Below, piece after piece: positions 1-64,000 of a stretch of 64,000 bases of DNA. Within the stretch, counting starts at the first letter, position 1. Each line of letters begins with the position of its first letter. The notes under the pieces are model-generated. The model worked only from the letters and a program-made list of their open reading frames with translations, did no database searches and was not told the DNA's origin. The position numbers and the translations under genes were made by a program. The DNA is from a virus (Duplodnaviria > Caudoviricetes): positions 1-64,000 of IMG/VR virus record IMGVR_UViG_3300031260_000038. One strand, written 5' to 3'.

Positions 1-2
1 CA

Positions 3-704
3 AAGTATGAAGATATAATATCATGGCTCGGAACTATTGAAAATCCTGCTACATCTAACAGAAAACTTATGACTCTCAAATCTTTCTATGGTTGGACAAC
101 TGATAATGCTAGACTTACAAATATTAATATTGCAAAAAATATCAGTTCCGTGAAATATAGGCAGGAAGAAAGAGATTATGTTGAAAGAAATGAATATACA
201 GAAATAAGAAAATCTCTTATGAATAGAAATTATAAATATGCTAATAGAGATATTCTTATTATTGACTTGCTTTTTAATTGTGGTTTGCGTGTAGCTGAGT
301 TAGTTTCACTTAATGTTTCCGATTTTAATATGGAAGATAAATCTTTTTATGTTATCGGTAAGGGTAATAAAAAAAGAATAGCTTTTATGAATGATAATGT
401 TTTTAATAGTCTTATCAAGTGGTTAGAAGATAGAGCAGGATTAGTGTCTAATAACACAGATGCTTTGTTGCCAACTAAGACGAGCGATAGAATGAGTGTT
501 CGTGCAGTGCAGAAATTTGTTAATAAATATGCTGACACTCACCCACATGCCTTTAGACATGGCTTAGCTAGTCTTATGATAAACGAGCGCAATGTATCAT
601 TGCCTATAGTAGCTAAGACATTAGGACATTCTAGCACAAAGGTTACAGAAAGATATGTACATGTTAATAATGATGCTATGCGTAATGCCGCTAATATGAT
701 ATAG
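3..704 (+). CDS. XerC/D-like tyrosine recombinase (5' end runs off the window)
   Basis: Frame is open from base 3. Catalytic motifs CGLRVAEL (R), GKGNK (K), HAFRH (H-x-x-R), LGHSS (H), TERY (Y). Confidence 0.9.
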   Translation, partial: KYEDIISWLGTIENPATSNRKLMTLKSFYGWTTDNARLTNINIAKNISSVKYRQEERDYVERNEYTEIRKSLMNRNYKYANRDILIIDLLFNCGLRVAELVSLNVSDFNMEDKSFYVIGKGNKKRIAFMNDNVFNSLIKWLEDRAGLVSNNTDALLPTKTSDRMSVRAVQKFVNKYADTHPHAFRHGLASLMINERNVSLPIVAKTLGHSSTKVTERYVHVNNDAMRNAANMI

Positions 705-731
705 CTTTCGCTAAATAAGGAGATAATAATA

Positions 732-977
732 GTGATATACGAAAATATGTATAATGTTTCAGATAAAGATATGTATAGTGTCAGTGAATTAACTATTTAT
801 CCTGACTGTTCTAATATTAGTAGAAAAACGGTTGAAGACATTAAATATATACATAATAATTTTGGTAAAATAAAAGAACTAAGAATAGGCGAAGAAATTG
901 AAATTAGAGGAAGCTTTGTGGCTAGTAACGTTCAGCTATTAAAAACAACCGTTGTAAAAATAAGGAGAATATCGTAA
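732..977 (+). CDS. hypothetical protein
   Basis: RBS (AAGGAG) before a GTG start; stop overlaps the next start. Confidence 0.55.
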   Translation: MIYENMYNVSDKDMYSVSELTIYPDCSNISRKTVEDIKYIHNNFGKIKELRIGEEIEIRGSFVASNVQLLKTTVVKIRRIS

Positions 978-1363
978 TGAAGCACAAATATTTAGAAGAA
1001 ATTGGATTTGACCCGCTATATGAAACAAAGCATGATAAGCTTAATAAAAAATGGGCTAAAGAGCGGAAAAAATACGGTTTTGACAGCCGTGAAACATGGA
1101 ATATGGATATAACATTTCTTGCATGGCTGTATGAACACTTGCGAATGTATCAAGATGTTAATATTGTTGATTTGACATTTAATAAATTTGACTATAATGG
1201 TGAAATTATTAATCTTGAAGATGCTATTAATAAAATTTTAGAAAACATTAAACTTGTTTTTAAAGATGAAACATCTTATTTTATTGGAGATGAAAAGATA
1301 ATAACGGCTGAAAATGAAATAATGGATTTGTTTCATATGATATGGAAATATTTGTGGTGGTGA
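977..1363 (+). CDS. hypothetical phage protein
   Basis: 128-aa ORF translationally coupled (TAATG). Confidence 0.65.
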   Translation: MKHKYLEEIGFDPLYETKHDKLNKKWAKERKKYGFDSRETWNMDITFLAWLYEHLRMYQDVNIVDLTFNKFDYNGEIINLEDAINKILENIKLVFKDETSYFIGDEKIITAENEIMDLFHMIWKYLWW

Positions 1364-1367
1364 TGCA

Positions 1368-1763
1368 TTGAGTATAGCTATTATAGTAAGTGGTAGTAGG
1401 AATAATGATAATCAAGAATTGTTTAATTTTTGGATTGATAAATTAACAGAAAAATTAGACAAAAATGATGTTACTTTCATACATGGTGCGGCTAAAGGTA
1501 TAGATACATGTTGTCATAATTATTGTAAAGAGTACAAATATAAAGTAGAGTCGTTCCCTGCTAAATGGGCTATATACGGAAAACAGGCAGGTTCTATACG
1601 CAATAAAGACATGTTGATACATGCTCTTGCTAATTTTGACCATGTTTTATTAATATCTTTTCCTGATAAAGACTCAATAGGCACGAGACATATGATTAAA
1701 ATATGTAAAAAAGAAAATATACAGACAAGAGTAATAGAAAGAGAAATGGGCAAAAGATGGTAG
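1368..1763 (+). CDS. SLOG/YspA-like (DUF2493-type) protein
   Basis: IVSGSR, IHGAAKGID, W..YGKQAG..RN..M motifs. Confidence 0.75.
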   Translation: MSIAIIVSGSRNNDNQELFNFWIDKLTEKLDKNDVTFIHGAAKGIDTCCHNYCKEYKYKVESFPAKWAIYGKQAGSIRNKDMLIHALANFDHVLLISFPDKDSIGTRHMIKICKKENIQTRVIEREMGKRW

Positions 1764-1800
1764 ATGTCTCTAATAGTATATATTATTCGTGACAAATTGC

Positions 1801-1829
1801 TTGACATTTTTCAAAAAGTATGATATAAT
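1801..1829 (+). promoter_or_regulatory. consensus sigmaA/sigma70 promoter
   Basis: TTGACA-17 nt-TATAAT with TG extension, upstream of the replication operon. Confidence 0.85.
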
Positions 1830-1896
1830 GGTGATTAACAACAATTTAAAAGTTGTTTATATATAAAAACAAAAAAGCTAACGCAAAAAAGGAGAA

Positions 1897-2919
1897 ATGC
1901 AAATGGGATTAGTTGGAAAAGCAAAAAAGGAAGGTGTAAGTGTAAAGGTATCGTTGTCTGGAACAGCGGGTTCTGGCAAGACATATTCTGCACTTAGACT
2001 AGGAACAGGTATGATTCAGGAAATAGAAAGGAGAACAGGTAAAAAGAAGCGTATTCTTGTAATTGATACTGAGAACCTTAGATGTAATTATTATGCTAAT
2101 GAATTTGATTTTGATGTAATCAGTCTAAAAGAGCGCAAGTATGGTGATGATGATTATAAAGATGCAAAAGAGTTTTTGCCAAAGGTAGATGACCCTTATG
2201 CACCTGAAAATTTTAATGCATGTGTTAAATATGCTGTTGAAAATGATTATGGTGTTGTTGTTATTGACCAAGCATCTAGTGAGTGGCGTTCAATTCTTGA
2301 TGCAAAAAACAAGATGTCTGGTACAAATGAATATGTTAAATGGGGCATTTTGACACCACGGCATGATGCATTTATTTACAACATTCTTTACAGCCCTATT
2401 CATATAATTGTAAATCTTAGGTCAAAAGAAGACTATGCAATTGAAGAAGAAAACGGTAAAAGAACAGTTAAGAAGCTAGGTCTTGGAGAAATTACAAGAG
2501 ATGGTTTCAGCTATGAAATGACACTTGCTTTTGCATTGGATAACAAAACACATTTAGCAGAAGCAACAAAAGATAATACACATATGTTTGACGGAAACAA
2601 TGTTTTGCTTTCTGAAGAACATGGAGCTAAACTTATTGATTGGGCTAATTCCGATGGCGAAATTACAGCAGAACAAAAGGCTAAGTATAATAAAGATGTT
2701 GAAGAACTTGCCAAGGCTAGTATGGCTGATGAAAGTCCGTCTGACATTATTAGAGACGTATCTAATAAGATGAAGGCTATTAAGTCAGTATTGACAAAAG
2801 AACTAATTGACGAAATTAAGAGTGTAGCGCCAGAAGGAAATCCTAATAAGATTAAAACTCTTGAAGAAGCGGAAACATTTAGAAACAAGTTTAGCGAAGT
2901 CGCAAGCAGACTTTCATAA
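1897..2919 (+). CDS. AAA_24 / Sak4-like ssDNA-annealing ATPase
   Basis: Walker A GTAGSGKT, Walker B-like VVVIDQ, ITRDGFSYEM; directly upstream of ssb. Confidence 0.75.
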   Translation: MQMGLVGKAKKEGVSVKVSLSGTAGSGKTYSALRLGTGMIQEIERRTGKKKRILVIDTENLRCNYYANEFDFDVISLKERKYGDDDYKDAKEFLPKVDDPYAPENFNACVKYAVENDYGVVVIDQASSEWRSILDAKNKMSGTNEYVKWGILTPRHDAFIYNILYSPIHIIVNLRSKEDYAIEEENGKRTVKKLGLGEITRDGFSYEMTLAFALDNKTHLAEATKDNTHMFDGNNVLLSEEHGAKLIDWANSDGEITAEQKAKYNKDVEELAKASMADESPSDIIRDVSNKMKAIKSVLTKELIDEIKSVAPEGNPNKIKTLEEAETFRNKFSEVASRLS

Positions 2920-2943
2920 ATAAAAAGGAGAAATAGATAATAT

Positions 2944-3354
2944 ATGAACAAAGTGATTCTTTATGGTAATTTAGTTAGAGATATTGAGGTCAAGGATATT
3001 TCAGATAATTTGAAGCTTGGTCGTTCAGCAATTGCTGTTAGACGAAACTTCAAGAATAGAGAAGGTGGTTATGATTCTGACTTTATTCAGCTTACATTTG
3101 GTGGCAGAACAGTTGATTTTGCTAGTAAGTATTTTAAGAAGGGTTCTCCATGTATCATAACAGGTTGGATTAGAACAGGTAGCTATGATAAAGATGGTGT
3201 CAAGGTATACACCACGGAAGTATCAGTAGATGAAATTTACTTTACAAGTGGTGGCAAGGACAATAACGCTCCAGCTAAGAAGTATGATGATGTTCCTGAT
3301 GATTTCCCTGCACCAGATGATGATACCACAGGGTCATTGCCTTTCGATTTGTGA
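2944..3354 (+). CDS. ssb: single-stranded DNA-binding protein
   Basis: MNKVILYGNLVRD OB-fold start, TEVSVDEIYF, acidic tail ending LPFDL. Confidence 0.93.
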   Translation: MNKVILYGNLVRDIEVKDISDNLKLGRSAIAVRRNFKNREGGYDSDFIQLTFGGRTVDFASKYFKKGSPCIITGWIRTGSYDKDGVKVYTTEVSVDEIYFTSGGKDNNAPAKKYDDVPDDFPAPDDDTTGSLPFDL

Positions 3355-3378
3355 GTTTAAAAAATAATTTTTAATTTT

Positions 3379-3414
3379 AGTGTAGGGTAGTGAAATATCT
3401 GCCCTACACTATTT
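3379..3414 (+). terminator. probable intrinsic terminator hairpin
   Basis: AGTGTAGGG...CCCTACACT stem after ssb; weak U-tract. Confidence 0.55.
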
Positions 3415-3439
3415 AACAAAAAAAGAAAGGGGAATTATA

Positions 3440-4039
3440 ATGGCTGTAATGGTTTTTAAGCATGAAGCATTATCACCTAAGGCTGACAAGGTTATCGAAA
3501 AGTTTGGAACAGAAGGGTACTATGTTTGGTATAGGGTATATGAATTTATTACCTTTCACAAAAATTCACCAATAATGTTTTCTGACCCTAGCTGTGAAAT
3601 ATATAATTATCTTAAACCAGTATCGTATGAAAAGGCAAAAGAAATAATTGCATTTATGCAAGATAATTATAATATTTTTAATAGAGCACAATATCATGTT
3701 GGCTTTTTAATTATAAATGATTTAGCACCTAGAAAAACAAATAAACTAAAAACAGAAAATGAGATAACAGCGGGGAAAAAGCAAGTAGCTGATTATGTAT
3801 ATTTAAAGCAGTCTGAAATAAACAGTTTTGTTTCAGAGTATGGAGAGCCGTTTCTTAAAAGATGTATTGAAATATTAAATTTCTATAAGGAAAACAATGG
3901 TGGTGTAGCCCGCTATGTTAATGATGCTAGTGCTATTCGTGCTTGGGTTATAGGTAGGGTAAAAAAAGAAGTTGCTGAAGCTAATAGATTTAATACACCA
4001 AAACAGACCAATAGAAAGAGTGCTGATGAATTTAGATAA
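3440..4039 (+). CDS. putative replication initiator / helicase-loader-associated protein
   Basis: Lies between ssb and the helicase; G.EGY.VWY N-terminus resembles phage replisome-organiser proteins (positional inference). Confidence 0.4.
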   Translation: MAVMVFKHEALSPKADKVIEKFGTEGYYVWYRVYEFITFHKNSPIMFSDPSCEIYNYLKPVSYEKAKEIIAFMQDNYNIFNRAQYHVGFLIINDLAPRKTNKLKTENEITAGKKQVADYVYLKQSEINSFVSEYGEPFLKRCIEILNFYKENNGGVARYVNDASAIRAWVIGRVKKEVAEANRFNTPKQTNRKSADEFR

Positions 4040-4059
4040 GACAGGAGAGCTAACAGACT

Positions 4060-5508
4060 ATGTATGAATATGCACTTACGGCGGCTAATTATGAATATGG
4101 TCTGATACATCTTCTTCTTAATGGCTCTAAAGAAAAAGAGACTATATTCAAAATGCTAACAAGAGAACATTTTATTGAAGATAAGGCAGGAGCTATTTTT
4201 GATGCTATGAAAGAGCTTTATAATAGTGAAGTGCCTATAGATATAAATACAGTTAGCGACAAAATGCAAAAAGAGCTTTTTAAATATAAAGAATTTCTTA
4301 CTACTAATATTACAATTTTTCTGTCTAAAATAGCTACTGATGGATTGGCGTTGTTTGGCAACGAATTGCATTATGCTCAAATAATAGAAGAAAATTATGT
4401 TAGACGTAAGTTTATAATTGCTACAGAAGAAATACAAAAGCTAACAAAAGAAAAAAGCACAGAAAGTTTAATAGACCTTAAAAATGAAGCTGTTAAATTA
4501 TTGTCTGATATTAAAATATCAAGCGAAAAAGGTATTGGCGAATCTATATATGATGTTGTAGACGAATATGTAGAAGACTTGCTGAGAAGGCGTGAAGAGA
4601 CCGATGCTGAAGCTGAACGTTTATATACAGGATTTAGAGATTTTGACAAGATAATGGCAGGGCTTCACAAGCAGGAGCTTACTATTATCGGCGCTAGGCC
4701 CGCTGTTGGTAAAACTCAATTTGCTATGGCTCTTGCTAAAAGGCTTGCTAGACGAAATAATAACATATTGTTTTTTAGCAGGGAAATGGGTAATATGCAA
4801 CTTGCCAATAGATTTGTTAGTAATATGACAGAAATAGAAGGTAGTAGACTAAGGAGGCCTAAAGAGCTTTCTGAAACAGAAATAGAACGAATTAAAAATG
4901 CTCATAAAGAGTTTAAAGAAACAAAAAATATGAGCATTACATTTAATACTACTGCTACTACTGTACAGGAAATACGCTCTGTGGTTCGTGAGATGTACCT
5001 ACAGAAGACCGTAGACGTAGTAATGATAGATTACCTTGGACTACTTCAAAGCTCTCACAGGCATGGTGACAGGCGTACAGAGCTAGAGTATATTAGTAGA
5101 CAATTAAAGCTAATGTCTTTAGAGTATGATTTGCCAATAGTGTGCTTGTCACAGCTTAGCAGAAACAGTCAGCGTGAAAATAGAGAACCAGAGCTGTATG
5201 ACCTTAGAGATACAGGGGCAATAGAACAAGATGCTGATAATGTTTTATTTTTGCATATACCAGAATGGGTAGATGTTGCAAATGATGAAAGGTTTGCTAT
5301 TAAACTTATTGTTGCTAAACAGCGTGGGGGTAATCAAGCAGACATTTGGTTATTAAACGAAAGAAATAAAATGAACATTGATGATTTGCCTCTTGATGAA
5401 CTTGAAGAAATAAAAAGGAAAAATGCTGAATATAAAACAGGAACAAGCAACTTCCCACAAAATGGTGGCAGTAGTGTTTTATTATCGGCAAATGGAGTGA
5501 TGTTGTGA
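4060..5508 (+). CDS. dnaB: replicative DNA helicase
   Basis: GARPAVGKT Walker A, FSREM, MIDYLGL, LSQLSR, DLRDTGAIEQDADNV, KQRGG. Confidence 0.95.
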   Translation: MYEYALTAANYEYGLIHLLLNGSKEKETIFKMLTREHFIEDKAGAIFDAMKELYNSEVPIDINTVSDKMQKELFKYKEFLTTNITIFLSKIATDGLALFGNELHYAQIIEENYVRRKFIIATEEIQKLTKEKSTESLIDLKNEAVKLLSDIKISSEKGIGESIYDVVDEYVEDLLRRREETDAEAERLYTGFRDFDKIMAGLHKQELTIIGARPAVGKTQFAMALAKRLARRNNNILFFSREMGNMQLANRFVSNMTEIEGSRLRRPKELSETEIERIKNAHKEFKETKNMSITFNTTATTVQEIRSVVREMYLQKTVDVVMIDYLGLLQSSHRHGDRRTELEYISRQLKLMSLEYDLPIVCLSQLSRNSQRENREPELYDLRDTGAIEQDADNVLFLHIPEWVDVANDERFAIKLIVAKQRGGNQADIWLLNERNKMNIDDLPLDELEEIKRKNAEYKTGTSNFPQNGGSSVLLSANGVML

Positions 5509-6473
5509 AAGTAAATATAGATAATACTACATGGAGCTTTAGCAAACTTAACACATATAGAAATTGCCCTTATTCTTGGTATGATATATATGTTAATAAG
5601 GCTGAACGACTTCAAAACGCATTTTCTCAGTATGGAATATTGGTTCATGAACTTTTAGAGAAATATGCTTTAGGTAAACATGACGATAAAAATGAGTATT
5701 TTTCTACTTGGGAATTGGGGCTAATGCTTGATGACTTATATGATGAATATGTTACAGAAAAATTTCCTTATAATAAATATAAAGATTTATCTGTGAGTTA
5801 TCGTGAACAAGCTAATAGTTTTTTTGAAAATATTGAAGAAAATGAAGTTGTGGCAGGAATAGAATCTGAAAAGTATGAAATATTAGGTGTAGAACATTCG
5901 TTCACTTTCCCAATAAAAGATAATAGCAGTGATAGAATTTGGGATTGTCGTGGCTTTATAGATTTGGTTTTAAGAGATAAAGAAGATAATAAAATTATTA
6001 TTGTTGACCATAAATCAAAATCTATTAAAACTAACAAAAAGGGAGAACCTAATAAAAAAGATATAGAAGACGCTTATAGGCAAATGTCTATGTATGCTAT
6101 TCCTATTAAGGAAAAGTATGGTGAATATCCTAAAGAGATATGGATAAATGCTTTTAAAATACAGACAGTATTTAAGCGTGAGTTTTTAGAAGAATATGCA
6201 GAAGAAGCATTATCTTGGGCTTTAGAAATAATTCATGAAATAGAAAATGACAAAGAGTTCTTTAAAACACCTGATAGTTTTTTCTGTACACAACTATGTT
6301 CTTGCAGGGAAACTTGTGGTAGGTTTATAATATTTGATAAAAATTATAATTTTTTTGAAAATCAATCTAAGAGTATGAAAGAAAAAATAGAAATAGATAA
6401 ATCATTGGGGATTGATGTTAAAGATGAAGCAGAACCTTTTGATTTCGATGATGATGATGAATTTAATGTATAA
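5505..6473 (+). CDS. PD-(D/E)XK (Cas4/RecB-like) exonuclease with Fe-S cysteines
   Basis: SFSKL..Y..CP, RGFIDLV, VDHKS, QMSMYA, C-terminal C...C.C...C. Confidence 0.85.
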   Translation: MKVNIDNTTWSFSKLNTYRNCPYSWYDIYVNKAERLQNAFSQYGILVHELLEKYALGKHDDKNEYFSTWELGLMLDDLYDEYVTEKFPYNKYKDLSVSYREQANSFFENIEENEVVAGIESEKYEILGVEHSFTFPIKDNSSDRIWDCRGFIDLVLRDKEDNKIIIVDHKSKSIKTNKKGEPNKKDIEDAYRQMSMYAIPIKEKYGEYPKEIWINAFKIQTVFKREFLEEYAEEALSWALEIIHEIENDKEFFKTPDSFFCTQLCSCRETCGRFIIFDKNYNFFENQSKSMKEKIEIDKSLGIDVKDEAEPFDFDDDDEFNV

Positions 6474-6503
6474 GAGAAGATAGTAAAATATCTTCTCTTT
6501 TTT
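6472..6503 (+). terminator. intrinsic terminator
   Basis: AAGAGAAGATA-gtaaaa-TATCTTCTCTT followed by a T-run. Confidence 0.8.
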
Positions 6504-6504
6504 A

Positions 6505-6533
6505 TTGACAAAATTACAAATGTATGTTATAAT
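6505..6533 (+). promoter_or_regulatory. consensus sigmaA promoter
   Basis: TTGACA-17-TATAAT with TG extension. Confidence 0.85.
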
Positions 6534-6572
6534 GTAATTAATAAAAATAGCTGAAGATAAGGAGAATAACAT

Positions 6573-6968
6573 ATGCGATTATGGCATCAAGCACTAATAC
6601 CATTATTACCAAGACAACAACTGCTAGGTCAGCATAGAGAATGTGCGGCGCTACGTGGTAATGGTTGGGGCAAGAAACACTCTACAGTTAATTATGTATT
6701 TGAGCATCATTGGTATAAGTTGTATATATATCATGTACTTGTTATGATAGAGATGGGTATGCGTGGCTACAATGTACAAGAGGAATGGCTTGATTACCGC
6801 TATCGTGGGGCTAAATGTGAGCCAAGAGAAGAATTATCTCAAGAAGAAAAAGAACAGTTTTTTACTGATTTGCATATATATAAAGAACATGATAAAGATT
6901 ATCTCATAGAATGTTTAGATAATCTAAAAGAGAAAGGAATTAATTTATATGAAAAATTTAAAATTTGA
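6573..6968 (+). CDS. pyrimidine-dimer DNA glycosylase / TIGR02328-family protein
   Basis: MRLWH..LIP.LPRQQLLGQHREC.ALRG.GWGKKHSTVNYVF signature. Confidence 0.85.
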   Translation: MRLWHQALIPLLPRQQLLGQHRECAALRGNGWGKKHSTVNYVFEHHWYKLYIYHVLVMIEMGMRGYNVQEEWLDYRYRGAKCEPREELSQEEKEQFFTDLHIYKEHDKDYLIECLDNLKEKGINLYEKFKI

Positions 6969-7224
6969 TTTTGTAAAACTGCTTGCCACTATACACAACA
7001 TATCTGTAAAATTTCTTTTTGCAAGCTTGATAATCTTAACATCTGTTGTTATAAATTCTTTTAGCGGCTATATGATAGATTATTTTTCTAACTTACCTGA
7101 TGGTGGCAGTATTTTTGTTTTTATTTTTCAAACAACAATTGTTTATCTATATGCAAAATTTGTTTTATTTCCGTTACCAAAGTTACTTGATAAATATTTA
7201 AAGTGGTTTAAGGAGAATGTCTAA
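6949..7224 (+). CDS. small membrane protein
   Basis: Two hydrophobic segments. Confidence 0.55.
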   Translation: MKNLKFDFVKLLATIHNISVKFLFASLIILTSVVINSFSGYMIDYFSNLPDGGSIFVFIFQTTIVYLYAKFVLFPLPKLLDKYLKWFKENV

Positions 7225-8315
7225 TGTCACTAATACTTAATTTTATAAATAACAATGAAAATTGGCGAGAGTTATTGTCTTCAGAGCCATACAATCTTAA
7301 AATTAAAGAAGAAGATGGTTATGCTTTGTTCAGCTATGATATGCTTAAAACAGATTTTAGTTACCAGCTATGTCTTGAAGCTAAAGGAACTATTATAGAT
7401 TTAATAGAAAACAGAGTTGCGTGTCGTTCATTTAACAAATTTTTTAATCTTGGAGAAACTTATGCGGCAGAAATAGATTGGAATAACTTTGTTGCTAGAG
7501 AAAAAATAGATGGTAGTCTTATAAGAATATGGAGAGATAGAGAAAAAAATATTAGAATATCAACTAGCGGCACTATAAACGCTTTTACAGCATATGCTGA
7601 TGAAGATAACACTTTTGGTGATATTGTAAATAATATTCTTAAAGAAAAAGACTTTGATTTTAATGAAATTTGGAGTTTGGTTACAACTGTATTTGAGCTT
7701 GTGTCTCCACATAACAGGGTTGTTGTGGATTATAGCGGTAAATATGATTTGTATTATTTAGGTTCTTTTTCTAATAAGAGCGGATATTTTTTTAGTTCAA
7801 GCATGGAAAGATTTCAGAAAGAATATTTTCCAGTGCCGCAAGAATTTAAGTTTTTGTCAAGAGAAGATGTTTTGACCGCTGTTAAAAATATAGAAGAACT
7901 AAAAGAAGGTTTTGTTGTTGTTGATAAAAATAATAATATGGTTAAAATTAAAACAGAACAATATGTTCAGGCACATAAAATACGTGGTAGAGGCAATCTT
8001 ACAACTGTTTCCATTTTGGAAATGATTCAAGCTGACATTATAGATGATTTTATAGGAATTTATCCCGAACAGAAGAACAAAATACAAGATGTTGTTAATA
8101 GGCTAAACAATCTTATTGATAATATAGTGGCAGAATTATCGGCACTAAATACGGCTGTTGACAGAAAAACTTTTGCTATGAATCTTAACAAAAAATACCC
8201 AGTTTTTACACTAGGATTTATGTATTATGACAACAAGTTCGCTATTGAAAACGCCGCTGATTTCTGTTATAATTGGCTTATAGCAAAACCAAAGAAACTA
8301 AAGGAGATATTGTAA
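7224..8315 (+). CDS. T4 Rnl1-like RNA ligase
   Basis: FNKFFN, motif I EKIDGS, FELVSPHNRVV, EGFVV, KIK. Confidence 0.88.
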   Translation: MSLILNFINNNENWRELLSSEPYNLKIKEEDGYALFSYDMLKTDFSYQLCLEAKGTIIDLIENRVACRSFNKFFNLGETYAAEIDWNNFVAREKIDGSLIRIWRDREKNIRISTSGTINAFTAYADEDNTFGDIVNNILKEKDFDFNEIWSLVTTVFELVSPHNRVVVDYSGKYDLYYLGSFSNKSGYFFSSSMERFQKEYFPVPQEFKFLSREDVLTAVKNIEELKEGFVVVDKNNNMVKIKTEQYVQAHKIRGRGNLTTVSILEMIQADIIDDFIGIYPEQKNKIQDVVNRLNNLIDNIVAELSALNTAVDRKTFAMNLNKKYPVFTLGFMYYDNKFAIENAADFCYNWLIAKPKKLKEIL

Positions 8316-8316
8316 A

Positions 8317-9282
8317 ATGATGGAGTTAATAATGTTATGTGGCATACCCGCAAGTGGTAAATCTACTTGGGCTATACAATATAGAGAAGTATATCATAAT
8401 ACACATATTATATCAAGTGATGCCATTAGAGAAGAATTATTTGGTGATATCTCTAATCAAGACAATAATGATTTAGTTTTTAGAGAAGTGTTTTTAAGAA
8501 TTAAAAATATTATTTTAAATGGAGGCTGTGATGACAAAATTATTTTTGATGCTACAAACATTTCCGCTAAAAGAAGAAGAAGTTTTATTAAACAAATAAA
8601 ATCAATAAAGAAAAATATTCCTGTATTAATTACAGCTAGAGTTTTTCTTACGCCGCTAGAAAAGTGTCTTGAGTATAACAATAGTAGAATAAGACAAGTT
8701 CCAGAAGATGTCATAAGAAGAATGTATTATAATTTTTCTGTGCCGACATATGACGAAGAATTTCATGATATATTTTATTTTGACTATGTTAATAATACTG
8801 GTGATGTTTTTGAAATAATCTATGATGGATTGGAAAATTATGATATTTTTTCTGCTAAGTTTGAAAAGGCATTTGGCGTTGATGTTAATATGCCACATGA
8901 CAATCCCCACCATAAAGAATCCATAGGAGAGCATATTTATAGTGTTATAAAGCAAATAGAAAAAAAGATGTATAATAATGATATAAATAAAAAACAGCTT
9001 TTATTTGCGGCACTACTTCATGATGTTGGAAAATATCAAACAAAGCAATATAAAGAAGAAAAGGCATATTGTGTTTTTTATAATCATGAAAATATTAGTT
9101 CACAGATTGCCGCCTGTTATATTCAAAATGATTTTGTTTTGCGGCTAGTGAAATATCATATGTTAGTGCATAATAATCCACAAAAAGCAAAAGAATATTT
9201 TTCATATAGAGAATGGAAGTTGGTAGAAATTTTTGCAAAAGCAGATAAACATAGAGATTATGAAAAGGAGAACATATTATGA
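8317..9282 (+). CDS. polynucleotide kinase fused to HD phosphoesterase
   Basis: P-loop GIPASGKST, FDATN; HD module PHDNPHH...LLHDVGK...HE..S...H. Confidence 0.85.
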   Translation: MMELIMLCGIPASGKSTWAIQYREVYHNTHIISSDAIREELFGDISNQDNNDLVFREVFLRIKNIILNGGCDDKIIFDATNISAKRRRSFIKQIKSIKKNIPVLITARVFLTPLEKCLEYNNSRIRQVPEDVIRRMYYNFSVPTYDEEFHDIFYFDYVNNTGDVFEIIYDGLENYDIFSAKFEKAFGVDVNMPHDNPHHKESIGEHIYSVIKQIEKKMYNNDINKKQLLFAALLHDVGKYQTKQYKEEKAYCVFYNHENISSQIAACYIQNDFVLRLVKYHMLVHNNPQKAKEYFSYREWKLVEIFAKADKHRDYEKENIL

Positions 9283-10358
9283 GAAAATTAGCAAGTGTAC
9301 AAAAAATAACAAAGATTAGACCAATTGAAGGCAGAGATAGAATAGATATGGCTACTGTTGCTAATTATGACACAGTGGTTAAAAAGGGTGATTTTAATGT
9401 TGGTGATTTGGTAGTATATGTAGAATGTGATTCTCTGCTACCAGAAAGACCAGAATTTGAATTTATGAGAGATAAGCATTTTAAAGTTAGAATTTGGAAA
9501 CTAAAGGGCGCATGGTCATATGGAATTACTTTCCCTCTAAGTATTTTGCCAGAGCGTGATGGCGGCTACAGCGAAGGTGATGATGTTACTAATATTCTTG
9601 GTATCACAAAATATGACAATGAAGATAATGATGATTTGGAAGTGGCAGTTAAAGCTAATAAAAATTTTGTTATAAAGTATCTTATGCGCTATAAGTGGTT
9701 TAGGAAAATGTTTATTACTAAAAAAACACCTACAAAGTTTCCTACACATATAGTTAGCCGTACAGACGAAACAAGAATACAATCTTGTTATAACACAGTA
9801 GAAAATAACGCTGAACAAGTGTGGATAGGAACAGAAAAGATTGATGGAAGTTCTATTACTTGTATTATGCAAAAGAAGCCGTTTGGCAAGCTTGACTTTT
9901 CGGTGTATAGTCGCAACTTGCTACAAGATAAAGATTCTCATTTTGTTAAGGGCGCTGTTCAAAACAATATTGAAGAAACAATGAAGATGATTTTCAAGAA
10001 ATATAATGCTGAGAAGAAGCTTGTTATTCAGGGTGAGATTATTGGCTCTAAAATTCAGGGGAATAAATATAAAGTGCCTGAGGGCAAGTTTGATATTTAT
10101 GTATTTAATCTTATTATTGATGGACAGCGTGTTAATTATGACATGATGAAATATATTATTTCTGACAATCTCAACCTTGTACCAGAAGTCTATCGTGGTA
10201 GATTAAACAAGTCTGTAGAAGAAATTGTAAGGTTGTCAGAAGGTAGGTCAAAGGTTAATCCAGATATTGAGCGTGAAGGTGTTGTTTTTAGGCTATTAGA
10301 AGATTACAGCACAAGCTTCAAGGCTATTAATCCTAAATTTATGGAAAGGTGGCGATAA
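9279..10358 (+). CDS. Rnl2-like (DRB0094-type) RNA ligase
   Basis: RKLASVQKI N-terminal domain, TDETRIQ, EKIDGSS, QGEIIG, EGVV, FKAIN. Confidence 0.85.
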   Translation: MRKLASVQKITKIRPIEGRDRIDMATVANYDTVVKKGDFNVGDLVVYVECDSLLPERPEFEFMRDKHFKVRIWKLKGAWSYGITFPLSILPERDGGYSEGDDVTNILGITKYDNEDNDDLEVAVKANKNFVIKYLMRYKWFRKMFITKKTPTKFPTHIVSRTDETRIQSCYNTVENNAEQVWIGTEKIDGSSITCIMQKKPFGKLDFSVYSRNLLQDKDSHFVKGAVQNNIEETMKMIFKKYNAEKKLVIQGEIIGSKIQGNKYKVPEGKFDIYVFNLIIDGQRVNYDMMKYIISDNLNLVPEVYRGRLNKSVEEIVRLSEGRSKVNPDIEREGVVFRLLEDYSTSFKAINPKFMERWR

Positions 10359-10512
10359 AAACCACGGTTAAAACCGTAGAATGATAGCCTAAAAAACAGC
10401 AGATACCGTAGGGCATACGGGAATATACGCTTGTGGAGAATTTGTAAGACCTACATAGTAGGCAACGTTCGTTGAAGCAAGAATCCACGGATTTATCCGT
10501 GTGGAGTGTCAA
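10359..10512 (+). mobile_element. non-autonomous IS200/IS605 mini-element (left-end hairpin plus omegaRNA right end, no ORF)
   Basis: Left hairpin ACGGTT-aa-AACCGT (10364-10377). The right part is near-identical to the right end of the TnpB element at 17852-17973 and ends GAGTGTCAA. Confidence 0.85.
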
Positions 10513-10539
10513 GGAAAGATACAAATAAGGAGATAATAA

Positions 10540-11163
10540 ATGCTAAAAACAATTATTACTATTTCAGGTCTTGCAAGAGCAGGGAAAGATACTTTTGCAG
10601 AACTTCTAAAGGAAGAATTTGTTTGTATGGGGCTAAAGTCGCTTCAAATTAATAATGGAGACTGGCTTAAAACTATTGCAAAAAGACTATATGGAGAGTA
10701 TAGCGAGCAGGATAAAGAAAATTATCGTAAAAACCTACAAGAACTAGGTACAGATATTGTAAGAGAAGTAAAAGAAGATTACTGGATAGAAACAACAATT
10801 AATGCGTTTAAGGTATTGACAAACGAGATAGATATTGGTATAATTGCAGATGCAAGATTTAAGAATGAAATTGTCGGTCTTAATAAATATTTTGATAATA
10901 TAGACGATGTTCAATTTTTCTCTATATATGTTAGAAGTAATAGACCATCATGCTTGTCTGAAGAAGCAAAGAAGCATAAAAGTGAACAATTGCTAGAAGA
11001 AATGTCGTTAGGAGAATTTAGTTTTTGTATAAATAATTTTTATGAAATAGATGAATTGAGGAAGGCGGCTAACTATGTGGCTAAATATATAGCTAAAGTT
11101 TGTTTTGATTATGATAATGAAGTGTCAGATGCTGATTGTGAGAATTACAGATGGAACGGATAG
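10540..11163 (+). CDS. deoxynucleoside monophosphate kinase
   Basis: ISGLARAGKDT P-loop, R..LQ.LGTD.VR, IADARFKNE, H.SE. Confidence 0.8.
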   Translation: MLKTIITISGLARAGKDTFAELLKEEFVCMGLKSLQINNGDWLKTIAKRLYGEYSEQDKENYRKNLQELGTDIVREVKEDYWIETTINAFKVLTNEIDIGIIADARFKNEIVGLNKYFDNIDDVQFFSIYVRSNRPSCLSEEAKKHKSEQLLEEMSLGEFSFCINNFYEIDELRKAANYVAKYIAKVCFDYDNEVSDADCENYRWNG

Positions 11164-11327
11164 AAAAAGCAGAACTCTTAGAGTTTTTAGGTCAATATAC
11201 TAATTTCGACCTGTATGGTCAATATCATATTGATGATAGTGTTGAGAACGCTGTACAAATAACTGAAAATGGCGTAAGAGTTATTAATGTTTACACAGGT
11301 AGAATAAAGGAGATAAATAGTGAATAA
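11151..11327 (+). CDS. hypothetical 58-aa protein (not in ORF track)
   Basis: MERIEKAELLEFLG...; overlaps both neighbours, filling the gap before dnaE. Confidence 0.5.
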   Translation: MERIEKAELLEFLGQYTNFDLYGQYHIDDSVENAVQITENGVRVINVYTGRIKEINSE

Positions 11328-14300
11328 ATTTACTAACCTACATCAACATAGTATGTATTCGCTGTTAGATGGAATGTCTAAACCAGAAGATATGATACAA
11401 AAAGCAAAAGAGCTGAATTATTCGGCTCTTTGTATTACTGACCACGGAGTATTGTTTAATGCTCCTGAAGTTTATCTTGCCTGTAAAGAAGAAGGTATAG
11501 ATTATATTTACGGCTGTGAACTTTATATCTGTGATGATAGATTTGTTAAAGATAATGACAATCGCTATAGTCATTTAGTCGTTTTAGCTCATAATGAAGA
11601 AGGTAGGGTCAATCTTAACAAGATAATCTCTGATTCTTATGAAAATGGGTTCTATTATAAGCCTAGAACTGATTTTGACTTCCTACAAGCTCATTCAGCG
11701 GGTTTGGTGGTCTTGTCAGCATGTATGGCAGGAGAAGTCAGCAGGGCGTTAGAAAGTGGCTCTGTAGCGCTTGCAGAAGGTATAGTATTGAAGTATAAAG
11801 CTGTATTCGGTGATAACTATTATCTTGAGGTACAATCTCACGATATGCCAGAACAGCATACGTTAAATAGGGCTATTGTTGATTTAGCTAATAGAACAAA
11901 TACTAAATATGTTATTACTACTGATGCTCACTATGTAAATAAATATGACAGCTATATTCACTCTCAGTTTGTACAAACAGCTAAAGATAATGATGATGGT
12001 GGAATCTATAAAGATTGTTATATGCAAGGTTATGATGATGTTATAAACATTTGTTCTGTTTCTTTAAGCAAGGAAGAAATTAGTCTTGCCTGTGAAACTA
12101 CAGAAGAGATTGTTCAAAAATGTGTTGGTGTTAGATTGCCTATTGCAGAAGCAGAAATACCTAGACCAAAATTGCCAGATGGCTTTACAGAAGAAATTGA
12201 TTATCTTAGAGATATTGTGTATAAATCTTTTTATGAAAAAGGTATAGACAAATATCCTAATAGTCAAGAATATATTGATAGAATTGAATATGAATTAGAT
12301 GCTTTACATAAAATGAATTATGACCGCTATCTTCTTAACATTAGAGAACAGTTTGAAGATTTTGATAAATTAGGATTAGCCAGAGGAAGCTCGGCTGGGT
12401 CTTGTGTTTGTTGGCTTTCAGGTATAACTAAGGTTGACCCTATTAAATACAACTGTATATTTGAAAGATTTATTGATGTGGGTCAGCTTAAACAACTAGA
12501 AGCAGGAGAAATAACAAAAGACAAGTTAAAGACACCAGATATTGACTCAGATGTGGCTACATCTATTAGACATGATGTTATTAGTAATTTAACAGCTAAA
12601 TATGGCGCTGATAGAGTTTGTGCCATCGGCACTATAGGATTATCTTGGGCTAAGTCTGCTATTAAAGATGTGGCAAGAATTGTTGGAATAGAAGCGACTG
12701 TTGCTAATGATATAACTAAAACTATTATATCTAAAGAATTAACACCAGAAGTTGTTAGAGATGAAATAAAGTCAGAATACAAAGAGCGCTATCCTAAAAT
12801 GTTTGAGATAGCGGAAAAAATTACAGGTGTAGCTAGAACTTTTGGCGTACATGCAAGTGGTAAAATAGTTTCTGATAAAGACTTGAATTACTATGCTCCA
12901 ACTGCTATACTTAATGGTGAAAAAACTATTATGTGTGATATGCACTCTGTAGATTTGCTTATGTTGTTGAAATCAGATGTACTAGGACTTAGAACACTAG
13001 ATGTTATATATGATGTTCTTGAAATGATTGGCAAAGATTATAATTATGTTGACCCTAATATTATTAATCTTAATGATGATAGTGTCTACAGTTTCTTTCA
13101 GCGGGGAGAAACAGATAATGTTTTTCAGTTTTCATCAGACTTCATGCGTAGTATTCTAAAAGAGATGAAGCCTAATAATATTGAAGATTTAACAGCGGCA
13201 AATGCTATGGGAAGACCCGGCCCTATGCAAAATATTCCTCACTATATTGACAGAAAACATGGCAGAGAAGATGTAACTTATCTACATAATGACCTAAAAG
13301 ATATATTATCAGAAACATATGGAATTATGTGTTATCAAGAACAAGTTATTGCTCTTGGCAGATATGCAGGACTTAAAAACCCAGATGACCTTAGAGTTGC
13401 TACGGCTAAGAAAAAGCCCGCTATGCTAGAAAAAGTAAAACCAGAACTTATAAATGGTCTTATGAAACATAGGTGGACAATAGAACAAGTAGAAACATTA
13501 TGGTCAGAGTTATTAGCATATGCTCAATATTCTTTTAACAGGTCGCACGCTATTAGTTATTCTCTTACCGCTTATCAAACAATGTTTTTACGTTGTTATC
13601 ACCCGATAGAGTTTTGGGCGGCATCACTTAATTCGGTAGAAGGAAAATCAGAAGATATTACACAATTTATTTCTTCTATGAAAAAAGACAATATCAAACT
13701 CATTATTCCAAGCTATAAAGATATATCATCTAAATGTTATGTAAAAGATGGTGCTGTTGTTATTGGAACTAATATTATTAAGGGTATGTCAAGCAGGATT
13801 GCTGAAGACTTGTTTTGGGCTAAAAAAATAGATGTTAGAAAAGACAATTTTATTGATTTTCTAATTTATAATGAAGAAGGGTTTAATGACAAAGAACATA
13901 TTAAAATAGGTAAAAAATCGCTTGAAACACTAATAAAGCTTGGCTATTTTGATTGTTCTGGTAGTAGGGCAGAGCTATTAGATTTATTAGATGTGTTTAA
14001 TAATGGCAAAGGGATTAAATATGATGCTAAACATAAACCCGCCACAAAAGAAAAGAGAGCTATTGAGCTTAATAAATATGCTAAAGAACAACAGCCGATT
14101 AAGCCAAGAGCATCAGAAGTATTAATGTGGGAACAGGAGTGTTTTGGTATTCCACTTAGTAGCTTCTCTGGTGTACCTAGAGATTTAGGCTATATATATA
14201 ATATTGATAAAAATATATACAGCGAAAAAACTGTATATAAAATAAGTGTGTATGGAATAGCGAGCGGCAATACACATATGGTTCAGTACAGCAAGCACAA

Positions 14301-14421
14301 CAGTCTTGCAGTAGGAGATATTATAAGACTTAATAAAGTAGTTACAAAGAGTTATAAAACAGGTAAAATGTACAAAACACCTATATTATATGCTTACGAT
14401 TTAGTACAAAAGTCATCTTGA
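11320..14421 (+). CDS. dnaE: DNA polymerase III alpha subunit (family C, PHP domain)
   Basis: HQHSMYSLLDG, TDHG, LSACMAGE, ARGSSAGS, PDIDSD, GVHASG, KSDVLGL, YSFNRSHA. Confidence 0.95.
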   Translation: MNKFTNLHQHSMYSLLDGMSKPEDMIQKAKELNYSALCITDHGVLFNAPEVYLACKEEGIDYIYGCELYICDDRFVKDNDNRYSHLVVLAHNEEGRVNLNKIISDSYENGFYYKPRTDFDFLQAHSAGLVVLSACMAGEVSRALESGSVALAEGIVLKYKAVFGDNYYLEVQSHDMPEQHTLNRAIVDLANRTNTKYVITTDAHYVNKYDSYIHSQFVQTAKDNDDGGIYKDCYMQGYDDVINICSVSLSKEEISLACETTEEIVQKCVGVRLPIAEAEIPRPKLPDGFTEEIDYLRDIVYKSFYEKGIDKYPNSQEYIDRIEYELDALHKMNYDRYLLNIREQFEDFDKLGLARGSSAGSCVCWLSGITKVDPIKYNCIFERFIDVGQLKQLEAGEITKDKLKTPDIDSDVATSIRHDVISNLTAKYGADRVCAIGTIGLSWAKSAIKDVARIVGIEATVANDITKTIISKELTPEVVRDEIKSEYKERYPKMFEIAEKITGVARTFGVHASGKIVSDKDLNYYAPTAILNGEKTIMCDMHSVDLLMLLKSDVLGLRTLDVIYDVLEMIGKDYNYVDPNIINLNDDSVYSFFQRGETDNVFQFSSDFMRSILKEMKPNNIEDLTAANAMGRPGPMQNIPHYIDRKHGREDVTYLHNDLKDILSETYGIMCYQEQVIALGRYAGLKNPDDLRVATAKKKPAMLEKVKPELINGLMKHRWTIEQVETLWSELLAYAQYSFNRSHAISYSLTAYQTMFLRCYHPIEFWAASLNSVEGKSEDITQFISSMKKDNIKLIIPSYKDISSKCYVKDGAVVIGTNIIKGMSSRIAEDLFWAKKIDVRKDNFIDFLIYNEEGFNDKEHIKIGKKSLETLIKLGYFDCSGSRAELLDLLDVFNNGKGIKYDAKHKPATKEKRAIELNKYAKEQQPIKPRASEVLMWEQECFGIPLSSFSGVPRDLGYIYNIDKNIYSEKTVYKISVYGIASGNTHMVQYSKHNSLAVGDIIRLNKVVTKSYKTGKMYKTPILYAYDLVQKSS

Positions 14422-14446
14422 CATTTTGTAATAAATATGCTATAAT
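14418..14446 (+). promoter_or_regulatory. consensus sigmaA promoter
   Basis: TTGACA-17-TATAAT with TG extension; the -35 overlaps the dnaE stop codon. Confidence 0.85.
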
Positions 14447-14476
14447 AAGGTATATCAGTTAAAGGAGAGAATAATT

Positions 14477-14626
14477 ATGGCTAAAAATTGTTGTATGTGC
14501 GGAGAAGAAATAGAAAGCGGGTGGAAATCAGGGTTTGAATACTTGTGTGAAAGCGAAGAGTGTATCAATGAGTGGTTTGTAATGGAATTTAGCAGATATG
14601 AAGCCGATGAAGATGAAGACGAATGA
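14477..14626 (+). CDS. small Cys-rich acidic protein (49 aa, not in ORF track)
   Basis: RBS AAGGAG; MAKNCCMCGEE...LCESEEC. Confidence 0.55.
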   Translation: MAKNCCMCGEEIESGWKSGFEYLCESEECINEWFVMEFSRYEADEDEDE

Positions 14627-14789
14627 TAAAACAGAAATGATTAATATGATTAAGAAATATTGTGAAAGCAAATTAGACCCTAATACAAAATATTTAGACG
14701 ATTATGAACTTGGTTTTGTTAAAGGCGAAGAATATGTGGCAGAAGAAATTCTTTGGATTATAGAACAGTTTGAAAAGGAGAATAATTAA
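14598..14789 (+). CDS. hypothetical protein
   Basis: ORF coupled to the downstream gene (TAATG); true start may be further downstream. Confidence 0.5.
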   Translation: MKPMKMKTNDKTEMINMIKKYCESKLDPNTKYLDDYELGFVKGEEYVAEEILWIIEQFEKENN

Positions 14790-15961
14790 TGTACGAATTT
14801 CAAAAGAAAGAACTAAAAAATATTTTTGATACTGGCACATATAATCTTTGTAAAGAGTGTAATGTAATTTTGGCAGGTGGAGCTATTACATCTATTTTTA
14901 CCGGAAAAGAAATAAATGATTTTGACCTATATTTTAGAACAAAAGAAGATTTATTAAAATTCTATGAAACTGTTACTGATGGAGAATATATTGTTAGTAG
15001 CACTGATAAGTCATTTACCTTTACAGTAAATAAAAAAATGTATCAGGTAATATATTTTGATTTGTTTCCTACAGTGCAAGATATATTTAACAGCTTTGAT
15101 TTTTCTGTATGCATGGGAGCTTATGATTTTTCAACAGAAGAATTTGTGTTAGATGAAGGATTTGTTACAGATAATATTTCAAGAAGCCTTGTTATTAAAG
15201 GCAAGACAACTTTTCCAGTTATTTCCCTGCTAAGAGTTGACAAGTATAAGAAAAAGGGATATAATATATCTAAGAAAGAAATGCTAAAACTTGCACTACA
15301 AGTTAGCGAGCTAAAGTTTAATAATTGGAATGAGTTTAAGCAACACTTCACAGGAATGTATGGTTCAACAATAGATGTTATCTTTAATGAAAAAGAAATT
15401 GGTGATTTCTCTATTGAAAAAGCATACGATGTTCTTGAAGATTTTGAAAACAATAGTGAAGCTGAAAGATGTGTTCCCTTTGGTTTAACTCTAACAGAAT
15501 TGTTATATAAAATTAGCAAAGAAAAGATTAAAGTGTTTTTATTTAAAGAAAGATATTATTTTTATAACGGCTATAAATTTGAAACAATAACAACAAATAA
15601 TATTGAAGAATTAGAAATGTTTGAAGTTGTAGATATTAAAGAAGTAATGCCAAAATACCTATACAAATATGTAAAGAAAACTGCTGATAATGGCAAATAT
15701 ATTTCCCGCTATTATAAAGACTTTGTGTATGAATCAAATAAAATAGTTAAAACTGATAATAGCAGAGGATTGTTTTTTACGACAAAAGAAAGTATAAAAT
15801 CATATAAAGATGTTATTTTTGATAGCAATGCAAATCAAACAGTTATAAAGGTTGCATATAATACAGACGATATTATTAATATTCATGCTTCAGAGATAAC
15901 CCTTAAAGAGTGTTATGTAATTGAAGAGGTTTTAAATGAAGAAATTAAAGATATTTATTGA
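14789..15961 (+). CDS. Pol-beta-superfamily nucleotidyltransferase-like protein
   Basis: LAGGAI...DFDLYF (GG/DxD) and FDFSVC motif as in CCA/poly(A)-polymerase head domains. Confidence 0.65.
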   Translation: MYEFQKKELKNIFDTGTYNLCKECNVILAGGAITSIFTGKEINDFDLYFRTKEDLLKFYETVTDGEYIVSSTDKSFTFTVNKKMYQVIYFDLFPTVQDIFNSFDFSVCMGAYDFSTEEFVLDEGFVTDNISRSLVIKGKTTFPVISLLRVDKYKKKGYNISKKEMLKLALQVSELKFNNWNEFKQHFTGMYGSTIDVIFNEKEIGDFSIEKAYDVLEDFENNSEAERCVPFGLTLTELLYKISKEKIKVFLFKERYYFYNGYKFETITTNNIEELEMFEVVDIKEVMPKYLYKYVKKTADNGKYISRYYKDFVYESNKIVKTDNSRGLFFTTKESIKSYKDVIFDSNANQTVIKVAYNTDDIINIHASEITLKECYVIEEVLNEEIKDIY

Positions 15962-16520
15962 TTTTGATGAAGTTATAGCCGACACTTCTCAAGCCATATG
16001 CGACTATTACAACAATAATTACTACCATAGAGAAGGGTTTCAAGAAGCTATAATAGAGAACATGATGGAATATGACTTTACAGACGCTTGCCCGCTAATG
16101 ACAAGGGCTGAAAGAATGTTTATGTTTGATAATCCTAAATTTTTCGGCTATCTTAAACCTAAAGACAATGTGCATTACGCTTTGAGAAACCCCTATTTTG
16201 AAAAGATACTTTGCACGACAGCCTCGCTAGAAAATACAAGGCTTAAAACCAAGTGGCTTAGAGAGTATGAAATACCAATAGATAATCATATATTCCTAAG
16301 TCATGGTGTGCCAAAGAGTGTGTTGAAAATGGAAAAAGACTCAGTGTTTGTTGACGACCATCATGATAACATAAATACTGTTTCAGCGGGCTTTAGAATA
16401 CCATTTGGCAGAAGAACCAACTGGAACAAAGATTGTAGCGACTACTATACATGGTGTCACGACATGATAGAATTAGATAAGGAGTTGTATAAAATAGCCG
16501 CCTATGAGAAAAACACTTGA
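15936..16520 (+). CDS. HAD-family 5'(3')-deoxyribonucleotidase
   Basis: IFIDFDEVIAD motif I, K..WL, FVDD motif IV. Confidence 0.8.
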   Translation: MKKLKIFIDFDEVIADTSQAICDYYNNNYYHREGFQEAIIENMMEYDFTDACPLMTRAERMFMFDNPKFFGYLKPKDNVHYALRNPYFEKILCTTASLENTRLKTKWLREYEIPIDNHIFLSHGVPKSVLKMEKDSVFVDDHHDNINTVSAGFRIPFGRRTNWNKDCSDYYTWCHDMIELDKELYKIAAYEKNT

Positions 16521-16698
16521 TTATTGTGTCTTGATAAATCCAACTGATAAAATGTCCGTGCTCTCGCTTGAAAAACAGCACTATAGCATAACTAAAGTTG
16601 AACAAACAAAGAAAGGATTTTATGTTTATGGACTAATAATGGAACATGAAGACGCTACTTGCAAAAAAGAATTTGAAAAAAGTAAAAGAAATTATTAG
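16504..16698 (+). CDS. hypothetical protein
   Basis: 64-aa ORF overlapping the upstream stop. Confidence 0.45.
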   Translation: MRKTLDYCVLINPTDKMSVLSLEKQHYSITKVEQTKKGFYVYGLIMEHEDATCKKEFEKSKRNY

Positions 16699-17973
16699 AA
16701 ACAAAGCCAACGTGGGCAGAGTTATGATTAAGTATAAAAAGAAAGGAGAGCATAGTGCGAAAAGGAATTAAGTTTAGAGCATATCCGAATAAAGAACAGC
16801 AAGACTTAATAAATCGTACATTTGGCAGTTGCAGACTTGTATATAATAAAGGACTTGCTATGAGAAAAGAAGCTTTTGCTAATGGTCAAAGCGTTGGCTA
16901 CAAGCAGACATCTTCTATGCTCACTTCACTGAAGCAGGAAGAAGAGTTCTCTTTTCTCAAAGAAGTTGATTCTATTGCATTGCAACAGTCGCTTCGAGAC
17001 TTAGACAGAAGTTTTAGTATTTTTTTCAAGAAACTTGCTAGATACCCAAAGTTTAAGAGTAAGCACAACAATCGTCAATCATACAGAACCATAAATCGAG
17101 GTAGCAACATACGCATTGCAGGAAGATATATTAAACTACCTAAGGTTGGATATCTAAAAATCAAACAGTCTATGAAAGTAGGTGTTATACACAACGTAAC
17201 AGTAGAGAGAACGCCAACAGGAAAATATTATGTTGTTCTAAATGTAGAATTTGAGCCAAAGATTTTTGAAAATAGTGGTGGGGTAATTGGTATTGATGTA
17301 GGCATTAAGGATTTTTACTCAGACAGCAATGGTAATACAGTATCTAATCCAAAATATCTTGAAAAATCAATGTATAAGCTGGTTCGTGAACAGCGTAGGT
17401 TATCACGAAAACAAAAGTGTTCAAACAATCGTAACAAACAGCGTATAAAAGTCGCTCTGGTTTACGAAAAAGTTGCTAATCAAAGAAATGATTTTTTACA
17501 AAAGCAATCAACTATATTGGTTCGTGAAAACCAAACAATCTGTATAGAAGATTTAAAGGTGAAAAACATGATGCGTAACCGCAAATTGGCACAGCATATT
17601 GGTTCTGTATCATGGGCTAAGTTTTTTGAAATGTTGGAATATAAGGCTTTGTGGTACGGTTGTAAGATTAAGAAAGTGCCGACAATGTACCCAAGTAGCC
17701 AAACTTGCAATTGCTGTGGTTATAAAAACCCGCTTGTGAAGAACTTGGCTGTGCGTGTATGGGAGTGTCCTAACTGTCACACAACACACGATAGAGATAC
17801 GAACGCAAGCATAAACATTTTGAACAAGGGGCTTGCTACTGCCTGAGAAATAGCAGATACCGTAGGGCATACGGAAATATACGCTTGTGGACACTATGTA
17901 AGACGAGTTGGCTTGCCTAAACGCAACAGTGGTTGAAGCAAGAATCTCACGACTTTAGCTGTGGGAGTGTCAA
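16699..17973 (+). mobile_element. IS200/IS605-family (IS1341-type, tnpB-only) element
   Basis: tnpB without tnpA; right end GGGAGTGTCAA after a subterminal hairpin; degenerate left end AAAGCCAACGTGGG (left boundary approximate). Confidence 0.8.
16755..17846 (+). CDS. tnpB: RNA-guided nuclease TnpB
   Basis: KFRAYPN HTH start; RuvC residues GIDVG, IEDL, DRDTNA; zinc finger CNCC...CPNC. Confidence 0.95.
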   Translation: MRKGIKFRAYPNKEQQDLINRTFGSCRLVYNKGLAMRKEAFANGQSVGYKQTSSMLTSLKQEEEFSFLKEVDSIALQQSLRDLDRSFSIFFKKLARYPKFKSKHNNRQSYRTINRGSNIRIAGRYIKLPKVGYLKIKQSMKVGVIHNVTVERTPTGKYYVVLNVEFEPKIFENSGGVIGIDVGIKDFYSDSNGNTVSNPKYLEKSMYKLVREQRRLSRKQKCSNNRNKQRIKVALVYEKVANQRNDFLQKQSTILVRENQTICIEDLKVKNMMRNRKLAQHIGSVSWAKFFEMLEYKALWYGCKIKKVPTMYPSSQTCNCCGYKNPLVKNLAVRVWECPNCHTTHDRDTNASINILNKGLATA

Positions 17974-17993
17974 TATAGATGACCACAAAGACA
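17847..17993 (+). ncRNA. predicted omegaRNA scaffold plus flank-derived guide
   Basis: Conserved right-end sequence shared with 10397-10512. By the established TnpB mechanism the guide is the ~16-20 nt after the right end (TATAGATGACCACAAAGACA). Scaffold 5' end unknown. Confidence 0.7.
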
Positions 17994-18135
17994 ATAAATA
18001 AATACTAATGCTAGAATAAAAATTGTCTTTGGTAGAGAAACAGACTGGAATAGCGGAATGACAGAAGGGAGAGATTATGATTTTTGGGCTGAAGATGGAA
18101 AAGACTTATATTTTTTCTTAAAAGGTCTAAAATAG
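17975..18135 (+). pseudogene. frameshifted 3' fragment of a second HAD nucleotidase allele
   Basis: IDDHKDN / (1-nt frameshift) INTNARIKIVFGRETDWN aligns to VDDHHDNINTVSAGFRIPFGRRTNWN of 15936-16520. Confidence 0.7.
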
Positions 18136-18139
18136 AAAA

Positions 18140-18388
18140 ATGTTAAGATATATTTATAAATTTAAGGTTGCGATAACACCAGATGTGTTTCTAAGGGCAA
18201 AAAACAATATTCCAGAAACAGTAACAAAAACAGAAATTAAAAATAATATTTTATTTATTTCAGGAACTTATTGCTGTTATCCAAATGAATCTAAAAAAAT
18301 ATTTGAAAACATAAAAAAAGATATACGTTCTTGGTTAGAGATACGAAGCATAAGATTAGTATATCTTATTGATAAAAGTTTGTATTAA
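18140..18388 (+). CDS. hypothetical protein
   Basis: 82-aa ORF in operon orientation. Confidence 0.45.
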   Translation: MLRYIYKFKVAITPDVFLRAKNNIPETVTKTEIKNNILFISGTYCCYPNESKKIFENIKKDIRSWLEIRSIRLVYLIDKSLY

Positions 18389-18821
18389 GGGGAAAAATAA
18401 TGTGAAAATAAATTATACTATTGATGAAAAAAACAGAAAAATTATAGGTGAATACACATCTAAAAATAATGTTAGATACCGAGCTACAGCAAAGTGTTTC
18501 GCTACAGATGAATATAGCGAAGATAATGGTAAAGATATTGTTAAAGCTAAAATAAAAATTAAACAACTTATTAGGTGTCATAATGAAGAATATAAGAGAA
18601 ATGAAAATTTAAGGGAACAATTAGAACGCTCTGAAAAGCGACTGATACGAATAGAAAGCCAATGGATAGAACATGTGGCAGAATTAATTAAGAAGGGAGT
18701 TTGTTGTGATATGAAGGATATTTGCCCTGAATGTGGTAGTACAGAATTTATTTATAATGATGATATAGCACTATATGTATGTGCTGTATGCGGTAAAGAG
18801 CTAAGTATATATATGCAGTAA
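18369..18821 (+). CDS. hypothetical protein with C-terminal zinc ribbon
   Basis: A.AKC...D.Y....G...K motif; CPECG...CAVCG at the C-terminus (may be a separately initiated peptide from an internal ATG with its own RBS). Confidence 0.55.
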   Translation: MIKVCIKGKNNVKINYTIDEKNRKIIGEYTSKNNVRYRATAKCFATDEYSEDNGKDIVKAKIKIKQLIRCHNEEYKRNENLREQLERSEKRLIRIESQWIEHVAELIKKGVCCDMKDICPECGSTEFIYNDDIALYVCAVCGKELSIYMQ

Positions 18822-18833
18822 GGAGAAATTATA

Positions 18834-19124
18834 ATGGATATTGGAGAAGCAGTAACAGCTATGAGATGTGGCTATAAAATAGCAAGAAAGGGTTGGAATA
18901 GCAAAGACCAATGGATTGCTCTAAATCCCAGTTCTGTAATAACTGTTAGTGAAGGCAGACCTTTGGCAAAAAATATAGCAGTAGGAACAAAAGTAAAATT
19001 TCAAGAATATGTTATTATGAAAACTGTTCAGAACACTATTGTTCCGTGGCTATGCAGTCAAACAGACTTATTAGCAAATGATTGGATTGTGGTAGGAGAA
19101 GGAGCGGAAGAAATTGACAATTGA
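18834..19124 (+). CDS. DUF2829 / Tad2-like Thoeris anti-defence protein
   Basis: GEA...G.KIARKGWN...Y..MKT....VPWL.SQTD.LA.DW family pattern. Confidence 0.8.
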   Translation: MDIGEAVTAMRCGYKIARKGWNSKDQWIALNPSSVITVSEGRPLAKNIAVGTKVKFQEYVIMKTVQNTIVPWLCSQTDLLANDWIVVGEGAEEIDN

Positions 19125-19903
19125 ACAATGGCTAGGGGAAAATAACAAAATAGGAATTGATATTTGGAAACAAAAATATCAACAAAACAATGAAAGTTTT
19201 GAAGAGTGGCTTGACAGGATAAGTAATGGAAATAAAGAAATTAGACAGCTAATAAAAGACAAAAAATTTCTTTTTGGTGGCAGAATATTGTCTAATCGTG
19301 GTATGCAAAATCAAGGTAAAAAGGTAACTTATAGCAACTGTTTCTTTTTAGGAGAAGTTGAAGATACTCTTGAAGATATTTTTGATATAGCAGGGAAAAT
19401 GGCAAGAACATATTCTATGGGTGGTGGCTGTGGAATAAATTTAGGAAAATTAAGACCAAATGGTAGTGAAGTTAATAATAATGCCAAATATTCTACTGGT
19501 GTAATACCATTTATGGATATGTATAGTAAAATTACTGAAACTATTGGTCAATCAAATCGTCGGGGTGCACTTATGATTACATTGCCTGTAGACCACCCTG
19601 ATATAGAAGAATTTATATCTTGCAAGGCAAATTTGGATAAAGTTTTAAAAGCAAATATTTCAGTTTTTGTAACTGATGAATTTATGAAAGCAGTAGAAAA
19701 TGACGAAAATTTTATTTTAAAATTCTTGGTAGAGCAAACAGGAGAAAAAATAGAAAAAACTATTAGAGCAAAAGAATTGTTTTATGAAATTGCTTATCAA
19801 GCTTGGGATAATGCAGAACCAGGCATTCTTTATAAAGGAGCAATAGATAAATATAATTTAATGAGTAATGTGCCAGAATATAAAATTGGTGGCACTAATC
19901 CGT
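19114..19903 (+). CDS. nrdJ: class II (B12-dependent) ribonucleotide reductase, exon 1
   Basis: FLFGGRIL, TYSNCF, GGGCG, RRGALM, EPG, ends GTNP plus the first base of the Cys codon. Confidence 0.9.
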
Positions 19904-20156
19904 AAACTAAAATGCGGATGTAAAAGTGAGTGAATTGCTGGAAACCCCTTAGAGCCTTAGATACCAAAGTGTAAAAATTCTAAGGATTGGGCAATCAGCA
20001 GCCAAGCTATCAGAGATAGAAGGTTCAACGACTACTGGAGTTTAGCGATAAACTTAATAACCAGATACAGCGCTCACCTACCGACCATCAATGATTGGGA
20101 GATGATATAGTCTAGACCACAACGAGAAATCGGCTTGGGAAACCAAGTGTGGTAGG
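19904..20156 (+). ncRNA. group I intron (253 nt, no homing endonuclease)
   Basis: P AATTGCTGGAAAC, Q AATCAGCAG, R GTTCAACGACTA, S ATGATATAGTCT; P1 exon AUCCGU pairs with IGS GCGGAU with a U-G wobble at the splice site; terminal G at 20156; splicing restores TNPCGEIPL. Confidence 0.93.
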
Positions 20157-21664
20157 GTGGTGAAATTCCGCTTACAAAAAACTCAGCCTGTTTGCTTGGA
20201 AGTATAAATTTATCTGAATATGTAAAAAACCCATTTACAAAAGATGCTTATTTTGATTTTGCAACACTTAAAAAAGATGTTTTTTATTATGTAAAAGGGC
20301 TTAATGAATGTTTACAAGAAAACATTGAATTTATGCCACTAAAAGAACAAGAAGAAGCGGTAAGAAAATATAGAGCAATAGGTCTTGGCTATTTTGGCTC
20401 TGGTGACATGTTCATAAAAATGGGGCTAAGATACGGCTCAAAAGAGTCTATAGACCTTGTTGATATGATTGGTTATGAAGTAGCGAAAGAAGCTGTTATA
20501 TCAAGTAGTAAACTTGTTAATGAGTTCCCTATGCCTGATATTATTAAAGATAATGCTGAAAAAATATTTTCAAGTAAGTTTTATAAGGCTCATTTTAATG
20601 AAGGAGAAAAGTATTTACCTATAAACACTTCACTATTAACAAGTGCTCCTACAGGAACATTATCCACAATGTTTAATGTTAGTGGTGGAATAGAGCCAAT
20701 ATTTTCATTAAAAATGTGGCGTAAAACAGAATCACTAAATAATGGCAAAGAAACAAGCTATGAAATAGATATACCTGTTATAGAAGGATGGAAAATGGCT
20801 AATAACACAACAGTTTTGCCAGAATGGATTGAAAGGTCTACAGCACTTACTCTTAATATAGAAGAACGAATAAACATTCAATCTGCATGGCAAAAACATA
20901 TTGATAATGCCATATCTTCAACTGTAAACCTTGCTGAAGAAACAAGCGTTGAAGACGTTATGAATTTATATATGTCGGCATGGAAACAAGGTCTTAAAGG
21001 AATAACAGTATTTAGAACAGGGTGTAAACGTGGCGCTATATTAACAACTAAAAAAAAGGAAAGCACAATAACAGAAGAAGATGTTTTTGAAGAAGCATTG
21101 GCATGGGGAGATACTCTTGACACAAGTGATGATTTAATTGGTCTTAAAAGAAAAATAATGTCTGGTTGTGGTTCGCTACATATTTTAGCATATTTTGATT
21201 ATGAAGGAAGACTTATGGAAATATTTTTAGATAAAGGTTCTACAGGTGGCTGTTTTAGTTATAGCAATGGATTGTCGAGAATGATAAGTATTGCCGCTAG
21301 GTCTGGTGTAGCTTTCGATAAAATAATTGACCAATTAAATTCTACATTACCTTGCCCTAGCTATGTAGGAAGAACTATAGCAAAAGGAGATACAAGTAGG
21401 GGTAAAAACTGTCCTAATGCTATCGCAAATGCTTTAATAGAAATGAAGCAAGAAGTGAATACTATACTTATGCTTGATGAAGGCGGTGTCAAAGAAGAGA
21501 TAAAAAATGTAAAAAATAAAGATGATTTGCCACTGTTGACAGAAGACGAAATATTAGATGCTAATATGTGTCCTATTTGTTACAAACAAGGACATGAAGA
21601 AAAACTTAACGCTAATTCTGGTTGCTTTTCATGTTTGAAATGTGGCTATAGTAAATGTGGATAA
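20157..21664 (+). CDS. nrdJ: class II ribonucleotide reductase, exon 2 (with C-terminal TSCPD/zinc-ribbon region)
   Basis: CGEIPL...ACLLGSINL, IGLG, APTGTLS, SGGIEP, ISSTVNL, LKGITVFR; spliced product 765 aa. Confidence 0.9.
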
Positions 21665-21681
21665 AAGGAGATATAAATAAT

Positions 21682-21870
21682 ATGTTGTACAGAGTATTTA
21701 TTCCAGAAGAAGAATATATGCAGTTTGATTTTAAATCAGATGTAAAGCCAGATAAAGGAGATATTATACTTTATGGCGATACTTCTTATAAAGTTAAAAG
21801 CGTTTGTTTCGGCATAGAGAACAATGTGTGTGATGGGTTTATTGACATTACCGCTAAGATAGTAGATTAA
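21682..21870 (+). CDS. hypothetical protein
   Basis: RBS AAGGAG before ATG at 21682. Confidence 0.5.
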   Translation: MLYRVFIPEEEYMQFDFKSDVKPDKGDIILYGDTSYKVKSVCFGIENNVCDGFIDITAKIVD

Positions 21871-21875
21871 ACAAA

Positions 21876-21912
21876 AGAGCCGATAAGATAATAGTCAAAA
21901 CTTGTCGGCTCT
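21876..21912. terminator. intergenic hairpin, possible terminator
   Basis: AGAGCCGATAAG...CTTGTCGGCTCT; no strong + strand U-tract. Confidence 0.4.
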
Positions 21913-21942
21913 AATCTAAAAAACAATAGGAGAAAAAAATAA

Positions 21943-22374
21943 ATGAATAAAGTTAAGATTAAATATTTTGATAAAGAAATAGACAAAATTGAAAAAATTA
22001 AAATTGGCAATTGGATTGACCTAAGAAGTGCTGAATCAATTTCTTATAAGGCAGGAGATTTTATTAAACTTTCTTTAGGTATAGGAATGAAGCTACCAGA
22101 AGGATATGAAGTTAATATAGTGCCTAGAAGTAGCACATTTAAAAATTATGGCGTTATTCAGACTAATTCTTTTGGTGTAGTTGATAATAGCTATTCTGGT
22201 AATGGTGATTGTTATTTTTTTGTCGGCTATGCTCTAAGAGATGGGGCTATCAATAAAAATGATAGAATTTGTCAATTTAGACTTAATAAAGTCATGGAAG
22301 ATATTGAATTTGAAGAAGTTGAATATCTTGACGAAATTGACCGTGGTGGTCATGGAAGTACAGGTAAACAATAA
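21943..22374 (+). CDS. dut: trimeric dUTPase
   Basis: IDLRSA, PRSS, GVVDNSY.G, RICQF, RGGHGSTG. Confidence 0.92.
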   Translation: MNKVKIKYFDKEIDKIEKIKIGNWIDLRSAESISYKAGDFIKLSLGIGMKLPEGYEVNIVPRSSTFKNYGVIQTNSFGVVDNSYSGNGDCYFFVGYALRDGAINKNDRICQFRLNKVMEDIEFEEVEYLDEIDRGGHGSTGKQ

Positions 22375-22395
22375 TAATAGAAGCGGAGACAGCAT

Positions 22396-23232
22396 ATGCA
22401 CGTAGGATATAAAGAATTTGTTCTTAACAATGATGACTTGGCAAGGTTTTATCAGGAATTTGTAGATTTAGGTCTTAAATATAACGAATATTTAGTTTTA
22501 GCAGATGAAGAAGGCAAGGTTCTTGATGTTAAAAAATTTAAGGGAGACCATTATGACAATATTTCAAAACATTCTCTTAAAACAGCTTTCTTTGATGAAA
22601 TAAAGCCTAAAGATGTATATCAAAGAATGGCAATAGATAGCCTTTTCAATGACCAATTTACAGCCATAACAGGTAGTGCGGGGTCTGGTAAGTCACTATT
22701 CTCTCTGGCTTATCTTATGAGACAAATAGAAACAGGAAAGCTTGATAAGATAGTTATTATGTTTAATCCTGTAAAGACAGCGGGAACAAAAGATATGGGT
22801 TTTTATCAGGGTTCATTTGAAGAAAAAGCACTACAGCAGTCTATAGGTAATATGCTTATATCTAAATTTGGTGACAAGAGTTTTCTTGAGCTATATCTTG
22901 CACAGGGGAAAATAAGGCTTGTATCTATGGCTGATGGCAGGGGCATGGAAATAGGCGATGGACAGGCACTGTATATAACAGAAGCACAGAACACTACAGC
23001 AGAAGTTATGGGTCTATGTCTATCACGTGTGTCTGATAAAGTAAAAGTAGTTATAGAAGGTGATTATTGTACACAGGTAGACGATAAGTGTTATACAGGG
23101 TCTAAGAATGGTCTACATGCCGCCATAGAGCTGTTTGCAGGAGAAGATATGTTTTCATGTGTTCAGTTTAAGAACGTGTACAGAAGCCGTATAGCCGACA
23201 TTGCGAGCAAATTACTAAGGAGTGATTCATGA
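22396..23232 (+). CDS. phoH: PhoH-family ATPase
   Basis: GSAGSGKS, GFYQG, GRG, ITEAQN, R...KVVIEGD..Q.D, YRS.IA. Confidence 0.85.
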   Translation: MHVGYKEFVLNNDDLARFYQEFVDLGLKYNEYLVLADEEGKVLDVKKFKGDHYDNISKHSLKTAFFDEIKPKDVYQRMAIDSLFNDQFTAITGSAGSGKSLFSLAYLMRQIETGKLDKIVIMFNPVKTAGTKDMGFYQGSFEEKALQQSIGNMLISKFGDKSFLELYLAQGKIRLVSMADGRGMEIGDGQALYITEAQNTTAEVMGLCLSRVSDKVKVVIEGDYCTQVDDKCYTGSKNGLHAAIELFAGEDMFSCVQFKNVYRSRIADIASKLLRSDS

Positions 23233-23312
23233 TATATTTAATTTTGTTTGTGGCAGGAATTATTTTTGAAAAATTATTTTCACCTTTAATTGATATGATT
23301 ACAGAATATTGC
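23229..23312 (+). pseudogene. 5' part of a small membrane-protein gene apparently interrupted by the TnpB2 element
   Basis: RBS AAGGAG, ATGA coupling, MIYLILFVAGIIFEKLF...EYC; runs into the element's left end. Confidence 0.45.
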
Positions 23313-23348
23313 GGAAAGCCACTTCTTTAGGTGTGGGATGGATAGCAC

Positions 23349-23377
23349 TTGACAACATGCACATTATGTGATATAAT
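23349..23377 (+). promoter_or_regulatory. consensus sigmaA promoter for tnpB2
   Basis: TTGACA-17-TATAAT with TG extension. Confidence 0.8.
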
Positions 23378-23383
23378 GTAAGT

Positions 23384-24865
23384 ATGAACACGAAATTATT
23401 TTATACAAACAGTAAAAAAGAGGTAAACACTTTGTCAAATTTTATTCTAACTTTAAAGTTAAATGCTGAGAAATATCAACAAGACATACTGGATAAACGA
23501 CTAGATATAAGCAGAACGATTTATAATAGTTGTTTGGGCGAATTATTTAAAAGATATAACACCATGAGACAATCTAAGGAATATCAAAAAACACTTAAAA
23601 TGACAGCAGGAAAAGAAAGAAATAAAAGGTTTAATGAATTAAATAAAAAATATGGATTGACAGAGTATTCACTTCACGAATTTGTTAAGCCTGTACAACA
23701 TCATTTTAAAAACAACATAGACAGTCACACGGCACAAAAAATCGCAACAAGATGTTTTAACGCTTTTCAGAAACTAATGTTTTATCAATCTAAAAAAGTA
23801 TGTTTTAAGCGGCATGGAGAAATGAACAGTGTTGAAGGAAAATCCAATAAGTCTGGTATAAGGTTTAAAGACAATAAACTAATATGGAACGGATTAAAAA
23901 TAGACGTAATAATTAAAAATAACGATAAATACACACAAATGGCACTAGGAAATAACATTAAATATTGCAGAATCGTTAGAAAACTAATTCGTGGAAAACA
24001 TAAATATTATGTTCAGCTAATATTAGATGGAGTGCCACCAATGAAAATTAACAGACACACTGGCGAAATTAAAAACGGCATAGGCAATGGAAAAGTTGGT
24101 ATTGATATTGGAACAAAAACCGTGGCATATGCTAGTAAATACGAAGTCAAGCTGTTAGAACTAGCACCAGAGATAAACAACATAGAAAAAGAAAAACGCA
24201 TACTTCAAAGAAAGTTAGATAGACAGCGTAGAGCCAATAATCCTAATAATTACAACGAAAATGGTACTGTTAGGGTTGGCGGTAAATCAGCAAGGTTAAA
24301 ATGGACAAAATCTAAAAAATATATTAAAACACAAAATAAATTAAGAGAAATCCAACGCAAGCAAGCCGATATAAGAAAACAATCACACAACAAGTTAGCC
24401 AACCATATTGTTTCATTGGGTAATGAAGTATACGTTGAAACTATGGATTATAAAGAGCTTCAATCTAGGGGTAGAAAAACAAATATTAATAAGAAAAGGT
24501 TTGGCAAATCATTAGCTAACAAAGCACCAAGTATGTTTTTAACTATATTGGACAATAAGTTGAAATGGCACAATAAACGATTGTTAAAAATAAACACCAT
24601 AAAGATTAAAGCAAGTCAATATAACCATGTGAAAGATGAATATATTAAAAAAGACTTGTCTGATAGGTGGAATGATTTTGGTAGTTTCAAAATTCAAAGA
24701 GATTTATATAGTAGTTTTATAATAATGTGCACTAAAGATAACCTAAAAGAAACAGATAAAAAGCTGTGTATCAAAGAATTTGAAAATTTTAAAATGCTAC
24801 ACGATATCGAGATTAAAAGAATAAAAAACAGTAAAAGTAAAACAATATCTAGTATGGGGATATAA
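23384..24865 (+). CDS. tnpB: long TnpB (493 aa)
   Basis: RuvC I GIDIG, II YVETM, III QRDLYS; bridge helix R.KLDRQRRANNP.NY. True start may be the TTG near 23431. Confidence 0.88.
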   Translation: MNTKLFYTNSKKEVNTLSNFILTLKLNAEKYQQDILDKRLDISRTIYNSCLGELFKRYNTMRQSKEYQKTLKMTAGKERNKRFNELNKKYGLTEYSLHEFVKPVQHHFKNNIDSHTAQKIATRCFNAFQKLMFYQSKKVCFKRHGEMNSVEGKSNKSGIRFKDNKLIWNGLKIDVIIKNNDKYTQMALGNNIKYCRIVRKLIRGKHKYYVQLILDGVPPMKINRHTGEIKNGIGNGKVGIDIGTKTVAYASKYEVKLLELAPEINNIEKEKRILQRKLDRQRRANNPNNYNENGTVRVGGKSARLKWTKSKKYIKTQNKLREIQRKQADIRKQSHNKLANHIVSLGNEVYVETMDYKELQSRGRKTNINKKRFGKSLANKAPSMFLTILDNKLKWHNKRLLKINTIKIKASQYNHVKDEYIKKDLSDRWNDFGSFKIQRDLYSSFIIMCTKDNLKETDKKLCIKEFENFKMLHDIEIKRIKNSKSKTISSMGI

Positions 24866-25112
24866 AATCCATATAGGTTTTGATACGAGCCTAATGCTAT
24901 CGTTAAAGTAATTCATTAGAATATGCTTAGATAGTGAAAGCCTTAGAGAAGATAATTAGTTTTTATATGTTGTAATAATTCTTGAAATTATGAGAGTATA
25001 GAAGAAGTTATAATATCTAAGAACCCTACTGCTTTAGCCGTAGGAGTATCAGAAATGGGATTTCATTGTGATGCACAAGGAGAAGAGATAGAAAGCGAAG
25101 GAGAGCCGATAG

Positions 25113-25283
25113 ATGAACAAGTGTGATAAATGTATGTTTCTTTATACATATTATTCTGAAAGAGAAAATAAATATAAAATAATGTGTGATTATCATGGAA
25201 AAGAAATAGAAAAGATAAAAGACAAAGATTCTTGTAAATACGCCCTTTATAGAAACGATGTAATAAAGAAGAGGAAATATTAA
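25113..25283 (+). CDS. small Cys-containing protein (56 aa, not in ORF track)
   Basis: RBS GGAG; MNKCDKC...C...C; stop coupled to the thyX start. Confidence 0.5.
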   Translation: MNKCDKCMFLYTYYSERENKYKIMCDYHGKEIEKIKDKDSCKYALYRNDVIKKRKY

Positions 25284-25909
25284 TGATAAAAATAGAACGT
25301 GCTCAAGTATTTGGTATTGATAATGCTTTATATGGCATGCGGCTACCAAAACAATCTAATGATAAGGGCGATAGTTATTGTGATGATGGTATATTTTTTA
25401 TTGGTGATAATGACCTAAAGCTTGCACAAACACTAATTAAAGCAGGGTCAGACCATAGAAAGTTTCTTAGGCAGATTTCTGTAAGTATGGCTATAACAGC
25501 CCCGAGATATTGGTGGTCTGAAATGGACACTTATAAAGTGGCTACAGCCGCCAATAGCGAAAGCACCATGCACAGACTAGCTCAAACACCAATAACAAGA
25601 GATTGTTTTAGTTTTGACAGTATTGAAGACTTGTATTATTTAATGGAAGAATCTTTTGAAGACTATGTGCAAGATTGTGAACGTTTAAGATTAAATTATC
25701 TTGAAACAAAAGATAAAAGATATTGGAGAGCATTAATACAAATGTTACCTTCATCATGGAATCAAACAAGAATGTGGTCTGGTAATTTTGAAGTTTTATA
25801 TAATATTATTAATGCAAGAGATAATCATAAATTATCAGAATGGCCTGATTTTATAGCGGAAATAAAAGATTTACCATATGCGAAAGAACTATTATTTTTT
25901 AATAAGTAA
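25283..25909 (+). CDS. thyX: FAD-dependent thymidylate synthase-like protein
   Basis: GSDHRKFLRQ, APRYWWSEMDTYK, NSESTMH, LPSSWNQ, RDNHKL.EW. Confidence 0.8.
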   Translation: MIKIERAQVFGIDNALYGMRLPKQSNDKGDSYCDDGIFFIGDNDLKLAQTLIKAGSDHRKFLRQISVSMAITAPRYWWSEMDTYKVATAANSESTMHRLAQTPITRDCFSFDSIEDLYYLMEESFEDYVQDCERLRLNYLETKDKRYWRALIQMLPSSWNQTRMWSGNFEVLYNIINARDNHKLSEWPDFIAEIKDLPYAKELLFFNK

Positions 25910-25927
25910 AAATGGCATAAAAAAATT

Positions 25928-25959
25928 GGGAGAACAGTTTAATTACTGTTCTCCCTTTT
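25928..25959. terminator. bidirectional terminator at the junction of the two genome arms
   Basis: GGGAGAACAGT-loop-ACTGTTCTCCC flanked by A- and T-runs between convergent genes. Confidence 0.8.
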
Positions 25960-25964
25960 GTTGT

Positions 25965-26111
25965 TTATATTGTAGGTATTATTTCTTCAAGATAGCCACG
26001 AATGGTTATAGCCACGGCTACGTCTCCACCTACAGCTTCTGCATAGGCATCAAATGTAGTTCCTTCTGGAAACACAAGTGGCAGTTCTAATGGAATATCT
26101 ACTAATTGGTC
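25965..26111 (-). pseudogene. start-less 3' gene remnant (DQLVDIPLELPLVFPEG...IRGYLEEIIPTI)
   Basis: 48 open codons with protein-like composition, bounded upstream by an in-frame TAA 15 nt below the recombinase stop. Confidence 0.4.
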
Positions 26112-26128
26112 TTATAAAATCACCCTTC

Positions 26129-27109
26129 TCACGATATGTGATATTTAAAATGAGCCTCTTTTGCTCTGTGAGTTGAACTTGATATATATACTCTAGTTGT
26201 ATCTGCTGACCTATGTCCTAGGGCATCTTGTATATCTGAAAGCTCCATGCCAGCTTCGTGTGATAGCGTTGCAAATGTGTGTCTTAATACGTGCGGTGTT
26301 AGTTTTTTAGAAATATTTGTTTTAATACTTATGTTTTCCAAGATTTTTTGTATAGCCCTGTTAGACAAATTGCCATGTGGTTTTTTAAGAGAAACAAAAA
26401 GATGCTCTGAGTCTACATCACGCTGACTGAGGTATGTTTGCAAATAATACAAACATTTTTGTGACAAAAAGGTTATTCTTTCTTTGTCGCCTTTTCCTAT
26501 AACGGTTAGCGTTCCTTGGTCTAGGTTCAGACTAGACAATTTAGCGCCCGCTATTTCAGACAGTCTAGCACCAGTTGAATACATTACTTCTATTAGCGCC
26601 CTGTCTCTTATGTTTTCACAAGCATTTCTAATTTTTTCTAAATCTATTATATTTAATGCTTTTGGAAGTCTGACAGGCTCTTTAATTCTTGAAAATCCAA
26701 CCCATATGTTTTCTTTAACGTAGCCTTTGGTCAGCGCCCAGCCGTAGAATGTTCTAAGCACAGTGACGGTGTTGTTCTTAGAGGAATTTTTAATAGATAG
26801 CTGTCTAATGTATTCCATTGCGTCATTGGTTGATATTTCAGAAATATTGCTAAAAGAACTAAGAAATTTATTGATTAATATTTTTCTATCTTTTACTGTT
26901 AGTGTTGAATAGCCCGCATCTAACATATGTTGACAATACCCCTGAATGATGTCTTCTTTATTAGCTTCCACTATTTCTGAAAACACTTCTTTAACACTAT
27001 ATTTTTGCAATAATCTTTGAGCCACCATTCTTAGCAAGTTGTGGTCTGCCGCCGTGTCTAACATTCTAACTGATTCTACCAATTCGTTTATTAGTTTTTC
27101 TTTGGACAT
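26129..27109 (-). CDS. XerD-like tyrosine recombinase
   Basis: RDRALIEVMYSTGARLSE, GKGDK, HVLRH, LGH, TRVY. Confidence 0.93.
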   Translation of the reverse strand: MSKEKLINELVESVRMLDTAADHNLLRMVAQRLLQKYSVKEVFSEIVEANKEDIIQGYCQHMLDAGYSTLTVKDRKILINKFLSSFSNISEISTNDAMEYIRQLSIKNSSKNNTVTVLRTFYGWALTKGYVKENIWVGFSRIKEPVRLPKALNIIDLEKIRNACENIRDRALIEVMYSTGARLSEIAGAKLSSLNLDQGTLTVIGKGDKERITFLSQKCLYYLQTYLSQRDVDSEHLFVSLKKPHGNLSNRAIQKILENISIKTNISKKLTPHVLRHTFATLSHEAGMELSDIQDALGHRSADTTRVYISSSTHRAKEAHFKYHIS

Positions 27110-27133
27110 AATAGCACCATCCTTTCAGATGCT

Positions 27134-27162
27134 ATTATATCACAAAGATTTTGTTTTGTCAA
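27134..27162 (-). promoter_or_regulatory. consensus sigmaA promoter for the recombinase
   Basis: TTGACA-17-TATAAT with TG extension on the - strand. Confidence 0.85.
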
Positions 27163-27183
27163 GTGCTATTTCGCAATATGTGG

Positions 27184-27303
27184 CTATTGTGTAATAATTT
27201 CAACTTTTTCGCTTTCGGTTATTCTTCCGATTTCCACGAGGTTATTTAGATAAGCTTCGTCTATTTTTCCCATTTGGAACTGTAATTTCAAAAACCTTAT
27301 CAT
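27184..27303 (-). CDS. XkdX-like small tail-associated protein (39 aa, not in ORF track)
   Basis: MIRFLKLQFQMGKIDEAYL...GRITESEKVEII; TAATG coupling; GRIT.E motif. Confidence 0.6.
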   Translation of the reverse strand: MIRFLKLQFQMGKIDEAYLNNLVEIGRITESEKVEIITQ

Positions 27304-27572
27304 TAAAATCCACCCCCTAAAACATCCACCATCAGCATTTCCAAGGCTTCAAGGCGTTCTTCTGCCGTCGGTTCTTTTTGCCAGTATTTATCAAAATTTT
27401 CTTCTAATTCTGACAACGTAGCGGTTGTCTTAAAAGCCAGTTCATCGTATTCATAAAATGTCTGACCTTCTTCATTCTTGTATTCACGTTCGTTTTTCCG
27501 TAAATACACATCAGCATACTTTCCGATTGGGAAATAAGATATTTTAGGTTGTTTGGTAGTGTATTCTGCCAT
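27303..27572 (-). CDS. tail-fibre assembly/chaperone-like protein (89 aa) after DGR1 RT
   Basis: RBS AAGGAGG then MAEYTT...; C-terminal PTAEERLEALE coiled-coil motif typical of XkdW-like proteins. Confidence 0.55.
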   Translation of the reverse strand: MAEYTTKQPKISYFPIGKYADVYLRKNEREYKNEEGQTFYEYDELAFKTTATLSELEENFDKYWQKEPTAEERLEALEMLMVDVLGGGF

Positions 27573-28716
27573 TGTTTTCCTCCTTTTGGTATTGACTGAT
27601 ATAATTTTTACAAATATTAACAGCTTCAACTATTTTAAGTTTTCTTCTAATAAACCACGAGTTTGTGTGTTTATACCAACTATAAGCAGATATAATTTTC
27701 CGTGCGATATTTATATTAATTTTTCTTTTCCAGAATTTAACAAAAACACGTCTTGTTTTTAAAAATATTTTAGTTCTAATCGTTGTAGAGTTCTTTCTAA
27801 AAACAAATCCCATCATGTCTATCGGCTCATTGTTTGAAAGCTTGTTCGTTTTCCAGAAATCCTTAATATCTAACAGCAATTCTTCCTTAAGGAATTTCTT
27901 TAACATTAGAAAGGCTCTTTTTACAAATTTCTTGTTTTTACCAGTCAAGATAAAGTCGTCCATATAGAATAAAACGTGTGTTATCAACCTCTTGCGAACA
28001 ACCCCTCTTTTAGTTCTTCTGACAGTGAATAATTTTTCGCTTGCAAAATGATAGGCATAAGACAAATAATAATTACACAAGTATTGAGATAAATATGAAC
28101 CAATTGAAAGACCGCCGTTAAACATTGATAATAATAATTTGAACAACCATATAAGCGTGTTGTTTTTAATATCTCTTTCCAAAAAATATATTAATTTGTC
28201 TTGTGGTATTGATGGGAAACACTTTACGACATCTCCTTTTATAAAATATTTTACTTCATTTCTATCAATCCACCTGCGTATAAATCTTTTGCCATAACAT
28301 TGTCCTTTATTGGGTAAAGATGCGCATTGAAATACTCCGATTTTTGCCATTAACATCTCTTTAGCACCCTCTATTGCGATATAATCACATATTTGGTGAA
28401 GTGGCGACTGAACCCCTATAGTTCTTTCTTTTTTGCACATATAATCGTACTTGGTGAAATATTGTATAGGTCTTAATTTCAGCGTCTTGTTTCTGATTTT
28501 GCCTGATAAATAATTAGCAATATTTAACACAATGCAATGTATTCTCGTGCGGTCGTTGTTCACAAAACCTGTTATCTCTAAATAACTATAATTTGAAAAT
28601 TTGCAAAACAATCTTCGCACATCTTTTCTGTTCCATTTTCTTTTTAAATATTTATATATGCAACTAACAATAAAATCCATGTTGCATATATCTATGTTTT
28701 TACAGTATCTTTTCAT
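27544..28716 (-). CDS. DGR reverse transcriptase 1
   Basis: KGDVVKCFPSI, DGR-type GLSIGSYLSQ, FYMDD, IDMMGF; adjacent to a TR/VR pair. Confidence 0.95.
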   Translation of the reverse strand: MKRYCKNIDICNMDFIVSCIYKYLKRKWNRKDVRRLFCKFSNYSYLEITGFVNNDRTRIHCIVLNIANYLSGKIRNKTLKLRPIQYFTKYDYMCKKERTIGVQSPLHQICDYIAIEGAKEMLMAKIGVFQCASLPNKGQCYGKRFIRRWIDRNEVKYFIKGDVVKCFPSIPQDKLIYFLERDIKNNTLIWLFKLLLSMFNGGLSIGSYLSQYLCNYYLSYAYHFASEKLFTVRRTKRGVVRKRLITHVLFYMDDFILTGKNKKFVKRAFLMLKKFLKEELLLDIKDFWKTNKLSNNEPIDMMGFVFRKNSTTIRTKIFLKTRRVFVKFWKRKININIARKIISAYSWYKHTNSWFIRRKLKIVEAVNICKNYISQYQKEENNGRIHYQTT

Positions 28717-28847
28717 TATGACCTTTCTAATAATGTCTCAATGGATTTCGCTAAACTACTAACCACTGCTGTAACGATTAATTTTACTTAGTTAAGTGAG
28801 CCGTGCCCGCTTAAAGCGGGGAGACTTGGCACATTGTTTTTTTATTA

Positions 28848-28960
28848 GATTGCCGGGGCAAGATATTCCAGTTCGAGTTCGTCAACGAGTTGTTGCCATT
28901 CAAGTAACGTAATCCACACTGAGCGTCATTGTTCAGATTACCGAAAGACTGCCATACCTT
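28848..28960 (-). repeat. DGR1 template repeat (TR1)
   Basis: 113-nt ungapped match to 29051-29163; all 25 mismatches are at TR adenines (coding strand); rich in AAY codons. Confidence 0.97.
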
Positions 28961-28982
28961 GCTGTGCCAAGAATCCTCTATA

Positions 28983-28998
28983 AGGGGTTGTCACCCCT
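28983..28998. promoter_or_regulatory. DGR1 post-IMH hairpin/cruciform
   Basis: AGGGGT-tgtc-ACCCCT just downstream of the target-gene stop. Confidence 0.7.
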
Positions 28999-29013
28999 CA
29001 ATGCTTCGCATTT

Positions 29014-30753
29014 TCACCCCAAACTACGCCTGCGGCTTCGCCCAGTTGCTGAAAGCCGGGGCAAGACATACCAGCCCGAGCCCGCCAACGAGTCGCTGCC
29101 AACCAAGCAACGCAATCCACACCGAGCGCCAACGCTCAGAAGACCGAAAGACCGCCACACCCTTGTACCAGTAACCGGAGAATTTGTATAGATACCATCG
29201 CCAAATCCAGTAGAAGAACCCGCTAATGACTCAACAGGCACAATTACAGATGGATTATTTTCGTCGATTGCTATTTTGCTAATATACTGCCAAGCGTTAT
29301 TTGTTTGTGTCAATTGATAACCAACTAAATCATAATTAGAAGTTATTGAAGTTGCGTAATTATGACAATCGTAACAAGCGTAAACTTCAATTTTGTACGT
29401 TCCGGTATTGTCGTTGTTGATTATCAAGTTTTGAATGACTTCATAACCACCAACCATCACTTCTATGCCGTTGATGATAAAGGGTTCTTTGCCTGATAAA
29501 TTGTTATAAGGCGAACCATCTTGACCGAGCACGTCATCACAGCCGCCGCTGTTCCAAGGCATTGTTGATATTTTAGTTGACAAGGTGGTGTCGAAAACAG
29601 CAGAATCCACATAGACAGCGCTGTTGCCATCGCCTAAATCTTCAATAGATGTTATTTTAACTCTATTTGCCAAGTCGTGAACGCTTGCGTTTGCTCTATC
29701 TGTCGTTGTAGCGTTGCCAACCGAAACAGTCGAACCAACAAGCAAGTAAGCGCCTTCTGCATTTGACACAACAACACGATTAACCCCGGTTTCCGCAACC
29801 CTATTGGAATACTGGGCATAGTAAGCCTGACAACCTTTCATCACATCGTCTGATATTGTTGTTGCGTATTTAAGCCACATCATCAACTGCACGTAAAAAT
29901 CATCGTGAGAAGTTTTGCCGCTATACTGAGCGCCTTTGGCGGCAAACGCTGTAATTTGTCCATTGTGGCTCATATTCACATATTCAGGATAAACACCGCT
30001 GATGGACGCAAGATTGTTACTTTCGTGTACGTTTCTTCCTGCGACATACTTAGCGAACAGCAAATAAGGTCTGATTGTTCCGTCGGGCTTTTCTGCCGGT
30101 TGTAGAATTTTGTAACCCTCGTATGGAAAATCAGTATACGAAACTTCCCAATAAGTGTCCGTAAATGTTACTTTAAAATACCCCGCCATCGCCATGATGT
30201 AGACATCGCCGTTCGTGCCGTCACGCCTGAAATTAGAATCGCCTTTTATTGCTGTAACGTGGTAATCGTCGTTTGCATCTACATGAGCGTTGACTTCAAT
30301 CGACCGAAACAGACCGATGTTTTCGTAGTCGTTTCTGCCTTTGATGGTGTTTGTTGACGGTTCACAGACAAGACCCATGCTATCATCAAGTTTTGTTCCG
30401 AGTGGTGACTGTGACACAGAGAACAGATTGAACCTTACAGTGTAGATTTTCCCTGTGCGTTGTGCATTCCAGAATCCACCTAATCCGATATACTCAGTAC
30501 CATTGAAATAAACATCGTTCACGTTTGACGCAATATCCGCCAATTGTGTATCTAGTTCATCTATTGCATCTTGTGTATTAGTAGCCGTAAGTCCACTTGT
30601 AGTATTATTATATTCTAAATCTATTGCTGACGCTTCTGCATAGCTACCTGTGCCATCACCTTTTAGAACGCCGTTTACGTCTCTCATTGTTTGCAACATC
30701 TCGCCATATTTAGTAGATGCTATCGGCTGACCATTATACATTAAAACAGCCAT
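29014..30753 (-). CDS. DGR1 target: tail/receptor-binding protein with C-terminal variable (CLec-type) domain
   Basis: VR1 lies in the last ~50 codons; PYLLFAKY and GIEVMVGGYE motifs; RBS AAGGAG. Confidence 0.85.
   Translation of the reverse strand: MAVLMYNGQPIASTKYGEMLQTMRDVNGVLKGDGTGSYAEASAIDLEYNNTTSGLTATNTQDAIDELDTQLADIASNVNDVYFNGTEYIGLGGFWNAQRTGKIYTVRFNLFSVSQSPLGTKLDDSMGLVCEPSTNTIKGRNDYENIGLFRSIEVNAHVDANDDYHVTAIKGDSNFRRDGTNGDVYIMAMAGYFKVTFTDTYWEVSYTDFPYEGYKILQPAEKPDGTIRPYLLFAKYVAGRNVHESNNLASISGVYPEYVNMSHNGQITAFAAKGAQYSGKTSHDDFYVQLMMWLKYATTISDDVMKGCQAYYAQYSNRVAETGVNRVVVSNAEGAYLLVGSTVSVGNATTTDRANASVHDLANRVKITSIEDLGDGNSAVYVDSAVFDTTLSTKISTMPWNSGGCDDVLGQDGSPYNNLSGKEPFIINGIEVMVGGYEVIQNLIINNDNTGTYKIEVYACYDCHNYATSITSNYDLVGYQLTQTNNAWQYISKIAIDENNPSVIVPVESLAGSSTGFGDGIYTNSPVTGTRVWRSFGLLSVGARCGLRCLVGSDSLAGSGWYVLPRLSATGRSRRRSLG
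29051..29163 (-). repeat. DGR1 variable repeat (VR1)
   Basis: 25 of 31 TR adenines substituted, no non-A differences. Confidence 0.97.
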
Positions 30754-30777
30754 TTAATCACTCTCCTTAAATTATAC

Positions 30778-30806
30778 TTGACAAATCCCTTATTTTGTGC
30801 TATACT
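30778..30806 (+). promoter_or_regulatory. sigmaA promoter for the recombinase
   Basis: TTGACA-17-TATACT with TG extension, then RBS AAGGAG. Confidence 0.8.
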
Positions 30807-30827
30807 AATTAAAAAAGGAGATTTGTT

Positions 30828-31688
30828 ATGATTGAAAATTTTTGTACTTACCTTTATTCTGTAAAAAACAGGTCACATAGAACGATAACTGAATATCGTT
30901 ATGACCTATTGCGTTTTGAAAAATTTATTGGAAAAGACCTAAAAGATGTAGATAGCGGCGACATTATTTCTTATCTAAAAAAGATGTCAGACGAAAAGAA
31001 GTCTAGTGCCTGTAGAGCTAGAAAACTAAGCTCTATTAAATCGTTCTACCGCTATCTACAAATGTTTGGTCATGTTACGGTCAGCCCCGCCGTAAACATT
31101 GGTACGCCCAAAATTGAAAAGAGATTGCCTAAATATTTATCCCTAGTCGAAGCTGTTAGGCTTGTTGATGTAGCCAAGCAAAACAAAGTTGAGTTTTACA
31201 GACTAAGAGATACCTGTATGATACAAATGTTTCTTAACTGTGGTTTGCGTCTATCTGAACTTGTTGAACTGCAACTGACAAGAATTAGCGGTGATAAAAT
31301 AGAAGTTATTGGAAAAGGCAATAAACAAAGATTTATTTATATGAACAATGCTTGTCAAAAAGCTCTTTCAGAGTGGCTTAATTACCGACAAGAATATTCC
31401 TGTGACTATGTTTTTAGCACGAAAAGAGATAACAAAATATCCAAAACAGCTGTTCAGTCAGTTATAAAGAATTATTTCAGAAAAGCTGGTCTTGACACAA
31501 CTAAATACCATGTTCACAGCCTACGACATACGTCTGCCACACTAATGTATCAGTATGGCAAAACAGACGTGCGTGTGCTACAACAATTTTTAGGACACTC
31601 TACGATAGAATCAACCATGATATATACTCACGTTAATGACAACCAATTAAGGTCTGCTGTTATTAACAATCCACTGGCTAACCTATAG
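30828..31688 (+). CDS. XerC-like tyrosine recombinase (opposite strand to the tail module)
   Basis: NCGLRLSEL, GKGNK, HSLRH, LGHS, TMIY. Confidence 0.93.
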   Translation: MIENFCTYLYSVKNRSHRTITEYRYDLLRFEKFIGKDLKDVDSGDIISYLKKMSDEKKSSACRARKLSSIKSFYRYLQMFGHVTVSPAVNIGTPKIEKRLPKYLSLVEAVRLVDVAKQNKVEFYRLRDTCMIQMFLNCGLRLSELVELQLTRISGDKIEVIGKGNKQRFIYMNNACQKALSEWLNYRQEYSCDYVFSTKRDNKISKTAVQSVIKNYFRKAGLDTTKYHVHSLRHTSATLMYQYGKTDVRVLQQFLGHSTIESTMIYTHVNDNQLRSAVINNPLANL

Positions 31689-31706
31689 GCGAAATCTTAA
31701 TTTGGT

Positions 31707-31808
31707 TCAATCTGAGTAATTAATTCCCGTGATAGACTTGTATTCTTCTTTTGTAATACGCTTCATTTTGACTAAAAATTTATACAACCTTATTTCAGCA
31801 TCGCTCAC
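31707..31808 (-). CDS. XkdX-like small protein (33 aa, not in ORF track)
   Basis: GTG start overlapping the upstream TGA; ...KRITKEEYKSITGINY motif. Confidence 0.7.
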   Translation of the reverse strand: MSDAEIRLYKFLVKMKRITKEEYKSITGINYSD

Positions 31809-32113
31809 TTAGCACCCCCTCCTGACAACAAAACTATTTCTGTTAAATCTGCCAACAATTGGTTTAACTGTTCATTCTCAATTTCTTCTTGCGTTTTTTG
31901 CCTCAATACTATCCATGATTTTCCGTCACGAATAATATTGGACAGCAGTTTCATGTCTTGATATGTTTCTATTTTTTCTCCGTCTGATATTTCTACCAAG
32001 GACAAGTTATTTTCAAAAATTGAATCTTCAATAACTTGTCTGGCAATATAATTGTTTCCGTTTAATTCAAGGTTTTCTATAATTGTTCCGTCTGCCAATT
32101 TTATGTGGTACAT
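31805..32113 (-). CDS. tail-fibre assembly/chaperone-like protein after DGR2 RT
   Basis: MYHIKLADGT..ENLELNGNNYI... with C-terminal LLADL coiled coil; same position as in DGR1. Confidence 0.6.
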   Translation of the reverse strand: MYHIKLADGTIIENLELNGNNYIARQVIEDSIFENNLSLVEISDGEKIETYQDMKLLSNIIRDGKSWIVLRQKTQEEIENEQLNQLLADLTEIVLLSGGGAK

Positions 32114-33288
32114 TGATTGACCCCCTTTAATTCGTTATATAAATTATTCATATTTGTTCGTTGCTGTCTGCTCATTAGTTTGTAGTGATTGTTGAACCAC
32201 GATGTAAACAAACACTCAAAATCTTTTTTGTCTAAAACAGGAGCAAGTTTTTTCATTTTTCTCCGCATTGCTGTTAGTCTTTTGGGATTTATTTTCTTTA
32301 TAATTCGACCTGTTTCTGTTAGCGAATATTGTATTTGCAAAAATCTCCAACAACTTGATAACTTGCAAATTCTTGTCTTTTTAGTGTTTATTGTGATTCC
32401 TATTTTTGTAGATTCCTCGACTATTTCTTTTAGCAGTGATTCTAAATAATTTTTATCTTGGTGAATTACATAACTGTCGTCCATGTACCTGCCGTATAGC
32501 TTTACGCCCTTAACAATTTTTATATAGTTGTCTAAGTCTTTAGGATAAGCTATGCCAGCAACCTGAGCTACTTGGTCGCCTATATTAAGATGCTTGTCCA
32601 TTATTTTGCCGCCAACACATAACGCTTTATCTATATTTTGATATTCTAAAGAGTTAAATAATTCTTGCATGCATACGGAATATTGTTCGTCACTCATATA
32701 GGAAACATCTACCCGAGACTTTTCAATAGCTTTTTCAAGAACCCATAAAGCGTCATTTTTAATTCCTATTTCTTCAAATATTTTTAGAAAATAATCGTGT
32801 CTTATATTGTCAAAGTATTTGCTGAAATCTATTAACAATATATATCCATCGTTGCTACCGTGCTTAGAGTAAAATCGTCTTAAATGTCTTTCAAACCTAT
32901 CCCTTGTAAAGCCAATACCCTTACCTTCTAAACTTGCTCCGTTATCATGTATAAGGTATTTTTTTATTACAGGAATCAACTCTTCTGTGCATAGACAACT
33001 TTTAACCACCCTGTCTCTTATGTGCTCTCCTGTTATTAATCTTGTTTTCCCTCTTTCTTTTAATATAAATTCTGAACCATCAGACAATTCAAACGTTCGA
33101 TTCTTTATAGATTTATAAGTTTCTGATATTTCTGGCAAAAACCTCATTTCATATTTTTGAACAGAGGCTTTCCAATCACTATTCTTCTTGGTCTTTTTAT
33201 AAGCTTTATAAAGATTATTAGAATTAAATGTTTCATGCTCACAGCTACAATTCTCGTAAGAAGTAGCGTCATGTTTAGTATTTACCAT
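32101..33288 (-). CDS. DGR reverse transcriptase 2
   Basis: RDRVV, GKG, LIDFSKYFDNI, IGDQVAQ, GRYMDD, FLQ. Confidence 0.95.
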   Translation of the reverse strand: MVNTKHDATSYENCSCEHETFNSNNLYKAYKKTKKNSDWKASVQKYEMRFLPEISETYKSIKNRTFELSDGSEFILKERGKTRLITGEHIRDRVVKSCLCTEELIPVIKKYLIHDNGASLEGKGIGFTRDRFERHLRRFYSKHGSNDGYILLIDFSKYFDNIRHDYFLKIFEEIGIKNDALWVLEKAIEKSRVDVSYMSDEQYSVCMQELFNSLEYQNIDKALCVGGKIMDKHLNIGDQVAQVAGIAYPKDLDNYIKIVKGVKLYGRYMDDSYVIHQDKNYLESLLKEIVEESTKIGITINTKKTRICKLSSCWRFLQIQYSLTETGRIIKKINPKRLTAMRRKMKKLAPVLDKKDFECLFTSWFNNHYKLMSRQQRTNMNNLYNELKGVNQCTT

Positions 33289-33349
33289 ACGGAAGGATAT
33301 TTTCTCCTTTCTTTAATGCAAATCGGTCAAATGCCTTTTTAATTGCAAA

Positions 33350-33440
33350 ATTGAAATCGGGACGCGCGCCAAGAGAGTAAGAAGCGTTGTTGTTGTTGGC
33401 ATTACCGTTGTTGTTGACATTGGCAAAGTTCGTCGATGAT
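33350..33440 (-). repeat. DGR2 template repeat (TR2)
   Basis: 91-nt ungapped match to 34061-34151; 16 mismatches at TR adenines plus 4 at non-A positions; translates NFANVNNNGNANNNNAS. Confidence 0.93.
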
Positions 33441-33460
33441 ATTAGAAAATACCCCATGGA

Positions 33461-33994
33461 TTAGTTGTTAAAATTTTTAGCAAACTTGTTGTCAGACTTT
33501 CTCCATCCTTTTATCAAAGATATCTCTTTTTCTATTCCATCTGAAAAACGTAAGTACTTATCAATATCAACTGGTAGCGTTTCAATTGCATATTGAAGCT
33601 CTTGTAGTAATCTGTTGCATTGACCTATCGCCCTATCCTGATGTATTCGCCTTTCAATCAATTCTTCTTTATAGTGAGGATAAATGCTGTTGGCTACAAA
33701 AATGTGTTCCTGAACACTTCTAAGACAGTCCATAACTGAATCTCTCTGGTCTATGATAAACCATTCTTCAAACGAGTTTGTCTTTTCCTTCCTATCATCG
33801 TAATGCTTCTTTTCCGCATCGTTTAATTCATGATATGGTCGTTTCCCAAATGTTTTTGCTAAATATTCTTCTGACTTCTTACTACTGTAGCCAAAATCTC
33901 TCAAAAGCAAGTCTGTTATCTCTTTTCTGACTTTATAAAAATGATGAAACACCTCAAATTGAGATTCTTTTCTTTTTCGTTTTACGACTGACAC
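33461..33994 (-). CDS. avd: DGR accessory variability determinant (Avd-like four-helix protein)
   Basis: Position between VR2 and TR2; MSVVKRKRKESQFE start, ANSIYP...RR..Q..AI, EI.LIKGWRKSD. Confidence 0.85.
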   Translation of the reverse strand: MSVVKRKRKESQFEVFHHFYKVRKEITDLLLRDFGYSSKKSEEYLAKTFGKRPYHELNDAEKKHYDDRKEKTNSFEEWFIIDQRDSVMDCLRSVQEHIFVANSIYPHYKEELIERRIHQDRAIGQCNRLLQELQYAIETLPVDIDKYLRFSDGIEKEISLIKGWRKSDNKFAKNFNN

Positions 33995-34031
33995 TTAATT
34001 TCTCCTTTTGTAAAATGTTTTAATTATCTAC

Positions 34032-34046
34032 GCCCCATAAAGGGGC
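34032..34046. promoter_or_regulatory. DGR2 post-IMH hairpin
   Basis: GCCCC-ataaa-GGGGC starting a few bases after the target-gene stop. Confidence 0.6.
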
Positions 34047-34051
34047 TTGAT

Positions 34052-35590
34052 TTAAGAAATACAGAAAGCGGGACGCACGCCATAAGAGAGAGAAGCGCCG
34101 TAGTTGCCGGCAAGACCGTCGTTGGTGACATAGGCAAAGGTCGCCGATGATGAAACATCTCTCAACCAATAGGATTGCCTCGTATTCACGGATTGTGGGT
34201 TTGATGCAAATAGTGGGAATTGCGATTTATCCACATATACATTATTCGCCAAGCTAGTCCCTTGCGTTGCGTTGCCATAATGCTTAGTGCCATATACATT
34301 AGCTTCAGTCATCAGTTCTACCGTTGAGTCATACCACGATCCACCACTTGTATACCCACTGGTTACCGCATTATGTAAATAGTTTCTATGACTTACCACA
34401 TGACCGCTAAAGGCGTTATTTATGGTGGTTTTTGCACTATTTAACCCAGATACATACATTTTGCTGCCAACATAAGCACCTGTTGTAATGTTAGTGTCAT
34501 TCATCACATGATTATACAGTGCTGTGTCTGGCACTATTACAGCGTGATTAGCGGTAAGCGCTGTATCGCCTGTATTGTGGTAATAATTGAAACAAGCTAT
34601 TCTGTAATTAATTCCACCGATAGTCCAATAGTCGCCAACATATAGGTCGTCAAATGTGCCGCTTGAAATGGCATTGTATTGCTCTGTTGTGACAGCCGAA
34701 CCTAAATATTTACCCCTGAATATAGAGTTGTGAAACCCTGCGCCACTTGAAATTGGTAGAACCAAATTAAGATTAGTGTCTAATTTATCAATTGAACTGG
34801 TAACAGTTTCACCATCTGTTACATAATTATTTTCTGTATAAAGCCTGTCACCAACATTGTCATTTGTGTCTTTTAATTCCATATCTAACTTGTCTATGCT
34901 TGCAGTTAAAGCTTCACCATCTGTTACATAATTTTCTTCAGTATAAAGCTGAGAACCTTTATCTTCACCTATTTCTTGTAAAGCATCTTCAACAGTGTTG
35001 CCGCTATAATATCCGCCGCCATCTGTTATACTTATTGTGTTAGCGTTGTTTATTAAAAGGTCTCCTTCTACATCTGTTATAATATATACTTGGTCTGATT
35101 CAATTTTACCCTGTGCATCAAGAGCATCATATTCAGCCTGAGTTAAATATATGGCTGTAATTTTATACCAACTGCTATCTGGTGGCCCTGCTTCACCGCC
35201 ACGCATTACATCAAATTTAATTTCACCGCTACTTATTCTTTCGTCTGCATCAGTAATTGTTATTTTTATTGTTACTTTACCTATAAAAGCAAACACAGCA
35301 GGATTTATTTGTAAAACTATTTCTCCATCAACTATATTTACATCATTACCAAAACTTTGGGTATATACAGGTTCACATTGATTCTCAATATAATAATGAA
35401 CATCAATTGTTTCTGTTGTAAGTGTTAATTTAGCGCCATTTTTTTGTACTTCAATATAAAAAATATTGCCATATAAATCACCACGACTAAAAAAAGGAAC
35501 AACATATTTATATGTTTGATTATTATATGGAGCTATAATATGTTTACCTGTATATAAATCAAGCCAAACTTTGTATTCTTTTTTAGCCAT
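34052..35590 (-). CDS. DGR2 target: BppU-like baseplate/fibre protein with C-terminal variable domain
   Basis: N-terminal BppU-like segment, TQAEYDAL fibre motif, IFRGKYLG...GDYW domain, ends YWLRD...GVRPAF (VR2). Confidence 0.85.
   Translation of the reverse strand: MAKKEYKVWLDLYTGKHIIAPYNNQTYKYVVPFFSRGDLYGNIFYIEVQKNGAKLTLTTETIDVHYYIENQCEPVYTQSFGNDVNIVDGEIVLQINPAVFAFIGKVTIKITITDADERISSGEIKFDVMRGGEAGPPDSSWYKITAIYLTQAEYDALDAQGKIESDQVYIITDVEGDLLINNANTISITDGGGYYSGNTVEDALQEIGEDKGSQLYTEENYVTDGEALTASIDKLDMELKDTNDNVGDRLYTENNYVTDGETVTSSIDKLDTNLNLVLPISSGAGFHNSIFRGKYLGSAVTTEQYNAISSGTFDDLYVGDYWTIGGINYRIACFNYYHNTGDTALTANHAVIVPDTALYNHVMNDTNITTGAYVGSKMYVSGLNSAKTTINNAFSGHVVSHRNYLHNAVTSGYTSGGSWYDSTVELMTEANVYGTKHYGNATQGTSLANNVYVDKSQFPLFASNPQSVNTRQSYWLRDVSSSATFAYVTNDGLAGNYGASLSYGVRPAFCIS
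34061..34151 (-). repeat. DGR2 variable repeat (VR2)
   Basis: Aligns to TR2; encodes the last ~30 residues of the target. Confidence 0.93.
34781..34948 (-). repeat. internal 105-nt (35-aa) period duplication in the DGR2 target
   Basis: LYTEENYVTDGEALTASIDKLD / LYTENNYVTDGETVTSSIDKLD. Confidence 0.8.
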
Positions 35591-35593
35591 GAA

Positions 35594-35968
35594 TTATCTA
35601 CCTACTTTCATTTTTATTTCTGTAGAACTAAAAGCTTGTTCGTTAATTTCATTATGAATAAAAACTTTAATATAATAACTACCAATTTTAGCCGTAGTTA
35701 AATCTATTATTGCTTCAAAATTTGTATCTAAATCAAATATATATATTGGAGATTCTTCATCTTCATAATATAAATGTAATTTGCCTATATCATTAATATC
35801 ATAGAGATGGTCAACACCTTCTATATCAACCATCTCTATTTTTATCATTATAAAATCTCCAACATAGGCAAATATTTCATTATTGATTATATTTAACTCT
35901 TCATCTAAAATTATATTTTTGTTTTCATAAATATAAGGCTTTATAATATATTTTTTTATATTTGCCAT
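35594..35968 (-). CDS. hypothetical tail/baseplate protein
   Basis: In the tail operon; beta-rich sequence. Confidence 0.5.
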   Translation of the reverse strand: MANIKKYIIKPYIYENKNIILDEELNIINNEIFAYVGDFIMIKIEMVDIEGVDHLYDINDIGKLHLYYEDEESPIYIFDLDTNFEAIIDLTTAKIGSYYIKVFIHNEINEQAFSSTEIKMKVGR

Positions 35969-35980
35969 GTATTATCACCC

Positions 35981-36373
35981 TTACTTTATTTCCTTTACTG
36001 CTTTTTCTATCTGTGCAACTATAAGTGCGTTTAATGCACCTGTAGCTGTTTCAATAACATTCATGCCACTTTCAGACATAATTTCTTTTGTCCTTTCAAA
36101 AGATTTATCAAAAGCAATTTTAGCATCTTCTTTTGTAAAAGTATTGTCAGATTTTAGTGCCGCAACAAATGTTTGTTGTGTTTCGGCTACAGCGGTCATA
36201 ACCGCCTGTTCAAGCTCTGATTTTGCTTCTTTAAAAGCATCTTGTATTGTTTTGTTCTTTATTTGTTCTATTTTAGCATCTGCTAAACTGGTCAGGGTTT
36301 TTACACCCCAAGCCAGTAGCGGAACTATAACAGATGTTATTATTATCATAATAATTTCATTTATATCTAACAT
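35981..36373 (-). CDS. holin (LL-H-like)
   Basis: N-terminal TM segment, AV..V.Q..V, IEKAVKE; next to the endolysin. Confidence 0.7.
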   Translation of the reverse strand: MLDINEIIMIIITSVIVPLLAWGVKTLTSLADAKIEQIKNKTIQDAFKEAKSELEQAVMTAVAETQQTFVAALKSDNTFTKEDAKIAFDKSFERTKEIMSESGMNVIETATGALNALIVAQIEKAVKEIK

Positions 36374-36402
36374 TTTTTTATTCTCCTTTTATACATTGTT
36401 AA

Positions 36403-37599
36403 TTATTTATCAAATTTAATAAGAGTAGTTATTGTTTTAGGGCCTGTAATACCATCAACTTTGAGACCATTCCGATATTGGAACGACATTACAACTTTTT
36501 CTGTAAGCGGCCCATAAGAACCATCAACACCATATGGCGAAAGATTATACCCCGCTCTAATCAATACTGTCTGAATCCATTTAACACCATTGCCACGACT
36601 GCCACGTTTAAAAACAGAACTGGTAGAAGGTCTTGTATATGGATTTTTCCACGGCTTAACAGGGTTTTTAGCCATAGCCAAAGATGCAGGACCAAATATA
36701 CCATCAATTACCAGTTTATAATCCTTTTGGAAAGATTTTACCGCTGATTCTGTGGCAGGACCAAATGAACCATCGTCTACAAGGGCGTAGCCGAGCTGTG
36801 ATAGCTTTTGCTGTACCCACTTAACATCATTACCCTTGTCTCCACGCCTAAGCGCCTTAGTAGGCTCTACGGGCGATTTAGATGGTGTTACAGGCTGTTG
36901 CGAGCCAGAAGACGTTTTAAATTTTATAATTTGACCGACATTAATTTCTTCTGGATTTTTTATCCCATTAAACTCTGCAAGCTCCTTATATTTAGAACCA
37001 TCACCGAGATATTTTTCAGCTATAGCCCAAAGACTATCTCCCGCTTTAACAACATAGCTGTCAGTATCAATAATTTCTGTTTCTTTTGTATAATCAATAT
37101 AAGGACATTCACCCCAATTTTTCCAACCACGCTCTTTAAGCTTTGTTTTTACAACGCCATAATCAACGCCACGTGCTTCAATAACTTCACCGTTACCAAT
37201 ATAAACGCCTACATGACCCTTTGAAAAAACAAGAATGCCTTCTATATCTGGCATAGTATCTATATTGCCATTAACTTTTGTACGCCCATACATACCGTCA
37301 GCACTTACATCTGTATCTCTATCATATTTAGGGTTTTTATCATCACCTTGCCACCAAAGAAAGCCTTTAATAAGACCAATACAATCAGCACCACGCTTAC
37401 CTACAGCATCACCATCTCCATCAAGTCTACCACGATATGTTTTTGCTTTATATGCCGCTGTATATTGTTTGGGAAATCTTCCTGCCGCCGACTCAATACT
37501 TGCCGCTGTTACAATCTGTCCGTAATGTGCGTAAGTATAATTCCATTTTTCTGCTAAAGCCTTTTTTGCAAATGCTACTAATTCTTTGTTTGTTTTCAT
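36403..37599 (-). CDS. endolysin: NlpC/P60-type catalytic domain + LysM + two PG-binding domains
   Basis: DCIGLIKG, GHVGVYIG, YVVKAGDSLWAIA, two DG.FGP.T repeats. Confidence 0.9.
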   Translation of the reverse strand: MKTNKELVAFAKKALAEKWNYTYAHYGQIVTAASIESAAGRFPKQYTAAYKAKTYRGRLDGDGDAVGKRGADCIGLIKGFLWWQGDDKNPKYDRDTDVSADGMYGRTKVNGNIDTMPDIEGILVFSKGHVGVYIGNGEVIEARGVDYGVVKTKLKERGWKNWGECPYIDYTKETEIIDTDSYVVKAGDSLWAIAEKYLGDGSKYKELAEFNGIKNPEEINVGQIIKFKTSSGSQQPVTPSKSPVEPTKALRRGDKGNDVKWVQQKLSQLGYALVDDGSFGPATESAVKSFQKDYKLVIDGIFGPASLAMAKNPVKPWKNPYTRPSTSSVFKRGSRGNGVKWIQTVLIRAGYNLSPYGVDGSYGPLTEKVVMSFQYRNGLKVDGITGPKTITTLIKFDK

Positions 37600-37615
37600 A
37601 GTTTATTCTCCTTTT

Positions 37616-38137
37616 TTACTCAAAAATCATTTCTATATAATCGCCAAATTCAGGCTCTATATAAAAATTTTCAATTACTTCTATCGGTATTTTGTCAAAA
37701 TCAAAATTAAAATCTACAGATAATAATTCTTCCATTTCTTTGTTGTAATCAGCTACATTATCAATATCATAAATTATAGTATTATTATCAATAGTAGCCA
37801 TAATAAAAGACCTATCTTTTTCTGATAGTTTATTAATGTCTATTGCTTTAATATATAGCCCGCTATCCTTTTTTATAATTTCAATATCAACTCTTGACCT
37901 AATTACTTTAGCTTGAATATCAGAAATAATAACAAATTGATTGTAATTACCAGAATCATCTTTTTTACAATATTCATCTAATATATTTTTTACCTGTTCA
38001 TCAAGAATTGTTATTTCGTCATTTATAATTTTTGATAGCCGCTTTAACTGTATTGCATATTTAACATTCATTTTATATTTTGACAGTAATTCTAATGTTT
38101 TTGCAAACTTTTTTATTTCAAAATATTTAATTTGCAT
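37616..38137 (-). CDS. hypothetical tail-associated protein (DUF1617-like)
   Basis: Helical N-terminus, Y..EMEELL pattern; position after Tal. Confidence 0.45.
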   Translation of the reverse strand: MQIKYFEIKKFAKTLELLSKYKMNVKYAIQLKRLSKIINDEITILDEQVKNILDEYCKKDDSGNYNQFVIISDIQAKVIRSRVDIEIIKKDSGLYIKAIDINKLSEKDRSFIMATIDNNTIIYDIDNVADYNKEMEELLSVDFNFDFDKIPIEVIENFYIEPEFGDYIEMIFE

Positions 38138-38138
38138 A

Positions 38139-40508
38139 TTATTTGTTTTTCTCCTTTAATTCTTTTAATTCATCTCTTAGTTTCTTATAGCCTTGAATAG
38201 CAAGCATCGCAATAGGTAATGGCTGAAGACCGTGATTTATTGTTCCGTCTTCTAATTCTTCCTTAATACCTATATATTTATATGCTTTATGGTCGCTAAT
38301 TTCATCAGCTATAACGCCAAGTTGTATTGCTGATTGTGATATAGTTTTATCTTTTTTGTCTTTATTAACTTTGTAATTATAAGTACATTCTTTAGCCGCT
38401 ATAAGGTCTAATAAATCTATAAAATCTTCTTCATAGACTTCATCATTAGAGACTTTATCATTAGCGGTAGCTGTATTAGTGTTAGCCGCCACTGTTTTTA
38501 TGTTATCAACTATAGCTGTAGCTTCATTAGCGGTAGCTATACTGTTTCTATTAGTTATTGTTTTAATATTAGCTATATCTTTACTTATTACTGGCTTAAT
38601 ATTTTCTTTGTCTTTTAAACCTGATGTTTGTATAGTGCCATTAACAGCATAGACAGCTTGCCAGCGCTTTGAAGATTCTCCAAGACCTATAGCACCGTCA
38701 GTAGAAGGGCGTAAAGTTGTAGCATATACAGATAAAGGTAACTCATTAGCACCAAGATATATATCAGAAGACGTTCCACCAATTACAACTTTATTAGACT
38801 CTGAATGAACAAAATAGGGAGCAACAACGAGATAATTACTTATAACACTTGTACAAGTTACATCACCATTGATTTTCATATTACTATAAAAAATATGCCT
38901 TTGTGTTTGTCCATTAAAGTCAGTGCTATTATTCAAAACGTATTGTCGGTTAATAAAGCCATCAGATTGTCTTATACCAAACCCCAAAAGAGATGCGTTA
39001 TGTGAACACACTATATCCAAGGACCTTTTAGAAGGATCACCTAAAACATTATAAGTGGCAGAAATCGCTCCTGATAATTCATTATTTTCATAAAAGTAAA
39101 TGTTATTACCATAAGTCGTGTTAAATTCCTCCCCATCTTCATAAACCCGTGGTGTATTTAGTTTTCCTAAAACTTCTAAATTTGAGCCGTTCCAAGTTAA
39201 ACAATCATTGCCAAAAGAAAAAGTGCCATCATTAAGATTAAGCCAACTATTATTGTTTTGACTTTTAAGAATCCCTGTAGTAACATAGTCTGCCACAACT
39301 TCTGTAGTTTGTATAACTTGCTCTACAGCCTTAACCCTAATAGTTCCATCATTATTAACAGCATAACTTGATTTATTTAGGTTTTTAAAAAGCATTGGTA
39401 TTTCTTTTTTTCTGTCAACAAAATTAGCTGTCTCTAATACTACTTCATAAGGTTTATCATAACTAATACTATAACCGACAATCATTTGTAAAAAATATTC
39501 ATCAATAACATTATCTGAAAATTCTACACTCTTGCCTAAAAATAAATTATCTGCCGCATTTTCATCAAGATATGTTAAACTAACACTAACTTTTGGCTGA
39601 GATAATTCTTCTAACTTCTTAATAGCACCATTATAAAGAGTAGGAGCATCTACATAATTGCTATCTCTCCAAACATACTCTTTTCTGAATATTGCAGGAT
39701 TAGCTTCTATTTCAGCCATAGTATAACCACGACTTGTATAATAATCATAGTTTTCAATATAGGTATAGCCACCTGTTTCTGTTATTAAATCAATGTCTTC
39801 ACCAGTAACAGGATTAGTGCCGCCAAAAGCATAAAGCCTTGTTGTTAATTCACTTATATCTCTCGCCACTTGTATGTTTTTAGTATTTAATGCCGTAAGT
39901 TGTAGCGGATTAGCAGGATTATATAAATCTTTATTGTATAAATTAACTAAATGGACAGCGCCGCTAAATCCATCTCTGAAACCACTCTCAAAAATAACAT
40001 AGCAATCATATAGCTCCGCTAATTCTGTTATTGTTTGAAACAGCGATTGTTCTTTTGTTTCTATTGTTCTATAAACTTCAGGAGCAATAATAGCCCCTAT
40101 CTGCCAACCATATTTAGGTGTTTCTCCATCATATAAAATTGCTCTTAATCCATCTTCAGGTAAAAGTGGAGCAAGTGTTTCTTCTACTACCATTTTTGAC
40201 TGCAATGTCTTAGAATAGTGCATACACTCTATTGACCAACTATATTTACCATTAGCCGACATCATTTTTGTTTTTTGCACTACTTCATAAAATTCGTGCT
40301 GATAATAAATTAAAACACCATGTTCTACTTCTTTTGAGTTAGGATTTTCAACAGGTAATTCAAAATTTAATTTAAATATTTCATTTATTTTATAACTAAC
40401 TGTTGGGTTTAATGGAGATGTGCCATTTCTGTTGTATAAATCACAAACAGGATTAAACAACAAATCATAAACTTCCATAATTCCATTTTTTTCCATTTTT
40501 ATAACCAC
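38139..40508 (-). CDS. tail spike / Tal (prophage endopeptidase-tail) with C-terminal S74-type chaperone
   Basis: TRLYAFGG, LEELSQPKVS, GIL.S.N...WLNL..G.FSFG, W..VYA.NG.IQTS..K.NIK, LGVIADEI, terminal coiled coil. Confidence 0.8.
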   Translation of the reverse strand: MVIKMEKNGIMEVYDLLFNPVCDLYNRNGTSPLNPTVSYKINEIFKLNFELPVENPNSKEVEHGVLIYYQHEFYEVVQKTKMMSANGKYSWSIECMHYSKTLQSKMVVEETLAPLLPEDGLRAILYDGETPKYGWQIGAIIAPEVYRTIETKEQSLFQTITELAELYDCYVIFESGFRDGFSGAVHLVNLYNKDLYNPANPLQLTALNTKNIQVARDISELTTRLYAFGGTNPVTGEDIDLITETGGYTYIENYDYYTSRGYTMAEIEANPAIFRKEYVWRDSNYVDAPTLYNGAIKKLEELSQPKVSVSLTYLDENAADNLFLGKSVEFSDNVIDEYFLQMIVGYSISYDKPYEVVLETANFVDRKKEIPMLFKNLNKSSYAVNNDGTIRVKAVEQVIQTTEVVADYVTTGILKSQNNNSWLNLNDGTFSFGNDCLTWNGSNLEVLGKLNTPRVYEDGEEFNTTYGNNIYFYENNELSGAISATYNVLGDPSKRSLDIVCSHNASLLGFGIRQSDGFINRQYVLNNSTDFNGQTQRHIFYSNMKINGDVTCTSVISNYLVVAPYFVHSESNKVVIGGTSSDIYLGANELPLSVYATTLRPSTDGAIGLGESSKRWQAVYAVNGTIQTSGLKDKENIKPVISKDIANIKTITNRNSIATANEATAIVDNIKTVAANTNTATANDKVSNDEVYEEDFIDLLDLIAAKECTYNYKVNKDKKDKTISQSAIQLGVIADEISDHKAYKYIGIKEELEDGTINHGLQPLPIAMLAIQGYKKLRDELKELKEKNK

Positions 40509-41290
40509 CTGTATCTGGGCTTAATATAATAATCAATAGCCGCTGTATCTGCAAATGTTACAGTAATTGTAAATCTACCCGCAGGGAAAACAGGCCACCA
40601 ACTTTCTTCAATAGTTGAGCTGTAATATCCATATAAATTATAATCAATATCATAATCCTTTATATAAGAATTTAAAGAATCAATTTCTATATTAGTAGCT
40701 GATTCAGACAAGCTCCAACTAACACTATCACCATATTCACTAGATTTAATAGAAACTGCTGTACCAAGAGTTATTCCAGATAATCTAATTAGTGGGTAAC
40801 TTTCTATTGTGCTATTACTATAAATATCTAATGTTAAAGTGTCTATTCCTGCCGCTTTAGTTCCTTCTAATATAGTTTCTTCTATTTCATAAAAATATGG
40901 GTCATGTGCTATAAATCTTAATTCCGTAGCATATGAATTAACTCCAAGTCTGTTTAAATCTACAGCGCCGCTATCAAGCCTACATTTTAATTTTTTATTG
41001 TCATCTTTAAAATAAAAATCTTGTTCTGTCTTTGTGTTTAGCCAAGCAGATATATCATATTTAGAAAATTTATCAAGGTCTGTAAAAACAACAGGAACAG
41101 AAAAGATACGTGGAGAAAGGTATGTGTCAAATACCCTTGCTCCATCATATCTAATTGGTCTATCTGTTATATATTCTCTTGAAGGCATTAAGTTCATATT
41201 TGTATATCCACTAAGCCCCGCCACCATTCCACCAAAACTAGAAAGGTAACGACCATTAAAATAAAAATCTGTTATGTCAACGTATTTCAC
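40499..41290 (-). CDS. distal tail protein (Dit)
   Basis: DFYFNG..LS.FGG, F.A.DPYFY; directly after the tape measure. Confidence 0.75.
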   Translation of the reverse strand: MKYVDITDFYFNGRYLSSFGGMVAGLSGYTNMNLMPSREYITDRPIRYDGARVFDTYLSPRIFSVPVVFTDLDKFSKYDISAWLNTKTEQDFYFKDDNKKLKCRLDSGAVDLNRLGVNSYATELRFIAHDPYFYEIEETILEGTKAAGIDTLTLDIYSNSTIESYPLIRLSGITLGTAVSIKSSEYGDSVSWSLSESATNIEIDSLNSYIKDYDIDYNLYGYYSSTIEESWWPVFPAGRFTITVTFADTAAIDYYIKPRYRWL

Positions 41291-41311
41291 TTATTCTATC
41301 GCCCCTTCCTA

Positions 41312-44300
41312 TTATCTAAACCCTTGACTTGCAAGAGTGTTTCTTATTTGTGAAACAAGTATATTGTTATTTCTATCAACATCATAAGGCGTATTGTTGT
41401 TTATATTATTGATAATTTTTACTAACTCACTATTAAAAGAATTTCCACCATTTTCTACACGCTCAAACTGAGCAATAAGTTTAGGAAAATACTTATAAAT
41501 CATATCATCAAAAGTTTTTGTTTGATGTTCTGTTAGTATTCTCTCTTTGTCATGAACCATTGCTAATCCTTCTCCCTTTGTCATTGAGCCACCAGATAAT
41601 ACAGGAACACCACCACTCTTAAATGTAACTAACTTAGGCCATGTTTGAGGGCCTACTTTACCATCAATGCCAAGACCATATTTAGATTGAAAGGCTCTAA
41701 CAGCCGCTTCAGTAGCAGGACCATATTTTCCATCAATACCAGCTGAGCCAACACTGTAACCTTTTGCTACAAGATTTCTCTGTATTCTTTTTACCGTTTC
41801 ACCCGCTGAACCACGAACAAATACTGTGTTTGGATATGGTATTGCACTTGTTGTTGGTTTAGGGGCGGGAGCAGGAGTGGGCTTAGGAGCAGAAGCAACA
41901 ATAGAAGGAGAAGAAGGTTTATAGCTTATATTTGGAACTGAAACACCAGATTTAACAGTCTTAATGCTATCTAAAGCTTTATTAACTTCTGCTGTTATTT
42001 CTTTAGCCATGCTTCCACCAAGAAGTTGTCCTATCCCGCTAAATGTTGGTTCGTATTGTTTCAATAAATTTACAATAGCGTTCATATTATTTGATAATAA
42101 TAGCTTATTGGCTTCATTATAAAGATTAGCTTCACTTAAAAGTTTTTCATAATATTCTTCAGCTTTAGCTATTTTTTCATCATATGTTTGATTACTTGCT
42201 TCAGCAGATTCTTTAACCTTTGCTATTTCTTTATCAATCGCCGCTATCTGAAGGTTTTTTCTAAGCTTATTAACTTCTGCTTGTAATTCAGCTGTTCTCT
42301 TTTTACCTAAAACAGAATCATCTAGCCTTGACATTTCAAGCTTTTTCTCAAGAGTTTTAAGATTAGCTTGGTCTTGCTGTTCTGTACTTTGTAGTGCCGC
42401 TTTTTCAGCTTCAAGTTGTGCTATTCTTTCATCAAAAGCCTTTTGTCTTGCTGTTCGCTGTGCTTCAATAGCTTTAATTGCCGCTGACTTTTCTTCTTCA
42501 TATTTTGCCCTAATAGAAGAAACAAGTTTAGCTTGCATAGATTCAACAGCACTAACAGCATCATCATAAGCTTTTTGTACTTCTGCACTATAATCTTTTT
42601 GCATCGAAAGTAAATTTTCATAATGTGAAACTGTTAATTTTTCAACATCTGTCCATGTATTTTCTGCTTTAGATTTAATAGCATTATAAGTACCCTTAAT
42701 AGAATTAATTTCTTTATTAATTCTGGCTAAAGCCACTTTAGCTGAAATAGCACCTTGTTCATAAGCATTACTAATAGCTATTCTAATAAGCTCAAATCTG
42801 GCTTCAGTATTGTCTAATAACCTTTTTTGCGCTTCATCTTGCGCTCTTTCGGCTTCTGATGCTGAAGATGAAGCTGAACTACTTGTGTCTTTAGCTATTT
42901 TTTCAAAATTAGGAGAAGTTGTTCCATATGTTTTTGTAGAGCCAAGTTGTGCTTGTAATCCTGTTATTTTAGCTATATCTGCATTGTAGCTTCTTACATT
43001 AGATTCAAGATTTCTCTTTGCTATAGTAGCTTCTCTTACCGCTGTTTTACGGCTACCTGTTCTTGACAAAGTGCTTGCATAAGTTTCAGAATATATTATT
43101 GAACTAGCGGCAAATGATTCAGCATTTGAAAGAGCTTGCATAGCTTCTATTTGTTTTTTGTATGCATTTAAAGCGCCATTAGATGTATCTATTATTGCTT
43201 TCAACCTATCAGAAGAAGCTGTTGCTGTAGTTTTAGCAAGATTCAATTCTTTATTTATTAAAACATCTATCGCACTTGCATTAATGTTTAAAGTATTAGT
43301 GTTGGCATCGTAATATTGCAATAATTGTGGGTACTTATTCAAAAGCTCAGATATTTGCTTAGAATTTAGTTGTTGATTATTCGCAACTGTATAATAAGCA
43401 TCTGCAAGCATTAAAGAATTAGACGAAGCATTATCAAATGTTTCTGATATTTTCCTTGCTTCTTCTTCAGCCGCCGCTAAATCTTCTGTTAAATCTTCTG
43501 TTGCAGATGATGCATGAGCTGTAGCTCTATTTAACCCTTCCATTCTATTTTCCATAGCAGAAACCCTACGAATTTCAGCTTCTGAAATAGGTTCTGTAAT
43601 ACCAGAAAGAGCCTTTAATCTTATATTTTCTTCTATAATTTTATTATGTTTTTCTATTTCTTCAGATAAAAGTTTTTGAGCACTTTCTAAATCTTTAAGT
43701 TCTTTTTTAGAAAGATGATTAGTTTCAAGATTTTTTTCTAATTCTTTATTTATATCTTCTAAAATTAGCTTAAAATCGTTGCCCCTGTCTCTTGCTTCTG
43801 GTGTATTAATCCCATAAAGAATATTAGATGCTCTTGCCGCTTTTTTTACTATGTCATTAGAAAAAGTTTTTACAGGTCCTAAATAATTTTCATAATCACT
43901 AAAACTACTAAAAAATGCTTCTGCCATTTGAACAGCTGTTTGATTAGTTAAAACTAATTGCCCCGCTTGTTCTATACTCAATGTTCTTAAAGCTTCTATA
44001 TTATCTTCTATGGCACTTGTATTGTTTATAAAAGCACCTGTAGTAGTATCAATAAATAAAGGCAATTTTTCTTGTTCTGTTCTAACAGCGTTTATAGCAT
44101 CTGCTGATTCTTCATATTTTGTTTTTAATAAATTAGCAACTTCTATAAGTCTGTTGTCTTCATCAATAGTTCTTCCTTTGGTTTTAGATAATTTATCATA
44201 TTCATTTATTAAAGAATTTATTTCAACCTGAGAATCCCTAAAAGTATTTGCAGATTCTATAGCAGTTTCAGCCAATCTTTCAAGTTCGGCATTGCCTTCT

Positions 44301-46396
44301 TTGGATTTTTGTATAAATTGTGTTATAGCAAAAACCAATACTGTAGCTATTATTCCTGCTAAACTAGAAAATCCTGCCCCTGTATTAGCCGCCGCCGCTT
44401 TACCATTTTTTAAACTTTCAATAAGACCATTATGATTTTTCATTCCTTTTGCGGTTGCAGATGCGAAAGCTCCTACAGATTTTATAACTTCTTTTAGTGG
44501 CGTAATTAAAGCAACAAACCCCTTATGTATCAAAGATGTCTTATTAGATAATGCCGCTAAAGTTAATGTCAAGGCAACGTTAGCTAAACCTAATTTATTA
44601 ATAAAGTCAATAAAACCTGTACCAAAACTAATAAAAGACTTCATAGCATCTGTTTCAATAGTGTCTTGCCACATTTTTGTAACAGCATTATTAAACTCAT
44701 TAACTTTTGCTGTAATTGACTCTGTATAAATAGCGTTTTCTTCTAGTGCTGAACCTGTAGAATTAACTGCTTCTCCAAGCTGTTTTTCTACCATTGTCCA
44801 GTTATCCATTAATCCCAAGAAAACGTCCATTTGTCTTTTATTAGCAAGGTCTGTAGCTAATTGTTGTTTTTGTATAGAGTCTAATGTTCCCCATTTCCCT
44901 GCAAGCTCAGTAAGAACGTCCATAGTATCTCTTAGCTCGCCATTCATGGTAATACTAATGCCCGCTATGTTTTTAAGAGCCAGTCCTGCTTTAGCAAAAG
45001 AATCTTCATCAACTTCTGCTTCTGCATCTTTTATCTGTCTAATATTAGCAACAATAGTTCTAACAGCTCTACCAATTTCAGAACCTTCGCGCTGAGTTGC
45101 CGCTGTCGCTGTACCAATAATAGCAATAAATTGGTCAATAGAAAATCCTGCTGTATCAGCAACATTAGCCGACATTTTAATAGCATCTGACATTTTACCA
45201 ATAGTAGTTGCATTATTATTAGATACATTATTCATTGCATCTATAGTATGTGCAAGCTTTTCATAATTACCGTTTAGCTTAAATCCTGCATTAGCCGCAA
45301 TAAGCGTCTCATTAGCTGTGTCAGCAGTAACATCACCAACGTTTTGTAATAACAAGGATAACTCTGTTAATCCTGTTAATTGAGTATCTCTAAATCCTGC
45401 CTTTGCAAACATTTCATAAGCAGATAAATAATCCTGAACAGTCCTACCAAAAGCAGAAACTTCTTCTGAAGCTCGTCTAGCAAGTGCTGTAGCTGAATCA
45501 GCTGTCATATCAGTAACTTTTCTGATATTTACAAGAGCATCATCAATTTCTCTAAGAACTTCTAACCCTTGTTTAAACTCTTGCCATACCTTATAAACAA
45601 TAAATCTGGTAGAAATAAATTGAGATAAAACTTTAACAAAATCACTAGCAGAACTTTTACTTCTATTAAATTCTGTTGTAAGCCGCTTCATCGCCGCTTC
45701 ATTTTCCTGTGTTACAGCAACTGCCCTACGCTGTTCATCTGTTAAATCAGAAAAATGCTTGCCACTACCAATAACATTCATAGCCGCAGTATAGTCTTGA
45801 GAATATTCAGCATTAATTCTTTTCAGATTTTCAATAGCATTTTCATAGGACATTGTTTTGTTTCTGTATTGTTCTTCTATACTTTTTGCAACTTTACTAG
45901 CAGATGTTTTTTCGTTAGCCATAAGCTTGTTATTATATTGAGTGCTCATAGTAAGCAATCTCTTATAATAATTTTCCCAAGCTAAATAATTTTTATCTGT
46001 AGGTTGACCACCCTGCTCTATAATACGGTACATTTCCTTTTGTGCCGCCAAAGCTTCACGCTGAGCTTTATTAATGGCTTTAGTTATGTTTTCTTGGTCT
46101 CCAAAAGCAAATTGTATTCTTATAGCGTTCTCTCTTGACTTTATTATATTATTAAGGCTTTTAACTTTTTTTACTACATCTTTTTCGATATTTTTATCAT
46201 CAATATTTATTTTTATAGTGGCGGGCTTTTTAGCTAATCCGCTATCCACCTTAGCTACTATTTCATTTATATCTTTATTAAGAGTAGTTTTACTAATAGT
46301 AGGCTTAATAGTAACATTTTTTAATTTTTCTGATAATTGTTCTTTTATCTTATTAACATCAATAATAGCATCTACTAAAATTTGGAAATCGCTCAA
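41312..46396 (-). CDS. tape measure protein with C-terminal peptidoglycan-binding domain
   Basis: 1694 aa, helical, EIDDALVNIRKV/N.V.NN.AT TMP core, C-terminal GIDGKYGPATE. Confidence 0.92.
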   Translation of the reverse strand: MSDFQILVDAIIDVNKIKEQLSEKLKNVTIKPTISKTTLNKDINEIVAKVDSGLAKKPATIKINIDDKNIEKDVVKKVKSLNNIIKSRENAIRIQFAFGDQENITKAINKAQREALAAQKEMYRIIEQGGQPTDKNYLAWENYYKRLLTMSTQYNNKLMANEKTSASKVAKSIEEQYRNKTMSYENAIENLKRINAEYSQDYTAAMNVIGSGKHFSDLTDEQRRAVAVTQENEAAMKRLTTEFNRSKSSASDFVKVLSQFISTRFIVYKVWQEFKQGLEVLREIDDALVNIRKVTDMTADSATALARRASEEVSAFGRTVQDYLSAYEMFAKAGFRDTQLTGLTELSLLLQNVGDVTADTANETLIAANAGFKLNGNYEKLAHTIDAMNNVSNNNATTIGKMSDAIKMSANVADTAGFSIDQFIAIIGTATAATQREGSEIGRAVRTIVANIRQIKDAEAEVDEDSFAKAGLALKNIAGISITMNGELRDTMDVLTELAGKWGTLDSIQKQQLATDLANKRQMDVFLGLMDNWTMVEKQLGEAVNSTGSALEENAIYTESITAKVNEFNNAVTKMWQDTIETDAMKSFISFGTGFIDFINKLGLANVALTLTLAALSNKTSLIHKGFVALITPLKEVIKSVGAFASATAKGMKNHNGLIESLKNGKAAAANTGAGFSSLAGIIATVLVFAITQFIQKSKEGNAELERLAETAIESANTFRDSQVEINSLINEYDKLSKTKGRTIDEDNRLIEVANLLKTKYEESADAINAVRTEQEKLPLFIDTTTGAFINNTSAIEDNIEALRTLSIEQAGQLVLTNQTAVQMAEAFFSSFSDYENYLGPVKTFSNDIVKKAARASNILYGINTPEARDRGNDFKLILEDINKELEKNLETNHLSKKELKDLESAQKLLSEEIEKHNKIIEENIRLKALSGITEPISEAEIRRVSAMENRMEGLNRATAHASSATEDLTEDLAAAEEEARKISETFDNASSNSLMLADAYYTVANNQQLNSKQISELLNKYPQLLQYYDANTNTLNINASAIDVLINKELNLAKTTATASSDRLKAIIDTSNGALNAYKKQIEAMQALSNAESFAASSIIYSETYASTLSRTGSRKTAVREATIAKRNLESNVRSYNADIAKITGLQAQLGSTKTYGTTSPNFEKIAKDTSSSASSSASEAERAQDEAQKRLLDNTEARFELIRIAISNAYEQGAISAKVALARINKEINSIKGTYNAIKSKAENTWTDVEKLTVSHYENLLSMQKDYSAEVQKAYDDAVSAVESMQAKLVSSIRAKYEEEKSAAIKAIEAQRTARQKAFDERIAQLEAEKAALQSTEQQDQANLKTLEKKLEMSRLDDSVLGKKRTAELQAEVNKLRKNLQIAAIDKEIAKVKESAEASNQTYDEKIAKAEEYYEKLLSEANLYNEANKLLLSNNMNAIVNLLKQYEPTFSGIGQLLGGSMAKEITAEVNKALDSIKTVKSGVSVPNISYKPSSPSIVASAPKPTPAPAPKPTTSAIPYPNTVFVRGSAGETVKRIQRNLVAKGYSVGSAGIDGKYGPATEAAVRAFQSKYGLGIDGKVGPQTWPKLVTFKSGGVPVLSGGSMTKGEGLAMVHDKERILTEHQTKTFDDMIYKYFPKLIAQFERVENGGNSFNSELVKIINNINNNTPYDVDRNNNILVSQIRNTLASQGFR

Positions 46397-46418
46397 TTAT
46401 TTCACCACCTTTCTTTAA

Positions 46419-46946
46419 TTATTTTATTTTAATTCCAAAATTTCTGTATTCTTTTTTTATAAAATCTATAACTTTTTTAGATAAAGCCCCGCCATCAACA
46501 CCACCAGAAGATATTTCTTCTAATGTTTTTTCAAAATAACCAACGCCATCATAAGCATAAACACTTGAATTATTTCCTTTTTCAAGCCATTCTATCACAA
46601 GCATTGGTATAGGGTCTCCATTCCAAGTGTCAGACAAATCTAATGACATATGCTGATTCCAACTAGAACCAAACACTTCATTAGCTGTTATTTTATTTTG
46701 CCAATCAAAATAAATACGAACAGATGTTTGGTTTCCAAACACTCCTGTTAGCTCATTGCTAATAGAGTCTAATATCTGATTCGTTCTTTCGTAATATCTT
46801 GGCTCATTAGCCTTGTACCACAATGTATCTAAATTTTTTCTAAGTAATTCGGCTATATAATTAGATGTATTAAGCATAACTTCAGCAGTTATACTATTAA
46901 GTTTTTCTTGTAATCCTGCATATGTAGTTATGCGTGTTTTAGCCAT
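46419..46946 (-). CDS. tail-associated protein (HK97 gp10-like position)
   Basis: YYERT.Q...S pattern; precedes the TMP. Confidence 0.45.
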   Translation of the reverse strand: MAKTRITTYAGLQEKLNSITAEVMLNTSNYIAELLRKNLDTLWYKANEPRYYERTNQILDSISNELTGVFGNQTSVRIYFDWQNKITANEVFGSSWNQHMSLDLSDTWNGDPIPMLVIEWLEKGNNSSVYAYDGVGYFEKTLEEISSGGVDGGALSKKVIDFIKKEYRNFGIKIK

Positions 46947-46960
46947 CTATACCACCTTCA

Positions 46961-47542
46961 TCATTCTTCTTGTTTGCCATCTAACACTTTGTTGAAATTC
47001 TTAATAACACCATTAATGCCACTAAGTTTCTTCGTACTAAACCCTTCAAACGTTTCTTTTGTCTTATCTATTACTTGATTCATTTCCTGAATATCTGGAA
47101 CTTGTGTCTTCATATTCTCAAAAAAGTCAAGAATAATATTTATAACGCTATTGTTTTTTTCAATTAAAGAATTGACTTCTTTTTGAAATATTTCTTTCAA
47201 TAAAACAATATCGTCTATAATAAACTCTATATTATAAAGTACCTTTCCTGATGGTGTTTCTTTAAATTCTGATACCATATCATAAACATCAAACAGTTGT
47301 GATACATCTTCATCAAATTCTATGTTTGTATAATTTGAAACAATAAAATAAAAAGAAATAATATCATAAAACATATTATTAATTGAGCTAAATCCTTTTT
47401 CATCTACTTCTACTACTGCATTAGCAAAACTCTGAGCTATTTCATATTTCTCTATAATAGGAATATAGCTACGCTCAACACAATTTTCTATAAACATTTC
47501 TTCGTTCATTTCCTGCTGTTTCATAAATTCTTCAAATTTCAT
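46961..47542 (-). CDS. hypothetical acidic protein (possible tail assembly chaperone)
   Basis: Position upstream of the TMP. Confidence 0.4.
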   Translation of the reverse strand: MKFEEFMKQQEMNEEMFIENCVERSYIPIIEKYEIAQSFANAVVEVDEKGFSSINNMFYDIISFYFIVSNYTNIEFDEDVSQLFDVYDMVSEFKETPSGKVLYNIEFIIDDIVLLKEIFQKEVNSLIEKNNSVINIILDFFENMKTQVPDIQEMNQVIDKTKETFEGFSTKKLSGINGVIKNFNKVLDGKQEE

Positions 47543-47588
47543 TTTTTAAATCTCCTTTTATTCTTTTAATTAAATAGAGATGACAGAA

Positions 47589-48029
47589 TCAACTGCCATC
47601 TCTCTTATCTATTGTTTCCCTACGTATCAGATATTGCTGTATTGTATTGTAACTTTTTGTAACTTCTCCATTAGCCCCATTTTGTTTAAGACCATCAAGA
47701 CAAGCGAATAAACCTTCTATAATATATTTATCAGCTTCTATAAGTCTTTCAAGATAAAAAACACTATTATCATTAGCAACTTTAACCTTGTCAACCTTTT
47801 CTGAAACTCCTTCTATTTTAGTATTAAGTTTTTCTATTTCACATTTGTCAGCCTTTTCATTTATCTGACTATTCATATATTCACAATTTGTCACACTTAC
47901 CACTTCTTCTCTTATTTTTGGTTTTAAAAACCATTTCCAGAAAAAAGTAAGTATTGTTGCTAATCCTACTAACGTTCCTACTATTGTACCAACTACTTTT
48001 TCTACATCTGTCAAAAATTCCATTAACAA
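47589..48029 (-). CDS. membrane protein (holin-like)
   Basis: Single N-terminal TM segment, coiled coil, LDGLKQ.GANG.V. Confidence 0.5.
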   Translation of the reverse strand: MLMEFLTDVEKVVGTIVGTLVGLATILTFFWKWFLKPKIREEVVSVTNCEYMNSQINEKADKCEIEKLNTKIEGVSEKVDKVKVANDNSVFYLERLIEADKYIIEGLFACLDGLKQNGANGEVTKSYNTIQQYLIRRETIDKRDGS

Positions 48030-48037
48030 ACCACCTG

Positions 48038-48568
48038 TTATCTTTCGGTATGTTTGTCTGCCGCATAAGCCATCATTATAGCATCAGCTTCATCTTGTGT
48101 TACCTTTACTCCAAACAACTCATTTGATAGTCTTTGTGCATAAGCCTTTTCAAAAGCACGATTTACTTTTCTTTTTTTACCAGAAGCATCTTCTTGATGT
48201 GTAGGTATTCCTGCATCTTTTTTCCAGTTAGGTATTCTATAAACGACGTAATTTATTTCCTTTTCATAACAAGCGGCTGATATAACACCTAAAAGCGCCG
48301 CAAGTTTTGTATGAGTATCATGGTTATTATTGTTTTGAATACCTTCTATAACAACAAGGTCTGGTCTTATTTCTTCTATTTTGTTTAAAATAAAATTTTT
48401 AATTTGAGCACAACGCCTAGACCAGTGCATTATATCATAATTATATCGTTTATTGTCTCCTGTATATTTAGTGCCTTTAAAAGTAATCCTGCCATAATCA
48501 ATTAATTTCCCATCTTCTACTACAGCCCAACCTGTTTCTGTAGCTTGGTCAAAAGCTAATACTTTCAT
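48038..48568 (-). CDS. RuvC-like Holliday junction resolvase
   Basis: LAFDQATETGW, VVIEG, W...G, DEADAI. Confidence 0.85.
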   Translation of the reverse strand: MKVLAFDQATETGWAVVEDGKLIDYGRITFKGTKYTGDNKRYNYDIMHWSRRCAQIKNFILNKIEEIRPDLVVIEGIQNNNNHDTHTKLAALLGVISAACYEKEINYVVYRIPNWKKDAGIPTHQEDASGKKRKVNRAFEKAYAQRLSNELFGVKVTQDEADAIMMAYAADKHTER

Positions 48569-48738
48569 TTGTCGCTCTCTCCTTCTACTTTATCATAAGG
48601 AAAGACTTTTAAAACAAATGTTTTTCCACAAAGACAACAAATAGCATTATGTTTTTTAGGTTCTTCCATAGTTAAATTTAACTTGTCTATCACAAGAGCA
48701 GACGAACCATCTTCGTTTATATGTTTACAGCCTTCCAT
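48565..48738 (-). CDS. small Cys/His protein
   Basis: RBS AGGAG before MEGCKH...CCLCGK; start revised from the ORF track. Confidence 0.5.
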   Translation of the reverse strand: MEGCKHINEDGSSALVIDKLNLTMEEPKKHNAICCLCGKTFVLKVFPYDKVEGESDK

Positions 48739-48859
48739 TCCAAATCTCCTTAAAATTAAACAAAAAAATGGGGCAAGCCACACCAATATTTTCCAAATAA
48801 TATTGTTTTTATTGAAGTGAACTTGCCCTATTTTATATCTATAACTATACCATTATAGA

Positions 48860-49033
48860 TTATTTGTCTTTTTGTGAACAGCTTTGTTTAGATGATGTAT
48901 GCACGTATCTACCACGATTAGGACACCATCTTTGTTTTATACAGATATTGTTAAGAACTTTACACCAAAAAGGTTTGGTTCTTGTATCTTCTTGTAACAA
49001 AGCATTTTTACACAATTCTTCATCTCTGAACAA
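48860..49033 (-). CDS. small Cys-rich protein (57 aa, not in ORF track)
   Basis: RBS GGGG, TTG start; C...WC...C...WCP...C. Confidence 0.5.
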   Translation of the reverse strand: MFRDEELCKNALLQEDTRTKPFWCKVLNNICIKQRWCPNRGRYVHTSSKQSCSQKDK

Positions 49034-49049
49034 TTAAATCAGCCCCTAA

Positions 49050-50045
49050 TTAGGAAACGACAACTTTAACAACATCAGAAATGCCATCAAGTTCGACTGT
49101 TACATAAGTTGTTCCTGCCGCAACACCAGTAATAATACCAGTAGCCGCAACAGAAGCTGTAGCGGGTGTCTCTGATGTAAATGAAAGGTCAGCATTAGCA
49201 AGCAGTACAGGAGCATACTGAGCACCTCTCAGTCCATAAACTGAAAGAGTCTGTGTATCACCAACACCAAGAGCTATAGTAGCGGGTGTAGCCGCCAAAG
49301 CTGTATAAACAACATCATGACCAGTAATAGAAACCATCAGGTCTGCATACAAGCTATCGCCACAACCAGAAGCATAAGCCAAAGCAGTACCACCAAGATT
49401 CGTACTAGAAACACCATCAGGTGTCATAGCAATCTCGATAGAACCATTAAGCTGTAGTCTCGGAATTATAATCTGAAGCTTGCCAATTATACCAGTATTA
49501 TCACCGATATCAGCGTTAAGAACAGCCTTAACAATCTTAGGAATACCCGCACCTGTAATGCTGATTTTTTCAACATTAGGAATAGATGACTGATAATAAA
49601 CTTCAATAGTCTCACCTGCTAAAGCCGCAAATGTTACATTTTTATTATCGACACCAGAAGGTACTGCCGAATAAGTTGTGCCGTTATGTCTTGCAAAAAC
49701 AACATCATTAACAGCAGACTTAGCTAAAGTTCCTGCACCTGTTTCGTCAAGAACTACACACTCTCCAAACTGATAAAGGTCTTCAGAACCAGTCTGAATA
49801 GCATTACCTGTCTGCAAAGCCAAAAGTTGATACTCGAAAGCGGCGCTTGTCATTGCAAGGTCAACAACACGGCTATGTTTATACTCATAAACCTTTTCGT
49901 TACCTTTACCAGCTCTGATTTCATTAGTATCAATACTAGAAGTAATAGATGTATCTGTATTGGCTTTTGCAACACCAATAAGAACATCTGTTGAAGGGTC
50001 AAACAGAGCAACCTCTGCGACACTTACTACAAATAATTCATTCAT
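49050..50045 (-). CDS. major tail (tube) protein with C-terminal Ig-like domain
   Basis: EIRAGKGN, QIIIPRLQLNG, C-terminal Big_2-like SETPATASV.ATG.ITGVAAGT. Confidence 0.8.
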   Translation of the reverse strand: MNELFVVSVAEVALFDPSTDVLIGVAKANTDTSITSSIDTNEIRAGKGNEKVYEYKHSRVVDLAMTSAAFEYQLLALQTGNAIQTGSEDLYQFGECVVLDETGAGTLAKSAVNDVVFARHNGTTYSAVPSGVDNKNVTFAALAGETIEVYYQSSIPNVEKISITGAGIPKIVKAVLNADIGDNTGIIGKLQIIIPRLQLNGSIEIAMTPDGVSSTNLGGTALAYASGCGDSLYADLMVSITGHDVVYTALAATPATIALGVGDTQTLSVYGLRGAQYAPVLLANADLSFTSETPATASVAATGIITGVAAGTTYVTVELDGISDVVKVVVS

Positions 50046-50060
50046 TATTAATTATCCCCC

Positions 50061-50867
50061 TTATTTTTGAGAAACTTTTTCATTAAATTCACCAACAAAT
50101 TTTGATAAAGCTATTCTTGCAGAACCATACTCGTCTATGTCTTCAAGATGTCTAAACCAATGCTGTAACTCTTCTTTAAATTTAACATTACCAGAAAGCT
50201 CAGCCGCTTTGTTGACTCTCCATTCGTCTATATTTACCATTCTTCTAACATTATTAAGAAATTTATAAATAGGCTCTTGCTTAATTTCTTCATAAGAAAA
50301 ACCAGTCCAAACATGGTAATAATCTACCATATCTTCTGTTGTAACTTTCCCTGTATGATTTAGTTTAGCTCGCTCTGCATTAACTTCATCAAGCCGTTTC
50401 TCCATCTCTTCACTAAGAGTGTAATCAACATCTTTTAAGCCATTAACTTTGAGCAAATAAAGTCTTAATTTCTCAAAACCATCTTCATCTAAAATTTGCT
50501 TGTCTTTAATGTTTTTGTCGTAATGGTTATATAACATCTTATATTGTCCATCATCATCATTTATAAAATTTAATGATAAATATTGTTCTTCTTCAAGAGA
50601 AAGTATAAAAACTGTTAAAAACATATTTCTATACATATCACCTTCTCCATCAGGCTTACTAAATAAATAATTAAATAAAAAATTCAAATAACTAGACTTT
50701 ATAATATTTATATCAGGTATTCTATTTTTCTTTTGTTTTAATACAGAAATAGCATACATAAAATTTAAATAATATTCCATTTTTACAGGATATATCATTA
50801 GCCCTTCAAATGGTATAGCATCACCAAACAAGTTAATATAATTAACATTCATCGTTAGAAGCACCAC
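50061..50867 (-). CDS. hypothetical tail-assembly protein
   Basis: Structural-operon position. Confidence 0.5.
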   Translation of the reverse strand: MVLLTMNVNYINLFGDAIPFEGLMIYPVKMEYYLNFMYAISVLKQKKNRIPDINIIKSSYLNFLFNYLFSKPDGEGDMYRNMFLTVFILSLEEEQYLSLNFINDDDGQYKMLYNHYDKNIKDKQILDEDGFEKLRLYLLKVNGLKDVDYTLSEEMEKRLDEVNAERAKLNHTGKVTTEDMVDYYHVWTGFSYEEIKQEPIYKFLNNVRRMVNIDEWRVNKAAELSGNVKFKEELQHWFRHLEDIDEYGSARIALSKFVGEFNEKVSQK

Positions 50868-51390
50868 CTGTTAGAACAAATCCAAACAATTGATAGCCTG
50901 TCATAACATCATTATAAAATTTATATTTTAACATGTCTTGATGTCTATTATTAAAGAAAGCCATTTTACCTATACTACCAACATCTTCACCATTTAATTC
51001 TGATAGTATTTCAATTATAATCTGCATTACCCTACGTTGACCGTTTGATAATACCCAAAGTTCCTGATGACAAACTATATCAAAGCTATATCTAACTCTG
51101 CCCTTATATGGGTCAATTGAGCTAATGCTTGCTTCATATATTCTAATTTCTGCTCGCTGTCCTTCAGTAACAAAGTAAGTAGGAGCAATATTAAATATTC
51201 TACATTTGTCTCTATCAGTTTGTCTTATAAGACCTAATTTTTGGTCTTGTGTTAAGTTGGGTTTATCAAGAGCATTAGCATCAGGGTAATAAAGTAATTT
51301 AGCTATTTTATCATTATTAACAATCTTTATGGCAATATTATTATAAATATCGTCTAATCTGTTAAAATTTGTCCAATTGCTCATGTCCAC
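50842..51390 (-). CDS. probable tail terminator / head-tail protein
   Basis: Structural-operon position; FDIVCH..LW. Confidence 0.5.
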   Translation of the reverse strand: MDMSNWTNFNRLDDIYNNIAIKIVNNDKIAKLLYYPDANALDKPNLTQDQKLGLIRQTDRDKCRIFNIAPTYFVTEGQRAEIRIYEASISSIDPYKGRVRYSFDIVCHQELWVLSNGQRRVMQIIIEILSELNGEDVGSIGKMAFFNNRHQDMLKYKFYNDVMTGYQLFGFVLTGGASNDEC

Positions 51391-52607
51391 ATACTCCTAA
51401 TGCCTATCTCTTTAGTCAATATATCACCGTTTTCTCCTTCAGCCACCAGTATAAAACTTTTAGCCGTTGCAGGAACTGTGACATCACAACTAAAATTATC
51501 AATTTGTGTTATCTTAATAGTGTTATCTACACAACTGAAATCATAAATGTTTGAAATATTATTTTCAACTAAATATCTGTAAGTTCCACCAAATCTTGTA
51601 ATGTCTTCGCCAACAATGTATGCCGTTGCGTTTGCCGCCTTAACTTCAATTGTTATAGTTGCAGAAATGAGAGGGTTCGCATCTAAAGCAATTGTTATAA
51701 AAGCAAAGCCTTCAGACAATGCAGTAACATTATTTCCATTAATAGAAATAATTTCATCATTACTACTTGTTAAAGTACAGCTTTCAGACACAATATTTGC
51801 CGATTTATATACATTATAAACAACTGTTTCACTATCACCAATATTTAAAGAAAAATCACCAGTAGAAGCCACAATGGAATAATCACCGCTAACAACATTG
51901 TCAGCAATTCTATTTACCATATCGTCATAATCTTCATTAAACTGATGTTCTTCAGCTGAAATTTCTATAAGTCCTTTATGTGTAGTTTTTTCAACATTAG
52001 CTACACGCCATGCCATATCATTAAAAATAAATCGCATATCACGCTTAATCTTTAATGAATTTTCATTTTCTTGCAAAACAACAAATCTCTGGTTTCCACC
52101 AAGTCTCATTGTTTTATCAAAATCAACATTATTATAAGTATAAGTAAATTTAAAATAGTCAATTACACAAGGTTCTTCTAAAATATTACCATATTCATCT
52201 CGCCACTTTAGGCTAGAATTACAACGCCTTAAAATTCCACTTTTAGTAATAGATGTTATATTGTCTGTATTAAAACAAAGCCAATAATCATTATTGTAAG
52301 TGAATCTAGCGCCAATACGAAAATCAATATCTACAGAAGAAGGCAATATTTTTAGATAATCGTCACCTATATAGGCGTTTTTGTCAGGCGTTAAAACCCG
52401 CTCAAGCCTAGCAGTTATATCACTAAAACTGTTAGAACCCACGATGCTTTCATAACCAACCTTAAATACATCTGTTGCCATTTCAAATTCTGAATCTATT
52501 TTAGATTGCATTTGTTCTTTTTGATATTCTCTATAGTCGCTAACTTTAGAAGAGTTTGCTCCAATGAGAAAATCATTTGTCTTTATAACCTTCCCCACTA
52601 AGTTCAA
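51381..52607 (-). CDS. head-closure-like protein with Ig-like domain
   Basis: LRRCNSSLKW, RFIFN..AW, SSNDEI.SING.VTAL.EG. Confidence 0.55.
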   Translation of the reverse strand: MNLVGKVIKTNDFLIGANSSKVSDYREYQKEQMQSKIDSEFEMATDVFKVGYESIVGSNSFSDITARLERVLTPDKNAYIGDDYLKILPSSVDIDFRIGARFTYNNDYWLCFNTDNITSITKSGILRRCNSSLKWRDEYGNILEEPCVIDYFKFTYTYNNVDFDKTMRLGGNQRFVVLQENENSLKIKRDMRFIFNDMAWRVANVEKTTHKGLIEISAEEHQFNEDYDDMVNRIADNVVSGDYSIVASTGDFSLNIGDSETVVYNVYKSANIVSESCTLTSSNDEIISINGNNVTALSEGFAFITIALDANPLISATITIEVKAANATAYIVGEDITRFGGTYRYLVENNISNIYDFSCVDNTIKITQIDNFSCDVTVPATAKSFILVAEGENGDILTKEIGIRSMWT

Positions 52608-52947
52608 CTCCTATCTTCTCGACTATATCTATACATTCAAAAACACGCTTTTTATACCTTTTATGTTGAGCACTATTCTTGTTATCAAAGAATAATTTAG
52701 GCATGGCTGAAAGTTTAGCCATTAAATCAACAAAGAAAAAACTATCTTTAAAAACAACTTCCTGTGCACCGTCAAGCTCGGCTATGATAGACTCATAATA
52801 ACTTTTAAAGTCATCTTCGCTACCTTCTCTGACAGGAAGTAGTTTGTATATTTTGCCAACAAGTCTTTTGATATAATTTATTTTTTGTTCTTCAGAAAAG
52901 TAAAAGCTCATTATCTTCGCCGCCTGTCTGACAAAGCAGTTTTCCAA
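52573..52947 (-). CDS. hypothetical structural-module protein
   Basis: KIYKLLP.RE...VFECI; the start is probably internal. Confidence 0.5.
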   Translation of the reverse strand: MENCFVRQAAKIMSFYFSEEQKINYIKRLVGKIYKLLPVREGSEDDFKSYYESIIAELDGAQEVVFKDSFFFVDLMAKLSAMPKLFFDNKNSAQHKRYKKRVFECIDIVEKIGVELSGEGYKDK

Positions 52948-53561
52948 GAAAGCAACTGCATTTTCTTTTCGGCTTCTTCTCTAATAGAAATATACCAATT
53001 ATTTTTTTCTTTAAGACTGTTAGCTTCGGATATTAGCTTGAAATCCTTATCATTTATTAATCTTCTTATATCAAGTAAAAAATTTCTTTCTTTTTCAGCC
53101 CATGCCTTTACCAAAAATAAAGAAAGTATTTCCTGCTCTGCTAAATCTAAATCATCATTAAACTGTCCATCTATATAAATATTAACTATTACATTATCTA
53201 CACCTTCTGATGGTATTATTGGCAATGTTACTACATAATTATCTATGCTTATTGCATATTTTGTTCCATCAATTGTGCAATAAAAACTTGCATTAGTTAA
53301 ATCTAAAGTTGTATCAGTCAAATTAAATGTATTTGTTTCCCCATCACCGCTGAATATTTCTGTATAAAAAGTCGGCTCGGTAAAATTATTCAGTTTTATA
53401 GCAGTAGCCGCAGGCATAACAAAATCGGCAATAGCCGCCTTCATTCTCTGGTACATAATACCATAAAAATCCTGTGGGCTTTCTCTGTAATTTTTAGAAA
53501 GAATAGGGTCATCAAACCTTGAAATGGCTTGACTATAAATTGTGGTAAATCCTATCACCAC
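52911..53561 (-). CDS. probable head-tail adaptor
   Basis: Position; EQEIL...W...DF...S.AN.L. Confidence 0.5.
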   Translation of the reverse strand: MVIGFTTIYSQAISRFDDPILSKNYRESPQDFYGIMYQRMKAAIADFVMPAATAIKLNNFTEPTFYTEIFSGDGETNTFNLTDTTLDLTNASFYCTIDGTKYAISIDNYVVTLPIIPSEGVDNVIVNIYIDGQFNDDLDLAEQEILSLFLVKAWAEKERNFLLDIRRLINDKDFKLISEANSLKEKNNWYISIREEAEKKMQLLSWKTALSDRRRR

Positions 53562-53572
53562 TCAGCCCCCCT

Positions 53573-54292
53573 TTACCCTGCCATCTTTTTAGCTTTTTTG
53601 TATTCATCAGCAATAGCTTGTATGTCTTTATCACTAGCTTCGCTAAGAGCTTCTATTTTGTTCTTATCATTAAAACCACTAATACCTTCAACACTATTTT
53701 TTACAAACATATCAACAATCATAGCCTTATACTTATCATTCGTTCTCTTATAAAGACCAACAAGACTTTCGGAATCAAGCTCACCAAGTTTGTCCATCAT
53801 CTTTTTATCAATAAAATCTTTATATTTTCCTTCAAGACCAAAATTCTTAATAAGCTCGCTGTCATCAAAAACAAATGCACCAGACTCAGCAAATCGCCTA
53901 TTCATTCTAGCAACGTTAGCGGCGGCTTCATATCTAATATATTGTTTATCACCATAACCATAAAGAGTTACAAATTCTCCTGCATGACCGCTTTTAAGTG
54001 TTAAACTTTCGCCGTCATACATGCAAAGAATAGAAACAATTCTATTAGGGTCAGGACCATTATAAACATTAGTTGTTTCAGCCGTTACCGCAACTGGCTT
54101 CTCGGCTAATTGTTTTTGTAGTTGTGATATTGTTTTCTGCTGTTCTTCAATCAGCTTCATAATAGCATCAATATCAGCACTATTGTCTCTTTTTTCAACA
54201 ATATCAGGAACTACGGGTTTAGTCACAGCCGCCTTCGGCTTACTTGCTGTAGTAGTTTTTCGTGTTGTAGTTTTCTTAGGTTCTGTTGCCAT
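53573..54292 (-). CDS. hypothetical protein downstream of the capsid gene
   Basis: K/T-rich N-terminus and coiled coil. Confidence 0.55.
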   Translation of the reverse strand: MATEPKKTTTRKTTTASKPKAAVTKPVVPDIVEKRDNSADIDAIMKLIEEQQKTISQLQKQLAEKPVAVTAETTNVYNGPDPNRIVSILCMYDGESLTLKSGHAGEFVTLYGYGDKQYIRYEAAANVARMNRRFAESGAFVFDDSELIKNFGLEGKYKDFIDKKMMDKLGELDSESLVGLYKRTNDKYKAMIVDMFVKNSVEGISGFNDKNKIEALSEASDKDIQAIADEYKKAKKMAG

Positions 54293-54371
54293 TTTTTAAA
54301 TTCTCCTTTTATTCAATTAGGGGCAAGGCTTACGCCCCACCCCCGCAAAAATCAAATATTATTTTTAATTA

Positions 54372-55544
54372 TTAGCCTAAGTCCATGATACCATACCATG
54401 CTGATGTAGCAACTGATACGCCATACTTATGCTTAACAGAGATAACAAGCTCTCTATCAGCCATTGTCTCAGGAGCTGACTCAATCTGCATTGAACCACC
54501 TTCCATAACAATCTTAACAGGTCTGTCACTTACTAGCGGCAAGAAATAAAGTCTGGTGTCATCTGCCAACATTTCAAAAGTACCTGAACTATGTACAGTA
54601 CCCTTCTTGATAGCATTAGGCATCAGCATCAGGTTAGTACCCTTATAAGTACCAACATAACCCGCATTAACATACTCAGGCGAAATTCCATACAGAAGAC
54701 CATCAGCAGAAGGAATTACTGAACCAAGAGCTGTTCTTGTACCTGTAACAAAAATAGAAGCATTAGCATTAGCCGCAGAAATTCTATCACTCATTGTCAG
54801 CCAGTTAGCATCAGTAAAACCACCAAGTTTCAGAGCGGCAGGGAGCGTAGCATAACTATCATCAAGAGTCTTATAAACTCTATAACCGATGTCATGAGCA
54901 AAGCTGTTAGCAACTCTTGTTACCCAATCGCCCAAGTCAAATCTGCCTGTTACCATCTTGAACCAGTCAATAGCGATAGTAACATCGTAATTCTCTGTCT
55001 TAACAATAAACTCTGTGTCATAGATTCTCTGGATAGCTCCATGTCTCTCACCAGTAGAACTTCTGTTTACTGTGAACAACTGGCTAGAAGGAACTTCAAA
55101 CTTAGCTGTATCACCAAAAGCTGTATCTCTTACTTCGCCAAATCCTGCATAGTTGAAAGCAACGATACCAGATGTGATTGAAGGGAGGGCCATAGCCATA
55201 ATAGCATAGAACCTGTTCTGGAAAGAACTGTTTTTCTTAATCATAGGGTTCTTCATTGACTCAGGATTCTCGATGTCAGCATAGTCAATGCCTTCGCAAG
55301 AATACTTTAGAATAGCCTTTGAAAGAGCCTTATTCTTTTCGTCATAATCCTTATCGTCAGAATATGTAGAGAAAAAGCTGTTTTTCTCTGCCATAACTGC
55401 CTGATTGTAAGGTGTAATCAAAGAATTTCCCTTATGCTGTTTGTACATGAAGTGTTTTGAAAGGTCAACCAGACCTTCTACACAAGCATTGAAAGTTTCG
55501 CCTGCGGCGGGAACTGTCTCTGCACTAAAAAACTTATTAATCAT
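54372..55544 (-). CDS. major capsid protein
   Basis: 390 aa after protease and decoration genes; FGDTAKFEV, IDWFKM, followed by a hairpin terminator. Confidence 0.8.
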   Translation of the reverse strand: MINKFFSAETVPAAGETFNACVEGLVDLSKHFMYKQHKGNSLITPYNQAVMAEKNSFFSTYSDDKDYDEKNKALSKAILKYSCEGIDYADIENPESMKNPMIKKNSSFQNRFYAIMAMALPSITSGIVAFNYAGFGEVRDTAFGDTAKFEVPSSQLFTVNRSSTGERHGAIQRIYDTEFIVKTENYDVTIAIDWFKMVTGRFDLGDWVTRVANSFAHDIGYRVYKTLDDSYATLPAALKLGGFTDANWLTMSDRISAANANASIFVTGTRTALGSVIPSADGLLYGISPEYVNAGYVGTYKGTNLMLMPNAIKKGTVHSSGTFEMLADDTRLYFLPLVSDRPVKIVMEGGSMQIESAPETMADRELVISVKHKYGVSVATSAWYGIMDLG

Positions 55545-55601
55545 TTTGTAATATCTCCTTTATTATTTCTTAAATTTTATTGTAATTTTAATACTTATTT
55601 A

Positions 55602-56165
55602 TTAAGGGTTTACTAAATCAGCGATAGGTGTATTCCTAACAACTCTAACAAGAGTTCCTGCACCAACATATGTGTTTCCAACTACGACAGGAATGTCTCT
55701 AGCAAGAATTTCGCCTGCAAAAGCATAACCAGTAATAGCATCAGCAAGAATAAATTTACCTTCCTGTCCAGCTGTTGTATCGACAACAATGTATTTCTGT
55801 GTAGTATAAGTACCATTAATAGCTGTATTCTCAATTACAAATTCATCAAAAGGCTGAAGAACTCTTGCTCTTGTAGCATAATTAGCAGGATTGTAAAAAG
55901 CTCTCGGGTCTTTCAGACCAACGTCATAACCTTCAGCAGTACCATTACCATCACCATCAATGATAGCAACGATGTCAGCGGCGGTAGAAGTCAATTCTGC
56001 TGAAAAGCAGTTAGCATCTGTCTCACCAAAAATTGTATCAGTAGGAGCACCAATAACAACGGCTGTACCGTTGTCACAGTCAGCATCAAGAACGACAGTC
56101 TTTACAAGAGAGTCAATGTTCTGTGAAGCCATCAAGCTAGGCTTAAAGATTTTGTGTGTATTCAT
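55602..56165 (-). CDS. head decoration / auxiliary capsid protein
   Basis: Between scaffold/protease and MCP; DNG..V..G, F.NPA....RAR.L...D.F. Confidence 0.6.
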   Translation of the reverse strand: MNTHKIFKPSLMASQNIDSLVKTVVLDADCDNGTAVVIGAPTDTIFGETDANCFSAELTSTAADIVAIIDGDGNGTAEGYDVGLKDPRAFYNPANYATRARVLQPFDEFVIENTAINGTYTTQKYIVVDTTAGQEGKFILADAITGYAFAGEILARDIPVVVGNTYVGAGTLVRVVRNTPIADLVNP

Positions 56166-56187
56166 GTTTAATTATCTCCTTTATTTT

Positions 56188-57885
56188 TTATACTTTTTCA
56201 ATTATATCCCAACAGCCATTTTTGGCTTTGGTTTCCTGCTTTTTACCAACAGGAATTTTATAACTAACATCTTCAAAAGAACCATTCTTTACGATATGAT
56301 ACAAAATATCTTTTTCAAGTTTTTCTGCATCTTCATAATGAACAATCTTTTCTGTCCACTCAGCCGTACCTTCTTTGCCAAGTTTCTCTTCATAAGTTTT
56401 AACTACTTTTGAAAGCTCTGCATTAAGTTTTTCCTGCTCGTATTTTTCGTTTTTACAAGCGAACTCTTCTTTTTCAGCCTTCTCTTTTTCTAGTTCAGCT
56501 TTTGTAGTATCAAGCTCTGCTTTAACTTCTTCAAACTGAATATTCTTTTCATTTAATTCGTTTTCTTTTGCGGTTTTTTCTTCAAACACCTTAGAAACAA
56601 CTTTATTAAATCCGTCTGATTCCATGTAAGAGACTGTTTCAGAACCATCTTCTGCAACTTCGCTAAGTGCAAAACGTATATTAAGTTCCTTTTCATCTTC
56701 TTCCATTAGCAATGTCTCTTCGCCTTCTGCATCTTCACAAGGTTCTACAGCGTATTTCTTAGCAAAGAATTTCATAACGCCATCTTCAATCTTAGCATAA
56801 GATACAAAATTGTCGTTTACGGATATTAAGTTGTCACCAAATTGTTCAGAGAAAAAAGCCATAATTTTTTCGTTGAGCAAATCAGCACCACCTTCAAATT
56901 TGATGTTGTCAAATTCTTTCCAAACACCAATCTTTTTTTCTACCTTGATTAATCTAGCGTTTACTGCTGAATAATAAGGCTCGTCTTTATTGCGTTCCAA
57001 GAACCCTCTCGCACTCGAAACCGCTTTTCTGTTATAAACAAGTTTGCCATTTATTATTTGACAAACAGGATAACCAAGTTTTTCTGATGGAGCATCTAAC
57101 CACCCATCTTCTATTAACATATAACATTTTTCAACAAGCTGTTCGTAATTTTCTGCCGCAAGTATCTGCTTTCTAAGCTCTATCTTATCGACATCACCCC
57201 AATCGGTGTCTGACACGCTTGTTTTCTTTAGGTCAATTTTAATTCTATCACCGTAGCCGTATTCAGGTTCGCTCTCAAAAGCAAGCATAAGGGATTGTGA
57301 AAAATTATCAAAGTCTTCTTTTACTATACTCTTAGCACCCCTAATACCAGTTTTCCTATCTTTACCTAAAAATGTTACCGATAATGGCGTAAAATCTTTT
57401 ATAACCTGAACACCATTATCATCATAATAATCGTCAACAACTATTTCCATTGAAATGTTATTCATTTTATTCTTTAATAACAACGATTCAATATCTCTAT
57501 TTCTTTCGCTCCAAATAATTGCATCAGCAACTATCCACTTTTTACCATCTTCTTTACTAATACTTATTCTAGGATTACCACTTTCAGGAATAAGACCGAT
57601 AGGCGTTTCAATATATTCATATTCACCCCAACCATCTTCGTCTACACCTTTAAATAAAACTTCATGTCCTAAAAAATCTTTCTTAGCTTTTTCGTATTTA
57701 GCTGAAAGAGAAATATTCCTAAATTTTTGAACAGCAGAGTCTAAACTCTCAGCAAGGAAATTAGACTTATTAGGATTTTCCCCTTCGCTAACAATCCATA
57801 ATTCTACTGGCAAAAATCTTTTATCTCTTTTATAAGAAGTATCTTCAAAATGTTTAATTATACATTTTACAGTTTTAAGAATCAT
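56188..57885 (-). CDS. prohead protease-scaffold fusion
   Basis: NPNKSNF, E.P.G.IP, SMEI, VTFLG; acidic coiled-coil C-terminal half. Confidence 0.7.
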   Translation of the reverse strand: MILKTVKCIIKHFEDTSYKRDKRFLPVELWIVSEGENPNKSNFLAESLDSAVQKFRNISLSAKYEKAKKDFLGHEVLFKGVDEDGWGEYEYIETPIGLIPESGNPRISISKEDGKKWIVADAIIWSERNRDIESLLLKNKMNNISMEIVVDDYYDDNGVQVIKDFTPLSVTFLGKDRKTGIRGAKSIVKEDFDNFSQSLMLAFESEPEYGYGDRIKIDLKKTSVSDTDWGDVDKIELRKQILAAENYEQLVEKCYMLIEDGWLDAPSEKLGYPVCQIINGKLVYNRKAVSSARGFLERNKDEPYYSAVNARLIKVEKKIGVWKEFDNIKFEGGADLLNEKIMAFFSEQFGDNLISVNDNFVSYAKIEDGVMKFFAKKYAVEPCEDAEGEETLLMEEDEKELNIRFALSEVAEDGSETVSYMESDGFNKVVSKVFEEKTAKENELNEKNIQFEEVKAELDTTKAELEKEKAEKEEFACKNEKYEQEKLNAELSKVVKTYEEKLGKEGTAEWTEKIVHYEDAEKLEKDILYHIVKNGSFEDVSYKIPVGKKQETKAKNGCWDIIEKV

Positions 57886-59453
57886 TAACTAAGCCCCCTT
57901 CCTTCGCTTGTGTTAGCACCGCTTTCAGCACTATCTATAGAACCATCACTTGTCATTTCTTCTTCATCTAATGCGGGTCTACCACCATTGCTCTCTTCAT
58001 CAGAAGATGTTGTAAATGATGTAGGCGGTACTCTAAACATATCATAAATACCAAAAGCATCAACAAGTTCCATAGAACTCTTAGCAGTAACCAAATCTTG
58101 ATTACTAAAACTTAAATATTCAAGGTACATATTAGTATTACCACTATCTATCATTTGTTTTACTTCTTTAAATCTTTCGCCATCAGTAAAAACATTTCCA
58201 GACATAACAAAACTACAAGAATCAAAATTCATTATCTTAAAGTGCATATTTATAAACTTCATAAATTGTCCATATATACCATCTATAAATCTTGATTCAA
58301 TTATTTGCTGTGTTTTAATAGCACTCATAGAAGGTTTGTCGCTTGTATTAATAAGACCACCAAGAGCTTCATTATAGAAGTTAGAAATACTATCTCCAAC
58401 AATATTATTTCTTGTCTGTGAGTTATCAAAACTAAATGATTTAAAGTCTTCAAACGGAGCGGCTACAAAGTCAACATTGTCTGGCAAACTTGCCCTAATA
58501 GAGTTTTCATAAAGAACACAAAGTTCAGGCGTAATTGCTGTGTCATCAAGATAAGCACCAGATTTATTGTTCTTTTGTAGTGGAACAGTAGCAGTCAATA
58601 TCTGATTTAAAGGTATTTCAAGTAACTGCTGTTGTAACAATTTATAACTATCTAAATCGTTAGCGTTAATAAATTGTGCCATTAGTGGCGGTACTGCTTC
58701 AGCAACTGTTTCATCAAAACTAAATACAAAGGCATCTTTTATAGGTATTTCAGCCCAATATAAAAATTTCTGGTAACGCTTTTCTACCTGAAAAATATCA
58801 GGAACTTTGCCAATTATTTTATTTTTGATAGGGTCATAAACCTTGTTTAATTGATTATATATCTCTCTAAATGATTCAGGAAAATAATCAACACTAACAC
58901 CTTCTGTTATAAAATACATAAAATTAAATGCTATCTGATAACCATAAGGCGTTCTATAAACAACCTTCCACCAATCAGAAGGCAATCTCTGTAGAACCAT
59001 TCCGCTATTAGTATCTCTAACAGCATAGGCGACCTTACCTTCACGCATCACTTCTAAGACTATTTCCCTAAATGTTTTCTTAGGGTCTATAGATTTTATC
59101 CATTTTACAGCTTGTTCATATTCGTTCTTAAAAACTTTTGCCTTAATAGCACTATTCGGCTCTACCCACCATCTATAACTAAGAATATCAGAATACAAAT
59201 GAGTTTCTTTCATTATCTGTGTTATAGAATTATAAAAATACCAACTGATAGCTCTAAGAGATTGCTCATTATCAGCGGGATTCTCTAACATCTTTTGTAG
59301 CTCAGACCTTGTTTTTCTGCTAGGTGATGTCTTTACCTTTTTGAGTCTATTATTTTGTGAATAAGGATTAAAAACTGCCTGAAAAGAATTTTTAACATCA
59401 AGCTCTTCAGTTAATCTTTTCCACATATCATATGCTTTCATTTCTTCAGCCAA
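57885..59453 (-). CDS. portal protein
   Basis: 522 aa after the terminase; acidic tail with GGRP motif. Confidence 0.8.
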   Translation of the reverse strand: MAEEMKAYDMWKRLTEELDVKNSFQAVFNPYSQNNRLKKVKTSPSRKTRSELQKMLENPADNEQSLRAISWYFYNSITQIMKETHLYSDILSYRWWVEPNSAIKAKVFKNEYEQAVKWIKSIDPKKTFREIVLEVMREGKVAYAVRDTNSGMVLQRLPSDWWKVVYRTPYGYQIAFNFMYFITEGVSVDYFPESFREIYNQLNKVYDPIKNKIIGKVPDIFQVEKRYQKFLYWAEIPIKDAFVFSFDETVAEAVPPLMAQFINANDLDSYKLLQQQLLEIPLNQILTATVPLQKNNKSGAYLDDTAITPELCVLYENSIRASLPDNVDFVAAPFEDFKSFSFDNSQTRNNIVGDSISNFYNEALGGLINTSDKPSMSAIKTQQIIESRFIDGIYGQFMKFINMHFKIMNFDSCSFVMSGNVFTDGERFKEVKQMIDSGNTNMYLEYLSFSNQDLVTAKSSMELVDAFGIYDMFRVPPTSFTTSSDEESNGGRPALDEEEMTSDGSIDSAESGANTSEGRGLS

Positions 59454-59470
59454 AGATTTTCACCACCCTT

Positions 59471-61171
59471 CTATCTGTCGAAAAATCTACTTTTTCGCCG
59501 CTGTATTTTTTGTATCATTGGCTGTGTTGTTCTCTTTTGTTTTTTAGTTGCTATAATATAATCTGTTAAATCTGTCGTTTTTCTTTCAACGCTATACTTA
59601 AAAGTTCTTATAAACCATATCCCATAAGCGGTAGCCGCCCAACGGTCTTTGTCTATCTTGCTTAAATTTTTAACAACAGAATAACCTTTGCCAGCACCAT
59701 TTTGTTTAAGCTTCAAGTTTGAAACTTCTTCTATAAACAAATCAGTATTAAGATATGGTAAGACTTTTTCTTCGTAGCCCGCACCTGTAGCGACATCATA
59801 TTCATTTAAATTCTTCTGAACAAGCAATCTTAATTGACCACTTTCTACAGCATCAATAAAAGAAACAATAACATCTGTATTAGCACTTTGCGGCTTCAAG
59901 TCAAACATAACTCTCACATAGTTATTTGTATCAGGTTTTGCTTCTGTATTAAAAGTAACAAAACAAGGATAAACTTTACCATTATCATCTTTTGACTCTT
60001 TTAATAATTCATCTCTTAGTCCATTACCAAGACCATTAGAATCAATAATAACAGCCGAACAGTTAAATCCAAAGAACAATTGTTTGGTATATAATGCAAG
60101 TTCAGTAAAAGTAGCTGTGCCAGATAAAACAAACATGTTGACTAAATCTATATGTTTTAACATACCAGATTCATCTCTAATTGCTTCTAGTATAGCCAAA
60201 GCATTTTGGTTATTATTGTCTTTTTCTGAACGAGCAACGTCAACCGCCAAATAAAGTTCTCTATTATCTTTATTGTCAAATAGTGGCAACTCTAATTTTC
60301 TGCTGTTGAATAATTTATTAGGACTTACAAGACTACCATCGCCCGCTCCCGCCCATATAGAATCATAATTCTGAGCAAAAGACAAGGCTGAATTTTCTTC
60401 TTTTTTCTTTAACATTTGCTCTTTTGTTGGGCCTCTGCCAAACCAACAAGCAAGTTGCCAATCTGCTGTCATAACAAATCTACCATTAAGTTCTGCCATG
60501 TCATCTATCATACCATTAAGTCTTATAAATTCGTCTGAACCCCTAAACCCCGCTGTTGTAAAAAAGTTTATTTGACCATTAAGTTCATAAGGATTTTTAA
60601 TTCCTAATTTACCAGTAGTTCTTCTAGGCATTGCAGGAATAGGCTCAAGCACATCTAAAAACAATTCATTGTTTAAAAGAGCGCTCTCTTCTATATTTAA
60701 CCTGTGTCTACGTTGACCCTTAGATGTTTGAGCATTAGCAAGAATACTTATTGTAGAGTTGTTGTATAGCGTTACATTAATTTCGTTCTTGTCTATTTTT
60801 AATTTTCTAATTTCATTATTAAGAATAGGCCAATATCTCTTTATCTCCATTATTTTAGCACCTAAAATAGATGCCGCATTTTCTTTAGTTTGAGCAGACA
60901 TAGCCAAATCAACATTAGGATAAAAAATAGCTATCAAAAACATAGCTAAAGCTTCTAAAAACGTCTTTGACCAAGACCTAGGCATGACACCATATACAGA
61001 AAAAAATCTAAGTTGTGCTCTAAGAAATACACGTTGGTCAAAGTCTAAAACAATTCTACCTTCATCTGGCGTAATGGCATCTAAAAATAAATCAGGAAAC
61101 CATATACAAAAAGCTCTAAACTTAGCCCAAGACTCATATTGCTTTTTCTCAATATCTAGCAATTCCATCAC
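59471..61171 (-). CDS. terminase large subunit
   Basis: PRSWSKT Walker A variant, GQRRHRLNIEES, LAVDVAR, IDSNGLG, KDRWAA. Confidence 0.9.
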   Translation of the reverse strand: MMELLDIEKKQYESWAKFRAFCIWFPDLFLDAITPDEGRIVLDFDQRVFLRAQLRFFSVYGVMPRSWSKTFLEALAMFLIAIFYPNVDLAMSAQTKENAASILGAKIMEIKRYWPILNNEIRKLKIDKNEINVTLYNNSTISILANAQTSKGQRRHRLNIEESALLNNELFLDVLEPIPAMPRRTTGKLGIKNPYELNGQINFFTTAGFRGSDEFIRLNGMIDDMAELNGRFVMTADWQLACWFGRGPTKEQMLKKKEENSALSFAQNYDSIWAGAGDGSLVSPNKLFNSRKLELPLFDNKDNRELYLAVDVARSEKDNNNQNALAILEAIRDESGMLKHIDLVNMFVLSGTATFTELALYTKQLFFGFNCSAVIIDSNGLGNGLRDELLKESKDDNGKVYPCFVTFNTEAKPDTNNYVRVMFDLKPQSANTDVIVSFIDAVESGQLRLLVQKNLNEYDVATGAGYEEKVLPYLNTDLFIEEVSNLKLKQNGAGKGYSVVKNLSKIDKDRWAATAYGIWFIRTFKYSVERKTTDLTDYIIATKKQKRTTQPMIQKIQRRKSRFFDR

Positions 61172-62214
61172 AACACTTCTTCCGATTCTTCCTGTGAATC
61201 AACTTCTCTATAAGTAATCCACTTTTCTAATCTTTTTCTGTTTTCTTCTGTATTGTCTCCCTTAAAAATATCTTCGCCATACTCTTCTATAAATTTAGCT
61301 TTTTCTTTGTCATAAAATTCATAAATTTCAGGATATGTAATATCGCCCATGCCCTTAACTCTTCTTACTCCATTTATTATCTCAAAAATAGTAAAATCAA
61401 TAGAGTCTTTGGGCTTTAACTGATATTCTTTTATGCAATCCATTAATTCATCGAATTTTTCAACTTCTCTAAACCATTCGCTAAAAGTGTTTTTCCCGCC
61501 TAAATCAGCTTCGGTCATCTGTTTAGGATTAATCTTAGCCGCATCAGCTGTTTTTCTAGCTTCTTCAAACCAAGACTTAGCGTTTATAGATTCATTGTTG
61601 GCTAAAGCAAGTTCGCCTTTAACCTGAAATCTTATATACTCCTTGAGTTTTTCAGTATGAAAAGCCGTTTTTTCAGGATAAGAAGGTCGTAAAATTTCAT
61701 ATTTTTTTTCAAAAGATTCATATTCAACTGGTTTATAACCCCTGCCCCATCTGTCAAGAACTTCTTCTGTAATCTCAAATGGTTTATCCTTTTTTAATAC
61801 TTCTTGAGTATTATCAACTTCATAGCCGCTAAAATCAGAATCATCAAAGCCACCTGATGCAGAATTTCTTCTATTAAGGTTCTTGAAATATTCACCAACA
61901 ACTTCATTGCCACTTTCAAGAGCCTTCTCTACATATTGATAAATAAATGGTTTATCAATAGTTTTCAATAAATCTATAAAATTATCTAAACTAAAATCAC
62001 CATTTTGGTCTTGAGCTTTTTCTTTTAAACAATCTTTACAAATTGTCATTTTGTTTAAGTTAGTAGATTTGTCAGCATAAAAGTTATCTGCTGTCTTTTG
62101 TTTTGTGCAATGTGTACAAGTTAATATCCATTCTTTTTCATTTTGTGGTCTTGAAGGCTTGACCACTTTAGGCGGTTTCACTTTTTTTAATCCTTCAGGT
62201 AAATTGTCAATCAA
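61168..62214 (-). CDS. zinc-finger protein upstream of terminase (possible small subunit)
   Basis: CTHC...ICKDC, IDKPF, WGRGY...Y..F...Y. Confidence 0.5.
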   Translation of the reverse strand: MIDNLPEGLKKVKPPKVVKPSRPQNEKEWILTCTHCTKQKTADNFYADKSTNLNKMTICKDCLKEKAQDQNGDFSLDNFIDLLKTIDKPFIYQYVEKALESGNEVVGEYFKNLNRRNSASGGFDDSDFSGYEVDNTQEVLKKDKPFEITEEVLDRWGRGYKPVEYESFEKKYEILRPSYPEKTAFHTEKLKEYIRFQVKGELALANNESINAKSWFEEARKTADAAKINPKQMTEADLGGKNTFSEWFREVEKFDELMDCIKEYQLKPKDSIDFTIFEIINGVRRVKGMGDITYPEIYEFYDKEKAKFIEEYGEDIFKGDNTEENRKRLEKWITYREVDSQEESEEVL

Positions 62215-62248
62215 GTCTTCTCACTTCCTTTTTTTCATTAAAAAAAGA

Positions 62249-62392
62249 TTAGCCTTGTTTGGCTAACCTTTTAGTTTTGGCTTTCTCAAGCCGCTTTTTA
62301 ATTTTTTCTGCTTTTCTAAGTTTATTTATTTCTCGTCTGCCTTCTATTTTATACTTACTATACTTGTCTTTTGTCTTTTTGTTTTTTGCCAT
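62249..62392 (-). CDS. highly basic 47-aa peptide (not in ORF track)
   Basis: RBS AAAGGA, MAKNKKTKDKYSKYKIEGRREINKLRK... Confidence 0.5.
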   Translation of the reverse strand: MAKNKKTKDKYSKYKIEGRREINKLRKAEKIKKRLEKAKTKRLAKQG

Positions 62393-62456
62393 ATATAACA
62401 CAATCCTTTCATTCATCTATATGCACCGAATATTATACAACATTTGATGCTAATTT

Positions 62457-62531
62457 TGGAGGTCACATTCGGAATTGAACCGAAATCCAAGCATTACAAG
62501 TGCCTTGTTTTTCCTATTAAACTATACGACC
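62457..62531 (-). tRNA. tRNA-Thr(UGU)
   Basis: Full cloverleaf, anticodon loop CT-TGT-AA, TTCAATT T-loop, encoded CCA. Confidence 0.88.
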
Positions 62532-62577
62532 ATGTTAGCCAATTATTTCTTTGATAGGAAACTGGTAAAACCCCATT

Positions 62578-62651
62578 TGGAGCGGATAGAGAGACTTGAA
62601 CTCTCACAAAAAGTTTGGAAAACTTTTATGCTACCATTACACTACACCCGC
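62578..62651 (-). tRNA. tRNA-Gly(UCC)
   Basis: GCGGGTG acceptor, loop TT-TCC-AA, TTCAAGT T-loop, encoded CCA. Confidence 0.9.
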
Positions 62652-62655
62652 ATAT

Positions 62656-62799
62656 TAGCCACTAGCCGCCGATTCGCTCTAGGCGCATGCCAGATAGTGA
62701 CTGTCCACTTTTCGTTCATCAGAGCCAGAGAATACTACATGTAGTTGTCTCATGAAAGTGGGAACATCTCTGATATATCCACCGCCTGTGCACTGGCTA
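62656..62799 (-). ncRNA. candidate structured RNA between tRNAs
   Basis: Closing TAGCCA/TGGCTA stem, AGGCG/CGCCT stem, crossing 7-bp helices; no ORF on the sense strand. Confidence 0.45.
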
Positions 62800-62886
62800 A
62801 ATGAAAACATACAAAAAAATCATTCATTACTGAAAACTCCGCAGAGCCAGTATTTTGCCATTGTCCGCAGACTTTGACTTAACTGA

Positions 62887-62962
62887 TGGTACTCTGAAAA
62901 GGATTTGAACCTTTGACCTACGCTTTAGAAGAGCGTCACTCTGTCCTCTGAGCTACCAGAGT
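62887..62962 (-). tRNA. tRNA-Arg(UCU)
   Basis: 76 nt, loop CT-TCT-AA, TTCAAAT T-loop, encoded CCA. Confidence 0.92.
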
Positions 62963-62968
62963 ATATTT

Positions 62969-63176
62969 GCAAGGAAAACACCCAACCTTGCTTGTCTAAA
63001 CAGGAATAAAACAGCTTTCACAGCCAAGCCGCCCTATTTGATTAGACTTAATTTTAGTCGAGACTGCTGTGCCAGTCGGTGACTATGGTGATTTATATAA
63101 AAGAGCCTGTAGTCCATAGATACTACAAGTATTCTTTTCATTTGAAGCCGACCTTTTATTAGTCGCATATCGGCTA
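62969..63176 (-). ncRNA. candidate multi-hairpin RNA upstream of tRNA-Arg
   Basis: Four or more 6-bp helices in ~200 non-coding nt. Confidence 0.35.
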
Positions 63177-63192
63177 ACGACAATTATTTAAG

Positions 63193-63999
63193 TTATACTA
63201 TATTGCTATACCAAACATCTCTTAGTCCTGTATTCTCATTCCAAATAAAACACATCATTGTCTTAGAAACGCTTGTGTATGCTTGCTGATGTTCCCAATA
63301 AGAAGCATTACATAATGTTGGCAAATGTCTTACTAAAATTCCACCAACTTCTTTTTCTTCCACTATATTAAGCTTAGTCGCTATAGTTTCAATAGAATGA
63401 AAATGTCCTGCATGAACTTCAGCAAATTCGCTTTGACCATACTCTTGTTTAGCCTGATGCTGTAACCAATGTGGCATATTTTTCTTTGCCAAATCGCCGT
63501 GAGTCCAACCAACCAAGCATTTACCAAAAAGTCTAAACTTATGTGGATTAGGAGAAGTGTCAAAAACAACACTCTTATCTCGTCTGTATGCTTTTTCTAC
63601 AGCCTTCAACAACATTAACCCTGTTACTCTATCATGATTACCCGCCACGTAAATAACTTCTGTAGGGGCAATAGTGGCAATAGTATCAATAAAGTCAATT
63701 ATCATATCCAAAGTAGTTGTAAATATCTTAGATAGCCTACCATCTGTTTGCTGAAATGTTCCCTTAGTTGTTTTCTGCTCTTCATTATCAACATGAAGCA
63801 AATCACCAAGAGTAACTAAAACAATTTTTTTAAAACTTCTACCATTACAGCGGGAAACAATATCCATTGCACATTGCTGAAATCTTTCTTTTACTATTTT
63901 TAAGTCATAATCAGCGCCAGTTTCTTTATTCCACGCCAATAGACCGCTATGTAAGTCTGGTAAACAAATTTCAAGAACTTCGCCGATAGGGTCATACTG
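63193..63999 (-). CDS. calcineurin-like metallophosphoesterase (5' end off window)
   Basis: Frame open to the window end; PDLH, GDLLH.D, GNHD, HGD, GHFH motifs. Confidence 0.85.
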   Translation of the reverse strand, partial: QYDPIGEVLEICLPDLHSGLLAWNKETGADYDLKIVKERFQQCAMDIVSRCNGRSFKKIVLVTLGDLLHVDNEEQKTTKGTFQQTDGRLSKIFTTTLDMIIDFIDTIATIAPTEVIYVAGNHDRVTGLMLLKAVEKAYRRDKSVVFDTSPNPHKFRLFGKCLVGWTHGDLAKKNMPHWLQHQAKQEYGQSEFAEVHAGHFHSIETIATKLNIVEEKEVGGILVRHLPTLCNASYWEHQQAYTSVSKTMMCFIWNENTGLRDVWYSNIV

Positions 64000-64000
64000 T

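Follow-up and report, generated by a model that had tools for sequence, protein, structure and literature searches.

We describe a phage in which two unrelated DGRs act on two tail-fiber genes, both of them active, and in which one of the two fiber loci (slot 2) is probably a site-specific recombination locus of the Rin/shufflon type that carries a complete DGR (DGR2) as its cargo, with rec1, the recombinase gene at the other locus (slot 1), most likely being an integrase-type gene of the phage backbone. All positions refer to the window, i.e., the whole stretch of 64,000 nucleotides that was analyzed. The region can be read as two tail-fiber "tip slots", each made up of a constant fiber N-terminus, then a variable tip cassette, and lastly a gene for a tyrosine recombinase; in this phage, both carry an active DGR as cargo.

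Anatomy of the two fiber slots and their DGRs

A preliminary description of this DNA had listed, for each DGR cassette, a tyrosine recombinase gene behind it, and our annotation bears this out: all named genes lie on the minus strand in the order target2, avd, TR2, RT2, a 102-aa ORF, an XkdX-like ORF, rec2, target1, TR1, RT1, a small ORF, a second XkdX-like ORF, and rec1, except that rec2 is inverted (PF00589 E 1.7e-37 for rec1 and 2.2e-34 for rec2). The feature runs past the originally delimited 26129-32113, up to 34774 (second repeat arm) and 35590 (target2 start).

26129-27109, - strand: rec1, which closes fiber slot 1 and encodes a 326-aa Xer-like tyrosine recombinase
27184-27303, - strand: XkdX-like 39-aa ORF, final gene of the DGR1 cassette (TIGR01669 E 0.005, below cut-off)
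27303-27629, - strand: small ORF after RT1, likely start ATG 27572 (89 aa), without family match
27544-28716, - strand: RT1, reverse transcriptase of DGR1 (phrog_1423 E 2.2e-53, RVT_1 E 6e-9)
28852-28958, - strand: TR1, template repeat of DGR1 (107-nt repeat with VR1)
29014-30753, - strand: target1, a 579-aa tail fiber with VR1 at 29055-29161 (phrog_17147 E 1.3e-126)
30828-31688, + strand (inverted relative to its neighbors): rec2, a 286-aa armless XerC/D-like tyrosine recombinase
31693-31708, + strand: left arm of the inverted 16-mer, AATCTTAATTTGGTTC, located 4 nt past the rec2 stop
31707-31808, - strand: XkdX-like 33-aa ORF within the DGR2 cassette (TIGR01669 E 6.7e-6)
31805-32113, - strand: 102-aa ORF within the DGR2 cassette, no convincing family match
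32101-33288, - strand: RT2, reverse transcriptase of DGR2 (phrog_1423 E 1.1e-53)
33353-33440, - strand: TR2, template repeat of DGR2 (88 nt TR2/VR2)
33461-33994, - strand: avd, accessory variability determinant of DGR2 (phrog_3206 E 2e-6)
34052-35590, - strand: target2, a 512-aa tail fiber with BppU_N and DUF6273 matches and VR2 at 34064-34151
34759-34774, - strand: right arm of the inverted 16-mer, translated in frame as N-L-N-L-V where the stalk of target2 meets the tip

Both reverse transcriptases are of the DGR type (phrog_1423 E ~1e-53 each) with no similarity to each other, and each adjoins a TR/VR pair of 107 nt (DGR1) or 88 nt (DGR2). In both pairs, the mismatches between TR and VR fall almost exclusively on template adenines, the exception being a 14-nt patch of TR2 that carries non-adenine differences. 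VR1 and VR2 vary among related genomes precisely at these adenine positions (VR1 differs in L001 and L005), and both DGRs are therefore active. In the fibers that they diversify, residues 1-71 of target1 form a constant anchor that ends at the hinge motif IDELDTQL, and target2 consists of a constant N-terminus plus stalk (residues 1-277) and a tip (residues 278-512) whose DUF6273 (C-type-lectin-like) end carries VR2.

An avd gene is present in DGR2 and absent from DGR1. The 2 ORFs of around 100 aa had been labeled "chaperones" in the preliminary description, a label that we drop because neither of them matches any family. The protein encoded after RT1 is instead probably a DGR1 accessory protein, given that its relatives (36-37% identity) sit between target and RT in L248, L249, L251, and L253; conserved in RT1-type DGRs, this 89-aa protein may replace avd in DGR1. 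For the XkdX labels, the scores of 16.6 and 25.8 bits fall short of the family cut-off of 28.2. The 39-aa XkdX-like ORF is strongly diverged from its counterpart in L001.

Inverted sites and alternative cassettes in slot 2

The preliminary description could not make out inversion sites by eye. We found none above chance at rec1/DGR1, but at rec2/DGR2 an exact 16-bp inverted repeat encloses the whole DGR with every cis and trans part (VR tip, IMH, avd, TR, RT, and two small genes) and has no further copy in the 79-kb genome even when 2 mismatches are tolerated. In the window, L005, L088, and L090, both arms of the 16-mer code for NLNLV, and the copy next to rec2 is conserved 16/16 in L001, L005, and L238, even though the rec2 gene beside slot 2 in L238 has diverged to a pS of 0.62 and a dS of 1.3. 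L086 and L087 have it as well, and L088 has it twice, always with 16/16 identity; these were picked by protein homology and not by the motif, and their flanks are diverged. This identity despite diverged flanks and a rec2 dS of 1.3 therefore argues for selection on the site at the DNA level. Read outward, the left arm gives NLNLVQSE-stop in agreement with the start of the tip of protein P0132 (NLNLVQSELMPVSG...), and is therefore the remnant of a lost inverted tip. By itself, an exact inverted repeat of 16 bp is not unusual in 14 kb of such AT-rich DNA, since 38% of Markov shuffles contain one. A second exact inverted repeat, apparently meaningless, is also present in the same 14 kb.

What lies between the arms differs among relatives. 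The contig X6 (L005) has flanks 97.5-99.6% identical to those of the window and a rec2 identical at 100% of amino acids, and it swaps exactly the inter-arm DNA for ~681 nt that encode a 117-aa and a 116-aa tip in convergent orientation; each of them opens in frame at an arm, their stops are 9 nt apart, and there is no DGR. Both tips are genuine fiber C-termini because the tipB type follows contiguously after NLNLVQ in proteins P0131 and P0132 and the tipA type is found in P0123. A third tip type stands beside rec2 and the site in L238. Two or more alternative C-terminal segments, at least one of them silent and inverted, are found in L005 and L090, whereas the window holds only the three-codon remnant (QSE-stop). 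Judged from its sequence, slot 2 of L005 would be a switch of the Rin/Mu-G type in which inversion would swap the tip. The contigs of four runs and seven IMG/VR copies revealed neither inversion nor excision nor circular forms, and these sequences as well as L001/L002 all have the cassette in a single orientation; all are assembled consensus contigs, which drop minority forms. Excision is unexpected because the sites are inverted.

The DGR2 cassette itself recurs elsewhere. At 97.6-98.3% identity it is found in L092, L093, L096, L099, and L105, where 31693 is the exact start of homology and the neighboring DNA (holin, amidase, ERF, and DnaB) is unrelated to the window genome. The copies of lineage B match at 99.2% of amino acids in RT2 and 100% in avd, and the 102-aa ORF is 98% identical in other cassette copies. 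In X7, a contig of 3,097 nt spans 31693-34780 at a depth of 173 versus ~45 for the flanks, and in comparison to L001 the cassette is 94-100% identical versus 71-84% for rec2. On the stalk side, the homology with lineage B continues for 78 nt past the arm, so that this junction could come from homologous recombination. The comparison of cassettes across relatives that the preliminary description had suggested revealed three cassettes in slot 2 on related backbones and the same DGR2 in unrelated ones.

The enzyme at the edge of the slot, rec2, is intact, under purifying selection (dN/dS 0.11), and composed of PF00589 and SAM_1 (E 1.6e-16) domains with no others. Its whole length aligns to XerC/XerD models (E 1e-63 to 1e-67, under cut-off), its nearest non-phage relatives are chromosomal Xer proteins (45-46% identity), and it matches the armless XerD-like architecture reported for the Rin invertase (PMC6109161). 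An assignment as integron IntI was rejected, with integron-integrase models scoring 82-89 bits against a cut-off of 265 and with sites that are plain inverted 16-mers and not attC hairpins, as was a serine-invertase switch (Gin/Cin/Min), the adjoining enzyme being a tyrosine recombinase. We infer that rec2 is a candidate invertase or exchanger of slot 2 that would act at the 16-bp sites. The inverted-repeat pair also occurs with no recombinase in the available DNA of lineage B (11 kb beyond the arm) and L090 (5-6 kb on each side), and the rec2-less records, which are only 25-50% complete, contain no PF00589 or PF00239 except for an unrelated PF00239 insertion in G005; given these site pairs, rec2 is a candidate for the enzyme, and the sites may instead be served in trans.

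These site pairs, the Xer kinship of rec2, and the lack of observed inversion would all fit a coincidental neighborhood, in which the recombinases serve the whole phage (in lysogenic integration or in resolving dimers as Xer does), only homologous or illegitimate recombination at conserved hinges shuffles the tips and DGRs, and the 16-bp repeat combines a coding motif with the relic of a dead inverted tip. DGR hotspots between tail genes and integrase have indeed been described in Toutatisvirus (bioRxiv 10.1101/2024.10.15.618418), and this position is shared by the DGRs studied here. We nevertheless consider coincidence unlikely. A relic or coding motif leaves unexplained why a non-coding copy of the site next to a gene with a dS of 1.3 retains 16/16 identity, why codons are identical in fibers with ~39% identical tips, why opposed in-frame tips lie between arms with rec2 flush at one of them, and why homology between unrelated backbones breaks at the outer base of an arm. 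Nor did we find a lysogeny module, with no repressor among the ORFs scanned, or a prophage copy, the genome collection having been scanned with the slot 2 17-mer as sole query, which gave no copy in a fiber context. The genome has polymerase, RNR, and tRNA-repair genes.

Proposed mechanism and related systems

In our preferred reading of slot 2 as a site-specific locus, inverted, conserved, and asymmetric 16-bp sites bracket the tip, one in frame and the other 4 nt past the rec2 stop, and what they bracket is the self-contained DGR2 with its VR tip, IMH, avd, TR, RT, and two small genes. Recombination of these sites by rec2 would have different outcomes depending on the partners. Within one genome, the cassette would flip and leave a 280-aa tipless fiber (an OFF state); since the window has one tip only, inversion could not switch specificity but only truncate the fiber. 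With two co-infecting genomes, a double crossover involving both sites would trade the whole cassette between them, which would explain the same DGR2 cassette in unrelated phages with a junction exactly at the site. We tentatively raise the possibility, which we hold to be somewhat doubtful, that the 16-bp sites and their Xer-derived recombinase act together as a naturally occurring means of recombinase-mediated cassette exchange in phage tail fibers. If true, a phage with the site pair would gain a tip-plus-diversifier unit in one step from an unrelated co-infecting phage, and the DGR would then retune the acquired tip by hypermutation, resulting in a two-tier, horizontally portable host-range system. 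With other tips found in slot 2 of relatives, host recognition could change via cassette swap in addition to point hypermutation; for rec1, we see no such link. In the literature, we found no published case of a DGR nested in a fiber shufflon.

Asymmetric sites, such as the sfx sites of the R64 shufflon, favor inversion over deletion. Slot 2 resembles that shufflon (Rci, sfx) and the BV01-like tail-fiber shufflon (PMC13596623) in combining a tyrosine recombinase and short asymmetric repeats with exchange of an adhesin or fiber C-terminus, but it has a single site pair and a retroelement as cargo where those systems have several cassettes and many sites. A similar layout is that of the Rin shufflon in Bifidobacterium and Eggerthella prophages, where a constant N-terminal segment of the receptor-binding protein is joined to variable C-terminal segments that each follow a short asymmetric crossover repeat, and where the locus ends with a gene for an armless XerD-like tyrosine recombinase (Mavrich et al. 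2018, PMC6109161; PMC8778435). Slot 2 shares the constant N-terminus, in-frame crossover repeats, and armless tyrosine recombinase at the edge, but its 16-bp site is unrelated in sequence to the 11-bp rix, L005 has only two opposed tips, and the "variable segment" of the window is a complete DGR of 3.05 kb with no alternative tip and with inversion seen in neither contigs nor copies. Eggerthella has both Rin and DGRs, in separate prophage clades rather than one nested in the other. With its two opposed fiber C-termini between inverted repeats for one constant N-terminus, L005 is also similar to Mu G and P1 C (Gin, Cin) and to Min of p15B, but it has an adjoining tyrosine recombinase whereas the invertases there are serine enzymes that work with an enhancer and Fis. 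As DGRs, both elements resemble BPP-1 Mtd and the DUF6273-type DGRs of gut phages in their RT, adenine-specific TR/VR, and C-terminal lectin-like VR domain on a fiber, and DGR2 also in its avd. Unlike BPP-1 and Toutatisvirus DGRs, DGR2 has a conserved pair of inverted sites as its borders and behaves like a transferable unit, and the phage carries two unrelated DGRs, one of them without avd.

rec1 and fiber slot 1

The product of rec1 has a full Phage_integrase domain and matches the phrog_1 integrase (E 6.7e-50), and the gene is under purifying selection (dN/dS 0.06 versus L238) and preceded by a sequence match to a promoter of its own (TTGACA-N17-TATAAT at ~27133-27166). Its relatives (≤39% identity) lie mostly at prophage edges or beside lysins, and just one of the 80 loci has an RT in the vicinity, which favors coincidental neighborhood at this slot, as do the edges of the DGR1 cassette, which are gradual in comparison to L001, as in mosaics formed by homologous recombination. 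We conclude that rec1 most likely is a common backbone gene of the integrase type that lies beside a recombination-prone fiber slot, and not a mobilizer of DGR1.

The preliminary description had gone further and let each recombinase mobilize or invert its own DGR-fiber unit. For rec2/DGR2 this idea survives in part, with a cassette bounded by sites and polymorphic among relatives, but it is unsupported for rec1/DGR1. In its full form, rec1 would excise and integrate DGR1 at a direct repeat (27172-27208 / 30529-30565), each copy of which looks like a 7-6-7 dyad core site, and rec2 would do likewise with DGR2. In L238, which shares only residues 1-75 of target1, a GDSL-esterase tip replaces the DGR1 cassette, with breakpoints (27178 and 30541) inside both copies of the 37-nt direct repeat; L237 is missing the entire rec1+DGR1+target1 unit, and the RT1/TR1 core, 93-99% identical to L001 between flanks of 61-88%, would also fit. 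However, the direct repeat is just 73% identical and one of >60 chance-level families, no repeat in slot 1 exceeds chance or is att-like, 3 mismatches separate the two 6-bp spacers, and L238 is without the second half-site in its hinge copy. The 27178-30541 joint is not reported in the contigs of four runs, no high-identity DGR1 cassette was found in foreign backbones, and a recombinase accompanies 0 of 15 RT1-type DGR loci. We regard the full model as very improbable.

Neither recombinase is tied to DGR content: An identical rec2 stands beside the DGR-free two-tip cassette of L005, and rec1 (97.5% of amino acids) and rec2 (78%) flank the DGR-free GDSL fiber of L238; occurrence regardless of DGR content is what the preliminary description had named among the findings that would refute its model. 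The recombinases belong to the fiber slots and not to the DGRs. The target1 region is also GC-richer than its surroundings, as had been noticed by eye, with 0.444 at 29001-30000 versus ~0.30-0.34 nearby.

The setting of the two-DGR fibre region

The window comprises the initial 64 kb of one phage record of 79,098 nt (GC around 32%), and since CheckV puts the completeness of this record at only ~45%, the phage may be much larger. Functions of replication and nucleotide metabolism (DNA polymerase, DnaB-like helicase, RNR, RNA ligases, PNK, dUTPase, PhoH and transposase/TnpB-type genes) are encoded on the plus strand of positions 1-26,000. The late genes run on the minus strand from 64,000 down to 26,129, with the two-DGR fibre region as the tail end of this block, beyond the lysis genes:

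41312-46396, minus strand, tape measure
38139-41290, minus strand, Dit/Tal-like protein
36403-37599, minus strand, NlpC/P60-LysM-PG-binding lysin
35981-36373, minus strand, holin
30828-31688, plus strand, tyrosine recombinase rec2
26129-27109, minus strand, tyrosine recombinase rec1

Near-identical DNA was found in runs from subsurface, sludge, oil-facility and wastewater metagenomes, and a megablast search of 26000-36000 against GenBank phages returned no match.

All elements listed in the preliminary description (two targets, TRs and RTs, avd, the recombinases and the small genes) are present, and the C-terminal part of target1 is indeed GC-richer (0.444 vs ~0.32). The label "chaperone" found no family match for either small ORF, and XkdX is plausible for both with family-model scores below threshold. 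TR/VR differences are adenine-specific in both DGR pairs; across genomes, VR1 (among the window and the related loci L001 and L005) and VR2 (window vs L092, L093 and L096) vary at template adenines, so both DGRs are active. RT1 and RT2 share no significant BLASTP similarity and rec1 and rec2 are 24% identical; the two cassettes are not duplicates of each other.

Other mobile-type genes lie elsewhere in these genomes. A truncated third tyrosine recombinase (3-704, plus strand; phrog_1 E 9e-33, PF00589 E 4e-31) is cut by the record start. The transposase-type gene at 23384-24865 (plus strand; phrog_506) is a recently inserted mobile element that is missing from relatives in metagenome runs X6, X2 and X7, where contig joints skip 1525-1750 nt (23302-25053 in X6). 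In relative L233 (G005:C1:3366-6743), an insertion of ~2 kb at about 137-2109, between homologues of window 37616-38137 and 38139-40508, codes for a 221-aa serine recombinase.

The 16-bp inverted repeat and the fibre tips of slot 2

The preliminary description had proposed recombinase-linked DGR-fibre modules and had sought inversion sites by eye without success. For slot 2 such sites were found: The left arm IRL, AATCTTAATTTGGTTC, lies at 31693-31708, 4 nt beyond the rec2 stop, and its exact reverse complement IRR at 34759-34774, where it is read in frame as N-L-N-L-V (target2 residues 273-277). Enclosed by the arms are 3,050 nt that contain the VR2 tip, avd, TR2, RT2, a 102-aa ORF and the XkdX-like ORF, and thus all cis and trans parts of DGR2, while target2 has only its N-terminus and stalk outside. 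No other copies of the 16-mer with up to 2 mismatches exist in the genome. Taken alone, the repeat is not beyond chance: when the 14-kb region was shuffled (Markov-1), 38% of the shuffles had some exact 16-bp inverted repeat, and the region itself contains a second, apparently meaningless one. It is the comparison with relatives that gives the repeat its meaning.

When contigs of four runs were aligned to 22000-40000, a 46.6-kb contig of X6 (L005, recovered via fibre protein P0121) was found to join 31710 to 34760 with 681 other nt between. This contig shares 97.5-99.6% identity with the window in its flanks and has a 100% identical rec2 protein, and between the same arms (one of them 15/16) it carries two convergent tips with stops 9 nt apart. 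The constant N-terminus continues into tipA (117 aa), and tipB (116 aa) lies on the opposite strand; both tips start with NLNLV, read in frame from an arm. A tipB-type domain directly follows NLNLVQ in the longer fibres P0131 (39% identity) and P0132 (38%), over 100% of the query, and P0123 ends in a tipA-type domain, so both tips are genuine fibre C-termini. The layout of L005, with rec2 flush against one arm, is that of an inversion host-range switch. Read outward from IRL, the window itself encodes NLNLVQSE-stop where P0132 reads NLNLVQSELMPVSG..., a match showing that three codons of an otherwise lost inverted tip have survived. Further slot-2 variants occur in L238 (rec2 78% identical in aa), where the exact 16-mer after rec2 is followed by yet another tip end, and in L237 (rec2-like, 67% aa), where the gene is followed at a distance of 178 nt by a 14/16 match to the site.

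Several observations argue for selection on the DNA sequence of the 16-bp site. L086/L087 and L088, found by tipB protein similarity and not by the motif, preserve the 16-mer letter for letter in otherwise diverged coding sequence, and two inverted copies flank one tip in L088. The non-coding 16-mer next to rec2 is the same at 16/16 positions in the window and L238, though rec2 has diverged with pS 0.62, dS 1.3 and dN/dS 0.11. An IMG/VR scan with the bare 16-mer gave 26 loci, 11 of them in a slot-2-type fibre context; one of the 11, on the unrelated 29-kb phage contig L090, is another two-tip locus. Among metagenome contigs, a pattern of IRL plus cassette end had 0 matches and the bare 16-mer at least 120, with none of the matches listed in a fibre context; all 60 matches of a 17-mer of the site in 596 Gb of genome contigs were chance contexts, with no fibre-context or prophage copy and no host lead.

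No contig showed a flipped cassette, and assembled contigs drop minority forms; source sample X1, with three contigs only at depth 10-12, likewise contained no variant among contigs that cannot show such forms. When the protein collection was queried with target2 residues 1-285, the 100%-identical N-terminus occurred fused to tipA only, never to tipB. A flip in this phage is predicted to leave a 280-aa tipless fibre, so that inversion here could act only as an OFF switch.

Movement of the DGR2 cassette and the candidate enzyme

The DGR2 cassette also occurs in five IMG/VR contigs (L092, L093, L096, L099 and L105; here lineage B) at 97.6-98.3% nucleotide identity, with avd 100% and RT2 99.2% identical in aa. 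Lineage B is homologous to the window from precisely the outermost base of the arm (31693) to 34852, 78 nt into the stalk; past the arm come a holin and an amidase-LysM-SH3 lysin, followed by Gp157, ERF, replisome-organiser and DnaB genes, all without resemblance to this genome. Compared to L001, the cassette is 94-100% identical, rec2 71-84% and the N-terminal part of target1 70-88%. Such identity across diverged or unrelated backbones indicates that the DGR2 unit moved recently between them, and one junction of the moved unit falls precisely at the 16-bp site. In X7, the cassette forms a separate contig of 3,097 nt (31693-34780) at depth 173 vs ~45 for the flanks. The break at 31693 was considered as a sign of inversion and rejected, because the loose end matches the lineage-B stalk and, together with the depth, indicates several co-occurring backbones with one shared cassette in this sample. 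Two other X7 joints (27652-28951 and 31848-35940) had low support (sides of 21-30 nt) and were set aside.

Adjacency, conservation and architecture make rec2 (286 aa) the candidate recombinase of slot 2. The site pair is also present in lineage B and L090, with no tyrosine or serine recombinase in their available DNA (records 25-50% complete), and an enzyme acting on the sites might work in trans. A profile search for further rec2-type genes in IMG/VR retrieved L001 again and nothing else, and tblastn against GenBank phages found nothing above 36% identity. Outside phages, rec2 is closest (45-46%) to chromosomal Xer recombinases among housekeeping genes, a kinship matching the Rin invertase with its XerD-like, armless build (PMC6109161). 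Similar extended -10 promoter elements, TTTGTG(A/C)TATA(A/C)TA, were seen at rec1 (27133-27166, minus strand) and rec2 (30794-30807, plus strand), and the rec1 promoter (consensus TTGACA-N17-TATAAT) is conserved in L001 and L238; with such elements of their own, transcription of both genes seems not to depend on the late operon.

The two classic programmed routes to new phage receptor specificity, DGRs and invertible fibre tips, have been treated as separate in published work. Gin, Cin and Min are the classical serine-invertase switches. Tyrosine-recombinase fibre shufflons have been published for Rin in Bifidobacterium and Eggerthella prophages (PMC6109161, PMC8778435) and for BV01-like Phocaeicola phages (PMC13596623). 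Rin and DGRs are found in different clades in Eggerthella, and the DGRs of Toutatisvirus lie in a hotspot between tail genes and integrase (bioRxiv 10.1101/2024.10.15.618418). Our literature search found no description of a DGR inside a tip cassette bounded by recombination sites. Good comparative evidence suggests that slot 2 is such a cassette, exchangeable and Rin-like, with an entire DGR as its cargo and recombination activity that we infer. Natural variants have this slot refilled with a two-tip switch, a third tip type or a DGR, and the DGR cargo moves between unrelated phages. If the recombinase drives exchange, the spread of DGRs among phages as ready-to-use units would have an explanation, and a compact natural template would be available for receptor-binding modules that can be exchanged and diversify themselves. 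The 16-bp cis site and rec2 form a concrete, testable pair.

Slot 1, rec1 and accessory parts

Both slots are polymorphic across relatives (L005, L238, L237), as the proposal of mobile cassettes had it, and its tie between recombinases and DGRs did not hold. In L238, rec1 (97.5% aa) and rec2 (78%) flank a DGR-free 501-aa fibre with a GDSL/SGNH domain (L238:2250-3755, minus strand; no TR, RT or small genes), and in L005 an identical rec2 sits beside the two-tip cassette. The recombinases thus mark fibre tip slots rather than DGRs. The L238 fibre, whose tip is probably a receptor-modifying esterase, shares with target1 only residues 1-71, up to the hinge IDE(L/I)DTQL, and L237 lacks the whole rec1-DGR1-target1 unit. 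Replacement in one relative and absence from another show that slot 1 is likewise a replaceable cassette, this polymorphism being all the comparative evidence that slot 1 offers.

Both slot-1 breakpoints, 27178 and 30541, lie within copies of a 37-nt direct repeat (27172-27208 / 30529-30565); counting this repeat, there are over 60 families of similar kind. Reading it as a 7-6-7 dyad was not adopted, given 73% identity, unlike spacers and an incomplete hinge copy in L238; a match of 26079-26092 to the first target1 codons was rejected as not above background. Inverted or direct repeats around rec1 and DGR1 were limited to chance-level 14-16-mers with 2 mismatches, and comparison to L001 gives gradual boundaries of the kind seen in homologous-recombination mosaics. 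In 80 IMG/VR loci, relatives of rec1 (up to 39%) are mostly close to the ends of prophages or to lysins, with an RT nearby in 1/80, and none of 15 RT1-type DGR loci has a rec1- or rec2-like gene. We therefore treat rec1 as an integrase-type backbone gene without a demonstrated role in DGR1. A chimeric fibre (L239:5282-7078) combines target2-like stalk repeats with a target1-like C-terminal module from residue 63 (74% identity), which shows that modules are shuffled at the same hinge.

The small protein after RT1 (27303-27629, minus strand; likely start 27572) has relatives of 36-37% identity in RT1-type DGRs (L248, L249, L251, L253), where they sit between target and RT, the usual position of avd; it may serve the avd-less DGR1 as its accessory factor instead of acting as a fibre chaperone. 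In DGR2, the only TR2 difference among cassette copies (window, L002, L092, L093, L096, L099, L105) is a patch at 33360-33385 read as AAC TCT AAT, ACC TCT ATT or TAC TCT CTT. Except for one nearby G/T difference, its changes hit adenines of the AAC TCT AAT version, as if the template itself had been mutagenised.

Follow-up and report, generated by a model that had tools for sequence, protein, structure and literature searches.

In a curated set of diversity-generating retroelements (DGRs), architecture A accounts for 29% and architecture B for 68% (PMC5758913). More than one DGR is carried by ~10% of DGR-bearing complete cellular genomes (PMC5758913) and by 25% of Bacteroides isolates (PMC11601372), and the phage Quimbyvirus has a DGR in which one RT serves two targets (PMC8008677). 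Closest to the locus considered here are BPP-1, with the order mtd-avd-TR-brt (B1; Wu et al., 2018, PMC5758913), and architecture A1, in which TR-RT alone accompanies proteins of the TaqVP type (5vf4). The 79-kb IMG/VR phage record IMGVR_UViG_3300031260_000038, whose first 64,000 nucleotides form the window analysed here, carries two full DGRs in tandem on the minus strand. As in multi-DGR cellular genomes and Quimbyvirus, more than one locus per genome is diversified, but unlike in those cases a single phage here carries two full RT/TR sets separated by 3-4 kb. A full-text literature search found no paper describing two full RT/TR sets in one phage, and a megablast search of INPHARED with the 10-kb region gave zero matches. 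The initial annotation had called dual-RT DGR phages rare, which holds in so far as they are uncommon (twin-RT loci form about three lineages among roughly 165 loci), but the arrangement is not unique and recurs as at least one further full tandem DGR pair in IMG/VR (L049) and as a locus with two RTs (L171). Both cassettes belong to known DGR types, within which they are ordinary, and it is their stacking that is uncommon.

The phage is large, tailed and low in GC, and the tandem pair occupies the distal end of its late operon, with both target genes located downstream of the lysis genes. DGRs were recognised by a DGR-lineage RT with YxDD and [I/L]GxxxSQ, TR/VR differences at A sites, and a target with a C-type-lectin (or Ig) fold. 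The order is target, VR1, hairpin, TR1 and RT1, without Avd, in DGR1, and target, VR2, Avd, TR2 and RT2 in DGR2. Each TR has a single VR in the 79-kb record, and no remote or cross targets of TR1 or TR2 were found within it. As described earlier, the VRs are at the C-terminal ends of the targets (within the last ~35 codons of both ORFs) and are followed by short GC hairpins, one with a 6-bp stem and GACA loop between the target-1 stop and TR1 (28983..28998, minus strand) and one with a 5-bp stem directly 3' of the target-2 stop (34032..34046, minus strand); fold z-scores of the whole region are unremarkable. The GC-rich 3' ends of both VRs and the nearby hairpins are candidate IMH/target-recognition elements. 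Taken as a whole, the locus very probably represents two complete, independent tandem DGRs of modular origin that diversify two fibre-like proteins.

Target 1 of DGR1 (29014..30753, minus strand) is a 579-aa fibre-like variable protein that matches phrog_17147 and phrog_5302 'tail protein' and has over 500 homologues, many of which carry BppU_N at the N-terminus. The top fold match of its AF2 model (pLDDT 85) is TaqVP 5vf4 (prob 1.0, E 5e-7), and its C-terminus is predicted to be a TaqVP-like C-type-lectin fold. VR1 (29052..29163, minus strand) departs from TR1 (28849..28960, minus strand) at template A in 25/25 mismatches (hypergeometric P = 1.2e-19); the earlier count of 25 mismatches, all at A, is correct for these intervals, but two mismatches at the edge of the 113-nt frame given with it are non-A. 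With 9 AAY codons, TR1 has a theoretical repertoire of ~1e16 protein variants. RT1 (27544..28716, minus strand; 390 aa) has the motifs SIGSYLSQ and YMDD, matches Pfam RVT_1 and phrog_1423, has BPP-1 bRT 8ub7 as its top PDB match (E 1e-8) and falls in a clade of its own in the RT tree. Searching neighbourhoods with an Avd profile revealed no Avd in DGR1 or throughout the RT1 clade, a point that the initial annotation overlooked, so DGR1 is assigned to architecture A and must work differently from BPP-1 at the biochemical level. Like A1 systems, DGR1 is accessory-less with the order target-TR-RT and a TaqVP-type target; unlike known A1 DGRs, it sits in a phage beside a second unrelated DGR, and its TR-RT block forms a precise indel of 1,380 bp.

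DGR2 has a gene order identical to that of BPP-1. Its Target 2 (34052..35590, minus strand; 512 aa) combines a BppU_N-like N-terminus (E 1.6e-4, 21.8 bits, slightly below the gathering score of 23.1), for which the L100 contig provided the sole further relative, with a DUF6273/C-type-lectin C-terminus. The structural model is confident over residues 302-512, which are predicted to form a C-type-lectin fold resembling those of TvpA and Mtd; Foldseek gave no clear match to this model and the fold was obtained from a VIA-align wide search (9qa6, Z 12.4; 4eps, Z 8.0; TvpA 2y3c, Z 5.4; Mtd 1yu0, Z 4.0). Avd (33461..33994, minus strand; 177 aa) matches phrog_3206 'Avd protein of DGR' (E 2e-6), and its position between target and TR is conserved across the RT2 clade. 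Further likenesses to BPP-1 are the AAY-rich TR2 (33353..33440, minus strand; 10 AAY codons, theoretically ~1e13.6 protein variants), the GC-rich 3' end of VR2 (34064..34151, minus strand) with its downstream hairpin, the C-terminal VR in a C-type-lectin-fold fibre protein, and RT2 (32101..33288, minus strand; 395 aa; Pfam RVT_1, phrog_1423), whose top PDB match is bRT (8ub7). RT2 has the motifs IGDQVAQ and YMDD, and unlike BPP-1 has AQ rather than the usual SQ in motif 4 (S>A). A conserved 102-aa ORF behind RT2, 16-nt inverted repeats around the cassette and an adjoining tyrosine recombinase also set DGR2 apart from BPP-1.

Small ORFs follow both RTs, and the initial annotation had described them as chaperone/XkdX-like genes. 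Conserved small ORFs do exist, but that identity is a weak lead and Pfam XkdX is unmatched: zero Pfam or NCBIfam matches were obtained for any family member, which led us to reject an XkdX or chaperone identity for both, and the ESM Atlas leads (YomQ_N, DUF2977, XkdW/XkdX and Phage_tail_APC) all scored below 0.9. When the profiles of the two families were compared with each other, the probability was 1%. The 102-aa ORF (31805..32113, minus strand) is conserved behind RT2-clade RTs, with 36-55% identity in seven diverged cassettes. The acidic ORF behind RT1 (27303..27572, minus strand; 89 aa from the ATG at 27572) directly follows the target in L108 and L109, where TR-RT is missing, and precedes TR-RT in L013, L016 and L018, a distribution that marks it as a partner of the fibre gene outside the DGR proper. 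It was rejected as Avd, as it stays with the fibre gene without TR-RT and the Avd profile is unmatched, and as CH1, since CH1 proteins are 160-169 aa and the ORF is kept beside the fibre gene without TR-RT.

The initial annotation overlooked several features around the cassettes. Each cassette is followed by a Xer-like tyrosine recombinase, and DGR2 is a 3,082-bp cassette between perfect 16-nt inverted repeats. Recombinase A (26129..27109, minus strand) matches Phage_integrase (E 1.7e-37) and is XerA/XerC-like, under NCBIfam equivalog cut-offs. Recombinase B (30828..31688, plus strand) lies between the cassettes, and its stop is 5 nt from inverted-repeat arm L (31693..31708, AATCTTAATTTGGTTC); arm R (34759..34774) is inside target 2, in the codons for NLNLV. 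Homology to phages of the L019 type ends exactly at arm L. These phages keep the repeats and have no recombinase, and the DGR2 cassette occurs in an unrelated small siphovirus with ~100% identity outside VR/TR. The inverted repeats are not a property of the whole RT2 clade, because equivalent repeats in six diverged cassettes were limited to a marginal 14-nt pair in L027. Also overlooked was that the hairpin-TR-RT block of DGR1 is an indel of 1,380 bp in comparison with relatives that have no RT, L108 among those that lack it; no att-like direct repeats were found around DGR1. The pair probably arose through modular acquisition, in which DGR2 would have arrived as the discrete inverted-repeat-bounded cassette that it has in common with the siphovirus, and the DGR1 block would be a unit present or absent between the fibre gene and the small partner ORF downstream of it. 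A tentative and somewhat doubtful extension is that DGR2, as a self-contained unit running from the C-terminal fibre domain through Avd, TR and RT to the small ORF, is moved between phages or inverted by the neighbouring Xer-like recombinase. Judged as a Mu G/shufflon-type system, DGR2 has 16-nt inverted repeats and the adjoining recombinase B; the inverted orientation was seen at 0/6 IMG/VR junctions and in none of the metagenome contigs, although contigs were few and gave no usable denominator, and a second metagenome scan for inverted junctions returned only matches to unrelated DNA.

Independence of the two systems, each having a separate RT, TR, VR and fibre-like target, had been proposed earlier and is borne out by their anatomy, by RT clades and by unrelated TRs. 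RT1 and RT2, described as clearly different proteins of 390 and 395 aa that both have YMDD, indeed lack significant BLASTP similarity, and the RT phylogeny suggested as a check places them in deeply separate DGR RT clades (support 100 and 99); structure prediction for both targets, suggested likewise, returned C-type-lectin folds at both C-termini. Since template, target and enzyme are all without similarity, DGR1 and DGR2 likely act independently, and orthogonal action is most likely on the sequence evidence. The alternative, in which RT1 has no Avd of its own and uses Avd2 or some other component of DGR2 in trans, draws on the requirement of BPP-1 bRT for Avd (PMC5758913) and on the sole Avd of the 79-kb record belonging to DGR2. 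We consider it improbable: no Avd lies within 10 kb of any of about 15 RT1-clade loci lacking the DGR2 cassette, although the cassettes there have persisted, and accessory-less architecture A makes up 29% of the curated set cited above. Both systems show signs of use. At the level of assemblies, VR2 is distinct in eight and VR1 in two, with variation at TR adenines; VR1 of the window and of L003 differ at 14 A sites, each of the three TR1 polymorphisms has its counterpart in the cognate VR1, and four assemblies with a gap-free alignment of VR2 to their own TR2 have zero non-A mismatches. These sister assemblies, which are not fully independent because they are probably from one study, indicate that both DGRs have been active, and turnover of VR with a constant TR, read from assemblies rather than reads, is consistent with ongoing mutagenic retrohoming.

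Within this genome, pair 2 departs from the expected pattern. Its own TR2 gives 14 A and 4 non-A mismatches (14/18 at A), and the latter were omitted from the 16 at A originally attributed to the pair. Aligned with TR2 of four other assemblies, VR2 has 16 mismatches, all of them at A (16/16, P = 2e-10). The pair is therefore not purely A-biased here because TR2 has drifted by four private substitutions (~33366, 33372, 33373 and 33379), three of them at A and one a T>C in the GC-rich 3' element. None has been copied into VR2, so there has been no homing since then into its 3' part, and DGR2 may be idle in this genome. It is conceivable, albeit unlikely, that DGR1 alone is currently functional here and that DGR2 was recently silenced or is decaying as its template starts to drift; the unconverted changes fit this, but they are possibly just recent, and Avd, RT2 and the 102-aa ORF are all intact, with 98-100% identity to copies that show VR turnover. 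A different doubt, raised at the outset, is an assembly chimera between the two cassettes; it would have formed across the shared cassette and have joined DGRs from different phages. The cassette is indeed a ~3-kb repeat that at least two phage backgrounds of one sample series share at ~100% identity. In L100 and L023 the contig breaks off ~120 nt into it, and L024 brings the flank combinations observed around it to three. The join between the structural genes of the window and the cassette copy beside DGR1 thus rests on one contig and on composition, the two flanks of the window having one tetranucleotide signature (correlation 0.81-0.85) distinct from that of the L019-type phage (0.33-0.54). 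For the DGR1-DGR2 link itself a chimera is excluded by L003, which carries both cassettes in the order Avd2-TR2-RT2-recombinase B-T1-TR1-RT1-recombinase A at 72-100% identity, so that the junction from arm L and recombinase B to DGR1 exists in two diverged versions. In L024 the cassette is also joined to recombinase B, and the window copy of the cassette shows private SNPs that are contiguous with its own recombinase-B flank, which leaves a chimeric origin of the tandem highly improbable.

In the mechanism that we infer for two physically linked DGRs, the TR transcript would be copied by the cognate RT with random bases opposite adenines, and the mutagenised cDNA would replace VR by retrohoming. 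VR would encode the exposed face of a C-terminal C-type-lectin-fold domain in a fibre or receptor-binding protein of the BppU type, a putative role for which domain families point to the virion location of both targets. Two orthogonal systems acting on two fibre-like proteins would permit a combinatorial search of receptor space with ~1e30 nominal combinations. The co-occurrence of a DGR of the Avd-dependent type with an Avd-less one in a single genome also provides a natural system for cross-talk tests. Each cassette is a standard DGR, and the interest of the locus is in their combination and manner of assembly. The sharply bounded cassettes suggest a testable route by which hypermutation capacity moves between phages, and if recombinase-mediated transfer or inversion of DGR2 proves true, the unit would be a portable, perhaps switchable, hypermutation module that would account for phages stacking several DGRs.

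The two diversity-generating retroelements (DGRs) at this locus are real, independent and well supported, and each is an unexceptional example of a known architecture. Both lie after the late genes of the window, whose source record is linear, 79,098 bp long and 45% complete by CheckV, and whose GC content is about 32%. Genes for a DnaE-type polymerase, a split ribonucleotide reductase, a dUTPase, PhoH and TnpB occupy 1-25.9 kb on the plus strand, and the late genes, for a 1,694-aa tape measure, Dit, a 789-aa Tal-like protein, endolysin and holin, run on the minus strand from 64 kb down to 26 kb. The minus-strand DGR2 consists of target 2 (T2, 34052-35590), Avd (33461-33994), the template repeat TR2 (33353-33440) and the reverse transcriptase RT2 (32101-33288), followed by a 102-aa ORF. 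Tyrosine recombinase B (30828-31688, plus strand) separates it from DGR1, also on the minus strand, with target 1 (T1, 29014-30753), a hairpin, TR1 (28849-28960), RT1 (27544-28716) and a small ORF, after which comes tyrosine recombinase A (26129-27109, minus strand). Elsewhere in the window, the ribonucleotide reductase barrel is divided between two ORFs (263 and 490 aa) about 290 nt apart (19114-21664), a split that might reflect an intron, intein-like interruption or break, and the tape measure protein (41312-46396) contains, at residues ~1474-1594, an endolysin-type domain resembling part of the separate 398-aa endolysin.

The initial annotation had proposed two independent systems with clearly different RTs, and this is confirmed. 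RT1 and RT2 gave no significant BLASTP alignment with each other, and a 77-RT tree places them in clades (support 100 and 99) that very long branches separate. The closest solved relative of both is the BPP-1 bRT (E 1e-8 and 5.8e-5, respectively); both carry YMDD, with SIGSYLSQ in RT1 and IGDQVAQ in RT2. Furthermore, T1 and T2 are unrelated, as are TR1 and TR2, and a search of the whole 79-kb record found exactly one variable repeat (VR)-like copy per TR. A profile built from ~80 RT2-clade Avds recovered a single Avd from the window and gave no hit at the RT1-clade loci. DGR2 therefore has architecture B1 (PMC5758913) and DGR1, being without Avd, the accessory-less architecture A, which makes up 29% of a curated DGR set (PMC5758913). 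Some RT1-clade RT genes lie in two overlapping frames with apparent frameshifts (L017:2302-3565; L169:9965-10965).

In pair 1, all 25 mismatches between TR1 and VR1 are at template adenines (P = 1.2e-19), as first described. For pair 2, the initial annotation gave 16 mismatches at A; VR2 differs from the window's own TR2 at 14 adenines and four other positions. The same DGR2 is present in seven other IMG/VR assemblies, and TR2 reads AAC...AAT...GTG in four of these versus TAC...CTT...GCG in the window; compared with the former, the window's VR2 shows 16 differences, 16/16 at A (P = 2e-10). The four odd mismatches are thus private changes of the window's TR2, three of them at adenines. At these two codons another three assemblies carry ACC...ATT, so the template, too, is variable at adenines close to its 3' end, which suggests that occasional self-homing or VR-to-TR conversion may occur. 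Differences in TR2 between assemblies (window 33366-33379; L021-L023) are almost confined to adenines of these two AAY codons (AAC>TAC/ACC, AAT>CTT/ATT), and the GC-rich element of the window's TR2 contains a T>C substitution as well. AAY codons are abundant in both TRs and permit ~1e16 (TR1) and ~1e13.6 (TR2) protein variants.

Comparison between assemblies also bears on natural activity. VR2 is distinct in 8/8 assemblies, and in L019, L020, L021 and L003 its differences from the cognate TR are all at adenines. Length variants, namely one extra codon (+3 nt) in L022 and L023 and a 21-nt deletion in L024, all lie inside AAC repeats and could have arisen by slippage or template jumping while the cDNA was made or integrated. 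VR1 of the window and of L003, a 7.5-kb contig from a different sample, differ at 14 adenine sites, and each of the three non-adenine polymorphisms between their TR1 copies recurs in the cognate VR1, so TR-to-VR transfer continued after the lineages split. A caveat for DGR2 activity in this genome is that the window's private TR2 changes are absent from its VR2.

By family, T1 and T2 are fibre or receptor-binding-type proteins, which would place them in the virion. Over 500 T1 homologues occur in Bacillota and phage contigs, many of them as fusions with BppU_N, collagen or fibre domains, and in one ENA contig (L109) a T1 relative lies directly downstream of Phage_tail_C genes. Structure prediction gave a T1 model (pLDDT 85) resembling the solved DGR variable protein TaqVP (top match, prob 1.0, E 5e-7). 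T2 has a near-threshold N-terminal BppU_N match (E 1.6e-4; 21.8 bits, with the gathering score at 23.1) and a C-terminal DUF6273; its N-terminal half is poorly modelled, and residues 302-512 confidently adopt a C-type-lectin fold (9qa6 Z 12.4, 4eps Z 8.0), like that of TvpA (Z 5.4) and Mtd (Z 4.0).

The possibility of an assembly chimera between the two cassettes, raised in the initial annotation, is countered by L003, which carries Avd2, TR2, RT2, the 102-aa ORF, recombinase B, T1, TR1, RT1, the small ORF and recombinase A in the window's order. Its flanking proteins are diverged (amino-acid identity of 78% for recombinase B, 88% for T1 and 63% for recombinase A), and it therefore represents a different strain rather than the same molecule. 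The tetranucleotide signatures of the window's two flanks also agree (r 0.81-0.85), compared with r 0.33-0.54 against the other cassette-bearing phage. Some doubt persists over how the cassette joins the window's structural genes, since near-identical copies of this 3-kb unit recur in the community and a third flank combination is seen in L024. Contigs of different samples end ~120 nt inside the shared cassette (end of L100 at window 34655, start of L023 at 34648), as would be expected if two phages with identical cassettes coexist in those samples.

Such stacking is uncommon. In a survey of ~165 loci around relatives of RT1 and RT2, two RT genes ≤10 kb apart occurred in three lineages: the window's own, L049 and L171. 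The initial annotation took twin DGRs to be rare in a single phage; the arrangement is uncommon but recurs. L049 (151.7 kb) is an independent phage example, with two full tandem DGRs (L049:4045-11134) whose RTs are 24% identical and whose TR/VR mismatches are at A in 17/20 and 8/14 cases. One of these belongs to the RT2 clade and has an Avd; in the other, the RT is 467 aa long and sits on a long branch. L171 carries two RTs, on a contig not long enough to reveal repeats. Cellular genomes with several DGRs are well documented (PMC5758913; PMC11601372; PMC4372165), as are phage DGRs with one RT and two targets (PMC8008677; PMC12629997); the literature searched yielded no account of a phage bearing two complete DGRs, which is not proof of absence.

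Both elements show signs of modularity. In two ENA contigs (L108 and L109) with T1 relatives of 96% and 82% nucleotide identity, the small ORF directly follows the T1 relative, and window 27629-29008, comprising the hairpin, TR1, the spacer and most of RT1, is absent. The breakpoints (L108:2140-2290, L109:3080-3250) are precise, with only a 2-nt TG in common, and the final ~25 RT1 codons correspond to the intergenic region and small-ORF 5' end of these contigs. The L108 VR still differs from TR1 mainly at adenines (17/22), which indicates an RT-less derivative or a remote target. As the small ORF adjoins a target lacking TR-RT here, and precedes TR-RT in L013, L016 and L018, it is a partner of the fibre gene rather than part of the DGR. 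GC content is 0.37-0.39 over DGR1 and recombinase B (28000-32000) versus ~0.32 elsewhere, a composition consistent with foreign origin of this block.

DGR2 occurs in five assemblies (L019-L023) of a different phage, a small siphovirus with holin, amidase, Gp157, ERF and DnaB but without integrase or DGR1. Identity to the window is ~100% over the cassette outside VR and TR, giving way to unrelated sequence from exactly 31693 and to ~50-60% just past 34780. A perfect 16-nt inverted repeat falls at both limits (31693-31708 and 34759-34774); by rough estimate, the chance of such a repeat ≤10 nt from a fixed point in 11 kb is ~5e-4. The left arm begins 5 nt past the recombinase B stop and the right arm lies inside T2 codons 273-278; inversion would yield a truncated target 2 ending NLNLVQSE. 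No inverted junctions were found among the contigs searched, and the siphovirus retains the repeats without a recombinase. The most interesting aspect of the locus is the possible mobility of such cassettes, particularly of the DGR2 unit, which is bounded by inverted repeats and lies beside a recombinase.
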